Part shown: piece by piece, positions 1 through 64,000 of the stretch
Layout of the letters: the number at the start of each line of letters is the position of its first letter
Position numbering within the stretch: position 1 is the stretch's first letter
Assembly: GCA_020137815.1 (NCBI GenBank)
Contig: CM035361.1
Coordinates: forward strand, 5,580,001-5,644,000
Length of the DNA: 64,000 bases
Reading direction: 5' to 3'
DNA from: Hormiphora californensis
Lineage: Eukaryota > Animalia > Ctenophora
The notes under the pieces: generated by a model
What the model was told of the DNA's origin: nothing
What the model saw: only the letters and a program-made list of their open reading frames with translations
Database searches by the model: none
Position numbers and translations under genes: made by a program

Positions 1-98
1 TCCTTCCGGCTGGACTAATGAGTAGACGTGGTTTTTATTGTAGAATAACGCAATTCTACAATAAAAACCACGTCTACTCATTTGTCCAGCCGGAAGGA
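1..98. repeat. Near-perfect hairpin/palindrome (46-bp arms, 6-nt loop); probably the centre of a foldback element continuing left of the window
   Basis: tccttccggctggactaatgagtagacgtggtttttattgtagaat / attctacaataaaaaccacgtctactcatttgtccagccggaagga. Confidence 0.8.
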
Positions 99-163
99 GA
101 AAACAAAACTTCCTCACTGATATGCGGCTAATAAACAATCAATCGATCCTTATTCTCCATTTT

Positions 164-640
164 ATGCATATTCTAAATATTTCCAGTTCGGCTGGTCCTA
201 GAACGTTTTCATGGACATATTTCGACGCAAAATAGTCGATTTATGGGGGGTCTTACTCGGGACAAAAATCTCCATCTCGCACCGTTAGGCCGTTATTTGC
301 ATATTTATGCACCGATTCATGATTTAATGCATATTCTGAATATTTCCACTTCAGCTGGTCCTAGAACGTTTTCATGGACATATTTCGACGCAAAATAGTC
401 GATTTATGGGGGGTCGTCCCCGGGACAAAAAGTCGTATCTCGCACCGTTTAGCCGTTATTTTCATATTTATGCACGGATTTATGATTTAATGCATATTCT
501 GAATATTTCCACTTCAGCTGGTCCTAGAACGTTTTCATGGACATATTCCGGCGCAGAATAGTCGATTTATGGGGGTTGTCCACCTGACAAAAAGTCGTAT
601 CTCTCACCGTTCAGTCGTTATTCGCATATTTATGAATTAT
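164..640. repeat. Tandem repeat, about 163-bp unit x3; a related unit recurs at about 51430-51510
   Basis: atgcatattct..gctggtcctagaacgttttcatggacatatt..gtcgatttatggggg starts at about 164, 327 and 490. Confidence 0.85.
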
Positions 641-718
641 TCAAATCCGAAAATATGCAGAAATCAGAAAAAATTCCGAAAAAATAGCTTTTTCTATTTT
701 ACACCAAAAAGAACAGAA

Positions 719-974
719 ATTTAGTCCAAAAACCAATTAAATAAATTAGTTTGGATGCCCGGGCCCATGTGGTGTCACGGGGGTAACACCTTTACTCTTT
801 AGGCTATAACTGTCATAAATGATGGTTATCGAGAGAGATAAAGGCAAAGGAAATGAGGATAGAAAGGGTGAGATATAATCAAAGACGGAGAGATAAATAA
901 GAGGAGAGAGAAAAAAGAGAGATATAGTGAAAGAAACAGTGAGAGAGAAAGAAAGAGAGAGAGAGACAGAAATA

Positions 975-1019
<45 letters not shown>

Positions 1020-1209
1020 TGAGAGAGAGAGAGAGGGAGAGAGAGAGAGAGAGAGAGAGATAGATAAAGATAGACAGATTGAAGGATAACAATTAACAAT
1101 TAACGAGATATGCCGTTAATTATGGCAGTAGTCTAAAGGTGTTACCCCCGTGACACCACATGGGCCCGGGCATCCAAACTAATTTATTTAATTGGTTTTT
1201 GGACTAAAT
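719..1209. mobile_element. Inverted-repeat element: 76-bp arms (719-794, 1134-1209) around an (AG)n-rich spacer
   Basis: The arms are exact reverse complements (atttagtccaaaaaccaat...gggtaacaccttta). Confidence 0.7.
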
Positions 1210-1780
1210 ATGTGAATATGTGATGTTAATTGACGAACCTGCGGTAAGAACAGCTGTTCCACACAATGCAGCTGTAAAGAGAAGGAGGCGTATCATTTCA
1301 ACACACATATCACTGCATAATTGAGGGTGTAAACTGTTAGCTTTTACAGTGTTGAGTTAATCTCTAGTATGTAATATAATATGTTACAGTCTATACCTTA
1401 TTACTAAAAAATAAGGCAACCTAAAACTAACGAGGGTAAAGCTTTATAACAAATTATAGCCATAACAAAACAACATTATTTTATGTTAATTTTAGGTACG
1501 TTAAATTTAGGTAGCCTTTAGGCAATAAGGTAAGCTGCAGTAGCTGTATAAAAATAGAAATAGAAAACAAAGCTGTATATTATTGCATTTCCGGTTCAAC
1601 CGTATTTGGGCTGAAACTCCAGATATCAGTAGATAATTACCCAATAAATAACAGAAGAAATGATTCATAGCGATTCATTTCGACTCAGCAACCCCTAAGT
1701 ATATAACTGTCCGTTCATGACCCTGATATCCTCTTAAGAGAGTCTCAATTTTCCAGGTTAATCTAATTAAAGTCCAGGTA

Positions 1781-1864
1781 CAGTCGGACCCCGATATACC
1801 GGAACCCCGATTTACCGGGCAAAATCATTTCCCTCGAGGATCCCGGTAAATCGGGGTCCGACTG
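1781..1864. mobile_element. 84-bp Tc1/mariner(pogo)-type MITE, family CAGTCGGACCCCGAT
   Basis: TIR cagtcggaccccgat...atcggggtccgactg with TA on both sides. Confidence 0.9.
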
Positions 1865-2321
1865 TAAAGGTCACTATATGTGATCGTGAAAAAGCAAGGT
1901 ATGTAATAACTAATAAGGTATTGTCTATTGCCTCGCCAAGGGAGCGGAGAGCGTATTCCCCCTTCCAACTCTGTTGAGAGAATTTCGAATCAATTCCACC
2001 TCCTTTTTTTAGTATCCCTTTGTATTGCGATGTCATTATACAGCAGAGGAAATCAAATGAAACAAAAAATGCAATGTGCAGAAAAAGATAAATATACGGT
2101 TTTACGACATCATGATCAGTGCATAAATTAATTTTTGCATTCGAATGCAGTAATTAAAATTTTATTGATTATTATATAAACACAGGTTTATTGATTATAA
2201 ATATAACGATAAACCAGGGTTTATTGATTATAAAGGAAAAGCTAAATATATGATAGTTTATTTTGGAATCAAGACAAGGACAGAGCGAGAGATTTAGTTG
2301 GTGTACTAGGCAGTACTGGGC

Positions 2322-3779
2322 GGCAATTTCTGATTTGCCGCATACGGCGTCTAGACGGCGTCGCAACGCCGTCTAGACGGCGTCTAGACGGTATACCGTC
2401 TGGACGGGTTTCGGTGAAATTAGCTAAAAACGGTACCGAAATTGCTTGAGACGGGTTATAGACGGTATCAGACGGTCTCTAGACGGGTTATAGACGGTAT
2501 CAGACGGTGTTGCGACGGTATCAGACGGTCTCTAGACGGTGTCTAGACGGTACCGTCCCGGCGTCTGGACGGCGTCTGGACGGTGTCTAGACGGTATCCG
2601 TCCGAAGTTGAGACGGCACGTCTGAAAATTGTACCAGACGTTGAGACGGACTTTTAGAACTCCGTCTGTATTTCAGACGGAGTTTTAAAAGTACGTCTCA
2701 ACGCAGTCTAAAGGAAAATCGATGAAAGTACCGTCTAGACAACGTCTCAACTGAAACCGGTCAACATACCGTCTAAACAACGTCTAGACAACGTCTAAAC
2801 AAAATCTCGCGATTCAGTTTCAAATACCGTCTAGACAACTTCTCCAGCAATTTCGATACGAATACCGTCTAAACAACGTCTAGACAACGTCTTAAGCGAA
2901 TCCGATACAGATACCGTCTAAACAACGTCTCATAACCGACACTATCTATCACTGATAGTATCAGCTATAGACAGTATCTCACAGTTGTATTACAACGCGA
3001 TAGCTGGATGTAAGAGTGAATGTGGAGATACCAAAACAGTTTGGTTGAATGTAAGAAGTTGGGTACGAAAATTACCGGGGAGGATAACCCCTTTCCCGTC
3101 CCCGAGCATCGCGGTACAACTGTGCTGGTTAAACACATGTGTAATTTTCATTCAATAGGCACACATCTACCACTAATTCCAACTGGCATGGGTAATCCAG
3201 AATGGTCTTCGAAAACGGTCGAGTCTAGACATCATTATTTGAGACGTTGTCTAGACGTTGTTTAGACGGTATTCGTATCGAAATTGCTGGAGAAGTTGTC
3301 TAGACGGTATTTGAAACTGAATCGCGAGATTCTGTTTAGACGTTGTCTAGACGTTGTTTAGACGGTATGTTGACCGGTTTCAGTAGAGACGTTGTCTAGA
3401 CGGTACTTTCATCGATTTTCCTTTAGACTGCGTTGAGACGTACTTTTAAAACTCCGTCTGAAATACAGACGGAGTTCTAAAAGTCCGTCTCAACGTCTGG
3501 TACAATTTTCAGACGTGCCGTCTCAACTTCGGACGGATACCGTCTAGACACCGTCCAGACGCCGTCCAGACGCCGGGACGGTACCGTCTAAACACCGTCT
3601 AGAGACCGTCTGATACCGTCGCAACACCGTCTGATACCGTCTATAACCCGTCTAGAGACCGTCTGATACCGTCTATAACCCGTCTCAAGCAATTTCGGTA
3701 CCGTTTTTAGCTGATTTCACCGAAACCCGTCCAGACGGTATACCGTCTAGACGCCGTATGCGGCAAATCAGAAATTGCC
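2322..3779. mobile_element. Foldback/Mutator-like non-autonomous element: about 550-bp modular inverted arms, about 350-bp loop
   Basis: Termini ggcaatttctgatttgccg...cggcaaatcagaaattgcc; 9-bp TSD gtactgggc (2313-2321, 3780-3788); arms built from about 11-bp gtctagacgg-type units. Confidence 0.9.
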
Positions 3780-5989
3780 GTACTGGGCATTGCGAACCAT
3801 TGCTATAACGTGTCAGCCAATGGCGTGCTAGAAAAATACCGCGTGTTCCTCACGTGATAGCTTTTCAGCCAATAGGAGAAGGGAACGATCAGTACTGCAG
3901 AACTTGGCTCCATTGCAACCTATTCTCGCTCCGCGAAGAATAGGCTCCCGGCCTGTGGACAGCAAGAACTCACGTGCGCGCGATGTAAAGCACGTTTTCA
4001 GCAGTGGGACTATCAAATCGCGCGCGATATACTGTTTTAGCAGGCATTTTTAGCCGACATAGCACTACCAAAACCCCAATTACCGCCTCAATTGGCACTT
4101 TGATGTATCGGCGGGTATTTTCCCATACTCACAAGGCCATGACGATTCACCCAGTACCCGCAGATTGTCCCAGGACCGAGTAGGAGCTTGCAGCCAGGTC
4201 TTTAAAGAATTGCTCATGTTTAGCGTCAATTTTGACCCACTATTCCTCAAATGCTGATATTCGCGGGTATTTTCCGTAAAACTAGAGACAATTATCTGCC
4301 AGGAGCAACAAACGAGAAGCAAATCGGTTCAGTAGTTCCTTGCAGCCAGGTCTTTGAAAAAGTTTGCTCTAAAATCAATAACGCGCCGGAGGCCTAGATG
4401 TGAGATCGATCTCGGTCGCCGCGCGACCTCGATCTCACTCAGGCATCAATGTGGCCAACTGCAGAACAGAGTCTAGCTCAAAGAGAGGATTTGAAGAAAG
4501 GGAGAGCAGACTGATTCAGCAGTAGAGATAGAAAGAGAGAGAGAGAGAGAGAGAAAGAGAGGGAGAGTGAGAGAGATAGAGAGATAGAAAGATCAGAGAG
4601 CTAATGGGACTCAGCTGATTTTGCTAAGTTTGGGGAATCGGGAGAGAGCAGTGGTTATTTTAGAGATGGATGTAGAGAAATGAAAAAAAAATAAAAGACT
4701 GCTCCAGTTACTCAAATGATTGAAAAAATGCATTTGCAGTATAACAACCATGCGACCCCAAAGACCCTGGTAAAACCGGCGCGCAACCAAGCCCAGTTTC
4801 TGTTTGTTGGGGACCTTTGTAAAAAGTCAAAAAAGGATTTTTTTTCTAATAATAAATTTATTTTTCACCCCCAAGGGGTTTTTAAAATATACCCCCTTTT
4901 AATAAAATTTATGTTTCAATACCTTGTTTGATAAATTTAAATGTAATTAAAAACTTTATTTTATATCAATGGGTTTTTATAAAAAAAAACCCCCTGGGTT
5001 GGATCAAAGAAGTCCCCAAAGTTAAAAATTTCAAAAAAAAGGGAGGATTTTTCAATCCTTCCCCCGTGGCCCCATTGTTTTTTCCCCCCTGAACAAAACC
5101 CGGGGGGGTTTTAATTCCCGGTGAATTTTTAAAATTCGGGTTATTTTTAAAAAACCCCCGGTTTTTTTATTTTTTTTAAAACTCGGGTTTATTAATTAAA
5201 AACCCGGCTGTTATGATCATACATCGGTTATTTATGAACCGCTTATTAGCTCACTCGCTAAACGGCTGTCTTGGACAGAAAACCCGTGGCGATGTAGGTT
5301 TTACAGGGTCAAACCGGGTTCTATTTAAGGATTTTGCGCGAGGCAACATCCCAATAATCCGCCTTTATATTGGCACTTATACGGCGGATTCAACCCAGCA
5401 TGCGATTACCAGTCCTGGTGTGTCCAGGACGTAAGATTGCAGCCGGAAAGAAGCTCATTGCGCTATACCATTCCTTGCATTGCGTGCTAGAAAAATGCGT
5501 GTTCTCACGTGCAGCTTTCAGCCAATGGAAGCAAAGTCAGTATCCTGCAGAAGAGATAATTTCAGCAAGAATAGAAGGAGAGCGAGAGAGAAGAGGGGAA
5601 AGGGAGAGGGAGCGGAGCTACGAGGGGATAGAGAGACTAAGAGAGATAGCTAGAGAGAGGATTAGAAGGAGAGAGATATACAATAGAGTATAGAAGAGGA
5701 AGAAAAAAGAGGGAGAGAGATAGATAGATAGAAGGAGAGAGCGCTAATGGGACTCAGCTGACTTTGCTAAGTTTGGGGAATCGGGAGAGAGCAGTGGTTA
5801 TTTTAGAGATGGATGTAGAGAAATGAAAATAGAAAAGACTGCTCCAGTTACTCAAATGATTGGAAAAAATGACAGTGCAGTATAACACCACATGGAACCA
5901 TAACGACCTGGTAAATACGGCGCGGAACGGCAAGCCTGCAGGTTTACTTGTGGTTGACCGTGTAAAAGGTCCAAATAATAAGGCATAGA

Positions 5990-6620
5990 TCAGGGTTTAT
6001 TGATTATATAAACCCGGGTTTATTTAGTATACAAACCCGGGTTTATCTAATAGATAATATTTACTACGCAGGGTGGTTCAGAAATATGGAGCCACTTTGA
6101 GATAACTTATGTTTAAATACAGCTCGCTCTCCGATGTACAGTGTAATTAAAAAAACAAATTTATTTTCACAGTCTCTCGAGTCTTGACTAGAAAAAGTCT
6201 CCCCAGAGGCTTGCTATCGGTAGAGAGTCACACATATATGTCCTAAAAATTATCAGCCTGTCAACTGATGTACTATAAAAAGAGGATTGTATTTTTCTAA
6301 CTCCTATCCCCAAGTGGCTCCAATGTTTCTGAACCACCCTGTACAAACTCGGGTTTACTGATTATATAAACCCGGCTGTTTATCGATTATATAAACCCAG
6401 CTGTTTATTAATTATATAAACTCGGGTTTACTGATTATATAAACCCAGCTGTTTATTGATTATATAAACCCAGCTGTTTATTGATTATATAAACTCGGCT
6501 GTTTATTGATTATATAAACTCGGGTTTATTAATTATATAAACCCGGGTTTATTAATTATGTAAACCCGGCTGTTTATTGGTTATATAAACCCGGCTGTTT
6601 ATTGATTATATAAACTCGGG
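5990..6620. repeat. Minisatellite, 22-25-bp unit (tttattgattatataaacccgg), interrupted by a MITE
   Basis: More than 10 visible units; the same unit occurs at about 2162-2235 and 5180-5240. Confidence 0.85.
6069..6341. mobile_element. Tc1/mariner-type MITE
   Basis: TIR cagggtggttcagaaa.at.ggagccactt / aagtggctccaatgtttctgaaccaccctg; TA present on the right, degenerate on the left. Confidence 0.75.
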
Positions 6621-9008
6621 ATACATCTAATTATAAAGGGTAAATCGCTAAGAAAATATATTGATGGTTCACGGAACAGCGACAATGGGAGAATGAATAT
6701 ACTGCAGAATAGCATGGTTTTTCTGATGGAATCCAGTACGACTGGGCATTGCGAGAAAAACCATCGCTATAACGTGTCAGCCAATGGCGTGCTAGAAAAT
6801 ACTGCGGTTCCTCAGTGAAAAAAGACTTTTCAGCCAAATGGGAGAAGCAGACGATCAGTACTCAGAAGAGTTAGCTAAGAAGATTAGGGGAGCAATAATC
6901 GATAGGCATTGGGGGATTGAAAGGGGAGAGTAGAGCGGTAAGAGAGAGTAGAAGGAGAATGAAACGCAGGTATAAAATGGAAAAAGGAGATACCCAGGAA
7001 CATACCCTTAATACTTGTTGAGTGGGAATCGCGGGCAGCCCTTTCTTTTCTCTTGTCCTAATTCCAAAAGCTGATCGGGGTTTTTAAATTAAACGTTATT
7101 TTTTCCCCTGGTTATCTATTATAGCATGGGTAGAAAAATGGAGACTATTTATTTTATAACTGTTCGTAATTACATGTAATTTATTTCAAGACGACTGATG
7201 AAGTTCAGGCAGAAGTGAGTCACAATATGCTAAAATTAAGTGTATGATGCAATCTAGTTGATGTATTTCCCCAGAGGGGTATTTTTTACCTGAAACTCGG
7301 GTTATGTATCATAACCCCTGTTACGATAATCGAGGGTTATAGTTATTGTAGATTAATTAACGAGTGACATAATAAGCTTTATTGTGGTAATGGTATTATA
7401 TTAAATCTGGGTTTACAATTGAACCCAGGTTTTATAGTAACGGTTTTTATTGGTTAAAACGGTATGATTAATGGTAATTTATTAAGGAGTTTTGAGTAAT
7501 GCTTAATGATGTTGGGACGACAAAACGATGCGATATGTACTGCTGCAGTTACTTCCTTTTGATGCAACCCATACTACTACCGAGAAAAATGCTATTCAGA
7601 AGCTGGACAAACTCTGTTTTGTGATTTAAAGGAAAGGCAACTACAGACTTCAGAAATTGTAAGAGAATTTTGAACAATTATACGTAAGTAGGGGGAAAGG
7701 GGAAAAAAGGGGAAAAGGGGGAAAAAAGAAAGAGAAAAGGGGGAAAGGGGAAGGAAAAAAAGAAGAGGAAAAAGGGGGGGAAAAAAAAAGGGGAAAGGGG
7801 TAATTCCTATTTTTAACGGGAAGGACCATTTTAAGCATGGGGGTTTTCTTGCCCCCCTTTTTCCCCAAAAAAAAAAAAACTTCCCGGAATTTAGGTTTGT
7901 TACATTTTAGGGGGTTTTTTAAACCCTTTCAAAAATGCTTATAGTTGGAAAGACTTTTAGGGATAATTGTAGGGGGGACAACCCCTTGGGGGTTTCCTCA
8001 ATTCCCTAGTAATAGACAGAGCGAGAGCGAAATGCGAATGTGTCGCATCTGCATGGTTTTCACCATACTACTCTTCGAAAAATCGTCTAACGTTCAGCCA
8101 ATGGGGCTAGAAATACTGCTGTTTCCAGACGCTTCAGCCAATGGAAGCAAGATAGTAGAGAACAGAGTCTGAGTAGAAGCTAAGGAGGATGATTGCAGGA
8201 GGGAGAGCAACTGAGTCAGTCAGTAGAGACTAGAAGAGGAGGAGAGGAAGGAGAGAGAGAGAGATGAGAGAGAGCGAGGAGAAGTAGAGAGATGAGAGAG
8301 GAGAGGAGGAGAGGATGAGGAAGAGATAGGGATAGGAGGAGAGAGAGCTAATGGGACTCAGCTGAGTTTGGGAATCGGGAGAGAGGACCGTTTATTGTAG
8401 AGACATGGATGTAGAGAACTGAAAAATAGACTGGCCCAGTTATTCCCGAAAATTTAAATTCAAACATTTCTCCTGGAGAAATTCTCCATGGTTAACGAAC
8501 TGACATTTCTATGACGTTTATTTGAGCCAGCAAGTTATCAACAATATAGCTAATAGTAATGTATATGCAATACTATTATAGGTACTACCCGCAATAGTAG
8601 GGGTGACTTTGTAACCAAATCTCGGGTTCATGTCACGGTCATATACCACTGAGACATGAGATCTCAGGGTTCAGTGACGGCTATTCCCTGAGATCACAGG
8701 AAACTGTTCAGGGAATAGCCCCCGACAATTAATAATTATAATAGGGGTAGTGCAGGTATTATATTAACATCTAATCGGCAGGTTGAACACAAACTTGACT
8801 CCCGCATGATTTTGTGTTCTAAATTGTAGTATGATATCTGGATGTTAACATGTTAAGGACTTACCAAATATAACTGAGGGAATGGGGGGAATGGGGTAGG
8901 GGTAAGTGTCATATATATATTAGGAGAGTGCATGTTATTGTCATTGTCAATACTGTCATGTGATAGTTGTCAATATAGACTGTGTCACGTGATAGTTGTC
9001 ATGGTTAC

Positions 9009-11920
9009 CTCCTATTTGTGTAAAACTCTCCTTCCACTCTCCCCCATAGTAACACAGATAGTTGCATTCAGCAGGAAAAGACCGGTTACCTGATCCCTTC
9101 TGACATGGTTGGGTAAAGGAATAACCGGGACTAACGGGAGTTGTGATCGGGGTGGAACTAGGATTACTGTCAGCAGAGCAACCTGTGAGGAGATATCAGA
9201 TATTATCATGAACCGACCGAACCAGGTACAGTCGGACCCCGATTTAGTGGCATCCTCGGGGGAAAAAAATCCTGCCACTAAATCGGGGTGCCACTAAATC
9301 GGGGAGATCCATATTTGGCCCATAAAAACCTATTTTATGCCAAAAATGCTATACTAAGACTAAAAACACCTCTATCTGTTATATGCAATATTCATGTATT
9401 GATGACATGATCATTTCTGATTAGAAATAGAAACTTGAAAATAATTTTTTCAAAAAAAATGTGAAAAATTTTCTAAGTTATACCAGCCTGTCCGATTTGT
9501 GTTTCGAATCGGTGCAGCTTACTGGATGTCCTGTCTAATTAGCAGGTTCGAAACGAACCGATACGTGATACCATGCCGAATCGGGACACCCTAAGCGGGT
9601 GAGGAAGTATCTAAATTTCAAAATAACTTTTTCTCTCAAAATTTATGGGGAGCACCGATCAAAGCATTGACAATCGTACTGTAAAATTTTGCAAAAAAAA
9701 GTCTTAAATTTTTTTAAAAAGTATACCAGCCACGTCCAAATCGTGTTTCGAATCGGTGCATCTTATCGCATGTCCTGCTGCTAATTAGACGGTTCGGAAC
9801 GTGATCCCCATCGAATCGAAATCTTGACTCTTGGTGACCTTGTGATTCAATGGCCCCATGGGGATCACGTATCGGTTCGTTCCGAACCGTCTAATTAGCA
9901 GTAGGACATGCGATAAGATGCACCGATTCGAAACACGATTTGGACGTGGCTGGTATTCCTTTGAAAAATTTCAAAAAATTTCAAAAAATTTCACAAAAAA
10001 ATTCAAAAAATTTTTGGGGGAAAAAAATCGTGCCACTAAATCGGGGTGCCACTAAATCGGGGGTCACTAAATCGGGGTCCGACTGTAATACTGGTCCCTG
10101 ATTGGCTGATGACCAATCACGTGACCTAAATAACGAGTTCTGATTGGTTGTTTACTTGTGTCTGTCGGTTCCTTTATCAGATATTATTATCGGATATATG
10201 GACCGGAAATAAGTAGGTTTATCAATATCAATTAACATTAATTTATTGATGCAATCAATTAATTATTATCACATATTACCTTTTCTATGTCCCACAATAC
10301 TTTTTATCATTATTTTATCAGCCACATCACCGCGTAGTGCAGTGTTACACTCACCAGCCATAAGATTGATCACAACTAACTGCACTCCGTCACAGTACAC
10401 CTATATAATAGGGAATAAATGAGTTGTCAGAGTTTTTATTATTCTCTCTGGGCTGTACAAATGAATCAGACTGGGATTTATTATCGCAACAAGGATCTAC
10501 CTCTTCATCAGGCTCAAATTAATTTGTTTAAAGTAGTGTTGAAAAGTTTAAAACTGTCTACGAATAAATGAGTTATTGTAAATTTTACACCTATATGGAA
10601 TAGTAATTGTAACTCTTGGATGTGTTACTGGCCTAGTGTTATAACTTAATTAATTGTAATATTGTGTATCCCCTTCCAATTCTTATAACTCAAGAAACAA
10701 TTCAATAGTATGATAAAGTAGATATACATAATTATGCATAATTGAAGAATTTCATTATTTTTTACTAACCTCAATCGTTGTATTAGTTTTTGCAATCATC
10801 CACACCCTCTTTTCAGCGTTTTCGGTGGGAGGTTGGCTTGGGAACGCCACATCAGCCCCCGTGCCAGTGCAGTTTTGCAGGGAATATGCGGAGGCTGCAG
10901 TTTCTCTGGGCCAGACATACAAGGTGCCTAGAATGCCGTATGCCGCGGTGAACATGTTGAATGTGATAGGATTCTGGAGGTATGTAGTTGAGAAAGTGAA
11001 TTGGACAGGAAACTTTTCTAAGTCCCAGAAATCCACTGGACTGATATCTCCAGCAGTCAAATCTGATGAGGGAAGAGGAGTTTATCTATTTGGAGAGAAC
11101 TTATAATTTCTTTAACTTATCTCAGTACTATCAATAAGTTGACCAATCGGCTGTTTTTGAGTCGCATAGTTCTGATACAACATGTCTCAGCTTATATGTA
11201 TGTACATACAAACTTTCAAAGTTCCAATGGTTTGTTTCAAACCTTACCTCCAATAGTAGCCAAGTAAAAATCAGTAGCAGTGTCAGTGTTAAGAAACTGT
11301 ACTTGATCTATAACCTTATTCAAATATCCCACCTCACAACTCGAACCCTCAAACTCCAACTCAAATACGACCTTGCCAGCGCATTTGATATAAAAGTGAG
11401 TGGTGTTCATGTGAAACGCCCACTCTACCTCCGGATCTTGAGAAATGATATCTCTTACACCAGGGAGCTCATCCCCATTTTGACTGGTACAATCAACCAG
11501 AGTCAGTCTGAACTGATCTGTGTTGGAAAACTGGACGGTCACTGTGGAGAGTTGCTGGCCGCTGTGAAATATTTTGAACTTTATGACGTCATGACTGGAT
11601 GGGAGCGAGTTGGTTCGGATCGTTAGTCCGTCTGTTGCTAGATATCGTAGGATCTTCGAGGAAGTGTCAATTTCCTTCCAGAATTCGGCTGAAAGAGGTG
11701 AAATGTTTCTCATAGAAATGAACTAATTAATCAATAAGATAATTATCAGCCAATTAATTAACTATCTAAAAATCGAGTAACACATTATTTGAGCTGTGTT
11801 ATTTAAAACATAATTAAAATTTAAAACATTACAAATCGATTGATAGAACTAACTTGGTTTGAGAGATGTGATCAGTTCTGGTTGGAATATCAGGACAAAG
11901 GCAACTACCAGCCGGATCAT
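9009..11920 (-). CDS. Spliced secreted/extracellular protein: signal peptide, two tandem Cys/Trp beta-rich modules, then a possible CCP/sushi-like exon (3' end unresolved)
   Basis: Exons 11920-11854 (MIRLVVAFVLIFQPELITSLKP), 11688-11248, 11062-10770, 10400-10280 (VYCDGVQLVVINLMAGECNT..), 9182-9009. All introns GT-AG with phases 1,1,0,1 and no internal stops. The modules share L..C, W.[FI]..[NT]TT...I.C.G..V and a later C. Confidence 0.75.
9207..10174. mobile_element. CAGGAACCGACCGA-family MITE (about 109 bp), interrupted by a long pogo-type MITE
   Basis: Halves 9207-9228 and 10086-10174 rejoin to the family consensus; 13-bp flanking direct repeat tatcagatattat. Confidence 0.8.
9229..10085. 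mobile_element. 857-bp Tc1/mariner(pogo)-type non-autonomous element, intronic and nested
   Basis: TIR cagtcggaccccgattta, TA TSD, subterminal actaaatcgggg repeats, internal inverted repeat. Confidence 0.9.
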
Positions 11921-11933
11921 AATGTGGCCGTGT

Positions 11934-12032
11934 CCGACACAAGTAAACAACCAATCAGAACTCGTTATTTAGGTCACGTGACTGGTTATCAGCCAATCAG
12001 GGACCAGTATTTCCTGATTCGGTAGGTTCCTG
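11934..12032. mobile_element. CAGGAACCGACCGA-family MITE (left TIR truncated)
   Basis: Matches the copies at 19366, 23957, 37288 and 60322. Confidence 0.85.
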
Positions 12033-13717
12033 TGTCCGCTTCAAAATCAATACTATTGGCTTGATTGATATTGCAATGTGTTACAATCAAAACCCCCTCA
12101 AATCAATATAATGATTGAGAATTGGATTTATTGAACAACGTTAACTTTCTGTCCAGGTGAAGAAATGAAGAGTTGTTCCTTGTGTCTCGCTATATCTGTT
12201 CCTTAGTAAGACATGTGTCTATCTACAGGATTGAAGTGTCAACTGTCAATAATATTAACTATAATCATCGTGCCCACCAGCTCTGCAGATGTTCATCTCC
12301 CTCTCTTACATCTATATCACTCTCTCTTATATATCTCTTCTTTATCTCTCTCTCCTCCGGCACTCCTCCCTCCCACTATCTATCTCCGTTTTCTCAATAC
12401 CATTAAATGACCAGCTACTGCAGCTACCTGGAAGATCCAGCAATATAGCTCTAGAAAAAAATGTCTTACAGACTGCAGCTATAACTTTCAATGGCTAAAA
12501 ATTCCAAATATAAATGTGTATGACGGATCTGAATAGAAGGAAGCTTTTCTTGATGTTCAAACTTTAAGAAAACTAACAAAGCTGTCTTTTTGCAGATCGT
12601 CGTGTAGGCGTGTGTGGAGAATATAAGCCGTGCGTGACAGCTGTGATGTTGCGAGAAAGGAGAGACTATACTAGCCGTGCAGACTGCAGAGAGCCGTATG
12701 TGACAGCTGCATGCCCGTGATGTTTCGAGAGACTCTCTCGGAGAGAGGAAAACAACAACATAACAAAGTTGCAGTTGCAGTAGAATGTTCAATGGGCAAT
12801 TGCAATTGCCCTGCACAGGACAATGAGAGAACCGGAACATTAGCAGTCTCTCTTTCTATCTTTCCATCTCTCCCCTGAAAACCCTATCTTTCTTCCTTTT
12901 CCTTCTATCTTTCCATCTCTCCCCCAAAAACTTAGCAGTCTATCTTTTTTCCTTTTCTTTCTCTCTTTCCTGCACCTCTCCCCAAGAACATTGTTTATAA
13001 ATCGGTTCTGAAGGGAAAAACTTAATCGTCTGCCTCCGTTGTTTTCCTTTAGGTTAATGTCTTTCAAGAGGTAGCAAAGAAGAAAAAGAAAAGAAAAAAA
13101 AGAGAGTTTGAAATACAAAAAAAGTTGTGAAGAATCGGGAAAAGGGTAATTCTAGGGAAGTCCGGCCCTAAGGGGAAACTCTAACTCAAATTGGACGCGC
13201 ATTAATGGAACCTCAAATGTATCACAGCTAAGGTCCAAACCTGTTTCAAAACAAGTTTCAAAAAAGTTATGATGCACTTTAAAAACACCTTGTTGTTTGG
13301 GTTAAGACGTTTATGGAGAATAAAATTTAAATCTACGCTATGCTTTGTTTGATTTGATCGATTTTAATTTGAGAGAGGTCTCTCTGTCTTGATGCCCTGC
13401 CGTCAAACAATACGATAAAAGTGAGAGACATGTGTTAGACTATAGAGTAAGAGAAGGACGCTCTTTAATATGGGTTAATTTGTTATATTATATAACATGT
13501 ATATTATATTAAACGTTATGTTATTTAATAAATTTTATCCTCCGCCAACAACAAAAATAAAATGACGAAGTACTAAAATAATAAATGAATGCAGTCAGAC
13601 CCCTATGATTATACCGGCCCCCTATTAATACCGAAAACCTGGTTCTACAGGTATTGTGGAGCGCTAATATTTCGGAACTATAAATTCATGAGATGAATAA
13701 TTGGTTTGGCCAAAATT

Positions 13718-15200
13718 TCAAATCAGGGCACTAACTGTGTAGAATCATCGCATTAGTGGGGGTAGAGCACATATTTAGAGTCGCTATCTCTTGCCCCCTA
13801 ATTTAGATAATTGGATATTAGCCAATATCCTGTCCCTACGCAATGCTATAAATGAAACTTTGCTTTGGGTAAGGAGTTATGAGGCAATGGGGGCACTAAA
13901 ATGTGTAGAATCATCACATTAGTGGGGTTAGAGCACATTTTAGGTCTGCCTATCTGGACCCCCTAATTGAGATAATTGGATAATTAGCTAATTAGTTGCC
14001 TCAGCTCTAAAAGATTAATTTTGCGGAGTATACCAAGACAAATGGGGGCACTAAAATGTTGTAAAAATCGTCGCTTAGTTGGGGGCAAGCACATAGCTTA
14101 GTTTCTTATTCCCGCTCCTAATTTGAGATATTGGATAATTAGCTAATTGACGGTTGCATAATGCCCCCTTTTCATCACCATATACGTGGTGTTCTGGCAT
14201 CCTGAGCTCTTTTGTTCAATCTAAGGATCTTTTGGCATCCTTTACTACCCCATTTGTATCACCTTGACTCGTTTTAAACAATAATATAGCACTCTATACA
14301 CCCTAGACGCCGACTTCGGCTCTCTACAACCCCCTTGCTTCATCCGCTCCTAGCTAACCTTCATACACCATACTAAACGCCTCTACTGTCATCTTTATTT
14401 CCCGATGGGTGCACGAGAAGTTTCCTTGTGGCAAATGAGATTGTGAGAGTGGATGGAGAAATAATGTAGGGAGAATCAAACGTGTGTCCAATAATAAAAT
14501 GGGAAAGGTAGTACATTATGGGGTTGAACGTCTTGTAGGAGCAAATGGATATCCCAAAAAAATCGGTTAGGAAGGTGATGGATCTCGAATTAGGAGAGGT
14601 CTAGGATTAAGCACAGGGTTCTAAGAGCGGAAGGCGGTGTCTAGGTTGTATAGAGTGCTATATTAGTGTGTAAACGAGTCAAGTGATACAAATGGTGTAA
14701 AGGGATGCTAGAAGGGCCTTAGATTGAACAAAAGAGCTCAGATTAGCCAGAACCACGTTATATGGTGAAAGGGGGCATTATGCAACCGTCAATTAGCTAA
14801 TTATCCAATTATCTCATTAGGAGCGGAATAGAAACTCGATAGTGCTCTGCCTCTAAGGCGACGATTTTACACCATTAGTGCCCCCAGTCCGTCTTGATAC
14901 TCCGCCAAATTTATTTTTAGCGCTGGAGGGCAACAATTAGCTAATTATTCAATTTCTCAATTAGGGGTCCAGATAGAGACCTAAATATGTGCTCTAACCC
15001 CACTAATGTGTATTCAAACACTTTTAGTGCCCCCATTCGCCTCATAACTCCTTCCCAAAGTAAAGTTTCATTTATTGCATGCGTGTGACAGAAAATTGGC
15101 TAATTATCCATTATCTCAATTAGGGGGCAAGATAGCGACCTAATATGTGCTCTACCCCACTAATGCGATGATTCTACACAGTTTAGTGCCCTGATATTGA
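13718..15200. mobile_element. About 1.5-kb foldback structure; arms contain about 170-bp tandem units (indel-noisy)
   Basis: cagggcactaactgtgtagaatcatcgc... versus ...gcgatgattctacacagtttagtgccctg; arms about 13720-14340 and 14590-15195; no clear TSD. Confidence 0.65.
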
Positions 15201-15229
15201 CTCTTAGCTTCTTTTCTAGGCCCGGTTAT

Positions 15230-15788
15230 GGATATTTTGAGAATTTACCAATTGGGACGAATAGAGTCATCTATGATACAAAATGTGAATTTGGGGTATT
15301 TTTCTAGTAAAACCGTTCAGAATTGTAGAAATTATAGCTATAGACTGCCTCAAAGCATAAAATTTGACTATTGGACCCATCACTTTTGCACAAATGACAT
15401 TTGTTACTAGAATTCCTTACGGACGATAGAGTCATATATGATACAACGACTAAAACGTTATAACCTCATTCAATTTTCAATATTTTTTGATGCGGTTTTT
15501 TGCATCGATTTTTTTATGTCAGTAGTTTTATATCCCTTCAAAGGATTATTTGTGCCCCTCAAAAAACAAAATTTGAGAGGGGTTTTTTAAAAAAAGGCCT
15601 AAATTAGCCTCCCGAGAAGGGCCATAAAAAAATTTCTTTCGATTTTCCGAGCAGATTTGGACGTGGTTTTTGTGTTCAAATCCCTAAAACTAGCTTGTGA
15701 CAAAAAATTAGCCCACCTAGAACATCATAGCGCCTTCCAGACGGTCTAGAATGGACCGTGTCATATATGACCTATCGCCCTCAAAGGG
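15230..15788. mobile_element. Right-end fragment of a piggyBac-like element
   Basis: Ends gtcatatatgacctatcgccctcaaaggg|ttaa; internal gtcatatatga repeats. Confidence 0.6.
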
Positions 15789-15857
15789 TTAATAAATTTT
15801 ATCCTCCGCCAACAACAAAAATAAAATGACGAAGTACTAATATAATAAATGGTAAAT

Positions 15858-15957
15858 NNNNNNNNNNNNNNNNNNNNNNNNNNNNNNNNNNNNNNNNNNN
15901 NNNNNNNNNNNNNNNNNNNNNNNNNNNNNNNNNNNNNNNNNNNNNNNNNNNNNNNNN
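15858..15957. other. Assembly gap (100 N)
   Basis: Run of n. Confidence 1.
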
Positions 15958-16946
15958 ATTATCATGAAAAAAATCCATTTTTGATAAGAATGAGCATTGT
16001 CAATCATTCCAAAAAGAATTATTGCATTATGTGTTCATAATGCTGAGTTTCCCTGCCCTACCGTTTCACATGTCAGTGACATTGTCACTGCCAACAGGAT
16101 CAAGGCTTGGTCATAATGTAATGTGAGATGCATACGATCTAGCTGTCAGTATACTTCTCACATACTTAGAGTTAGCTAACTCCCAATCACATGACACTTG
16201 CTAACCAGCTTTGACATTCCAACTTATCTAACTCTCACACTCGACTCGCAAGATGAAAATGTAAAATGTGTAACACGCGAACGCGCGGCAGAGCATTTCC
16301 ATGTTTTGTTGAGTGCGCGCGCACAAGAATGCAGTCAGACCCCTATAATTATACCGGCCCCCTATTTATACTGGAAACCTGATTTAATGATTTATCGGGA
16401 GGTTGTGCAGGTATCGTGGAGCGCTAATATTTCGGAACAGTAAATTCATGAGATGTATAATTGGTTTGGCCAAAATCCATTTTTGATAAGAATGAGCGTT
16501 GTCAATCATTCCAAAAAAAAGTTTTTCGGTCCGGAATCCAAATGGGGAAACAGTTGTGCCTGATCGATCTCAGGTTAAGCTCACGGCGCGGCTATTAACC
16601 CATGAGACCGATCAGGTCTCCGCTGGGTCAGTGCAACGGCTATTCCCTCACATGCACCCTGAGATCTAGGGTGAGCCATTTCTCCCATCATACAAACACT
16701 TTCTCTTTTTCCCTTTCCCTCTCTCCTGCACCAACTTCTCTCCGCATATCTTTCCTCTAGGATATAATATCGTAAAAACATATTATCAATTAAAATGTCC
16801 CATCTGGTGTGTTGGTAAGGGGCAACTCAACTTTGTAACCCAACTGGTGCAGTGAACATATTGGAAACCTTGACTTTCTATCTTGTCGGGGGAAGTCTGC
16901 CACATTATAAAAGTAAAAGATAACATTTGTAGCTGCAGTTAAGCGA

Positions 16947-17362
16947 CTATAGACCCCGCTTGCTCAAATAGACGCCCGCCCCGCGCGAACAATTTGCACT
17001 GGTCTATTGCGCCGTGCACTGCCGTGAGTTTGTGTCTCGATAGACGCACGCCCTCGAACAGATTTGTATAAAGATCACAAAGAATCACTGGAAACACGAT
17101 AAAATGACTTGATAACACAAGAGAACTGACGCCAGCCAGTCTGTCGCTCATGACTACAATGATCATTGGTACCTCTCTCTACATTCCACCCTTTTAAATT
17201 GTTACAACGATTGTTTTGAGTGTGTAGGAATGTAGAGAGACAATCTGTAGCTTCATTTCCAATTGTTTGACCCTTTTTATGCGAGATCTCTCTGTCTTGT
17301 CTGTGTGAACCACCTAAATTGTGCTTTTTTTGCTTCTAGGTGCCCGCCAGCGGGGTCTATAG
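16947..17362. mobile_element. MITE-like element with 14-bp TIR
   Basis: ctatagaccccgct...agcggggtctatag. Confidence 0.5.
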
Positions 17363-17539
17363 AACATAACTCCCTCCCTTGTGTGCAGATATACCTGTAA
17401 ACCCCTCGCTAACGCTCGGGATTTACAGGGCTGTAATGCACGGTCCCTTCGGGACCCGTGCATTACAGCTCAATAGACGCACTGCTCTGCAGTGCGTCTA
17501 TTGATTATACGCCCGCGCAGGAGGGAGTTATGTACTATA
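17358..17539. mobile_element. Small TIR element enclosing three hairpins
   Basis: tatag.acataactccctcc / ggagggagttatgtactata; hairpins at 17395-17428, 17432-17466 and 17470-17504. Confidence 0.65.
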
Positions 17540-17756
17540 TATATCTACAACTTTATTGAATTGGGGGGGGGGATAAGTTCTCTCATATAACTATCATGTC
17601 ATATCGATATTAGTATGATTTGCTACTAATTTTTAGCCGGTAAATGCATTCTAAATTGGTGTGTGTGTGTGTGTGTGTGGGTGTGTAATTCATAGTCAAT
17701 CAAGAAACGATCCACATCCGCTCTTAGACCAGGATAATTGCAATCAACCCAGAAGG

Positions 17757-17823
<67 letters not shown>

Positions 17824-19365
17824 GAATGCACACTAATATTCCACGAGCCCAACGTCATTATGTTGCTCATTATTATTCCAGCAGCTTGAGCCCTGTGCAA
17901 CCCCGGCGGGGAACCACCATGTGTTTTACATCGACTTCATTTTATTAAAATCAGTAAAATACGAGAGTTGAGCTAAGTTAGTAAGTTGTTCAGTTGAAAA
18001 TTGATCGCCATTCATTCCCTAACTATTATAAGCGGAAAATAGCCGTACACTGAATCAGTTACTTTCAGTAAGTTGCCATCGATCTCCAGTTCAGTACGAC
18101 TATCTTCCGTTATTATACAGGGGGGATCAGTCGTGCCTGAATCTCAGATTCAGGTCACGGCTGAGGCATCAGGACTATTTTTCGACATTTCCTGAAAATT
18201 TCCCTGAAAACTGAGGGACGAACCATCACTGAGCCCTAAGGTTTCAGGGGGTAAATGTGAGATTCAGGTACGACTGCAATTCCCTATACTGTCAGTATTT
18301 TTTCATACACTGCTGCATAGTGCAGGATATGGTGTGGGGTAGTTGATGAAATTGGGTGCTATAATAGGGTAATCGAGAATATATAGGTTGTGAAGAAGAG
18401 TATGTATAAAGATAGAGAGATAGAGAGATAGAAAGATAGAGAGAAGTGATTGAAGTATAGTTATATATATTATAATTATATATATTATATGAAACACGTA
18501 CGCCATGTTCCTAAACACATACCTATTTTAATAGCTTCATTAATAAGATAATCAATAATAAACACTGTTCATCTTAATCATACTCACAGCCATAACACGG
18601 GTTTTTATCCATCTAACTCAATTTCGTTTCCACCTTATCTATTCCTCTATTCCCTTCTCACTCATCCTTGCATATATAATTATTGATAAAACAACAGCTA
18701 TAGGTTATTTTATCAGTATGTTTCAGTAAAGCATGCTTTACTGATACTGATAAAATAACCTAGCTGCTTATAGAAACTATATAACAATAGCTCTGCAGTA
18801 TCATGGCCCTATAATAATACTTCACGTCATGTTCATATCTTCTTCTCAAAGCAATATCATCATTGGAAGAGAGCCAGCAGCTTGCAGTTGACGCACTACA
18901 ACAATACGAACCTATTATAACAGTATAATAATAGCTTGCAGGATACATCATTGGTACGATGCACCTCAGGTCTCAGGGGGGTTAATAGAGCTGTGACTTG
19001 AATCTGAGAGGCTCCATCACGAATGTTTCCCACCCCATTACACCACTAAAATGCAGCAACTATATAACAGAACTCTGTTATCCCTTTAAGGGCGAGAAGG
19101 ATTGGCTCGATAGATTTTTCTGCAGAACTATATTGCACCATTTTGATGAAGTTGTAACTGAAAACTGAGTTTCAGGAGCTGTCCTCCATTGTCATTCTCC
19201 CCCTGTCATGATCAATATACAACCCATAATTCTCCCCATATCACCAACAAACCCCATATGATCACCACGCCAATATATATTAATATATTATCGAATCCTT
19301 AGATCATTTATCCTGATCTTAGCCTTTTAAACTTTTTATAAGCTGGTAGTTGATACGGTTTGACA

Positions 19366-19474
19366 CAGGAACCGACCGACACAAGTAAACAACCAATCAG
19401 AACTCGTTATTTAGGTCACGTGACTGGTTATCAGCCAATCAGGGACCAGTATTTCCTGATTCGGTCAGTTCCTG
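19366..19474. mobile_element. CAGGAACCGACCGA-family MITE inside a larger dispersed repeat (inverse copy at about 60186-60452)
   Basis: 14-bp TIR; both flanks are shared with the 60322 copy. Confidence 0.9.
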
Positions 19475-20481
19475 CTGCTAGGATCCCTCCAGGTGTTCAT
19501 TCGCCAACACCTCGAGCTTCATAAAAGATGCATTTGTGCAAGTGGGCGCTACTTTGAAAACGATTTGTTAATTTGTGAACACTTGAATTTTAACGTGTTC
19601 TGCTGCCAGGGGGTACTAAGTGAGCTAAATTTGGTCTTAGCATGGATTGTAAGTTTGTTGCGTATTGTACAACGTGTCGCACATTTTACCAAGCTCAATC
19701 TATTAATTATAATTGATAATCCTAAAATTCTGTGCATTATTCACAATTAGATTATACAGCGATCAGATTGTATAATATTGAACCATATTGCAGCTTCGTG
19801 TAGTAATAGTAGTAGCTGTATGACTTGAAGTTTATATACGTGAAATGAAAGATAGAAAAACACTATTCTAATCTTCAAATGCAGTATCCTCAAGATGCAG
19901 TGGCCTACAAGCTTACATGTACATACGCATTATATTTTTCAGCCATATCCTATAATATACGCATATTTTATTTTCCATATCATATCATCCGACACTGCAT
20001 CTTTCTAAATTAAGCGTGTCTCTAAAAACAGACCAAATTGACAATTTTCTTGCTGCATGATCAACGATTCCTCATTTCTATCTCTCTTTTTCTCTATCTG
20101 ATCTCTTTTCCTCTCTTTTTCTCTCTCTCTCTCTCTCTCTCTCTGATCTGTTCTCTTTTTCTCTCCATCTCTCTCTCTCCCTGATTTTTCAAACCTGATC
20201 AGTCAATTTTTGATATTGAATTATAATTTTACTCTAATGCACAAAGCTAATTTTACGCTTACACTTTGAAAGCCTTATTTTCGTCTGCGCTGTGCCGATA
20301 CACGATACTTATTATTTTATGTGCATATACTTTAACTAATGCATTATAGTCGAGTATGTTGAGATCTCTTATCGTATTCTAATGGGTCATCTGTGTGTAT
20401 TAATTATCGGCGTGACGACGCGGCCTGCTTTTTGTGTCCATCTCTATTCGTTAACTTTTTACATAAAATACAATATATATA

Positions 20482-21245
20482 CAGTCGGACCCCGATTTAG
20501 GGACCCCCGATTTAGGGACACCCCGATTTAGGGACAGGATTTTTTTCCCCCAAAAATTTTTTGAATTTTTTTTGTGAAATTTTTTGTGAAATTTTTTTGA
20601 AAAATTTTCAAAAAGATACCAGCCACGTCCGAATCGTGTTTCGAATCAGTGAATCTTATCGCATGTCCTGCTGCTAATTAGAAGTTTCGGAACGAACCGA
20701 TACGTGATCCCCATGGGGCCATTGAATCACAAGTTCACCAAGCGTCAAAATTTCGATTCGATGGGGATCACTTTTCGATTCGTTCCGAACCGTCTAATTA
20801 GCAGCAGGACATGTGATAAGATGTACCGATTCAAAACACGATTCGGACGTGGCTGGTATACGTTTAAAAAATTTTACAACTTTTTTGCAAAATTTTACAG
20901 TACGATTGTCAATGCTTTGATCGGTGCTCCCCATAAATTTTGAGAGAAAAAGTTATTTTGAAATTTTCATACTTCCTAACCCGGTTAGGGTGCCCCGATT
21001 CGGCATGGTATCACGTATCGGTTCGTTTTTTTTTTTCCTATTTCTAATCAGAAATGATCATGTCATCAATATATGAATATTGCATATATAACAGTTAGAG
21101 GTGTCTTTAGTCTTAATAATATAGCATGTTGGGCATAAAATAGGTTTTTATGGGTCAAATATGGCTCACCCCGATTTAGTGGACACCCCGATTTAGTGGA
21201 CAAGACCCTTTCCCCCGAGGGTGTCCCTAAATCGGGGTCCGACTG
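20482..21245. mobile_element. 764-bp pogo-type non-autonomous element (opposite orientation to 9229-10085)
   Basis: TIR cagtcggaccccgattta, TA TSD, internal homology to 9229-10085. Confidence 0.9.
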
Positions 21246-21700
21246 TATCAGGTACTTACACTTAGATATAATACTGCCGACAATTAAATATGCTATGCTC
21301 ACAAGTGTGTTGTTTTTCGCGACTTATATTGTGCTAAATCAATCCTATGACTGATGTTATATCAGAAGACATGTCTGTCTAGACAGCACTTATCATATGT
21401 AATTATGTACCCATTATTCACATGGTTGAGTTGTTTTTTAGGACGTATAGGCCAGCACATAAAATATTTTATGAAGGAGCACCTAGGTCTGAGTTGCTCC
21501 TTCATAAAGCAAGTTTGATTATGGCTAAAAAACCTTGAATCGAATTCCAATCTGAATTCGTATGTGATATTCATTCTATGTCTAGGATCGAATTCACATG
21601 ATTCGTGTTTTAGCAAGTACTTAGGAAATAATTAAGATGCCGCAATTATGTAATTTTGAAGATACAATGATCTCTTCTCTTCCATGGGATCATTTTCTTC

Positions 21701-21832
<132 letters not shown>

Positions 21833-22488
21833 TGATTTTGCTTTCTTACATCCCTGATCACTCCTTCATCCTTTTTTATTTTACTGATCTGTCTACCATT
21901 TCTTGTAATGGTGTAGACGGCCAATGCAAACATTAATCGAGGGTTTTGAAATGAAATACTATATAGCGTATTAACTTTTCTGCTCAATCAATCAAATAAA
22001 ACTCCCCTCGATGACGGGGTGCCGTTGTTTCCCTTGGTGACATAGACACCGTGCGCGACCAAGATTGAGCTCACATGCACTGTGTGCGGGGGTCGCACCA
22101 GGTGTCTATATGTCACCAACTGTTTCCCTACCACAAATGTAAAATTGATGTCAGTTAAAAATCATTTTAAGTCCCATGGGAACAGTATGCAGTAGATTTA
22201 CTGCACTATACTTCATGGTCGACAAATTATCTCAAATACTTAGTGGTCGACAAATACTTATAGTTCCGCCGTCAAGGCGGGGATTATTAGATCTACAAAT
22301 TACACTTCTAGATATCTCTATTAATCACATCTTTTATTATACAACTAAAATGCTTGGATATATGTGATAAATGCATATCAACAATCATGCCTCGCCAAAT
22401 TAAGCATCTCAATAATTCTGTATCTTGAAGATAAGCATGAGTGAGATCACGTGTATATTGTATGACTCTATGTGTCATACAGGTACTG

Positions 22489-22586
22489 CAGTTGGACCCC
22501 GATTTAGGGGCCCCGATTTAGTGGCACCCCGATTTAGTGGACAAGAGCCTTTCCCCCGAGGGTGTCCCTAAATCGGGGTCCGACTG
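22489..22586. mobile_element. Short pogo-type MITE
   Basis: cagttggaccccgattta...taaatcggggtccgactg|ta. Confidence 0.85.
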
Positions 22587-23173
22587 TATAATTATTATCC
22601 CTCCGGTTGATCAGTCATTGAACGCAATATAATCAATCAATTGATCATGCAGACTAGCTCCCCACTCTTCATCCATGAATTCTTCTTCTTCGTTGAGGCT
22701 GTCCCAACCCCGTCCATCCAATTATAATTTCCCTGTCCCCCTCATATTATAGTAGGTCCCCTGGTGATGTGTGCTTGCAGCAGCTCTCCTGTTATAGTGG
22801 CCCGCTGCTCCAGTCCTATCAATTTTCCAGATCACGTCTATAGCTACATTTTGGAAAATACTATACAATGTTTAAATGATATCATATCATCTGGTTTAAC
22901 TGATCAGAAAAACTTTAAACGTAACATCCTTTTTCAAGTCGCCCCACATTTTGCCCCTTGATTTTCTATCTTCCGAGCGGAAGCGGTACTGCAGTTTTAG
23001 AAAATTAGTAATATATCGGTAGTTATAACTTCTACGACCTGAGTTGTCATGCAAGATGCTGTCAATAATGTTCATGGCAGCAATGGGAAAATTACAAATC
23101 GGGTGGGAAGAGAAGAAAGCGGTAGAGAAGAGAGGAGAAAAGAGAGAGAGAGGAGGAGAGAGAGAGAGAGAGC

Positions 23174-23266
<93 letters not shown>

Positions 23267-23956
23267 CAGAGAGAGAGAGAGAGAGACGAGAGAGAGAGAG
23301 TAGAGAAGAGCGAATACGAGAAGCGAGGAGAGAGAGAGAGATATAAGAGAGGAGAGAGAGCTCGCTCTCCCTGCGGAGTAGCGAGAGAGAGTGCCATCCT
23401 CTCTCTCTCTATATATATTATCTATCTCTCGTATCTCTCTCGCTATGTCTATCTCGCTCTCGATATCGCTATATCGATCTATTCTTGATAGCTGATACGC
23501 CTAGATAGCACACTCATACACACTCACAACTAATCAGTCGTACCATTTAGAAGAGAGAGATAGAGAGATCTACGAAATAGAGAGATAGATAGATAGAACG
23601 AAATAGATAGAGAGATAGAGAGATAGAGAGATAGAACGAAATAGAGAGATAGAGAGATAGAGACAAAGAGAGATAGAGACTAGAGAGCGATAGATAGAGA
23701 GAGAGAAAACGAGGAAGAAGAGATAGAAATCATGAAGCACCAAACTGTGTTAGTTAGTTGGAGAGTGTAACTATAGCTGGGAGTGTAACTATAGCTGCTA
23801 TATATATGTACTATTTTATTTTCCTTGTTAACGATTTATTTAGAACGCATATATTGACTCAATATATTATTTAGACAAGTCTTGATATAATCACCCAACC
23901 AATTGAGCAGCGTTGTAAAATGTTGATGCAAAGCTCGCGTCGCAATGGAAATTTTG

Positions 23957-24065
23957 CAGGAACCGACCGAAACAAGTAAACAGCCAATCAGAAGTCGTTA
24001 TTTAGGTCACGTGACTGGTTATCAGTCAATCATGGACCAGTATTTCCTGATTCGGTCGGTTCCTG
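23957..24065. mobile_element. CAGGAACCGACCGA-family MITE
   Basis: Perfect 14-bp TIR; flanks aaattttg / atattttg. Confidence 0.9.
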
Positions 24066-24255
24066 ATATTTTGATACTTGCTCCTTCGTTCAGTCATTAT
24101 CCATATAATTGTCCAAGCTATGATCATAGCTATGATCATATTCATTAATTTGATGACCTTACATGGTATTTGAATATCACATCAATATGTCTAAATAATC
24201 TTATTGATTTTAATCATTTTCATTTCAATATTTCATAGCCCAGGTATATCTCACG

Positions 24256-24320
24256 ATGCACGCAGCACGATTGGCGAAGGAAATAGCACGGAGTAAAAAT
24301 GAAAAGGAAAAGAAGGAAAA
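24256..24320 (+). CDS. Alternative first coding exon A: MHAARLAKEIARSKNEKEKKE
   Basis: ATG, upstream tttcatag acceptor, gtaagt donor. Confidence 0.65.
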
Positions 24321-26598
24321 GTAAGTTGTTTATGTTATAGTTGTGTGTTTATGTTATAGTTGTGTGTTTATGTTATAGTTGTGTGTTTATGTTATAGTTT
24401 TGACTTGTGCGTTTATGTTATAGTTGTGTGTTTGTTGGTAAAATTAATCGTTTGATATACTTTCTGTGTAAATACACACACACACACACACATCGAACAA
24501 GCTCAGTTTAGCGAATCACCGGCGCAGCTGGGTATGGGGCTGAGGTACTGGCAAGATATAATGGGATCGCTGCTGCCCACACTTCATGTGCATTCTGATT
24601 ATCTCCCGCGCCAGTCTCCAACCCCCTTTACTAATGAATTCTAAAGTATTCTAACAGTCCGTCATACACATTTCCACCTGGAATTTCTTGCTTGTATTTT
24701 CTGTCAGAATCTGTTAGTGTCTGACGGTGTATAAGGTCCAAATGAGGCACGGAGCTTTTCTGAATCAGCTTTTCAAGACGAATCCAACGCAACCGGAATT
24801 AGCTTTCTATCTTATCGGGAAGGTTCGGTTCACTCACACTCATTTTTAGTCATTTTTGCCGCGCGAGCCAATCAGAGGCCAGAATTTCGAAATCCAGCCT
24901 TCTGATTGGCTCGCACAGCCAAAAATGAAAAAAATGAACCACACCTTCCCGATAAGATAGAAAGCTAATTCCGGTTGCGTTGGATTCGTCTTGAAAAGCT
25001 GATTCAGAATACCTCCGTGCCTCATTTGGACCTTATACACCGTCAGTCCCTAGAATCTGTATAACACGCACGTGAATTTGAGCCGCGGCGCGGCGCATCT
25101 GCACGTGCGGTTTTTCCAGAGAGAGTGAGAGACAATCGTATAACGTTTATGTGAGTCTCTCTCTTTAATATCGCACGTGAATATGAGCCGCGGCGCGGCG
25201 CATCTGCACGTGCGGTTCTTCCAGATAGAAATTCCAAATAGAAATGTGTATGACGCCGTGTAATGTTCTGATATTTACACAGCCGGCTGATCTTGGCTCG
25301 CTAGACCCTACGTTTCACCGGGTTTGAACAAACAAATTTGATTGTTGCCGGCCACCAATCTGATCGATGTACATTCCTTCATTATATAGGAGGGTCCCGA
25401 TATATAATCGTGAAGTTAAACTTTTCTCTCCCAAACAACCAGCGTATATAAATTGCAATCATCGAGTCTTAATGATGGGTACCCCCATCAGAATGTCGCT
25501 CGGCAATTTCCGCATTGGCTCGGTGATTGGTTCGGTAACAACAGGTGGTTTGCCGAACCAGTGGTTCGGAGAGTCAAGGAGGTCGCCGAAAACTTACCGC
25601 ACAAGGCCGCATGGCTCGGCAAACCACCTGTTGTTACCGAACCAATCACCGAGTCAATGCGGAAATTGCCGAGCGACATTTTGGGGCCCCCCATCAGAAT
25701 GTCGCTCGGCAATTTCCGCATTGGCTCGGTGATTGGTTCGGTAACAACAGGTGGTTTGCCGAGCCATGCGGCCTTGTGCGGTAAGTTTTCGGCGACCTCC
25801 TTGACTCTCCGAACCACTGGTTCGGCAAACCACCTGTTGTTACCGAACCAATCACCGAGCCAATGCGGAAATTGCCGAGCGACATTCTGATGAGGGTATC
25901 CCCCACGCCTGTCTCTCTCCATCGTGAAGCTGGATCGAGAGTTGCCATGTGGCTTCTGCATTATCAAGCCAACTCCAAATCAGGATATTGGACTTCATGC
26001 GGATGCGTACATGTCGACCGTTACAGTCCGTCGACAAATTATAAATTTAGGTGTATACAACGGATCATGGTACACTATAATTGAATTTGTTTATGCATAA
26101 ACAAATTCAATAATAGTGCACCATGATCCATTGTATACACCTGAATTTATAATTTGTTATTAAGTTTATGTTAAATTCATGTTAAATTCATATCGACATG
26201 GACAGATGCTTCCGGAATGAAGTTATATATATTAAATATATCCTGATTTGTATTTAGATAATGAAGCCGCTGCAAATGATCCAATCTCGCCCCACTGTAA
26301 CATACTCCATCCTTGATTAAACTTCATACTAGCTCGCTGCATGAGGAAGGGAGGGAGGGGAAGAGCGAGGAAGAAAGAGAGAGAGATAGAGAGTGCGAGA
26401 AAGAGTGAGAGAAAGAGACAGAGAGGGAGTCTCTAAATTTGAGAGATCGACGGCCTTTGAGAGCGATTTTATTGTAAAGTATATCTAGAATGTATATCAA
26501 AGAGATAGTCAAGGCTGCTATCGTGGCGCTATGCCGATAAGTATACGACTGGTTAGCAATGAGAGGGTTAAAGAGAGAGAGAGGGAGAGAGAGAGAGA

Positions 26599-26681
<83 letters not shown>

Positions 26682-29600
26682 ATAGAGAGAACATGGCAGC
26701 TGCAAAATCAGGACCAACAACCTAAATGAGCCCTGTATTTCTAGGACAAGATGAAGAGAATAGATCAGAGAGAAAGAGGGAGGGAGAGAGGGAGGGGAAT
26801 ATGAAGAGAATAGGTCGGAGAGGGAGGGAGGGGAAGATAGAGAGGGATGGAGAATTATGGAGAGAATAAGATAGAAAGTTGGATTCATCATGTGCAGTTG
26901 CAATTGTTCATTTACCCAGTCTCCCCCCTCGCAGAAAATAGAGACCTCCAGTTGTTCATGATCGGTATAATACGCAACCACGACTATCCTTTGTTCCAGC
27001 TTTTTGTTTCAATGTCTTCATATATACTCATGGGTACTATAATAAGCAGACATCTAATCTTAAAAATAGACAATCTTAATCTTGGATCCTAACTCAGTAC
27101 TTCATTTTAGTAATGAACTCTAAATTTCATGGAATTCGAAGTATGAAGCACATATACAATGTTATAGTAGTAGTAGCTTTATTATTACGATACAGCCAGT
27201 TTTAGTATATCTCTTCACGTCATTTGTTATGTTCTCTAATGGGGGAAAACAGTCCTGATCGAACCTGAGGTTCAGGCTCGAACCTGAGGTTCAGGCCACG
27301 GCTATTATATCTCAGGTTTCAGTGAGTATGGCTATTCTCCGAGATTTAAGAGAATAGCCATACTCACTGAAACCTGAGATATAGCCGTGGCCTGAACCTC
27401 AGGTTCGAGCAGGACTGAGATTTCATGTAAAGCTTTACATTCGTGCAGGGTGCGGTGAAAAAAGTTGAGCAAGGCAATGCGTATTATCCCTGCAAAAGTT
27501 GTTTTTGACACTGCTAATTATGAATCCATGTCTATTGAAGTTTCTTTGCATAAAACATATGATTATGGATATTTGGTCATTAGCGGCCCCTTACGACCGC
27601 AGATCGCTACACTTCGATTACATGATTTCTATCTGTCTATCTCTGCTATATAGCTCACCTTGCTTGCGATCCATCCTGCAGCCCCAATGCACGTGCCCAA
27701 TTTACTCATGTCCGCAATTCTGCGTTCTGATAGTGATTTAGGTTCAACATATTTCAACAGATCGCGTTCCGGTAACCATGATATACTGTAGCTATAACTT
27801 GGCTTAAATAAGCCGATCGATTGTCATACCCCAGAACCCTGCGTCGACCAATTTGTGCAATCAAGTACCCTGCACGACCGATTTGTTTGAATCCTATATT
27901 ATACTAGCGCACCCATTGGGTGCGCCTCAAGTAAGGGCTTTTTGATAACCCACCCGGCGGAGCCGGGTGGTTCTTTTCGCCCCTTTCACCGTCAAAAACA
28001 CGGTTGCCATGGCAACTGAATTGGTAACTATGGGGACTGGCATCTTAAAAGTCATTCGAAAATATTAACAAACTTCCTCTGGGAGTTCCAAAAGTGTGAG
28101 CAACAGCTTTACAGCTTTGGGCACATAAAGTGTTTTATGAAGGAGCACTGTCGCTTAGATACCGCTGAACGAACGACCACTTCGACGTTCATCTCCAAAT
28201 TATAATAGAGATTAGCACGCCATGCACGCAGCAAGAGCTGCCCGATCAGCTCGCATCAGATCTCGGAGAAATGCGATCCGGAAACCGACGGATCCCGCCC
28301 CACAACCCCCTCCTGAGAATATGTTACAAGCATTGCCATGTCATCGGGTCCTGAGAAGGAGCTGTGATATCAGTTGCATGGGGTAAGAAGTATTAGCCAA
28401 TCAGAGCTGTTTTGAAATCCAGGCAGCTGATTGGTTCTTGCGAATAATTAGGGGCCCTTGATTTAATTCTGCCAAATTTTCGAGTTTTGTCATATGATTT
28501 GCTTTTTATAGTAGAAAGCGCGTTGAATTAGAGCACCCGTTGACCCAAATCCCCACACTCTCCCTCACCCAGGAGCACCCCTCTCACCCGCTGCACCAAC
28601 CCGCACGTGCAACATCTTATACCCCTCCAAAGCCACCTCCTTGGCAACCCCTCTATTTGCACGTGTGGATACGACATACCCGACCCGAATCCCCACGCTC
28701 TCCCTCACCCAGGAGTGTAATGACTCTGTTATTGATTGATACGCTTGGTTTTGGGGTCAAGAGAATAGGGAATAAAGAACCAAATATAATATGATGAATA
28801 CGAACTGACTGACTAGCCACGTCAGTTGTGGACGTGAGCGTGGCTAGACATAACAATCGACTGCAACTAATAACAACCGACTAACCATTAACAATACGTC
28901 ATATATCCATATCATATCATTTCCCAAAAAAAATAATTATATAATAATTATAAAAATTAACACACTTTAAAAAATTTAACAAATGCTTATAGTCCATAGA
29001 ATAATACACACATAAAACTCTGTCTCATGCATCTTCAGGCATCTGGGGTTTCGCAGACTGCCCACTTCGACCGAGGCCACTAGAATTTTTTTTTTTTGTT
29101 AGAAACCATGATATTAACTAGAATCATAATATAAGTATTTAAATTACCAGAAAATGATTGCTACACATAAGCTCCGTTTATTCATATTAAATAAACATAG
29201 TAGGCTGCTTGTAGAATCTTTAATGATACACTGCGAAGTGTACAATTATGTGCAGGGGAGTGCTTCTAGATATTTCGGTGGCACCCTTCCAATAGTCGGA
29301 CTCTACACATCATGTGGATATTATCAGATCAACTGAGCTTCACTCGGCTGCAGCTGTTGATTTTGTTTTGTAACTGATTGTGGTGTCTGCTTTACTTTAC
29401 TAAAGTATTCAAGCATTCCAATGAACACCAAGTTAGCTAATGGTCCCATTCCGAAAAGGGCGCTAACGGCAATTAGTCAATTAAACGGTTAGTAAACTTT
29501 CTCATATAGAGATGGTTAGGATTAGAAAATTACGGAAAAAGTACTATTAGTATTAAACAATAAACATTTACAATTAAGGAGTCAGCCATTAAAAACAACT

Positions 29601-32600
29601 CGGAAGCATAATTCATATTATAAGATCAAATAGAAACTTCTTGAATTTTTAGTAAACTAGTATTTGTCCAGTATGTCTTCATTATTATTATTATATCTAT
29701 TATTATGTTTCAAGTGAGGTGTCACATTATATTAAGGTGATGTGTTAATGTGATGTGGCACAAAATCGTCCGATAATTGTGGTGTCAGGTGGGCTGTGTT
29801 AGTCAAAACAAAAACGTCAAAGTACGTTAGCGGGACGTAAGCCCACACCCTGAGAATAACGTTTCTGGTACCTCGTACCATACCATTAAACTTCATTATA
29901 AATGTTGTAAGTAACATGAGAAAACATAACTTAAAATCCATGTACAGAGGGTAACAAAAATTCTGAAAAAGATATCAGAAAAGACCCGTGAGAAAGAAAG
30001 TTACTGTTAAATATCTTTAAAAGATATGTGTAAAAGGTAGTTAAAACATACCGTGTTTGAGAAATAGAAGGTAGAAAGAGCTAATTTCTATTCGTCATAG
30101 ACAATCCAAAGCTCTCTATTAATGTGCAGTATCAGTACTGGTAGAGATCTCGCTTTCTGATTTGTTCCTTAACCTTTCTGATGTCCTTGTAGGCTCGCTT
30201 TCTGCCTTCTTCTCTTTTGCAGCAGCCTTGCTGCTTTTCTCTGTCTTCGAAAATCATTGTCAACATCAGGGGTGATCACATCTTCAATTTACCAGGGGTG
30301 ACGTCTTGAATACCAGGGGAAGAATCAGCAATATCATGGGTAGAATCAGGAGTGCATGTTTCCAAAACTTCAAAGTTGTGACAGTCGTATCCACTGTATA
30401 GAAACACCACCAGATACACTACCAAGATCATTGCAGCTTGTAGATCCTGTATGCTAGTAGGGGGTTTGCTTGAAGAACGGGTTAGAATAATAATGATAAT
30501 ATTTATTTTTTATCTAGAATACCAGAAGAATTATAAGTAATGGCGACAAGGGGGTTAGTAATGCTAATAACCAGAGTGGTATTTGTCCCTGGAACGTATA
30601 TTACGAGGTGATCTTCGGTAGCTATAACTAGAATCAGACCTGTTTCTATGATAAGAATTAGAAGGTATTTCAGAATCATGTTCAAACTTTACCTCTGTTC
30701 TGAGAATACTAGTATTTTGAGTTGAAGAATCAGTACCATTGAAAGAAGAGTTTTTACCATTACTGGATCCCATCATCTGGTCCACTCTCTCCAATCGTTT
30801 CGCCTGCTTGATAGCAGTAGAAAAAGTCTCTATATCGGGGAGCTCATTAAGTTTTCGTCTAAGAACAAGGTCTCTAATACCCTTTAGAAACACCATGAGT
30901 GAGATCTCCTCCCTATGAGTCCTACTATCAGGGTAGGCCAACTCTGCCTTTTGGCGTAATCTATAAACATAATCAGTAATTGATTCGCCCTGTTTTTGAA
31001 CACAATCTTGAAGGCTACTCCGAAAAGCAAATTGTTGATCACCATAAATATTATGTTTAATCTCAGCTAGAAAAGATTTATGATCAAGTTTGTCGTCGTC
31101 GTCAACTTGAATACTGTGTAATCGGTCATAAAATTGATCGTCTGCAATTGTTTGCATGAACAAGGCATACTGTCTTTCACCAGAAATATTATTAACTATT
31201 ACAAACTCAGCAAATCTATTACAATGAGTGATAAAACTGTCTCCCTTTTTGAATTTAGGAGGTTCGTTATAAAGAGAATTACTAGTACTCAAACCTCTTA
31301 ATGCTGCCACTAATTGGTCAGTGGAGCTGCCTGGCTGTTGACTAGAATTATAACTGCTAGGATCTTCTTTGACAATTTTACTAATATTTGTCTTAAACTG
31401 CTTGTCATTAGAACAACGTTTATTAAGATGAGCTATCAACTCTTCTTGAGAAAAATCATCAAGAGACATGATATGATTTAACAACTAATAATTAACAACT
31501 ATTAATTAACTATTTAAATAATTAAGAATTCGTATCAGGCTCCAAATGTAATGACTCTGTTATTGATTGATACGCTTGGTTTTGGGGTCAAGAGAATAGG
31601 GAATAAAGAACCAAATATAATATGATGAATACGAACTGACTGACTAGCCACGTCAGTTGTGGACGTGAGCGTGGCTAGACATAACAATCGACTGCAACTA
31701 ATAACAACCGACTAACCATTAACAATACGTCATATATCCATATCAGGAGCGCCACCTCTCACCCGCTGCACCAACCCGCACGTGCAGCCATCAATCACTC
31801 GCTGCGTAGGGGCTATGGCACCTCCTTGGCAACCCCCCTCTATTTGCACGTGTGGATACTACATCATCACGCCACGCATTTGCATCTTTTAATTAAGATA
31901 AATAATAAGCATGTTCGGTGCGGCCTCTACTACTTTAGGGCAGGTCATCCTCCAGACGAAGCAATCACAAACAAAAAACAAACAAACCTATCGTTTATTT
32001 AGTTATGGGCCGCGTGTCTTGTTTTGTTGGAGCTGAATTGCGTGGTTTACATTTTTCTTGAAGACATTTTCTTATTAAACCGTTAGAAAGGCAACACATG
32101 TCTCAAATGACACAAGGCCGAAGTCGAACGTTCTATGGACGTGTCACGTTATTACTATTAGTGTAGTGGGAAAGAACTTTCCTACAGCTGGCCTTGAGCA
32201 AGCGTACCTAAAAGCAAGCCCCTGTTTCGCGAGCCCCGCCCGTAAGGGTTAGAATTACATAACAACCTAAAAGTAGGAAAGTTCCTTCAATTTAGTCCTA
32301 CTAAGCACGCGTACTAACTTCTTGTTTTTCAGAGAACAGAAAAGGAGAGAGGAGAAACTGAGAAAACATCAAAAAGAACAGGTAACAGCCATCACACAAA
32401 CAAACAAGCCACCATTTCAATTAGATGATAGATTCGGTTTTCTTAAAAATCTTAGCACATCAAGTAAAAAATTCATTTAAATTCTGATTTTTCTAAATTC
32501 ATGCTAGGAAAAGCTTCAAAAGGAAATAGATTCTTTGGTAAGACAACACCCATGAAACCAGCTATCGCTTCAACTCCTAGCTATGCAAAGTGTCCCTTAG

Positions 32601-33810
32601 TTTTGAGCCTGAAACATACAGTGGTGCTTGTAGTGGAGATACGGCATATGGCAGATATGGCAGATACCGTAATGTCGCGGATTTTGCAAAGCTTTGCGTA
32701 ACGCGCGAGTGCTTTTGTGAGAGAGAACACTAAAGTTTTAGCTAGCCATCAAGGAGTATCCAGATAACTTTTTGTGAAAATCCCTGCTGTTCTCTCTCAC
32801 TTTAAAGCTTTTAAAAGTGCATTTGGTCAGCACCTCATAGCGCGTTGATTGGTCGCGCATGTGCGTCGTTTTACCGCGTATTTCACTGACACCGCGCGTG
32901 TCGAACCGATATACCGTATTCTCACTACTTAACCACCCATGATATACTCTATACTATTTCTACTCCAGCATCTCTCATGCTACCTCAGCTAACACTTGCA
33001 CTTTATCATAATTTATAGCATCTCTCATGCTACTCCAGCTAACACTTGCACTTTATCATAATTTTGATGCAGAATTCTCAAGTAAACTAATACCATTAAC
33101 GTTATTGACACAGTGGGCAGATATGATATACTGAGTGACTTTATCTCTCTTTTACTAATCTTTTTATCCTGCCAAAGCACGACTAACATATCAGTTATTA
33201 TAAACTAAAACTATCGAAAACACATGTGTTTTCAGGAGAGAAGGGGTATAACAACGGGGCTTCAAGATATCAGACGGGGAATGTCCCTAGATGTTAGCGA
33301 GCAGGATTCAATGAATGAAACATCTTTCGATAACGCTACAGGTAACACATATATTGTACAGTGTACACTGTATAAAATGTACATTGTACAGTGTACAAAG
33401 ACCACCTAGGTACTTTGTACACTGTACATTATACGTACAGCTCGTATTGTTTAACCCAAAATGTTATTAGATAATTTCCATAATTAATGATTCCAATGAT
33501 CTCATTCTGGGATTCGTCTCAGCTCGTCAAGGATACTATAATGGGTTTAAATCATGCCGTTTCACCAATTTTGTAGATACTAATGGGGTTAAATCACTAC
33601 TGTTCCAGTTTTTAAGATGTTTGCCAAATGCATTTACTTATCTGCTAGGTTATTACCTTAAATTGATTGGAGAGAGATTGGAGTGTTTATTTACCTTGTT
33701 AATGCTTTTAACTATTATATCATTTTACTAGGGAGCTTGTCAATTATTTCCTCCATACATCTCTCTACCGCCGCTCGGAAGTGTTTATCATTACAAAACA
33801 GGCCAAATTC

Positions 33811-33907
<97 letters not shown>

Positions 33908-36900
33908 CATATCTCGTTCAACTTTGCGTGATGGAATCATTAGTATTTAAACTTTTCAATTTATAATTTGCTCCAACTGCTTTGTTTGATTGGTAACTTG
34001 TCATTGTTTATTTCTTTGGCAAAGCTTGCAAAGAACCTTACTGAAGGGATTCTAAAGAATATATAAACGCCATTGCTAAAGAGGATTACTAATAAAGAGG
34101 AGCCTATCTTGAACCTGTGTAGCAATAGCCCCTTTTATAGGCCCACTCAAGCATAGTTCTGCAATATAAAGTGACAGGATGCAGGCAGCACGGATAGCCC
34201 GGCAATTGGCCCAAAACAAGCGACTCCTGCAACAAGAACAGAAAAAGAAAGACAAATTGGCAAAGTTTAAATCGGGTGGCCTGGCGGCAGTTGCAGCTAC
34301 AAGTAATCAGGAGCTACTTGATTTGCAAAAAATCGAGAAAAAGGATAAAACTGGAAAGAGAGGAAGTGTGGTGAGCAATGATCAGGAATCGAACGACAAG
34401 ACCAAGCGTAAGTTGAGAATAGAAATTCAAAAATGTATTAATATGTTTTTTAACTTTAAGAATTAAATCTGGTGGAATCATTTTAATGATTGTTAATAAA
34501 CGAGCTTTTAAATTAATTTGAAGTTTAAAATTTAATTGATCACTCTTTATAAAGAGTGATTTCAAATTAAATTTTTTCCCTGCCCGGGTGAATGCCGAAG
34601 GCATTCACCCGGATGCCTTTTTGCTTTGCAAAAAGGCATAGCAGGGTTAGAATTCGAAAACGACATTTTGGTATACTAACTAATCGGTAGAGGGACCATT
34701 TTGGTCACACTTTAGTTGCGAGGGGCAACGGTGTAGCAACAAGAGCCGCGCACACAGTTACGAGCTGCTCCTTCATAAACCACTTCATTGGCACGTTTTC
34801 AGGAAATGTGTGGCGCGCAATGTGGCGGCGTGGCGCGCAATTTAGTGCTACTAAAACACAAGGATTTGCTCTACACGGTGCACCAGAAGGATCGTCAACC
34901 CAAAGTTGAGCCCACAAAACAAACTTTTGTTGGGGGTGACCCAGGAGGCCTTCCTGAACATCCCCACGGTGAGAAAAGTATATGTTATCGGGGGAAATTT
35001 TTGTCAAAATCGAAAAAACTGGTTTTTGGTCCAAATTTGTGCATAACTTACTTGACTGCCGTTTGATGAAATATCTGATTGACATAAAATAAGTATACAA
35101 GACCTATTTTTGCACGAGGAATCGATTGCCGGTGGAGAGAAATCTCTAAAATGACCGGAAAATTGTCAAATATGGGAATTTTGTCATTTTTTTGAGGTTT
35201 TTGGCCCTTTAACCATTGAAAACGTTGAGATAGGAAGTTGGCAATAGCGCCAATCGTTAAAATGGTCATTTTTCTACGGGATCCCAAAATTTCATGTATA
35301 TCCGATTCATGGTTAGATTTTGGCAAACTATTGAGATGTGCTTACTGAAAAAAGGATAACTTGATTTTCTCGTTTTTTGCGATTTTTTAACTTTTGAAAG
35401 AATTCTGATTGAAATGGCCAATCAGGGCCATGCTAAAGTTGTTTAAGGGACAATTTTCGACCAAAATCCAAGATTTCATGCAAATCCAATGACAGATCAT
35501 TGATTTATAGAAAGTTGAAATAGGCAAAAAAGGCCAATTTTTACCATGAAAACAAAAATACACATTTTTTTCTTGTCAATTTCCATCAACAACTGGTACC
35601 CTACCTATTTTTGCACGTAGAATCGATTGCCGGTGGAGTGGATCCTCTTAAATGATTGGAAAAGCGGTCGAAATGTCATTTTTTGGAAGTTTTTGGACCT
35701 CCAAAAAATGGCATTTTGACCGCTTTTCCAATCATTTAAGAGGATCCACTCCACCGGCAATCGATTCTACGTGCAAAAATAGGTAGGGTACCAGTTGTTG
35801 ATGGAAATTGACAAGAAAAAAATGTGTATTTTTGTTTTCATGGTAAAAATTGGCCTTTTTTGCCTATTTCAACTTTCTATAAATCAATGATCTGTCATTG
35901 GATTTGCATGAAATCTTGGATTTTGGTCGAAAATTGTCCCTTAAACAACTTTAGCATGGCCCTGATTGGCCATTTCAATCAGAATTCTTTCAAAAGTTAA
36001 AAAATCGCAAAAAACGAGAAAATCAAGTTATCCTTTTTTCAGTAAGCACATCTCAATAGTTTGCCAAAATCTAACCATGAATCGGATATACATGAAATTT
36101 TGGGATCCCGTAGAAAAATGACCATTTTAACGATTGGCGCTATTGCCAACTTCCTATCTCAACGTTTTCAATGGTTAAAGGGCCAAAAACCTCAAAAAAA
36201 TGACAAAATTCCCATATTTGACAATTTTCCGGTCATTTTAGAGATTTCTCTCCACCGGCAATCGATTCCTCGTGCAAAAATAGGTCTTGTATACTTATTT
36301 TATGTCAATCAGATATTTCATCAAACGGCAGTCAAGTAAGTTATGCACAAATTTGGACCAAAAACCAGTTTTTTCGATTTTGACAAAAATTTCCCCCGAT
36401 AACATATACTTTTCTCACCGTGGGGATGTTCAGGAAGGCCTCCTGGGTCACCCCCAACAAAAGTTTGTTTTGTGGGCTCAACTTTGGGTTGACGATCCTT
36501 CTGGTGCACCGTGTCTATACTGTTTGTGTGATATATAAATGATCGGGATTTTGTGTCCCGCTTGCTGCTACAGCGGATCTGGTCATGATTTCCTTTCTTC
36601 ATAGATTCACATGGCAGGGAAATTCAGCAATATGTTAGAACATAATACAATTAATCTTGTTATATAAAGCTACTTTCCAATACTTTTCACACAATTCATT
36701 AATTGAACCATCCCGATTTCTCTCCATTGCAGAGCTGGGCCAGGGTGGAAAAACAGTCCGTAAGAAACACTTTTGATTTCTTCATTTTATCTTTTTTATC
36801 TGAAACACTCTTTCTGAGTTTTGGATTTGTTTGAAATCTTTCGTGTGATCTTCTTCTTCTGGTGTTTTACTTGCGTGTACTATCACTATTAGTAACCAGA

Positions 36901-38092
36901 ATAATATCACTATTAGTAACCAGGGTAACAAGTACATAGTAACCATGGTAACTATTAGTAACCATGGTAACTAATAGTTAGGGAATCTTTAAGCCTCACA
37001 TAACACATTATAAAACCGATCCTTTTCATTTATTCTAACAACATCTAAAATATGTGTTAAATTGAAATCTCGGGTATCCAAGCAAAAGTCATTTAAAATT
37101 TGATCGCCTTAAAGTTTACAAAATACAAAACTAATTAATAATTAACAAATTAATATTTAATTAATTTTCAGGAAAGCAAGGAACCTATCCTATACTTAAC
37201 AAAGGTAGAAACACATGTGCATCGTCCCATTATTGTAATCAGCTTGATGTGTAATATGTATAATCCTTGGCATATTATAGCACATTGCAGGAACCGACCG
37301 AATCAGGAAATACTGGTCCCTGATTGGCTGATAACCAGTCACATGACCTAAATAACGAGCTCTGATTGGTTGTTTACTTGTGTCGGTCGGTTCCCGCAAG
37401 CACGTTGTTATCATTTAATTTATTTTAGCATTCGCATCAGCAGAAAACTCATGAAAACTATACCAACATGTTTTTACATATACACTTCTTGACAGCATTT
37501 TATGTCTTATACGGTCAGACCCCGATTTAACGGGTCTGGCTGTACTACATCTTTAATATTTGGTTGTTAGGGTCACCACACACCAAAGTTAAAATTAAAA
37601 TTAAAATTTTAAAGTTAAAATTAAAATTAAAATTTTAATTTTAAACCCGCACACACCAGCGGCCGTTAAAATTTCTCTCCCCCATTCTAAAAGTAACAAT
37701 CTCGCGCACGATTTTAACGGCGTGTTAAAATTTTGTCATCCAACGCGACCGTCAAAATCGTGCGTGAGATTGTTACTTTTAGAATGGGGAGAGAAATTTT
37801 AACGGCCGCTGGTGTGTGCGGGTTTAAAATCAAAATTTTAATTTTAATTTTAACTTTGGTGTGTGGTGACCCTTATAGTGTGAGTTATCGAGTTTGCATG
37901 TGATATGGCTGACAAATTATTGGTTTTATCAATTTAATGAGCTGGTCAGAGCTTTATGGAGACATGATGTCTACAAATGGAGACATGATGTCTACAAATG
38001 GAGACATGTCTTTATGGAGACATGTCTTTATAGAGACATGTTTACAAATTAATCATCAAGAGGAATCCGGACGGAACACAACTGTGGACTAG
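24256..38092 (+). CDS. Small basic disordered protein (about 103-135 aa) with three alternative M[HQ]AAR first coding exons
   Basis: Exon A (24256-24320) or B (28222-28382), both phase 2, joins 32333-32381 (TACTAAC branch point) then 33236-33341 (phase 1). Exon C (34179-34407) is phase 1. Shared exons are 36733-36759, 37172-37204 and 38061-38092 (TAG); AATAAA at 38144. All introns GT-AG; all three isoforms are open. Confidence 0.65.
24325..24435. repeat. 19-bp minisatellite (gtttatgttatagttgtgt)
   Basis: About 5 units. Confidence 0.85.
24721..25046. mobile_element. MITE with about 110-bp TIRs and a central small hairpin
   Basis: ctgacggtgtataaggtccaaatgaggcacggag... / ...ctccgtgcctcatttggaccttatacaccgtcag. 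Confidence 0.85.
25482..25896. mobile_element. Inverted dimer of an about 205-bp CCC-ended MITE with a single outer TA pair
   Basis: Units 25482-25686 and 25687-25896 each have about 70-bp TIRs; their cores are in opposite orientation; ta|cccccatcag...ctgatgaggg|ta. Confidence 0.85.
26034..26157. repeat. 124-bp loop-less palindrome centred on atgcat
   Basis: acaaattataaatt.aggtgtatacaa.ggatcatgg...ccatgatccattgtatacacctgaatttataatttgt. Confidence 0.8.
27250..27417. mobile_element. Palindromic MITE with CAGTC ends; relatives at about 18128-18276, 16550-16680 and 8640-8720
   Basis: cagtcctgatcgaacctgaggttcagg...cctgaacctcaggttcgagcaggactg. Confidence 0.7.
27904..28211 (-). mobile_element. Non-autonomous Helitron (308 bp)
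   Basis: Minus strand a|TCtctattataa ... GC hairpin gcgcacccaatgggtgcg-CTAG|t; A/T insertion site, no TSD. Confidence 0.75.
28003..28016. promoter_or_regulatory. Perfect palindromic RFX X-box-like motif GTTGCCATGGCAAC inside the Helitron
   Basis: Exact match to the GTNRCC-AT-GGYAAC consensus; function untested. Confidence 0.35.
28222..28382 (+). CDS. Alternative first coding exon B: MHAARAARSARIRSRRNAIRKPTDPAPQPPPENMLQALPCHRVLRRSCDISCMG
   Basis: ATG, same MHAAR start, gtaag donor in phase 2. Confidence 0.6.
28716..31745 (-). mobile_element. Gag-only (pol-less) Gypsy-type LTR retroelement, 3030 bp
   Basis: Identical 199-bp TG..CA LTRs (28716-28914, 31547-31745); 4-bp TSD ggag; PBS-like TGGAGCCTGATACGAATTC after the 5' LTR; inserted in a 2-copy tandem repeat. 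Confidence 0.92.
30564..31484 (-). CDS. gag: Retrotransposon Gag (capsid-like)
   Basis: PPKFKKGD start, QKQGESITDYVYRLRQKAELAYP major-homology-like region, FLKGIRD; lies between LTRs. Confidence 0.85.
   Translation of the reverse strand: MLNHIMSLDDFSQEELIAHLNKRCSNDKQFKTNISKIVKEDPSSYNSSQQPGSSTDQLVAALRGLSTSNSLYNEPPKFKKGDSFITHCNRFAEFVIVNNISGERQYALFMQTIADDQFYDRLHSIQVDDDDKLDHKSFLAEIKHNIYGDQQFAFRSSLQDCVQKQGESITDYVYRLRQKAELAYPDSRTHREEISLMVFLKGIRDLVLRRKLNELPDIETFSTAIKQAKRLERVDQMMGSSNGKNSSFNGTDSSTQNTSILRTEVKFEHDSEIPSNSYHRNRSDSSYSYRRSPRNIRSRDKYHSGY
34179..34407 (+). CDS. Alternative first coding exon C: MQAARIARQLAQNKRLLQQEQKKKDKLAKFKSGG...KRGSVVSNDQESNDKTK
   Basis: ORF track 34179; upstream ttttatag acceptor; gtaagt donor in phase 1. 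Confidence 0.7.
34572..36630 (+). mobile_element. Helentron/HINE-like element hosting the giant palindrome
   Basis: T-run plus subterminal IR tttccctgcc (34575), with partners gcaggg (34641) and ggcagggaaa (36613); twin hairpins at the 5' end. Confidence 0.45.
34874..36513. mobile_element. 1640-bp near-perfect palindromic non-autonomous DNA transposon with Chapaev(CMC)-type ends
   Basis: CACGGTG...CACCGTG termini, 4-bp TSD tcta, arms about 817 bp, about 6-nt loop at 35691-35696; identical ORFs on both strands. Confidence 0.9.
37288..37396. mobile_element. CAGGAACCGACCGA-family MITE
   Basis: Matches the family consensus. Confidence 0.9.
37570..37872. mobile_element. PIF/Harbinger (Tourist-like) MITE, almost fully palindromic
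   Basis: tta|gggtcaccacacaccaaag...ctttggtgtgtggtgaccc|tta; 3-bp TTA TSD. Confidence 0.9.
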
Positions 38093-38359
38093 GATCATCA
38101 CCGTGTTGCCATGCCGGAGTCGCCCATTACTAATTAGGACTATAATAAATGCCTAATTAACGTATTAAATCATAAAACGTGGTTATTTATATAACTGTCG
38201 ACGCTGCTCACACTATTCGTTATATATTGTCCGTGAGAAAATTTAAAATTGATGAAGACGCGCTCTAATATATATTGTTGATATAGCTGTGTAGGACATT
38301 TGCACTTGTTAAAGGGTGGACATCTGCCGGTCTTCAAATTATAGCTAAGAGTTAGGCAG

Positions 38360-38590
38360 CGGATTAAGGGGGCCCGGATATGATGAGACGCCCGTACCAG
38401 TCGCCCGTACATTTGCTTTGCGCATTACGTTTCACCACACTTTCACCACAACAAAACACATGCGCGTAACGCGCATGTACCTTATTTGTGGTGAAAGTGC
38501 GATGAAACGTAATGCGCAAAGCAAATGTACGGGCGACTGGTACGGGCGATCTATACGGGCGATCTATTCGAGCCCCCGTAATCCCCCGTG
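38360..38590. mobile_element. Palindromic MITE; second copy at about 59305-59558
   Basis: gcccgtaccagtcgcccgtacatttgctttgcgcattacgtttca / tgaaacgtaatgcgcaaagcaaatgtacgggcgactggtacgggc. Confidence 0.8.
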
Positions 38591-38935
38591 TAAGTTATGT
38601 TAGCACGCCTATTATGTAGTTTGTTTAGGACGATAAAACCATGTGCGACACATATCATTTTCCCCAAGGGTCAGCAAAATTAAAACTAAAATTTTAATTG
38701 CCATCCAACGAGACCGTCAAAATGGTGCGCGAAAATAATACAACATTAATTTTCAGTTTGTTGTCAGTTTTAGTGAAATATTGTTGTTTAGGAAGCTTCC
38801 TGTACTTTTATTTCATGATGAGACCCGTTGAAGCTAAAATGAAGCTAAGAATATTTCATAATTAGGGCTCAGCTATTGTTGTCCCCGCTCTATAACATAA
38901 TTATTTAGCCTTTCTTCGGCTAGCCAAAATATAGG

Positions 38936-39023
<88 letters not shown>

Positions 39024-39461
39024 TTATTTAGCCGTAACAAAAGCTAAATTGACCGTTTAGTATTGTCTATGTCCAATAATTTATCAGCTGTCCTAGATTC
39101 AGTGCCCCCAACCTACATGCGTGCCCTCACCCTATATGCTTCTATGGAGGAGTACCTTCTTTCGTTGTAGCTGTAATGACAATTGACAGGTGACCACTGG
39201 CTATAGGTTAAGAAGTCACCCCTGTTATTTTATTGCATATATAGATGAGCCATCATAACGCGGAGCTGGGTAATTTCATTACCAATGACCAGTGGTCATT
39301 GACCACCGCCTAGGTTGGCATCTTGTTTACTGTATTATAGATCCTGACACCAAATGCAGTGGTTCAATCGGAGGCGAGCTGTGATATTATACTACTTAAC
39401 ACATCCCCTAATGCTTCCTTATATCTCACAGACCTGGTTTCTCTCTCTCTCTCTCTCTCTC

Positions 39462-39529
<68 letters not shown>

Positions 39530-40772
39530 GGCAACAATGGTGTCGTGACACTGATGCCACCGATCAACTTGTCGTACGATCCACTTAGAGAGAGGGGAGA
39601 GAGAGGAGAGAGATAAATCGAGAAAGGCTATAGGCTCCTTTTATAAAATGTCTATCTTATCATCTTTGTATTTCGGATTTTGGTATTTGCAATTCTTTGT
39701 TTTGTTTCCCTGCAAAATAGTCTCTGGGACCGCTTAGCTAACTAGTCTGAAAAACCAAAAAAAAAGTCTGAGAAATTAACTTCCCGTACAGAATTCCTTC
39801 TATTCAAAACAATATGATCCTGCCAATTAGTCCAACACATGTTGATGACTGATGTAATAAATTGTTAGTGCTGGTTTGTCATGGAATCATGCACTTGCTT
39901 ATACACACATGACTTCATTCATGAGCTAACAGAGATCAGTGAGATACATCGAGGTCCTGTCTGTGAGTAACTACTATATATTAGTAGTAGATATATATAT
40001 AGTAGATATAGGATCTCGTAAGAGTGTGCTAATTTGGGATGAGATAGTATCTTTTAGTGCAATATAATCGACTTCCATTACTCATACATTTCACTTATTT
40101 TACTTGACAGATATCATCCTATAGGCAGCTGTCACTGATCTGCGCAATGAAATATCACATACAATATATTGACAAAATAGTACGTGACATTTCGATATAA
40201 TGGACCATTATTAATGGCGATACCGTATCTATCTGCAGTAGATGAGATCATTACTTATATTGTTGATATAATATCAGCGGATTTCCGGTGCTTCTTCCAC
40301 CTGGATCTCGGCCAATAAACCAAAAATTGAATTCACCCCTGCAAAGACTGATATATGCTGATCAGAATCTTGTTTTGTCCATCTCTTAGATTTTGACCTC
40401 GTTATCATTGCAAGCTTTTACAGTTGTCACTTGCCCTGTATTTCAATGCACAGTTACAGTTACGATCGTATCTAGATACATACCCCAAGTTCATTAGTTC
40501 TCTCTCTTATTTAGTAGACTAAGTACGATGCCGATAATTAGAGTCCGAATCCCCAAAACTCGGCTCGTTGTGGAACAGCAGAAAAAAAGAAATTCCCAGA
40601 ATTGTACGAGGAAACTGGCTCTAACAGAGTACGCCAGTGAGATGATATGGAATGAATGTCTTCTGTTAAAAGGTATTTTTCATTAAAATGTTATCTCTCT
40701 CGTTGACTGTATGGCGGCGCCCATATCCCAATTTGATACTCAAAAGATGGGGTCGGCGGCGCCAGACAGCTC

Positions 40773-41168
40773 GTTGACAAGATACCTAAAACTTTTCATA
40801 TTGTATCACATTTTTTCGATTTATCATTTATTTTAAGCATTTTTTTAAGATTTTCTTGTCGTCGTAGAAAATAATCCAAATAAGGGGTCTACCATAAGGG
40901 GTCAGCTGCACTGGCACACTCACTGCGTCTCGCAAATCAAAATTGACGTTTCCGGTTCCTCAAAAGCTTTTTTAAAAGATAACATTGGATTGGTCTTAAT
41001 AAGATCTTTCCAACGCTACCAAAACGGTTTCTGTATCTCATCAGGAACCGGAGATATCAGCTGTAGACCCCCTATTTTAGACGATAAAAAATTCTGAAAA
41101 AATGCTTAAAATTAATGATAAAACGAAAAAATACGATAGCCGAAACGTTTTAGGTATCTTGTCAACCT
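40773..41168. mobile_element. Kolobok-like MITE (left terminus clipped)
   Basis: gttgacaagatacctaaaac / gttttaggtatcttgtcaacct|ttaa; degenerate arms of about 110 bp. Confidence 0.6.
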
Positions 41169-42318
41169 TTAATAGTATTGATTAATTTGTTTTAATTTGG
41201 ATTAAATATAAAATTTTCAAGAAGAAAAATTACCCCCATAATATTTCTAAAGAGCTATATTTAATTCCTAAACATTGAACAACACAATTCTGTGGCTAAT
41301 TAATGTAACCACGTACGGTCTCCTGGATGTACAAGTTATTATTATTATCATTATTATAATAGCAATGCAACAAATGTTTCGTTGATTTACCTTGACGATT
41401 TGATTAATATGATTGCTGCATCTATCATATATGTGTATCGAATATGAGTAATATAATATATAGAAGTAATATAATATATAGAAGTAATATAATATATAGA
41501 AGTTAGTATAATATATACAAGTTAGTCCTCTGATCTATATCTGAAAGTATAACGTGGTACGAGTTCTATAACATGTAAAGTGGTGCGTGGCTGATCGCCG
41601 TATTACCTCATTAAACCGTAATTGGGGAAGACCTATATAGTTATGTAATGTTATAGAGACCTATTAGTCATAAACAATTAGTATATCAGAGCCGAGATTA
41701 TCTTTGTAGTCTCTTTCTATCTTCCTATCTCTTTCTCTCTTTCTCTCTCTCTCTTTCTCTCTTTCTCTCTCTCTCTCTTTCTCTCTTTCTTTTCTACACT
41801 TCTCTCCCTCTCTTTCTCTTTCTCTTTTGGTTCAATATAAAAACTGCTGGTACACCTTTCTTTTGAATTTTTCATGTTTTGTTCCAAGCTTTTGTTTTTG
41901 CCGTATATTCTTCGTTTCACTCGACATTTATTATAGCTATCTCATTGCAGATAAAATAAGATTTGTTAGAGCAGTTTACTATTTGTTTTGCAGTTACGGT
42001 TAGCTTAAGATAACATGTAAGATAAAATTAGAGGTATCATGGTTGCTCCTTCTGTTCATATGAACATATGGTACATGTATCTCAAGCTAAGCTTCTCTAT
42101 ATGATATCTTTCATCATTTTCATCGTTATGGGATCAGAAGGTTCTATTTAAATAAAATCACCCCTTACTCATCAAGGTCATAAATGATCACTGATATGAT
42201 CTACATGTTGAAATAATGACTTAATTGGACAGCTGATATATATATAGTTGCAGTGTGGTGGTATGGTGAGGCCACTTTAACGACTAGCACGTGCTAGCTG
42301 GCTTGGAGTTTTCAAGAA

Positions 42319-42377
<59 letters not shown>

Positions 42378-44546
42378 CAGTATGAGAGAGCTCTCTTCTC
42401 GTGTCTCTCTGCTCGCTCTGCTCTCTCCTCTCTCTCCTCTGTCACTCTCTCTATCTCAGCTCTCGTCTTCTCTCTCTCTCTCCACTCTCTCTCTCCTCTC
42501 GCTCCCCCCTCGCCTCTCGCACGCTCTTCTAGCAATCCATACGCTTTTCTCAGTTCTCTTGTTAACTTTTCCCCCCGCGGTCTCTTACCATGATCTGCAT
42601 AATATAGTGACCAATTGTTTTAAATCTCTTGCTCTGCTTCTCCCTTCTTCTTTTCTCTCTGCTCTCTATGATCTCTGCTTCCTTGCTCTTGTCTTGCGCC
42701 GTCGTTGTTGTTTGCCCCTTGGTTGTTGGTCTACCCGCTTTCCTTCGCTGGTGGTCTCCCCTTGCTTAACCTTTGGGGGTCGTGCTTCTTATCCTACGTA
42801 TATCCACACTTTTTACCCATTTTTCCCATTATCGAACATTACTGAATTTTTTTCCCCTTTTTTTTGTTTGTTCCTTATAAGTCGCGTTTGTATATCAGAA
42901 CATGTCTCCTTTCCCAAATTTGTTCCCATTTAATTTTTTTAAAAACTTTGAAGTTCTGACGTCGCGGCGGTGTTTGTATCAATAATCTGAGTGCAATAAT
43001 TTTACTATAAGTGATCCAATTTTGTTTTTTGTAAGTACTTTTGTTGTTGCCTTGCTTGTCCCCCTTTTTGTTTTTTTCTTCCCCTTTTTCCACTTAAGAA
43101 AATCTTTAAAAAATTGTCTTTAAAATTCTGGTTTGTTCGCTTTGGTTTTGGTGGGGTTTTTTTCTTCCGGGTTTTTTTTCCCTCCTTTTTTTTTGTACTT
43201 TTTTGGTTTTTTCCCCCCGGGTTCTCCGGGGGGGCCCCCCCCCCCCGGGCCCCATCCCCCTTTTTCCTTATCCTCTCCCGTTTTCATGGCCGTTGATTCG
43301 CTCCCCCTTTGGCTCCGGCCTTTGGGGTTTTCTTCCCTAGTTTCCCCCCTTAGAAAATATATGTGCCAAAATTATTCACGCCACGGGGCTCTGAAAACTT
43401 TGTTTTTTTACCGCCATGCCTTTCCTTCATTAATTTTTGCTCCTCTCTTGCCCAAAGCGTTAGGCACGATCATAATTCAAAAAAGGACCCCCTTCTAAAA
43501 CCTCTCCCCCAAATCATTTTATTATTTTCACCGTCATTTCCCATTGCGTTGAGGGCCCTTTCCTAACCCGCCTTCCGTTTTTAAAATATGGTCGATTAGT
43601 TAAGTGTCTAGGACCCAGAGTCAGTACCCCGGGGGTTTTCTTTTTTTCAAGTTTTTTTTTGTTTTTTTGCTTGTGCCACGGTTTATCGGACATTTCCACA
43701 AAAAATTTTGGAATTTGCTACTGGTTTGTTTATTTTTAAACAATCAATATTTTGCTTTTGGTGTTTTGACATGGTTTCCAAAACAAGAAAATGTTCCACT
43801 TTTTTAGAAGAATATGAGTTTTGTTTGTTGTTGAATAACAAAGTTTTGTAGGTTAAAAAAGGGCAATGTCCAAAGCCTATCTATTTTTTAAGATTTTAAA
43901 CCACCAGGGCATGGGTTTTTATAGAAAATTTACTGCTCAATTTGTCTTTCGTCATTTCCCACTGATCCATGGAAACATCTCTCTACAGCTGAAGACATGT
44001 AGATACAATGCATAAACCAATTCGGCATCATGGGATGCCCCAAACACCTGTTTTAACTTTTATTAAAATTTATAAAATTTTAAAATAACACTGGAGATTT
44101 CTCGAATCAAAGTGCTTATCCAGCCTACCTACCAGAGCATAGTGATATCATTTGTACTGATTGTGCTACCACAGCTGTTATGTATAGGATCATATTTTCT
44201 GACTCTTGTGGAATCTCTTTAAATTTACATTTTTGGACCTGAACGTAGGTACTATTATTCACTTGCCAAACTACAGCTACACTTAGTGAAAGCATGGTCC
44301 TACTTTGTAATGTAACGGCATCGTATCAGTTACAACCAAACACACAAACTAGTGAGTAGCTCGATTTTTGGGATCTGTCTGGCGGCCCAGATCTGAGAAC
44401 CGAAACGGGGTGTCTGGCGTCATCAGGCAGCCTAGAATTGGGGTTGGGTTAAATTTTTGGAGTCACAATAATTAACTGAGAAATGTGTACATTTACCGGA
44501 CCGGGAGGATAATCTTCCCCCGAATTAGGAAATTAGCAGTATTTGA

Positions 44547-44633
44547 CAGTATTTGACCCCGACATACCGGACACCCCGATTTACTGAGCAAAACCCTTTC
44601 CCCCGAACATTCCAGTAAATCGGGGTCCGACTG
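44547..44633. mobile_element. Short pogo-type MITE (left end degenerate)
   Basis: ...gtaaatcggggtccgactg|ta; similar to 1781-1864. Confidence 0.75.
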
Positions 44634-44717
44634 TATCTGTTTATCCCTAAATTAGTAAATCTCTGTCTGTTTATCCCTAAATTAGTAAATATCAGCTCCT
44701 AATCCTCGGTTTTCAGA

Positions 44718-45887
44718 TGCAAATAAGTGTGCCAGCAACTTGGTGGAGATTAGAAAGTTTGTGAAGAGTCCTTGTACCCTCAACAAACTAGGATCTGCTG
44801 CCATCGACCATTCAAAAAGTGGGTGTTTGTGTAAAATTAAAAACCAGTATTTCAAGTTGTTTTCAGTCATTAGTTTATTTATACTGTTCGGTTTTGAACC
44901 ATCCCCTTGCAAGGTAACTTTAAGTAAAAAATATTTTCAGGTGTCAGGGCGTTATTACTGGAATCCACACAATACGAATCACAAGCAGGACAATTCGAGA
45001 AACAAGGAGAGATTGCTCTGACCCTGGCCTGTTTTACTAAAGCAGCTAGTCTCTGTAAAGAAGCACTTCAACTCCATGGTAACCATGGCAACCATGAACA
45101 ACTCCTTAGTAACCATGACAACCATGAAGCCGCGAGGAGACGAGAAGAGTACTTGAGGAGAGCCAGACAGATTTACAGGAAAATGTTGGTACTTTCGGTG
45201 GAGAATCCTGAAAAGCCGGTGACGAAAAAGGCCAGGAAAACCAAGCAGGTGAAATAGGGTTTTCCAAATCTTAAATACTGTATGTAGTTGGTTACATCAA
45301 CCAAATCTTAAAGTTGGTTAAATGGTTACTTAATTAATTATGTAGCTGTTATATAACTCTAATTGTTGTCACATTATTCTAGGTGTACAGTGACCATGGT
45401 AACCATGTCACATTATTCTAGGTGTATAGTGACCATGGTAACCATGTCACATTATTCTAGGTGTACAGTGAGAAACGGAAGTGTATGGACTGTGGAAAGA
45501 TGGTGTTTTGGTTAAAAAGGGGTCTCTGTTCAACGTGTGATCTGAACCTTCACAACACCATCATATCACCTGTTAGCCAGGTATTTAAAGCAAGCCATAA
45601 AACACTAGCCCTGAGTAGCCCGCTCAAATCGGATCACGTCACCAGAAGTTTAGTAACGTGCCCCGTATTAAATTGGGTTAATTGAGTGTTTTAGGCGGCA
45701 AACAAACTTGGGATCCACTTATTATTTTTCTATGCAGGTGCAAGATGAAGGTACTACAACGGAATCTCGATCTACTTCCCGGGGAACTTGTACCAGCTGT
45801 CGGAGAGGAGGAGGTGGAGGAACCCAGTCCTTGATAAAATCTACTAAAAAGAGTGTGTGTAGTGAAAGGAGAGGGGGCACAGGGTGA
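44718..45887 (+). CDS. 3' exons of a protein with a MIT-like helical domain and a CxxC..CxxC zinc finger (USP53/54-like architecture possible)
   Basis: Exons about 44718-44818, 44941-45248 (..AGQFEKQGEIALTLACFTKAASLCKEAL..RREEYLRRARQI..), 45461-45580 (CMDC..CSTC) and 45738 onward; GT-AG, phase-compatible; 5' exons lost in noisy sequence. Confidence 0.5.
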
Positions 45888-46334
45888 GGACGCGAGAAAA
45901 ACTGTGAAAAACGTTTGGGGGGGGGGGAATTCTGTGATAATATGACTTTATAATGCAATAATGATCTTCCGACGGCATGAAATATCATTGCAGTAGCCGT
46001 TTTTCAGCTGCACAAAACAGTTATTTGATATGTATTACACATTGATATTTATTTTTTTTACGTTGATAAAATTTGTTAGTTTTACTAACAGGATCAGGAA
46101 TTTTTTTAAGTTTTAAACCTGCTGGAAGTACCAAAAGGCCAGACCAATTCGGAATTTCAAATCGCTGGTACGGTTTGACATATTCTTAACATCCATATAT
46201 TCGTCTTTGTGAGTATGTCTTTGTCTCTCCGTCTTTGTCTCCCCGGAGGTTTAGGTTCAATTACGCGAAACAATATAGCCACGACTCGCCCACATCTCAA
46301 CATATATTATACCACCATAATACAGAATACTACT

Positions 46335-46403
<69 letters not shown>

Positions 46404-47404
46404 TCTCTCTATTTCTCTCTTTCTTTCCTGCGTCTTTTGTAATACAAAATGTGTATGATTGTATGACCACAGTACTCGTGCGCTCCGCCAATGGTCTGAC
46501 ACAATATAAGTAATACCGAGGGGACCTAGAGCTAACTTTTGACACCCATGATTTATCCCAAGTCAAAAAAAGTTCGGTTTTTGTTATGATCAGCAACATT
46601 TCAAATGATGATTACACCATAATATATAATGAGAACAGTTAGTATCCAGATTGCTCAGATGCATGCAAACGTTTTCGGACTGTCCCCCAGTTACGGGATA
46701 TGTACGAAGCTCCAGGAACTCTATACTAGACATGAGATTGAACGACGGGGAGTTGCAAGCAAGCGATACCCCGGTCGGAGTATAAACGGCGGCGAATCAT
46801 CAGAAGTAACCAGAAGTAAGCAAGTAGAAAAGTAACACCTGTTTAGAGGTCGTGTTGAGGCTCAAAACAGATGTGACAAAAACTGGAACAATTGGGAGGG
46901 GTCGATGCAGTATGTAATTATCGACTTTATTATTGACCCTATAATATATAATCATCGGCACAGTGATAATAAATTTTTTTTTGTTGAAATAACAGCATAC
47001 TGCAATGATATATTGTCCGTTGGGAGATCGTCTGCATTCACAATTATAGAATCATGTAATCAAAGAAATACTATTTATTACCATTTTTTAATTTTTTAAA
47101 CTAAACTTCTCACAACAAATCTTTGCTATAATATCAAACACCCAGTTACATTTTGCCGATTATGATAATAAAGAGTAAGATATCAAAATCACACACTATG
47201 CCATGCACAACTCATTTCAGATCATTTAGACCCTAATTTAGACCGATAATTGACTATAATTGTCTTTTACACATAAGTATATTTCTACTAATTATACTAA
47301 TAGTTTTCTAGCAACAAAGAATAAGATACAAATCAACCACGTGTTTACTGTCTGTACATGGTTGTACGAAAATCCTATTTGTTGAGCCCTTTTTCAACAA
47401 TGTT

Positions 47405-50400
47405 TTATAGGCTACTTTCCGCTATCTCCTCTATCTCTTCTTCTTTGACTTTAACAAGTGGTGCTGCAGTAGTCTTCAGAGTGGGGCAGATGAGCCACAT
47501 TCTCCTCACAGAACCTACCAAGAACGCGATGGACGATTTAGCAATGCCCAAGTAGAAGTGTGACTCGTACAGGAAGGGATTGATGACCGAGTTTATCGGG
47601 AGAATCACGATTGAGAAAAATGGATACCAGCTCGTGGCATCGATCTCTTCTGCTAGATGTAGGAATGCCACTATTCCCAAAGGGATCCAGCAAAAGAAAT
47701 CTGTTACGATGATGGCAAATATTTTAGTATGGAGTTCCCGAGAGTTTCTATCAGTACGGCCGGCGTTTCTACCCGACCTGCTCGTTCTGTAGTCGATGAG
47801 AGTGTAACTTATTGCGATGAAGATGAAACAAAGAAAGTTTATCAGCAGGACAGAGCTCGAGAACATCCACTGGGGATCATCTGTCCTTACCAAGTATTTG
47901 AAAATGCAAACACCATCGTTACCATAGAAGTGAACGGTTTCTCCTCTCAGTCTTACCTCTGAAATTAGGTGATATGTTACATGTTTTTATAAATCGACAA
48001 GGAAAATAATCATATTGTGATAGTCAACTGTCTGCTGTATACGCTATATCTAGGGATTTGGAATGTGCCTGATGAAATAATTCAGATTTTCTATATTTAC
48101 CTTCAGATTTAGAGTCCCTTAAAAACATTTTAGCAACAGCCGATCTTATCTCTTCCCAAGATGACTCATTACTCCAAGAACTGGAGTTTTCGCCGAAATA
48201 AACTTTAAAAGCTGCAAAGTGCCGTGGCTTATCGATCGTTCCCAAAAACAACGGCGAGTTTTCATAATACAAGCCGTTAACGAAGTAGTCTTCAAAGTTC
48301 GGTAATATTGGCGTTAATGCAACCATCAGACTTGCGAGTATTGGCCCTCCTGCTAGGATTCCTAATTTCACCGCAGATGTACAGGTTCCACAGTCGTGAA
48401 GGACCATTCTTCCCACTGTGGTGACTCTACTTATTGCCAACATTGTCATTGCGAAGAGTGACAGTTGAGATCCAGTGGTGCTGAGAACTCCAAGAAAAGA
48501 GCACTGCGTAGAACTGTACCATTCGTAACGTTTCTGACAATATTCTCCAGACATCTTGTGGAGCTGGTCAAAGTAGGACACGCCAATGAGATAAAGTCCT
48601 AAGCAAAAGTCTCCAAGGTTAACCAACATTATACCAAGTTGGTTCAGGAACATTTCATATGTTTCTTGGTGGGTTAGTTTCAAACCAGATCTTACTAGAG
48701 AAACTGTGTTCAGCACTGTCGACATGGTTCCCATGATGTAGCTTCCTATCCTGAGGTTATCGTTAGCGAAGATATAAAAGTGGTTTGGTGGGCATTCAGG
48801 CTGGCACTCATCCGAGTAATCTCCACAACTTACTACTCCATTGCACACTTGTGACAAGTTCAGATAAGTATCACTCGAGCTACACTTGAAATTATTTTCA
48901 CAATTGTTCTCGTCAGAACCATCCCCACAGTCGTCTTTAAGGTCACATACTTGATGGTACTGCACACACTTGTTGTTGACACAGGGAAAAATCTGTTGGT
49001 CATACGATGAACTGTTTGCGATTTTCAGTAAAGTTGTAACTGTGTTATCCCAAGTGAGGGCCTGGACACTGTCGCTACGGTTGTCGCAAGTGTCTCCAGG
49101 TACATCGATCAGTGGGCAGTCGGCATCCAGACAAATGTTGTTGCATGCGGCGTAGACATAGTTCTCTCCGAACAGATTTAGACAGCTGATTTTTTCATTT
49201 GGCAGAATAACCATTGTAGGCTTCGTTACATTAAGAACTGTTGGTACGAATCCGGACTTGTGTTCTCTGATCGAGCAGTTGGAAAATGTCTCGTTTCCTT
49301 TAGAGAGGCAATGAGGCAGTATTTTCAGTCCGTTGTATTTTGGAGAGGTGTTATTAACATCGTTCATACCCGAATCGATGACAGCAGCACAAAGATTATT
49401 CTCAAAGAGACAGGTGGGAATCTTGTCACAAAGTTCCGAAAGTCGTATGGATTTTCTTTCTGACGGGCACAACAGAACCCATTCACAGTCTGACTTGGGG
49501 TCTTCGTGGTAGGTAAAATAATCCGAGCCACACTTTTTCCACTGCAATTCATCTGCACCATCGATACAGTCCTTCTGCCCATCCATTACCCATTCTAACG
49601 GTATTGGTAGAGAGATATTCTTTCCCACGTGCTGTGACTGGAATCTTCGAAAACAACTAATGGTAGTGAGATTGCAGTAGGTTTCGTCTATACCAGAGTT
49701 ACAATCAACGTGTCCATCACACCTTTGTCCCTTGTGGATTTCACAGCCCGGCTCAGCTTCAAAACACGCATTATGGTAGTTATCATCACAAAGACCGTAA
49801 GTTCTGATGCCTGTGCAGTATCCCCAGATGGAGATGTTTGTTGGGTATCCCTCTGACAGACACTGCACCGCGACTCTATCAGGATCACTGCAGTTGGTCT
49901 GTTCCTGTTCGAACCTAGATACACATATTTGTTGGTTCTGCCGGAAGCACCGCATACTTTGTTGAATCTTGATAAATCGATGACTCCTCAAACTATAACA
50001 TGTGGTATGGTCGAGTGGTATGGTCCAATTGTAGCACCCTACTTCATCTTCTCCATTGAGACAATCATCCTGGCCATCACACATCCTGTGAGGAGGCACC
50101 CATTTGTCCCCACAATGTACACCATAGTGAACACCGTTACAGTACGACTTACCCTCACAAACGCCAATATCATGATTTATGTAGTCAGATTCAACACTCC
50201 TGCTGTTGCAGTTAACCATGTTCAAGTCTCTGTCACACTTGTAAGATTCTTTGCAGCGAGATTGTTTTTCAATGGAGTTTCCAGAAGCAAAGATACCATT
50301 ATAGTGATGGCACATGTACGTTCCACAAAGGAGAGTTGTTCCGTTCAGCTCCCTGGACACCGAACACCCACCGTGCCCACATGCCTGATATATTCCTGGA

Positions 50401-50764
50401 TCATCTTGACACCGGTGGGTAACTGTAAACCAATAACAACTGCTACGATATAAACTATTAAATCTAGATAATCTTACGGTGTAAAGTTTATCCGACCAGG
50501 GACATTTGAATTTCCATTCCCCGTTTTCTCCGCACTGTTCGTGTATAGGTATCCATTGACTTCAACAGTTGTACAGTTGGACATAGGATTGCTTGGCAAA
50601 TAGTCAGCAGTGGTGTTATTGGTACTCGTTGAGTTTTCAGCCGCACGTCCATATATAATATGGTTATCAGCCATCTTTGTAGTATCAGTAGTTGGTTCTT
50701 CAGCTGCATTTGTATGTGATGTGATATATACCAACCAGATAAGTGTAGCACACAACAAGGCCAT
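47405..50764 (-). CDS. Class A GPCR, GRL101/RXFP-like 7TM with a Cys-rich LDLa ectodomain and no LRRs (about 1059 aa)
   Basis: Exons 50764-50478 (signal peptide MALLCATLIWLVYI..), 50439-48101 and 47958-47405 total 3180 nt in frame. About 6 LDLa-type CDG..DC..G.DE motifs. TM motifs NLGDFCLGLYL, CSFLGVLST, HFYGNDGVC, TDFFCWIP, LPINSVINPFLY. Confidence 0.93.
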
Positions 50765-51149
50765 TTCAGCTCTGCTAGAAGGGGAGAGATGCGGTGTTGT
50801 TACTGATAGCACATCACTGCACTGGCAAGTGCCCCGGGGCCCATCCACCCCCCCCCCTTTCCAAGAAAGAAAGAAAAATGCGAGGGGCCGACAGGCCCCG
50901 AAGCTAGAGAGAGAGAATGAGTGTGCTTGAAGTAGGTACACTAGGGGAAAGAAGCCTCTAAAGTGCACACTCTCCCTTTCACTTCTACAGTGCAGTACCA
51001 TACGAACGCGACGAGACCGGATTTCAGGATCAAATTACACAAGCATGCAGTTGAACTAGAGTTATGAAACTTGGTATCCAGCTTTCCTTTTACTATCACT
51101 GCTGGAATCCAAGTTTATAGACTGATTGAAGCTAAGATGCTGAAACGGT

Positions 51150-51690
51150 AGGGGTGTCAAATTCGGGTATAAAAGTGTCGTCTATATATAGATAGATAGA
51201 TATATATACCACCAAAATCCCGGGAGCTTAGCTCTTGAAAACGGTTAAAGCTATCAAGTTGAAATTTTGTGGAGTCATAGTCCTCGATAGGGTGCGTGTA
51301 ATAGGATATTTTTCGTTTCATACAACCTTAATTAAGACCTAATTATGCCCTAATTAAGTATGCATTTCCCACCTATCTCCAGACTGGGTGGTCGGAGAGA
51401 CTTCTTTTATAGCTTATCCGAACCGGAAACGTCGATTTATGGGGGGTCGTTCCCCGAACAAAAAGTCGTATCTCGCACCCTTCTTAAGTTATGCACATAT
51501 TTATGATTTAATACAATCATTCGCTGTATGGCTAATACTAGAAACTTTGAATTGGTGTTTGACGTAAAAAGATCGAAGTACATATATGCAGCAGATTTAC
51601 CAAAAAAGAGAAACATCATACCAAAAAGAAGAGAAACTAGTACCAAAAACCAATCAAATTGGTTTGGATGAACCGGGGCCCAAAGGCGTC
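51150..51690. mobile_element. HINE/Helitron-like non-autonomous element related to 164-794
   Basis: (GATA)n, aaacggttaaagctatcaagttgaaatt core, shared gtcgatttatggggggtc unit, ccaaaaaccaa..ttggtttgg hairpin. Confidence 0.5.
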
Positions 51691-51699
51691 GGGATGCAA

Positions 51700-54600
51700 A
51701 ATGTTGGTAGGATAAAACATTACTTTTGTAGGAAAATCTCTCGAAGTGCAAACTAAACATACGAACAGCCAGTAATGATTGTCCGAAAATATACAAGGAC
51801 CTTATATCCGCACTTCCTCAACACACGTCAATCAATCTACCCAGACATCCCCGGCGATGGATCTGGAACAATCTGACAATCATCTCCACCTACAGCAGGG
51901 AAATGAAGTCAAATTCGTCACTGCAAATGATGTCTTGACAATCGTCTCATATCGGAAGATCGACAGACTGTATCGAAATACAAAATCAAAATACAATATA
52001 GTGGACGCTCCCTCGACAAATCAGTGCTCTAATTCATCAACCGACACACAGGAGCTCTGTCAGGTTACACTAGCTCCCCTCCTCTGAAAATTCCCTTGAC
52101 TTATTCCACTACTGGATAGTCCCCCCCCACATTCAGAACTCCAATACAAAGTCCCATCCACCCGCTGTGGAATCCAGGAATCCATTCAGCCACACAACAG
52201 ACCCGCGGCAAGAGAACTCACTGCCAAGCAATCTGACGAAACGAACGATCCCCAACCAGAGACCCCGGTTAACCCATCGCCCCGAAGAAAAAGATCCAGA
52301 TGGCGCAACCGGTCCACAAACCACAAAAGAGATCCAGTCTGAAACAAGTCGAATTTGGCAACACCGGACTCGCCTAACCAATTATCTTTGAACCCGCGCA
52401 GCAAACTCATCAAAAAATGAACTGGCGACAAATCCTAAATCACGTCGGACCACAAGAAAACCCTCAAGAAGACTCTGCGAAGCAGCCGACCACACCTTCA
52501 CTGACGTACTCATAGCAAGGATGCTCCTTCTCAAAGACCTAGACTCATCTTGAAGAACTATGGCCCCGCTCAGTTTTGGCCCGATCCATGCTGGAACAGG
52601 TTGACATCAACCGCCGTAAACTTGGAACTAGACCGACTTGAATTGCGTCAAGTGTCACACGGTGGCCTTCAAAAGAACTACTAGCTGGTCAACATGGTGC
52701 AAGATTCTGATCTAACATCCCCCTCCTAATCTCACAAACGTTCTACGAGCCGGAACCATACTACCCCCTCTCGACTCCACCCCACAATACAGCTAGCCAA
52801 AAACCGTTCCTCCTAAAGAAAACCTCAACGGTGAACTAAGAAAGTCTCCGGGCAAAACTTAAGAAATCTTCCAGTAAAACAGCAGAAGATTAGGCCCGAC
52901 GATCACATAACGGTTGGAGAATCCCAGAACCACCAATGGGAACAGACAGGAAGATGTGCCAAACAACCCGCTCAGCCTGAATCCTCTAAAGATATCATAA
53001 TCAAGCTAATGGAGAAGACTTCCTCTCACTGGAAAGAAAGATGGACCGATGGTTCCCCCCCCCGCGGCAAAATGTCGCCAGCGACAACAGGAATCAAGAA
53101 CTGCTCCTAAGAGAGCAGAAACGAATCGAACCCTCCAGAGTCAGTGGAAGACAGCAAAAACTCTTTACAGAATCAGCAACGTTGATCCATAACTTCAACC
53201 ACCACGAACAACCTGAACCCAGCCCTTGAAATTCACCCAAGGACCTCCACAATAACTACCGACCTACCTAATCAACCCCCCATCCGACAACTCCACGGAG
53301 GAGGCAGGGCTCTACTCGACAGCATCAAAGCACAACATCTCTGGCACCCCACTCCAAACAAAACCATCCAGTCCCCACATGAGGCAGCCCCATCGCACCA
53401 ACCACCCACTCAGAGAGGAACCCACAACTGCAATGGAGACCTCGCCTCCAAGCAAAACCAAATGCTCTTATCCCAACGGCGCGTGAAATGGACCCATGAT
53501 AGGACAGCGCTGTTCTCAAATCTTTCTGACATCTGAAAGCACCACAATTAACATCACTATAGGAGGCCAAGACTGAACCCTCAAATCCCAGTGAACTCCC
53601 TCCGAAAAGCTATCCGGGACATCTGCGCGTCGCCCTTGCCATACGTCCTTCACGTAGGCCAAGGAGGGAAACATCCTTAAAAAACTTAAAAGAACAGCAA
53701 CCTATTTCAGCTGAGTATAAGAAATACTAATTCTGTGGTAAAAAGGGCTACTACAAAACAAACCCCCTCTAAGAGCTGCGTATCTCTACCGATACCGGCT
53801 CCCAAACTCCCATCTCTCGATGCCAGCATCAAAAACCTGGAACCTACAAATTAGCAGATTCTTCACAGAACTCAGGCAAAACCCCAGCCCTTCCCTACTC
53901 GGGTATTCACAATAAACAACTGCCAAATAGGTTAACTCACTACAACCAAGTTGCAACAAGACAGTGGGATAGAAAGTATACCAACCGGACATTGTGGTGA
54001 AAAACTCTGGCTAAATCTCAGATTAGGGCTAAACAGAATGACCAATCCTAACACTAAAGAAGAACTCACAATGAAGATTAATTTCTCAATGTTACATACC
54101 CGAAGGCAAACAGTTGCGCCGCTCCACATCGTTTCCTGGAACATTCACGGAATCAGAAGACGTCATCTTTGGGCCGCAAAAAACCCACTGTCATGATTCC
54201 TCGCCCATACTGTGTGTTCCCACGTATTTCCTGCTACAAGAAATCAAAGGGATCTGTTGAAGTTGACGCTACATCTGCCACAAACAAGACAACCGTGCCC
54301 AACCCACGATCTGGCGGACTAACCATCGAGCGCCACTCAACTATAGCAGCACACACTAAACTAATCACACTGACCACGAGTACCTTCTCATAACTAGGCT
54401 TTCCCTGCAAATCAGCCGGGCAGGGAAGGACCTCACCATCTAATGTATACTCGAACTCCCAACCCGAAGCAGTTACAAAAGATGGGCAGTACCATTGAGG
54501 AGAGGGACCACCCTCCCCATGACCGAGCCAACTGCTCCTACTCTCTAAAGGCAAACCGGATCCTATTGCCGTGACATTGCACGCTAGATTGAGTGGAACT

Positions 54601-57600
54601 CAACACGATCCCCACCCCCACCGGCCTCAACACATCTCTGATGACATTCTCTCCAGCGGAGGACCCGTCTTATAAACAACTCCGCACCAGCAAAGATACT
54701 GTCTGCAATGACAGAGGAGCCAAGCTACTTGACTGTCTGTCATCAGCTGAGCTTACCATCCTAAACGGCTGTACAATTGGCGATCTAACAGGACAGTATA
54801 CCTGTCACACGTACAATGGAGCTAGTGTTGTTGATTACATCATTGCCTCTGATAGCATTCGCTGCTCCACCCGATCTCTCAAGGTCAGGCCACTCCTGCC
54901 ACTATCGGACCACTGCCCAATAGAAGTGACGCTTAACACCAAGACGACATTGAAAAGTGCAACAGCCCCAAGGAAGTTTCTAAACCTACCAGACGCTCCT
55001 CGGCGAACCAAATGGAAAGACACTACCGCCCAGCTACTCAAAGAACGGCAAATGAAGGACTCTGATGCTATCTCTGGGTTAATTCGGAAACCTGCAATTG
55101 CCGTGATGATGTGTACACCATGAACCAAAAAATATCAGATCTGCTTGCCGCCAACTCAAAAGCACTGAACCAGCTGTAGACAAGGAAAAGAAGCACAAAA
55201 AACGATACACGAAATCTAAATGGTATGATAAAGAGTGTGACATCCTACGCTTTGAAACCAACCGCCTTGCACGAGCCCAGGGCAAGGGGAAAACTGCTAA
55301 CCCCAGGATCAAAGACCTCTACCACCAGCAGAAACGATTGTATCGTCGAACAATGAGGAACAAGAAGAGCCAGCTCAAGCAAAACTTGAGCAGCAGAATT
55401 CTCTCATCCAAAACATTGAACTGGGACACAATCGAGGAACTGAATTCAGTTCCTCGATTGTGTCCCAGCAATTCGATCAAAAAGAGGAACTCAGCATCTC
55501 TCATATGACCGACTTCCACAGCTTCTTCAATCAGCTTTACTCCAAAAATCAGAACGAGAAAACTGACACCTGGAAAGCTGACATCCATACTAAAATCAAT
55601 CTGCAATCAGACCTGGAAAATGCACTCAACCAACCTATATGCACTAATGATGTCGAAAAGGCTATCAAGGATCTAAAAAGGGGCAAATCGCCAGGCATTG
55701 ATGGAATACCTAACGAACTACTCAAAGAGGCATGTCCCAACACGATACAGCTACTCACACCATCTGTATAACCAATGCCTCGAACACGGCGTGTACCCTT
55801 GGAACACTACGGTTATAACACCTATCCACAAAAAAGGGCCCAAACATGACCCTAACAACTACCGAGCCATTGCTGTAGGGAGCAGTCTGGGGCGTGTCTT
55901 CTCCGCCATCTATCTGGAGCGCCTAGTGAACTTCAGGAAGACTCACTGCCCGGACCCGCCCAACCAACAAGGCTTTGTGAAGGGTGCCCAAACCAGCGAC
56001 CACCTCTTAACACTCCATACTGCCATTCAGAAAGGAATACAGAACAAAGGAAGGCTCTACACTTGCTTTATCGACTTTCGTAAGGCATTTGATGGCCTCA
56101 ACAGAGACGCCCTTCTCCTAAAACTGCTAAACCTTGGAGTTCGTGGGAAGTTCTTCAATGTACTCGACCACATGTACAACAACTCCAAGGCTCGCCTAAA
56201 ACTAACCCAGAAACTCTCTGATCTCATTGACATCCAAATTGGTACAGAACAAGGGCATGTCACAAGTCCAGAGCTTTTCAAGTGTTTCCTCTTGGACCTA
56301 TCCACAATACTCAATGATAAAGACCTAAAATCTGACCCAGTAGCACTAGGAACAGCCCTAGTGACTCACTTGCTCTGGGCTGATGATCTGGTACTTATGT
56401 CAACCTCGGCTAAGGGTCTACAAAAACTCCTCGATTGCCCTCTACCGGTTCTGCTCTGATTGGGATCTTACCGGTTAACACCGAAAAAACGGCTATAATG
56501 GTCTTTTAACCAAGCTGGGAGGAAACTCAAAGAATCCAACGGCTTTCTCTACGGCGACTCACACATCCCATCAACCAAGACCTATCAATATCTCGGTTTG
56601 ACTTTCTCGGTGAATGGTAACCTACGAGAAGCCCAAAAACACTGAGAATCAAGAGCATGCGGAGCATTTTCGCCATAAAAAGAATAGTGGATATCAGATC
56701 AATATCCAAGCAAGCGGCCCTAAAACTATTTGATGCTCTGGTAGCACCTGTAGCAGGGTATGCATCAGCTATCTGGCTGCACGAAACAAGATTTCTCAGA
56801 CATCTATAAACGGGAAGCATGTGAAAACTACATCGAAGGACATCTGGGACGACCAAACAGAAAAATGTCAAACCAGCTTTCTGAGATGGCTACTAGGACT
56901 TCGGAAAACACCACCGCTACCTCCACTCTACGGGGACACTGATAGAGTCCCCCTGGCCGTAAGAAACAGCAAACACCTGCTGGACTTCCACAATAGACTA
57001 TTGTATCATGAGCAACACTCTCGACAACCAAAGCAAGCTAGTCGTACACGGCCTATAACGAACAGAAGCGACTACAGTTGCCCTGGTATCAAAGTGTCCT
57101 AAGGACCTCCGAGATATTCGACTCAACTGCCCACCACCCGCAGAAGACACTTCTCCCCTAACTCCCAACTCGTGCAGGCCCGTATCTCAGATTGGTTTTG
57201 GACCCAATGGGACGATATTCGCCACAGGCAACCGGAAGCTTGAATTCTACAACAGTGTCAAGACCGGACATGGCTTTGAGGATTACCTAGAAAGAAGGAC
57301 GGCACCTGACTTCATCAAGTTAAGAACGAGTACCCACCGCCTAAAAATCGAAACCGGACGCCATAACAAAACTGACAGATCTGAGCGCCCTCTGTGATGA
57401 TTGCTCCTCACCCGAGTCTATACCTCTTCTGCGTGCCCCTCCCTTTCTTCGACCCAATCATCCAAGATGGTGGCACATGCTGAATGAATGCACCCGCACC
57501 AAATCAGCTCGAGACCGCCTAACAGATCAAGACAGAACCTCCCTTCGTGGTCATGTCTTCCCCTCACATATCAATCATCATCTCTCTCACCTAATTCACA

Positions 57601-57762
57601 CCATCATCAACCCATAATACACACACTACCACCGCCCACCATACCTCTCCTCTCAACCCCCCTGAACCCTCTCTCTACCCCTCCTACTCCCACTTTTTTA
57701 TAGTTATATGACAATAATATTATTGTTAAGTACTTTTTAATTTGAATCTTGAATCTTGAATC
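51700..57762 (+). mobile_element. Decayed near-full-length non-LTR retrotransposon (LINE, RTE-X/L2-like); 5' boundary approximate
   Basis: APE motifs IVSWNIHG, ILNG..GD..G.YT..GASVVDY, LSDHCP; RT motifs PGIDGI, YRAIAV, FIDFRKAFD, LWADD; (TTGAATC)3 tail at 57742-57762. Confidence 0.9.
54120..57540 (+). pseudogene. Frameshifted LINE ORF2 (endonuclease plus reverse transcriptase)
   Basis: ORF fragments 54593-55123, 55460-55771, 55698-56459 and 56821-57102 lie in different frames. Confidence 0.88.
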
Positions 57763-58562
57763 TAGTAAGATAGCTAGCGCAGAGGGAGAATTTCATTACC
57801 AAGCAATCCCTTTGGCAGGCAGGACTTCTCTGAGTGGTTTCCCCTGTTGAACCTCCTTGTGGATATCGGTGTACGTCTCCATGATCTCCTCCGGAGTGAT
57901 GTTCCTTCCCTTCCTTCCCTTTCGGGGTAGATGATGGAGTGGCGGAGGAGACGGTGAAGGCGGAGTACAGGCTGGATGTTGAGGTAGGAAAGGAGCCGGA
58001 GACAGGGGAGGTGGCGGAGGTGGTAGGTATTCAGGGACTGCAGGGAAAGGGACAGGAGGAACCGCTAAGTCTTCATCCTCAGGTATTATAGGAGTGGTAG
58101 ATGGTTGGTGAGTGGTGAGAGCGCTTGAATTTCAAGTTTGGAGCTAGGGGACCGGTAAAACAAAACAGGTGCCCCACCGATTCGTCTCCCGTATCCCATA
58201 CCCAATTAGTTGCAGATACCGAATCACTTCACCGATTCGTCTCCCGTGTCCCATACCTAATTAGCTGCAGAAACCGAATCACTTCACCAAGAACACCGGT
58301 GAAATCATCATCACTTCTCCTGCCGCAGTTGAGGAGCTGTTCACTTCCACAACCTGGACCGGCATTTCCAAGAAAGCAACGGAGCTCTCCAAGCGACCTG
58401 ACATTCGAACTGCAATCACCTCTGCGAGGAAATCCAACCTCATCATTTGAATTTTATCGATATCTATCTAGTTTACTGTTTGATTTCAACCCACATTAAA
58501 TGTGTGTTTATACGAGTGTTTATAGCAAGACAATTGGCGGGGAACTCTAGTGATCACGATCT

Positions 58563-58690
58563 GTTTCTGGCTGCTAAAATCTAATTCTGGCTGTTAAAAT
58601 CTATTTCTGGCTGCTAGACCCTATTTCTGGCTGCTTGCAGCCGGAAATAGATTTAGCAGCCAGAAATAGCAGCCAGAAATAGCAGCCAGA
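58563..58690. repeat. Mini-foldback of atttctggctgct units
   Basis: Four forward units followed by five reverse-complement units. Confidence 0.75.
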
Positions 58691-60321
58691 AATAGCAGCC
58701 AGAAATAGACTGTCGAGCAACTGTGCATCTGCCCCTGAGAGGCCACGAGGCGACCGCCAAGTCCAATAGTATTTTCATTGAGATAGCGACGAGATATATA
58801 TCGATAGTATAGATGGAGATGTCTTAGAGAGAGCTAGAGATAGAGCGAGATAGAATCTCTATATCGCTCTATAGAGATCTATACATCGATCTGACATATC
58901 ATCTCTCTCTCTCTCTCTCTCCTCTCTGCTATCTCTTCTCTATATCTAGCGATATTCTACAGCGCAGCTCTATCCTCTCGCCGCCCTTCGTCTTCTGTCT
59001 TCTGGTTGTCTCCCATCTTTTTTGCTCTTTGGGTCGAGTCGTGGCTCTCTTGTTTCGCTTAATTGACCTAAACCTACCCCTCCCAGGGAGCCAAAGACGG
59101 AGAGACAAAGACATCCTCATAAGACGATTATATGTATGGTTAACGAAGCAATCATGTCAAACGTACCGAAGCCCACTCTGAAATTCAGAGAGAGTCAGAG
59201 AGAAATGTAGTATTATGGTGGTATGAAATATGTTGAGATATGGGCGAGTCGTGTGCAATTGTTTCACGTAATTGACGGAGAACCAAAGACATAGGCAGTC
59301 GATAGTTACGGGGGCCCGATGAAGACGCCGTACCAGTCGCCGTACAGTCGCCCGTACCATTGCTTGTGCGCATTACGTTTCACCACCCTTTCATCACCAC
59401 ATACAAAACACATGTGGCGTACGCGCATGTACCTTATTTGTGGTGTAATTGCGATGAAACGTAATGCGTCAAAGCCAATGTTACGGGCGGACTGGTACGG
59501 GGCCAAAAAAAATCTAAATTTAACCGTGCGATCTATTCGAGCCCCCTAATCCCCGTGATACTCATAGAGACGAATATCTGTATGTTAAGAATATGTCAAA
59601 CCGTACCAATTCTACCAGCTCTGAAATTGTGTGCGACACTTGTACAATACGCAACAAATTTACAATCCATGCTAAGACCACATTTTTAGCTACTCCTAAG
59701 AAGAACAAGAGTAACAAAAACTAAGAACCACACCCACCACCAAAGACAAAATGTCTGACCAGATTGACAAACATCAAAACACCCGTGGGGCAGGAACACC
59801 AAAACCGCTCTCTACCTCCAGGCAACATCCCACTGAACTCGCCCGTTATAGCCATAAAGACAGCCTTGAATACCCATTTTTGAACAAACTCCAACGCAAT
59901 AATATCCTAGGTAGTAGACTGAAGGATTACCCGCTCGAATAGAATGCGAGATTAAGGTCAATAGCTCGACCAAGTTAAATCCTTCCTTTTACGACTAGTA
60001 TGCAAATAAGTGTCTATTCGCGGCGAAGAAGAAGATCCAAAGTAAGTCTCATCATGACAAAGGGCAGCGAATCGCGCCGACATCGCTCCTTTGTTCCTCG
60101 GGGAACGGAGAAGATCGAAAGACCCTGACCAAACACTCAAAAGCCTACCCTCGTTGTATATTTCTTGCCACCCCCCCCCCCCCCCCGCTGGCAGCTTCAC
60201 ACGTTAAAATGCAAGTGTTCAAAAATTAACAAATCATTTTCAAAGTAGTGCCCACTTGCACAAATTCATCTTTTATATAGCTCGTAGTTGGCGAATGAAT
60301 TAACCTGGGGGATCCTAGCAG

Positions 60322-60426
60322 CAGGAACCGACCGAATCAGGAAATACTGGTCCCTGATTGGCTGATAACCAGTCACGTGACCTAAATAACGAGTTCTGAT
60401 TGTTTACTTGTGTCGATCGGTTCCTG
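60322..60426. mobile_element. CAGGAACCGACCGA-family MITE
   Basis: Matches the family consensus. Confidence 0.9.
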
Positions 60427-62023
60427 TGTCAAACCGTACCAACTACCAGCTCTGAAATTCCGAATTGGTCTGGCCTTTTGGTACTTAACCAGTAATATTA
60501 GTAGAGGGGGTAGGAGCACCGGGAGGTAATGAGTAAACACACACACACACATTGAGTAAGCTAAATTTAGCCTAGCTATTTTCCGGCTGGATATAGGGAT
60601 GAGGTACTGGCAAGATATAGTAGGATCGCTATTGCCCACATGTCAAGTTCATTCGGATATACGAGATTAAAAGGTTGGGTGGTCAGAGGGTTGCTGACAA
60701 ACTTTTCGGGTATTTTCCAGTAAACTAGGACCAATTTGCAGTCTTTTGCGACAAACTGGATGCAAATCGGTCTTGTGGATCGCGTGCAACATCCCTTGAA
60801 AGAAACGACCCTTTTTAGGGGCGGAGCTGACACCTGTGTGCGGGGGGTCGCGCCAGGTGTCTATGTCACCAAGTCACAGGGACCGTCTAAGCTTCGCTTT
60901 GCCTGTAACTGGGGGTCCACTTAGCTCTCATACGCAGTCGGTCATCATAGCGCTGGCAAGCGCCCGGGGCCCAATCCTCCCTCCCCCCAACCATCCTTCC
61001 CTTAAAAATGTCCATTTTCCAAGCATTCTTGCTTCCAGTGAATGGAAAATCGAAATTGCGGAAAAAAAAATTTTTGAATTTTTTGAAAATTTTTGAAAAT
61101 TTTGACAGCGCTACTATACTTATTGTCTGAAATCGGCAATTTCAACTTTGTTTTAGACAACCTTCCCGTTGTCCTACGAACTTGCCGCTTGGTAGTTCGT
61201 GTTGCCTTGACACCTAGAGCACACGTTCAAAATTTCATGCAAATCGGAGTTACGGTTTTGACGTTACAGAGGGTCGTATTTTAGACAAAATGTCCGTTTT
61301 TAGCGTGACGAACCACCGTAAAGTAACCACTTTTTTGCGTACACGATGGAGGCCACAGTTTTAAAGCTATCACCATGAAACTTTGGGAGTCGGTAGGTCT
61401 AGTGGTGTACCTTGTATTAAAGCTTGGACAGAGAAAACGGACAGTCATAACAAAAGTTATGACTGTCTTAAGTTTTCTTTGGCGTCTAAGACAGCCTTCC
61501 CGTCGTTCTACGAATACGCCGCTTGGTACGTAATGTTGTCTCGACATCTTGAACACACTATCAAAATTTCAAGCAAATCCGAGTTACGGTTCTTCAGTTA
61601 CGGGCATCTGACTGTATTAAGATTTAAGACGATTTTCAAAAAACCTAGAAAAGAGCAAATTAAACTATAAATCATGATTTTATCACATATTATTTTGCGA
61701 ACGTAGGTTAACTGCTGTATTTTCAGATATAATTGGAAGTCATATCTAGATTTATGACTGTCTTAAATTTAAGACGATTTTAAAAACGCCTAGAAAGAAG
61801 CGTTTCAGAGTCTAAATTAATATTGAATCGAATTTATTTTATAAAATAAGGTTTACTGCCGCATTTTCAGTTATAATGGCTAGTCATATCTAGAGTTATG
61901 ACTGTCTTAAATATAAGACGATTTTTTTTAAAAACGAGAAAAGAGCGAATTAGCATCTAGAACCTGATTGTAACAGATATATTTGATTATCAATGCTTAT
62001 CCGTGATCGTTATCCGTAACTAA

Positions 62024-62898
62024 CGTGTTGGGCATAAAAAATGTCCCCCCTAGACTAGCATAGTTCCAGATATCGTAGAGCTCTAAAATTTTACACAGTT
62101 ACTCTATGGGACAAATAAATAGGTTCCACAAAATTTAAAACTTTTAGCTCAAAGTTCATTTTTTTGATCGGAATGAACATTATCACTTATTCCAAAAAAC
62201 ATGATTTTTCGGTCCAAAAGTTCAGCAATTGTCTTTGGCTCTCAATTTTCTTTCAAATGCGACCAAAAAAAGCCAAAACGGCCAACCACAAGGCACACAG
62301 TGGTCATGTTTCTGACTGTTAGTCAGGTCATGTGATCCCCACCGAATCGTGTAAGTTATTCTGAATTGCTAATCAGGATTAGTTGTGGAGAATCACGTAT
62401 CACAGCCGCTAATGAGGGATGACGATGATGATTGGCCATGAGATCCGAAGCTCATTAACAAGTCACCTCTTTACCCAAGTGCTCCCGAATCACATGTCGC
62501 TTCTTCGATACACATCCCTCATTAGCGACTGTGATACGTGATTCTTCCCCACTAAGCCTGATTAGCAATTCACGATTCGGTGGGGATCACATGACCTGAC
62601 TAACAGTCAGAAACATGACCACTGTGTGCCTTGTGGTTGTCCGTTTTGGCTTTTCTTGGTCGCATTTGAAAGAAAATTGAAAGCCAAAGACAATTGCTTG
62701 ACTTTTGGACCTAAAAATCATGTTTTTTGGAATGAGTGATAATGTTCATTCCGATCAAAAAAATGAACTTTGAGCTTAAAGTCTGAAATTTTGTGGAACC
62801 TATTTATTTGTCCCATAGAGTTACTGTGTAAAATTTTAGAGCTCTACGATATCTGGAACTATGCTAGTCTAGGGGGGACACTTTTTATGCCCAACACG
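62024..62898. mobile_element. 875-bp foldback MITE with TTAA-type target (piggyBac-like)
   Basis: ctaa|cgtgttgggcataaaaa...tttttatgcccaacacg|ttaa; arms over 330 bp. Confidence 0.85.
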
Positions 62899-63265
62899 TT
62901 AATAATCAAAATCAGAGAATAATCGTGGAGAACCAATCGCGGATATCAATCGCTGATAACTAATAATTAATAGTAATCGCGGATAACTAACCACGACAAC
63001 TCATCGCGAATGAGTAATATGATAGTTACCAATCGCGGATAGCTAATCGCAAATATAGCTAATCGCGATAGCTAATCGCGATAATTAATCGCGATAATAC
63101 TTATAACAGATTCGTGATCAGTTATCTGCGATTGGTTGTCCGCGATTACTATCATATTTGTTATTCGGAATTGATATCCGAGATACTAGATGACATGAAT
63201 TTTTTAATACAAGCTGCAGCTTGTATTAAAAAATGCATACATCATCTAGTATAACAAAATGCCTG

Positions 63266-63712
63266 ATACTAGATCCAAAAACCAAACAAGTTTGGTGGAT
63301 AGCCGGGGCCGCAGAAATTTAAAAACGTGCGAAAGTTTTGATACATGAACTTTCGGGGCCTGGGGTGCTGTTAAATTCGCGTTTCCATGATAGTCAGCCG
63401 TTCTTTCAAAACACACTATTATTCTGTAAAACAGACTCTGAAACGATCCACTGCGTGCAGTATATTATACGTGATATGTGTGGAGCTATTTGTATGATAA
63501 TGTGGAATCAAAAATAGTTATAGTGATAGCTTGCAATCATTGCGATAGTTTTCCTGGCGTATAGTTTGAAAATGTTGCTGGTTATAATCATGGAAACGCG
63601 AATTTAACAGCACCCCAGGCCCCGAAAGTTCATGTATCAAAACTTTCGCACGTTTTTAAATTTCTGCGGCCCCGGCTATCCACCAAACTTGTTTGGTTTT
63701 TGGATCTAGTAT
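63266..63712. mobile_element. Inverted-repeat element with 126-bp perfect arms (63266-63391, 63587-63712)
   Basis: atactagatccaaaaaccaaacaag... / ...cttgtttggtttttggatctagtat. Confidence 0.8.
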
Positions 63713-64000
63713 GCAACCATATAAAAGGTACTGAAAACCACTACTAGTGGTTGGGATGTAATAGCCGAGTATATATGAGAGCTAAGTGGTCCCTCGGTTA
63801 CAGGCAATGTTAACGGGGGCGACGCAGGACGCTTAGACGGTCCCTGTCATATGACCACCCAACCTTTTAATCTCGTATAATATCCGAATGAACTTGCATG
63901 ACATGTGGGCAATAGCGATCCTACTATATCTTGCCAGTACCTCAACCCTATACCCAGCCGGAGAATAGCTAAATTGAGTTTGTGTGTGTGTGTTTACTCA

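Follow-up and report, generated by a model that had tools for sequence, protein, structure and literature searches.

In clustered protocadherins and UGT1A, tandem variable first coding exons are spliced to constant exons, and alternative N-terminal exons also occur in the genes for FHF/FGF11-14, Kvbeta1, and KChIP. We analyzed a locus of the ctenophore Hormiphora californensis that resembles variable-first-exon genes: in a 64-kb window (the whole stretch of DNA under study), three paralogous exons that begin with ATG lie in tandem on one strand, end in splice donors, and have phases compatible with one shared downstream set, and the predicted products differ only N-terminally. Unlike these known genes, the locus has only three such exons, and they are tiny (21–76 codons). 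Two of them (A and B) depend on a pair of further small exons (s1 and s2) upstream of the third (C), trans-splicing in this species may replace promoter choice, the junctions are predicted ones, and the variable part is not followed by a folded core domain. The model that we prefer, and in which we have middling confidence, is a single ctenophore-restricted locus with three ATG-bearing 5' exons and shared 3' exons.

Features of the locus in window coordinates (a slash marks an exon boundary)
Feature	Position	Strand	Description
Exon A, 5' coding	24256..24320	+	MHAARLAKEIARSKNEKEKKE, 65 nt, phase 2, donor AAA/GTAAGT
Exon B, 5' coding	28222..28382	+	MHAARAARSARIRSRRNAIRKP..., 161 nt, phase 2, donor GGG/GTAAGA
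LTR-type insertion, intronic, between B and s1	28716..31745	-	two identical 199-nt direct repeats
s1, small internal exon	32333..32381	+	49 nt, K/E/R-rich; enters in phase 2 from A/B, exits in phase 0
s2, internal exon	33236..33341	+	106 nt, contains RRGMS; exits in phase 1, as exon C
Exon C, 5' coding, conserved core of the gene	34179..34407	+	MQAARIARQLAQNKRLLQQEQ..., 229 nt, phase 1
Perfect palindrome, intronic, between C and m1	34873..36514	.	818-nt arms, inside a dispersed repeat
m1, candidate micro-exon	36733..36759	+	27 nt, LGQGGKTV
m2, candidate micro-exon	37172..37204	+	33 nt, KQGTYPILNK
Terminal exon of the sequence-only reading	38061-38092	+	32 nt, ...ESGRNTTVD, TAG
Terminal exon with alternative acceptor	38034..38092	+	adds 9 residues to the 38061 version
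Alternative downstream exon	39432..39548	+	acceptor cacag/ACC, then (CT)n, QVATMVS, TGA

Three tandem start exons

The three ATG exons, with their M[HQ]AAR starts and gtaag ends, had been picked out in a sequence-only reading of this DNA. All are present, in tandem on the + strand within 10 kb, and frame arithmetic reproduces the lengths and phases given for them. They open with MHAARLAKEIARSK (exon A, MHAAR), MHAARAARSARIRS (exon B, MHAAR), and MQAARIARQLAQNK (exon C, MQAAR), and exon C ends with AGC/GTAAGT. When the 1345 GT sites are ranked as donors, those of exons A, B, and C stand 10th, 8th, and 57th, respectively; the density of GTAAG is 0.66 per kb, and the joint chance of finding one in all three ORFs is ~7e-4. 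A DNA pattern for M[HQ]AAR is found 3 times in the window, compared with 0.02 expected, and none of 100 shuffles reached 3. The 110.7-Mb genome contains the extended pattern M[HQ]AARxA exactly 3 times, always at the present locus and on the same strand. The ATG of exon A has a purine at -3 and usable acceptors 12–17 nt upstream. Exon B, which has a GC content of 0.55 versus 0.42 in its flanks, is preceded by an in-frame stop two codons upstream of its ATG, and no good acceptor was found within 200 nt upstream. In exon C, a stop lies three codons upstream of the ATG, and an acceptor specific to this exon stands 38 nt before the ATG, together with TATA-like elements. By their donors, and by the stops before B and C, these are not internal coding exons.

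The similarity between exons A and C extends over ~14–25 residues (local alignment, shuffle p = 0.0003), and that between A and B was also detected by this procedure (p = 0.002). At the DNA level, likeness among the three exons is limited to ATGCA.GCAGCA.G. The codon for Arg5 is CGA, AGA, and CGG in A, B, and C, respectively, and the Ala7 codons also differ synonymously. Because these codons differ synonymously while the peptide is unchanged, the three starts are ancient paralogues that have been kept at the amino acid level. The suggestion of selection on an N-terminal peptide is thus borne out by the Arg5 codons, and also by exon C, whose start is its most constrained part. The accompanying claim, that a five-residue start is kept while the rest of each exon diverges, holds in that the start motif is nonrandom, but the likeness of A and C runs past five residues.

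Conservation of exon C and features of the protein

Exon C is 79% identical over all 76 residues to a Pleurobrachia bachei protein (EP00116_P017271, sb/3477533), an uncharacterized protein of 107 aa that carries no annotation and whose model starts at exon C, and 61% identical to an ENA ORF. Alignment of the three sequences gives 44 invariant columns, which comprise 20 of the first 21 residues versus 24 of the remaining 55, and it contains in-frame indels. The N-terminal pattern MQAAR[IV]ARQLAQNKRLLQQEQ, followed by KDKLAKFK and a K/E/S-rich tail, is present in the orthologues of exon C. The ENA ORF (P0002) continues past the exon C boundary, with GKLR where the translated start of the intron reads RKLR here. 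Exon C is genuine protein-coding sequence.

A HMMER profile run against 1.84 billion representative proteins matched only two ctenophore-type sequences, so that the MQAAR family has three members, and no longer protein with exon C was among the matches. Because the scan found nothing beyond the two sequences, we take the exon C protein to be an orphan confined to ctenophores rather than the 5' part of some larger known protein. Searches for homologues of exon B and of s2 detected none, exons A, B, C, and s2 had no Pfam match at E <= 1, and neither the PDB sequences nor the ESM Atlas gave a match.

These results and structure prediction support a product that is small and basic, has no known domain, and consists of a helix followed by disorder. 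For the exon C product, AlphaFold2 predicted a helix at residues 2–56, with block-mean pLDDT values of 83–93 for residues 1–30 only; the rest was of low confidence. The amphipathicity of the helix was not better than that of shuffles. The earlier description of a small, basic, disordered regulator is therefore apt as to size, charge, and disorder, but a helix precedes the disorder, and no function is tied to the protein. RRGMS in s2 and KRGS in exon C lie behind the N-terminal helix, and exon B contains RIRSRRNAIRK (RRNAI with an arginine upstream).

The starts had also been likened to the channel-blocking peptides of Kvbeta1.3 and A-type FHFs, and the locus does share with these a short basic N-terminal peptide from an alternative first exon. 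Those peptides, however, sit on a folded core (aldo-keto-reductase-like or FGF beta-trefoil), whereas the product here is ~100 aa and has no domain in any exon. There is no sequence relationship, and we do not retain the analogy. The PKI family of cAMP-dependent protein kinase inhibitors (PF02827) has members that are likewise small and disordered. RRNAI in exon B has upstream arginines as in the PKI pseudosubstrate, and RRGMS in s2 and KRGS in C stand at a comparable place. The Pfam scan of the four exons gave no match to PKI at the same threshold. Homology to PKI is without support, as the identity covers five residues, was found post hoc, and lies in an exon without detected conservation.

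Splice paths and the 3' end

Between exons A and B and exon C, s1 is the sole well-flanked, nonrepeat internal exon that is open after the A and B donors; its acceptor ranks 10th of 1575 AG sites and its donor (CAG/GTAACA) 23rd of the 1345 GT sites. From s1 to exon C, just one internal candidate is open in phase 0, namely s2 (donor 22nd, acceptor 114th), and if its donor were read through, the ORF would end 22 codons later. Neither s1 nor s2 has significant similarity to exon C; A-s1-s2 amounts to 73 codons, versus 76 for exon C. Since there are no second copies of s1, s2, m1, or m2 in the window or in the genome, A and B appear to lack private downstream exons. The phases are compatible with one shared downstream set, as A and B lead into s1 in phase 2, and s2 and C lead into m1 in phase 1. 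The open isoforms of 103, 135, and 106 aa (via A, B, and C, respectively) that the sequence-only reading proposed were recovered by frame arithmetic alone. The highly ranked sites along the path from A or B through s1 and s2 to m1, which is nearly the sole open path, support its use. Between its direct repeats, the LTR-type insertion upstream of s1 carries a gag-like ORF of 306 aa, which is read from the minus strand.

Candidate m1 has the 3rd-ranked acceptor, a donor (TCC/GTAAGA) that ranks only 273rd, and a GC content of 0.59, compared with 0.31–0.36 in its flanks. It is single copy and lies 68 nt beyond the end of the intronic repeat; the end of this palindrome-bearing repeat is found in >40 copies genome-wide. 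Candidate m2 is also single copy (acceptor 55th, donor AAG/GTAGAA 109th), but at 33 nt its open frame carries no weight, and read-through of its donor meets a stop after 17 further codons. Both candidates (27 and 33 nt) are below the length for homology testing.

The terminal exon is the weakest element of the gene model. Both its TAG and an AATAAA (at 38144) are present as had been claimed, but the acceptor at 38061 (catcaag), which had been called weak from the start, ranks 798th of 1575 and is no better than a random AG. An acceptor at 38034 (tctttatag/A) is in the same phase and ranks better (293rd). Farther downstream, the acceptor at 39432 ranks 14th and is followed by an AATAAA at 39856, and a second acceptor at 39529 (caag/TG) leads in phase 1 to [V/L]ATMVS and a stop. 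After exon C, the P. bachei model reads RLVSL..LSLSQLATMVS and stops; in the window, HLVSL..(LS)n follows from 39432 in phase 1, and the frame that a phase-1 entry at 39529 would use reads LSLSQVATMVS and then a stop. The element has no other copy in the genome, and by its likeness the 39432/39529 exon is evidently the orthologue of the P. bachei tail; in the P. bachei model, the (CT)n exon is joined to exon C without intervening exons. We consider it at least as likely a 3' end as the terminal exon originally chosen. The P. bachei gene is thus like that of exon C in being its orthologue, with the same start and with a tail corresponding to 39432-39548, and unlike the present locus in having a single N terminus, neither m1 nor m2, and an LS repeat encoded by (CT)n; it is probably an imperfect model.

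Organization of the gene and its alternatives

Most H. californensis mRNAs are spliced-leader trans-spliced (PMC8527503); what look like alternative first exons may therefore be alternative sites of trans-splicing or distinct transcription units. An exact spliced-leader match in the window agrees with H. californensis as the source, as does the best protein hit, which is to P. bachei. Acceptors that could be used stand shortly before the ATGs of exons A and C; in a single primary transcript, the A donor could be spliced to those acceptors and yield nonsense, which argues for separate transcription units. It is quite possible, although we think it the lesser chance, that only exon C heads a functional gene, and that A, B, s1, and s2 belong to a distinct paralogue upstream, or are the decaying relics of a duplication, and are not spliced across C. 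Conservation has been demonstrated for exon C alone, B and s2 being without a homologue, and the P. bachei model begins at exon C; with trans-splicing the rule, the acceptor and TATA-like elements of C could make it an independent unit after s2, whose donor, if read through, soon closes the ORF. Relics, on the other hand, are hard to reconcile with the synonymous changes at Arg5 and Ala7 and with an ATG, an open frame, and a top donor in all three exons (~7e-4). The exit phase of s2 is exactly that of exon C, and between s2 and C we saw neither private 3' exons nor an AATAAA or ATTAAA that would serve a separate upstream gene.

The orthologous tail in P. bachei, whose junction falls exactly on the 14th-ranked acceptor, raises the further question of whether the exons form the 5' part of a longer transcript that ends beyond 38.1 kb (at 39432/39529 or further), so that the proposed micro-exons or last exon would be wrong. 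The phase-1 acceptor at 39529, with the same ...ATMVS ending as in P. bachei, and the random-grade acceptor at 38061 speak for this. We nevertheless regard it as unlikely: a long coding (CT)n run would change frame with each change in length, and the two species do read through (CT)n in different frames; the P. bachei model could have come from ab initio prediction; no Pfam domain turned up in ORFs of the + strand between 38 and 47 kb, at 47.4 kb a receptor gene begins on the other strand, and no longer protein with exon C emerged from the HMMER scan. That the whole is a chance product of hand-picked open segments bounded by AG and GT in AT-rich noncoding DNA is barely credible. At 27 and 33 nt, a micro-exon is more likely than not to be open by chance, and there are thousands of AG and GT sites to pick from, but protein-level conservation of exon C extends to two other sequences, with in-frame indels, the motif is confined to this locus in 110 Mb, and the A and B donors are in the top 1%. 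We reject a chance origin for exon C and the three starts, and only m2 and the last exon could still be accounted for in this way.

One gene with three N termini is a plausible reading. In this preferred model, whose splicing pattern, shared 3' exons, and function we infer, a single-copy locus on chromosome 12 would encode a basic protein of ~100 residues, in which an N-terminal helix of ~30 residues is strongly conserved and leads into a disordered K/E/S-rich tail. An old tandem duplication of the gene start would have given rise to exons A, B, and C, all of which keep M-[HQ]-A-A-R-x-A-[KR], presumably under selection at the amino acid level. Exon C would provide the phase-1 donor directly, A and B would reach the same phase through s1 and s2, and both arms would then join common 3' exons, beginning with m1. 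Either separate promoters or alternative spliced-leader trans-splicing would set the 5' end, so that the N-terminal helix is exchanged and the tail is kept. The invariant helix might serve as a docking surface for a partner, and RRGMS (s2) or KRGS (C), as a putative phosphorylation site for a basophilic kinase, could regulate the protein. It is a long shot that the product is a ctenophore-specific small regulatory protein in which the invariant N-terminal helix of ~21 residues acts as a docking or inhibitory peptide and comes in three interchangeable versions from the tandem 5' exons, with a PKA-type pseudosubstrate (RRNAI) in version B and a phosphorylatable site (RRGMS/KRGS) in the others, making up an inhibitor/substrate isoform switch of a basophilic kinase.

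The locus remains an uncharacterized, lineage-restricted gene and is not a surprise for the field. It shows that orphan genes made of small exons and micro-exons slip past ORF-based scanning, and the conservation of its N-terminal peptide of 21 residues is strong enough for a specific binding element. If the three-start model is true, the locus would be a compact case of N-terminal diversification by exon duplication in animals of an early-branching lineage, and the gene family concerned has no relatives outside the ctenophores.

Three start exons with a common N-terminal peptide

The sequence-only reading proposed one gene with three alternative M[HQ]AAR N-termini, and its three ATG-bearing 5' coding exons (A, B, and C) are found in the window as described. 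Exon A reads MHAARLAKEIARSKNEKEKKE and ends AAA/GTAAGT (slashes mark exon boundaries), exon B begins MHAARAARSARIRSRRNAIRKP... and ends GGG/GTAAGA, and exon C begins MQAARIARQLAQNKRLLQQEQ... and ends AGC/GTAAGT. The remaining five exons also agreed in length and phase, and so did the terminal TAG and the AATAAA motif (38144). The joined paths were checked by frame arithmetic (lengths and stop positions), which reproduced three open products of 103, 135, and 106 aa; homology searches were run exon by exon.

The common start of the three exons is not due to chance. A pattern search for M[HQ]AAR at the DNA level gave three occurrences in the window versus 0.02 expected; across the whole 110-Mb genome, M[HQ]AARxA has exactly three occurrences, all at this locus and on one strand, and an eight-residue pattern common to A and C is found in those two places only. 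No further degenerate copy of the start beginning an ORF was detected by a regular-expression search of all six frames. GTAAG has a frequency of 0.66 per kb, and the chance of finding one in all three short ORFs is about 7e-4. DNA likeness among the exons is confined to ATGCA.GCAGCA.G, with none upstream. Arg5 is encoded by CGA, AGA, and CGG in the three exons and Ala7 by GCG, GCC, and GCC, and these synonymous differences indicate that the constraint acts on the peptide.

In local alignments, exon A resembled both C (p = 0.0003) and B (p = 0.002), and B versus C gave p = 0.06 with only 8 residues aligned. Exons A and B are paralogues of the exon C start. A purine occupies position -3 of all three ATGs, and an in-frame stop lies 2-3 codons upstream in B and C, so these ATGs start their frames. 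We also considered whether A or B, together with the small internal exons s1 and s2, could be a paralogue of exon C over its full length. BLASTP gave no match, and local alignments of s1 and s2 with C were not significant (the best, RRGMSLDVSEQDSMNE against KRGSVVSDEQGSINE, gave p = 0.08), leaving a hint only.

Conservation of exon C in ctenophores

A word-index search identified two proteins that carry exon C-like sequence: the Pleurobrachia bachei model EP00116_P017271 (107 aa), which is 79% identical across the whole exon, and an ENA ORF (94 aa), which is 61% identical. When the three sequences are aligned, invariant positions make up 20 of the first 21 residues versus 24 of the remaining 55, and the ENA ORF carries an in-frame 14-residue insertion relative to exon C. 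Past the exon boundary the ENA ORF continues ...GKLR and the start of the window's intron translates as RKLR, a match that fits a shared donor position and phase in the species of that ORF. Exon C is genuine coding sequence.

When 1.84 billion representative proteins were scanned with a HMMER profile of exon C, the sole matches were the two proteins already in the profile. The same profile gave only noise in PDB sequences (E >= 0.6) and no relative in a JGI metagenome scan; the ESM Atlas held no usable match for exon C, Pfam had none for exons A, B, C, or s2, and the genome contains no second copy of exon C. Rfam returned nothing for the whole window. Because only two proteins in this library matched, with no Pfam, PDB, or Atlas match and a single genomic copy, we conclude that exon C belongs to a ctenophore-restricted orphan and is not the 5' end of a larger protein known in that library, an alternative that the sequence-only reading had itself raised. 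Conservation of the M[HQ]AAR start in relatives was detected for exon C, in both homologues, and not for exon B, for which the word-index protein search gave no candidate homologue. The open frame of s2 likewise had none in that search. An uncharacterised model of the gene already exists for P. bachei, and the architecture is of a known kind.

Predicted splicing and the ends of the gene

A generic metazoan weight matrix was used to rank every GT (1345) and AG (1575) site in the 22-47 kb interval (see table).

Features of the locus and its neighbors, with splice-site ranks
Feature	Position	Acceptor rank (of 1575)	Donor rank (of 1345)	Description
Exon A	24256-24320		10th	plus strand; phase 2
Exon B	28222-28382		8th	plus strand; phase 2
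s1	32333-32381	10th	23rd	small internal exon
s2	33236-33341	114th	22nd	small internal exon
Exon C	34179-34407		57th	plus strand; phase 1
m1	36733-36759	3rd	273rd	candidate micro-exon
m2	37172-37204	55th	109th	candidate micro-exon
Last exon as first proposed	38061-38092	798th		ends in TAG
Microsatellites	23044-23690, 26332-26700, 33813-33915, 39440-39525, 41657-42400			long (GA)n/(CT)n
112-nt element	23954-24065 and 37288-37399			two inverted copies, 93% complementary
LTR-like insertion	28716-31745			two identical 199-nt direct repeats around gag-like ORF
gag-like ORF	30564-31484			minus strand; 306 aa; no Pfam match
Perfect palindrome	34873-36514			two 818-nt arms, 100% complementary, 6-nt spacer
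LDLa-containing GPCR	47405-50360			minus strand; large ORFs: LDL-receptor class A repeats, then rhodopsin-type 7TM domain
Non-LTR retrotransposon	54593-56459			plus strand; endonuclease and RVT_1 reverse-transcriptase domains

Enumeration of open paths found s1 to be the only well-flanked, non-repeat internal exon open behind donors A and B, and s2 to be the only internal candidate behind s1; s2 ends in phase 1, as does exon C. Exons s1, s2, m1, and m2 are each single copy in the genome, intronic repeats end short of them, and the GC content of most exons is above that of their flanks. If A, B, and C headed separate tandem genes, duplicate downstream exons would be expected, and the window contains no second set; A and B are therefore without private splice partners. 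C and m1 are separated by a 2.3-kb intron, of which approximately 1.9 kb is an inserted repeat with the perfect palindrome, and without this insertion the strong m1 acceptor would sit a few hundred bases past exon C. Given the site ranks, the open-path enumeration, the single copies, the lack of private exons, the exon GC content, and the palindrome insertion, the predicted A/B-s1-s2-m1 and C-m1 splicing is plausible. Candidate micro-exon m2 is a weak part of this model. Use of an alternative donor inside exon C (GTG/GTGAGC at 34371, the 6th best of 1345) would leave the exon in phase 0. In both homologues the protein is conserved beyond 34371, so exon C is, at least sometimes, used at full length.

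In H. californensis, whose published assembly comprises 110 Mb in 44 scaffolds, with 13 chromosomes, at least 56% of Iso-Seq reads carry a spliced leader, and an AG marks the start of more than half of the annotated transcripts (PMC8527503). Acceptors lie 12-17 nt upstream of the exon A ATG, and a good acceptor lies 38 nt upstream of the exon C ATG with no ATG between; exon B has no good acceptor within 200 nt upstream of its ATG. As the leader is common in this species and acceptors precede A and C, the "alternative first exons" may represent alternative trans-splice sites or separate transcription units, not classical promoter choice. Were A, B, and C in one primary transcript, donor A could also splice into those upstream acceptors. 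Hand translation of donor A joined to AG sites just upstream of the exon B ATG gave premature stops, which favors separate initiation. Positions 10513-10534 (minus strand) match exactly the last 22 nt of the published spliced leader (PMC8527503); the genome is reported to have roughly 718 leader loci, of which this is probably one.

The sequence-only reading had conceded that the acceptor of its last exon was weak, and its rank is indeed no better than random. A better acceptor in the same phase, at 38034 (tctttatag/A), adds nine residues before ESGRNTTVD and the stop. Past exon C, the P. bachei model continues as RLVSLFLSLSLYLSLSLSLSLSQLATMVS and a stop, and its junction coincides exactly with a window acceptor ranked 14th of 1575. 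The window at 39432-39548 reads cacag/ACCTGGTTTCTCTC...(CT)n...CAAGTGGCAACAATGGTGTCGTGA, and reading this in phase 1 from 39432 gives HLVSL(SL)n; the frame opened by a phase-1 entry at 39529 gives LSLSQVATMVS and a stop. Neither the flank nor the degenerate pattern of this element recurs in the 110-Mb genome, so the element is orthologous to the tail of the P. bachei model. The second acceptor, caag/TG at 39529 after the (CT)n run, leads to [V/L]ATMVS and a stop in phase 1 from m2 or C, and P. bachei has the same ending. As evidence on the 3' end, the P. bachei model is more telling than the acceptor at 38034. Against a coding role for the exon entered at 39432 or 39529, a long dinucleotide repeat within coding sequence is frame-unstable, the frames through (CT)n differ between the two species, and the P. 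bachei model could itself be an ab initio prediction. Each candidate end has an AATAAA downstream (38144 and 39856). The last exon first proposed is the least supported option for the C terminus. A plus-strand ORF at 44928-45254 was dropped as a 3' domain; it had no Pfam match and a borderline, implausible PDB match.

The palindrome, which lies within a dispersed repeat whose end (36610-36665) is found in >40 genome copies, may represent a foldback element or be an artefact of the assembly. The identical direct repeats of the LTR-like element suggest a recent insertion. The 112-nt element looks like a MITE; its two copies lie shortly before exon A and shortly after m2. The microsatellites are spread across the locus, including one at 270 nt upstream of the exon C ATG and another whose flanks are conserved with P. 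bachei. The LDLa GPCR, on the opposite strand, forms the downstream boundary of the locus, and the non-LTR retrotransposon accounts for the strong skew in GC and AT between 52 and 58 kb.

Properties of the product

The start peptides are basic, as had been proposed (pI 9.8-11.6 for exons A, B, and C), and s2 has a pI of 4.4. From the alignment of the three sequences, AlphaFold2 models residues 2-56 as a helix, with block-mean pLDDT of 83-93 for residues 1-30 falling to about 45-55 beyond. The amphipathicity of the N-terminal helices was not significant, being no better than that of shuffles. The suggested analogy with Kvbeta/FHF channel blockers fails on the one criterion open to checking: those peptides have a folded core behind them, whereas neither Pfam nor AlphaFold2 indicated one behind the peptide here. 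No link of the protein to any known family was found. SERF/4F5, TMA7, CaMKIIN, and complexin were considered as candidates and dropped for want of any profile match, as was a mitochondrial presequence, which is also unlikely for exon C because of its nearly invariant first 21 residues. The strings RRNAI, RRGMS, and KRGS occur in exon B, s2, and exon C, respectively; Pfam gave no PKI profile match for exons A, B, C, or s2, and conservation of the RRNAI-bearing exon was not detected in the word-index protein search.

Of the original interpretation, which is partly supported, the last exon is doubtful, and a ctenophore-only small-protein gene with three paralogous starts stands. In such a gene, the invariant N-terminal helix would come in three versions and serve as a docking element, and the disordered tail behind it may be regulated by a basophilic kinase.
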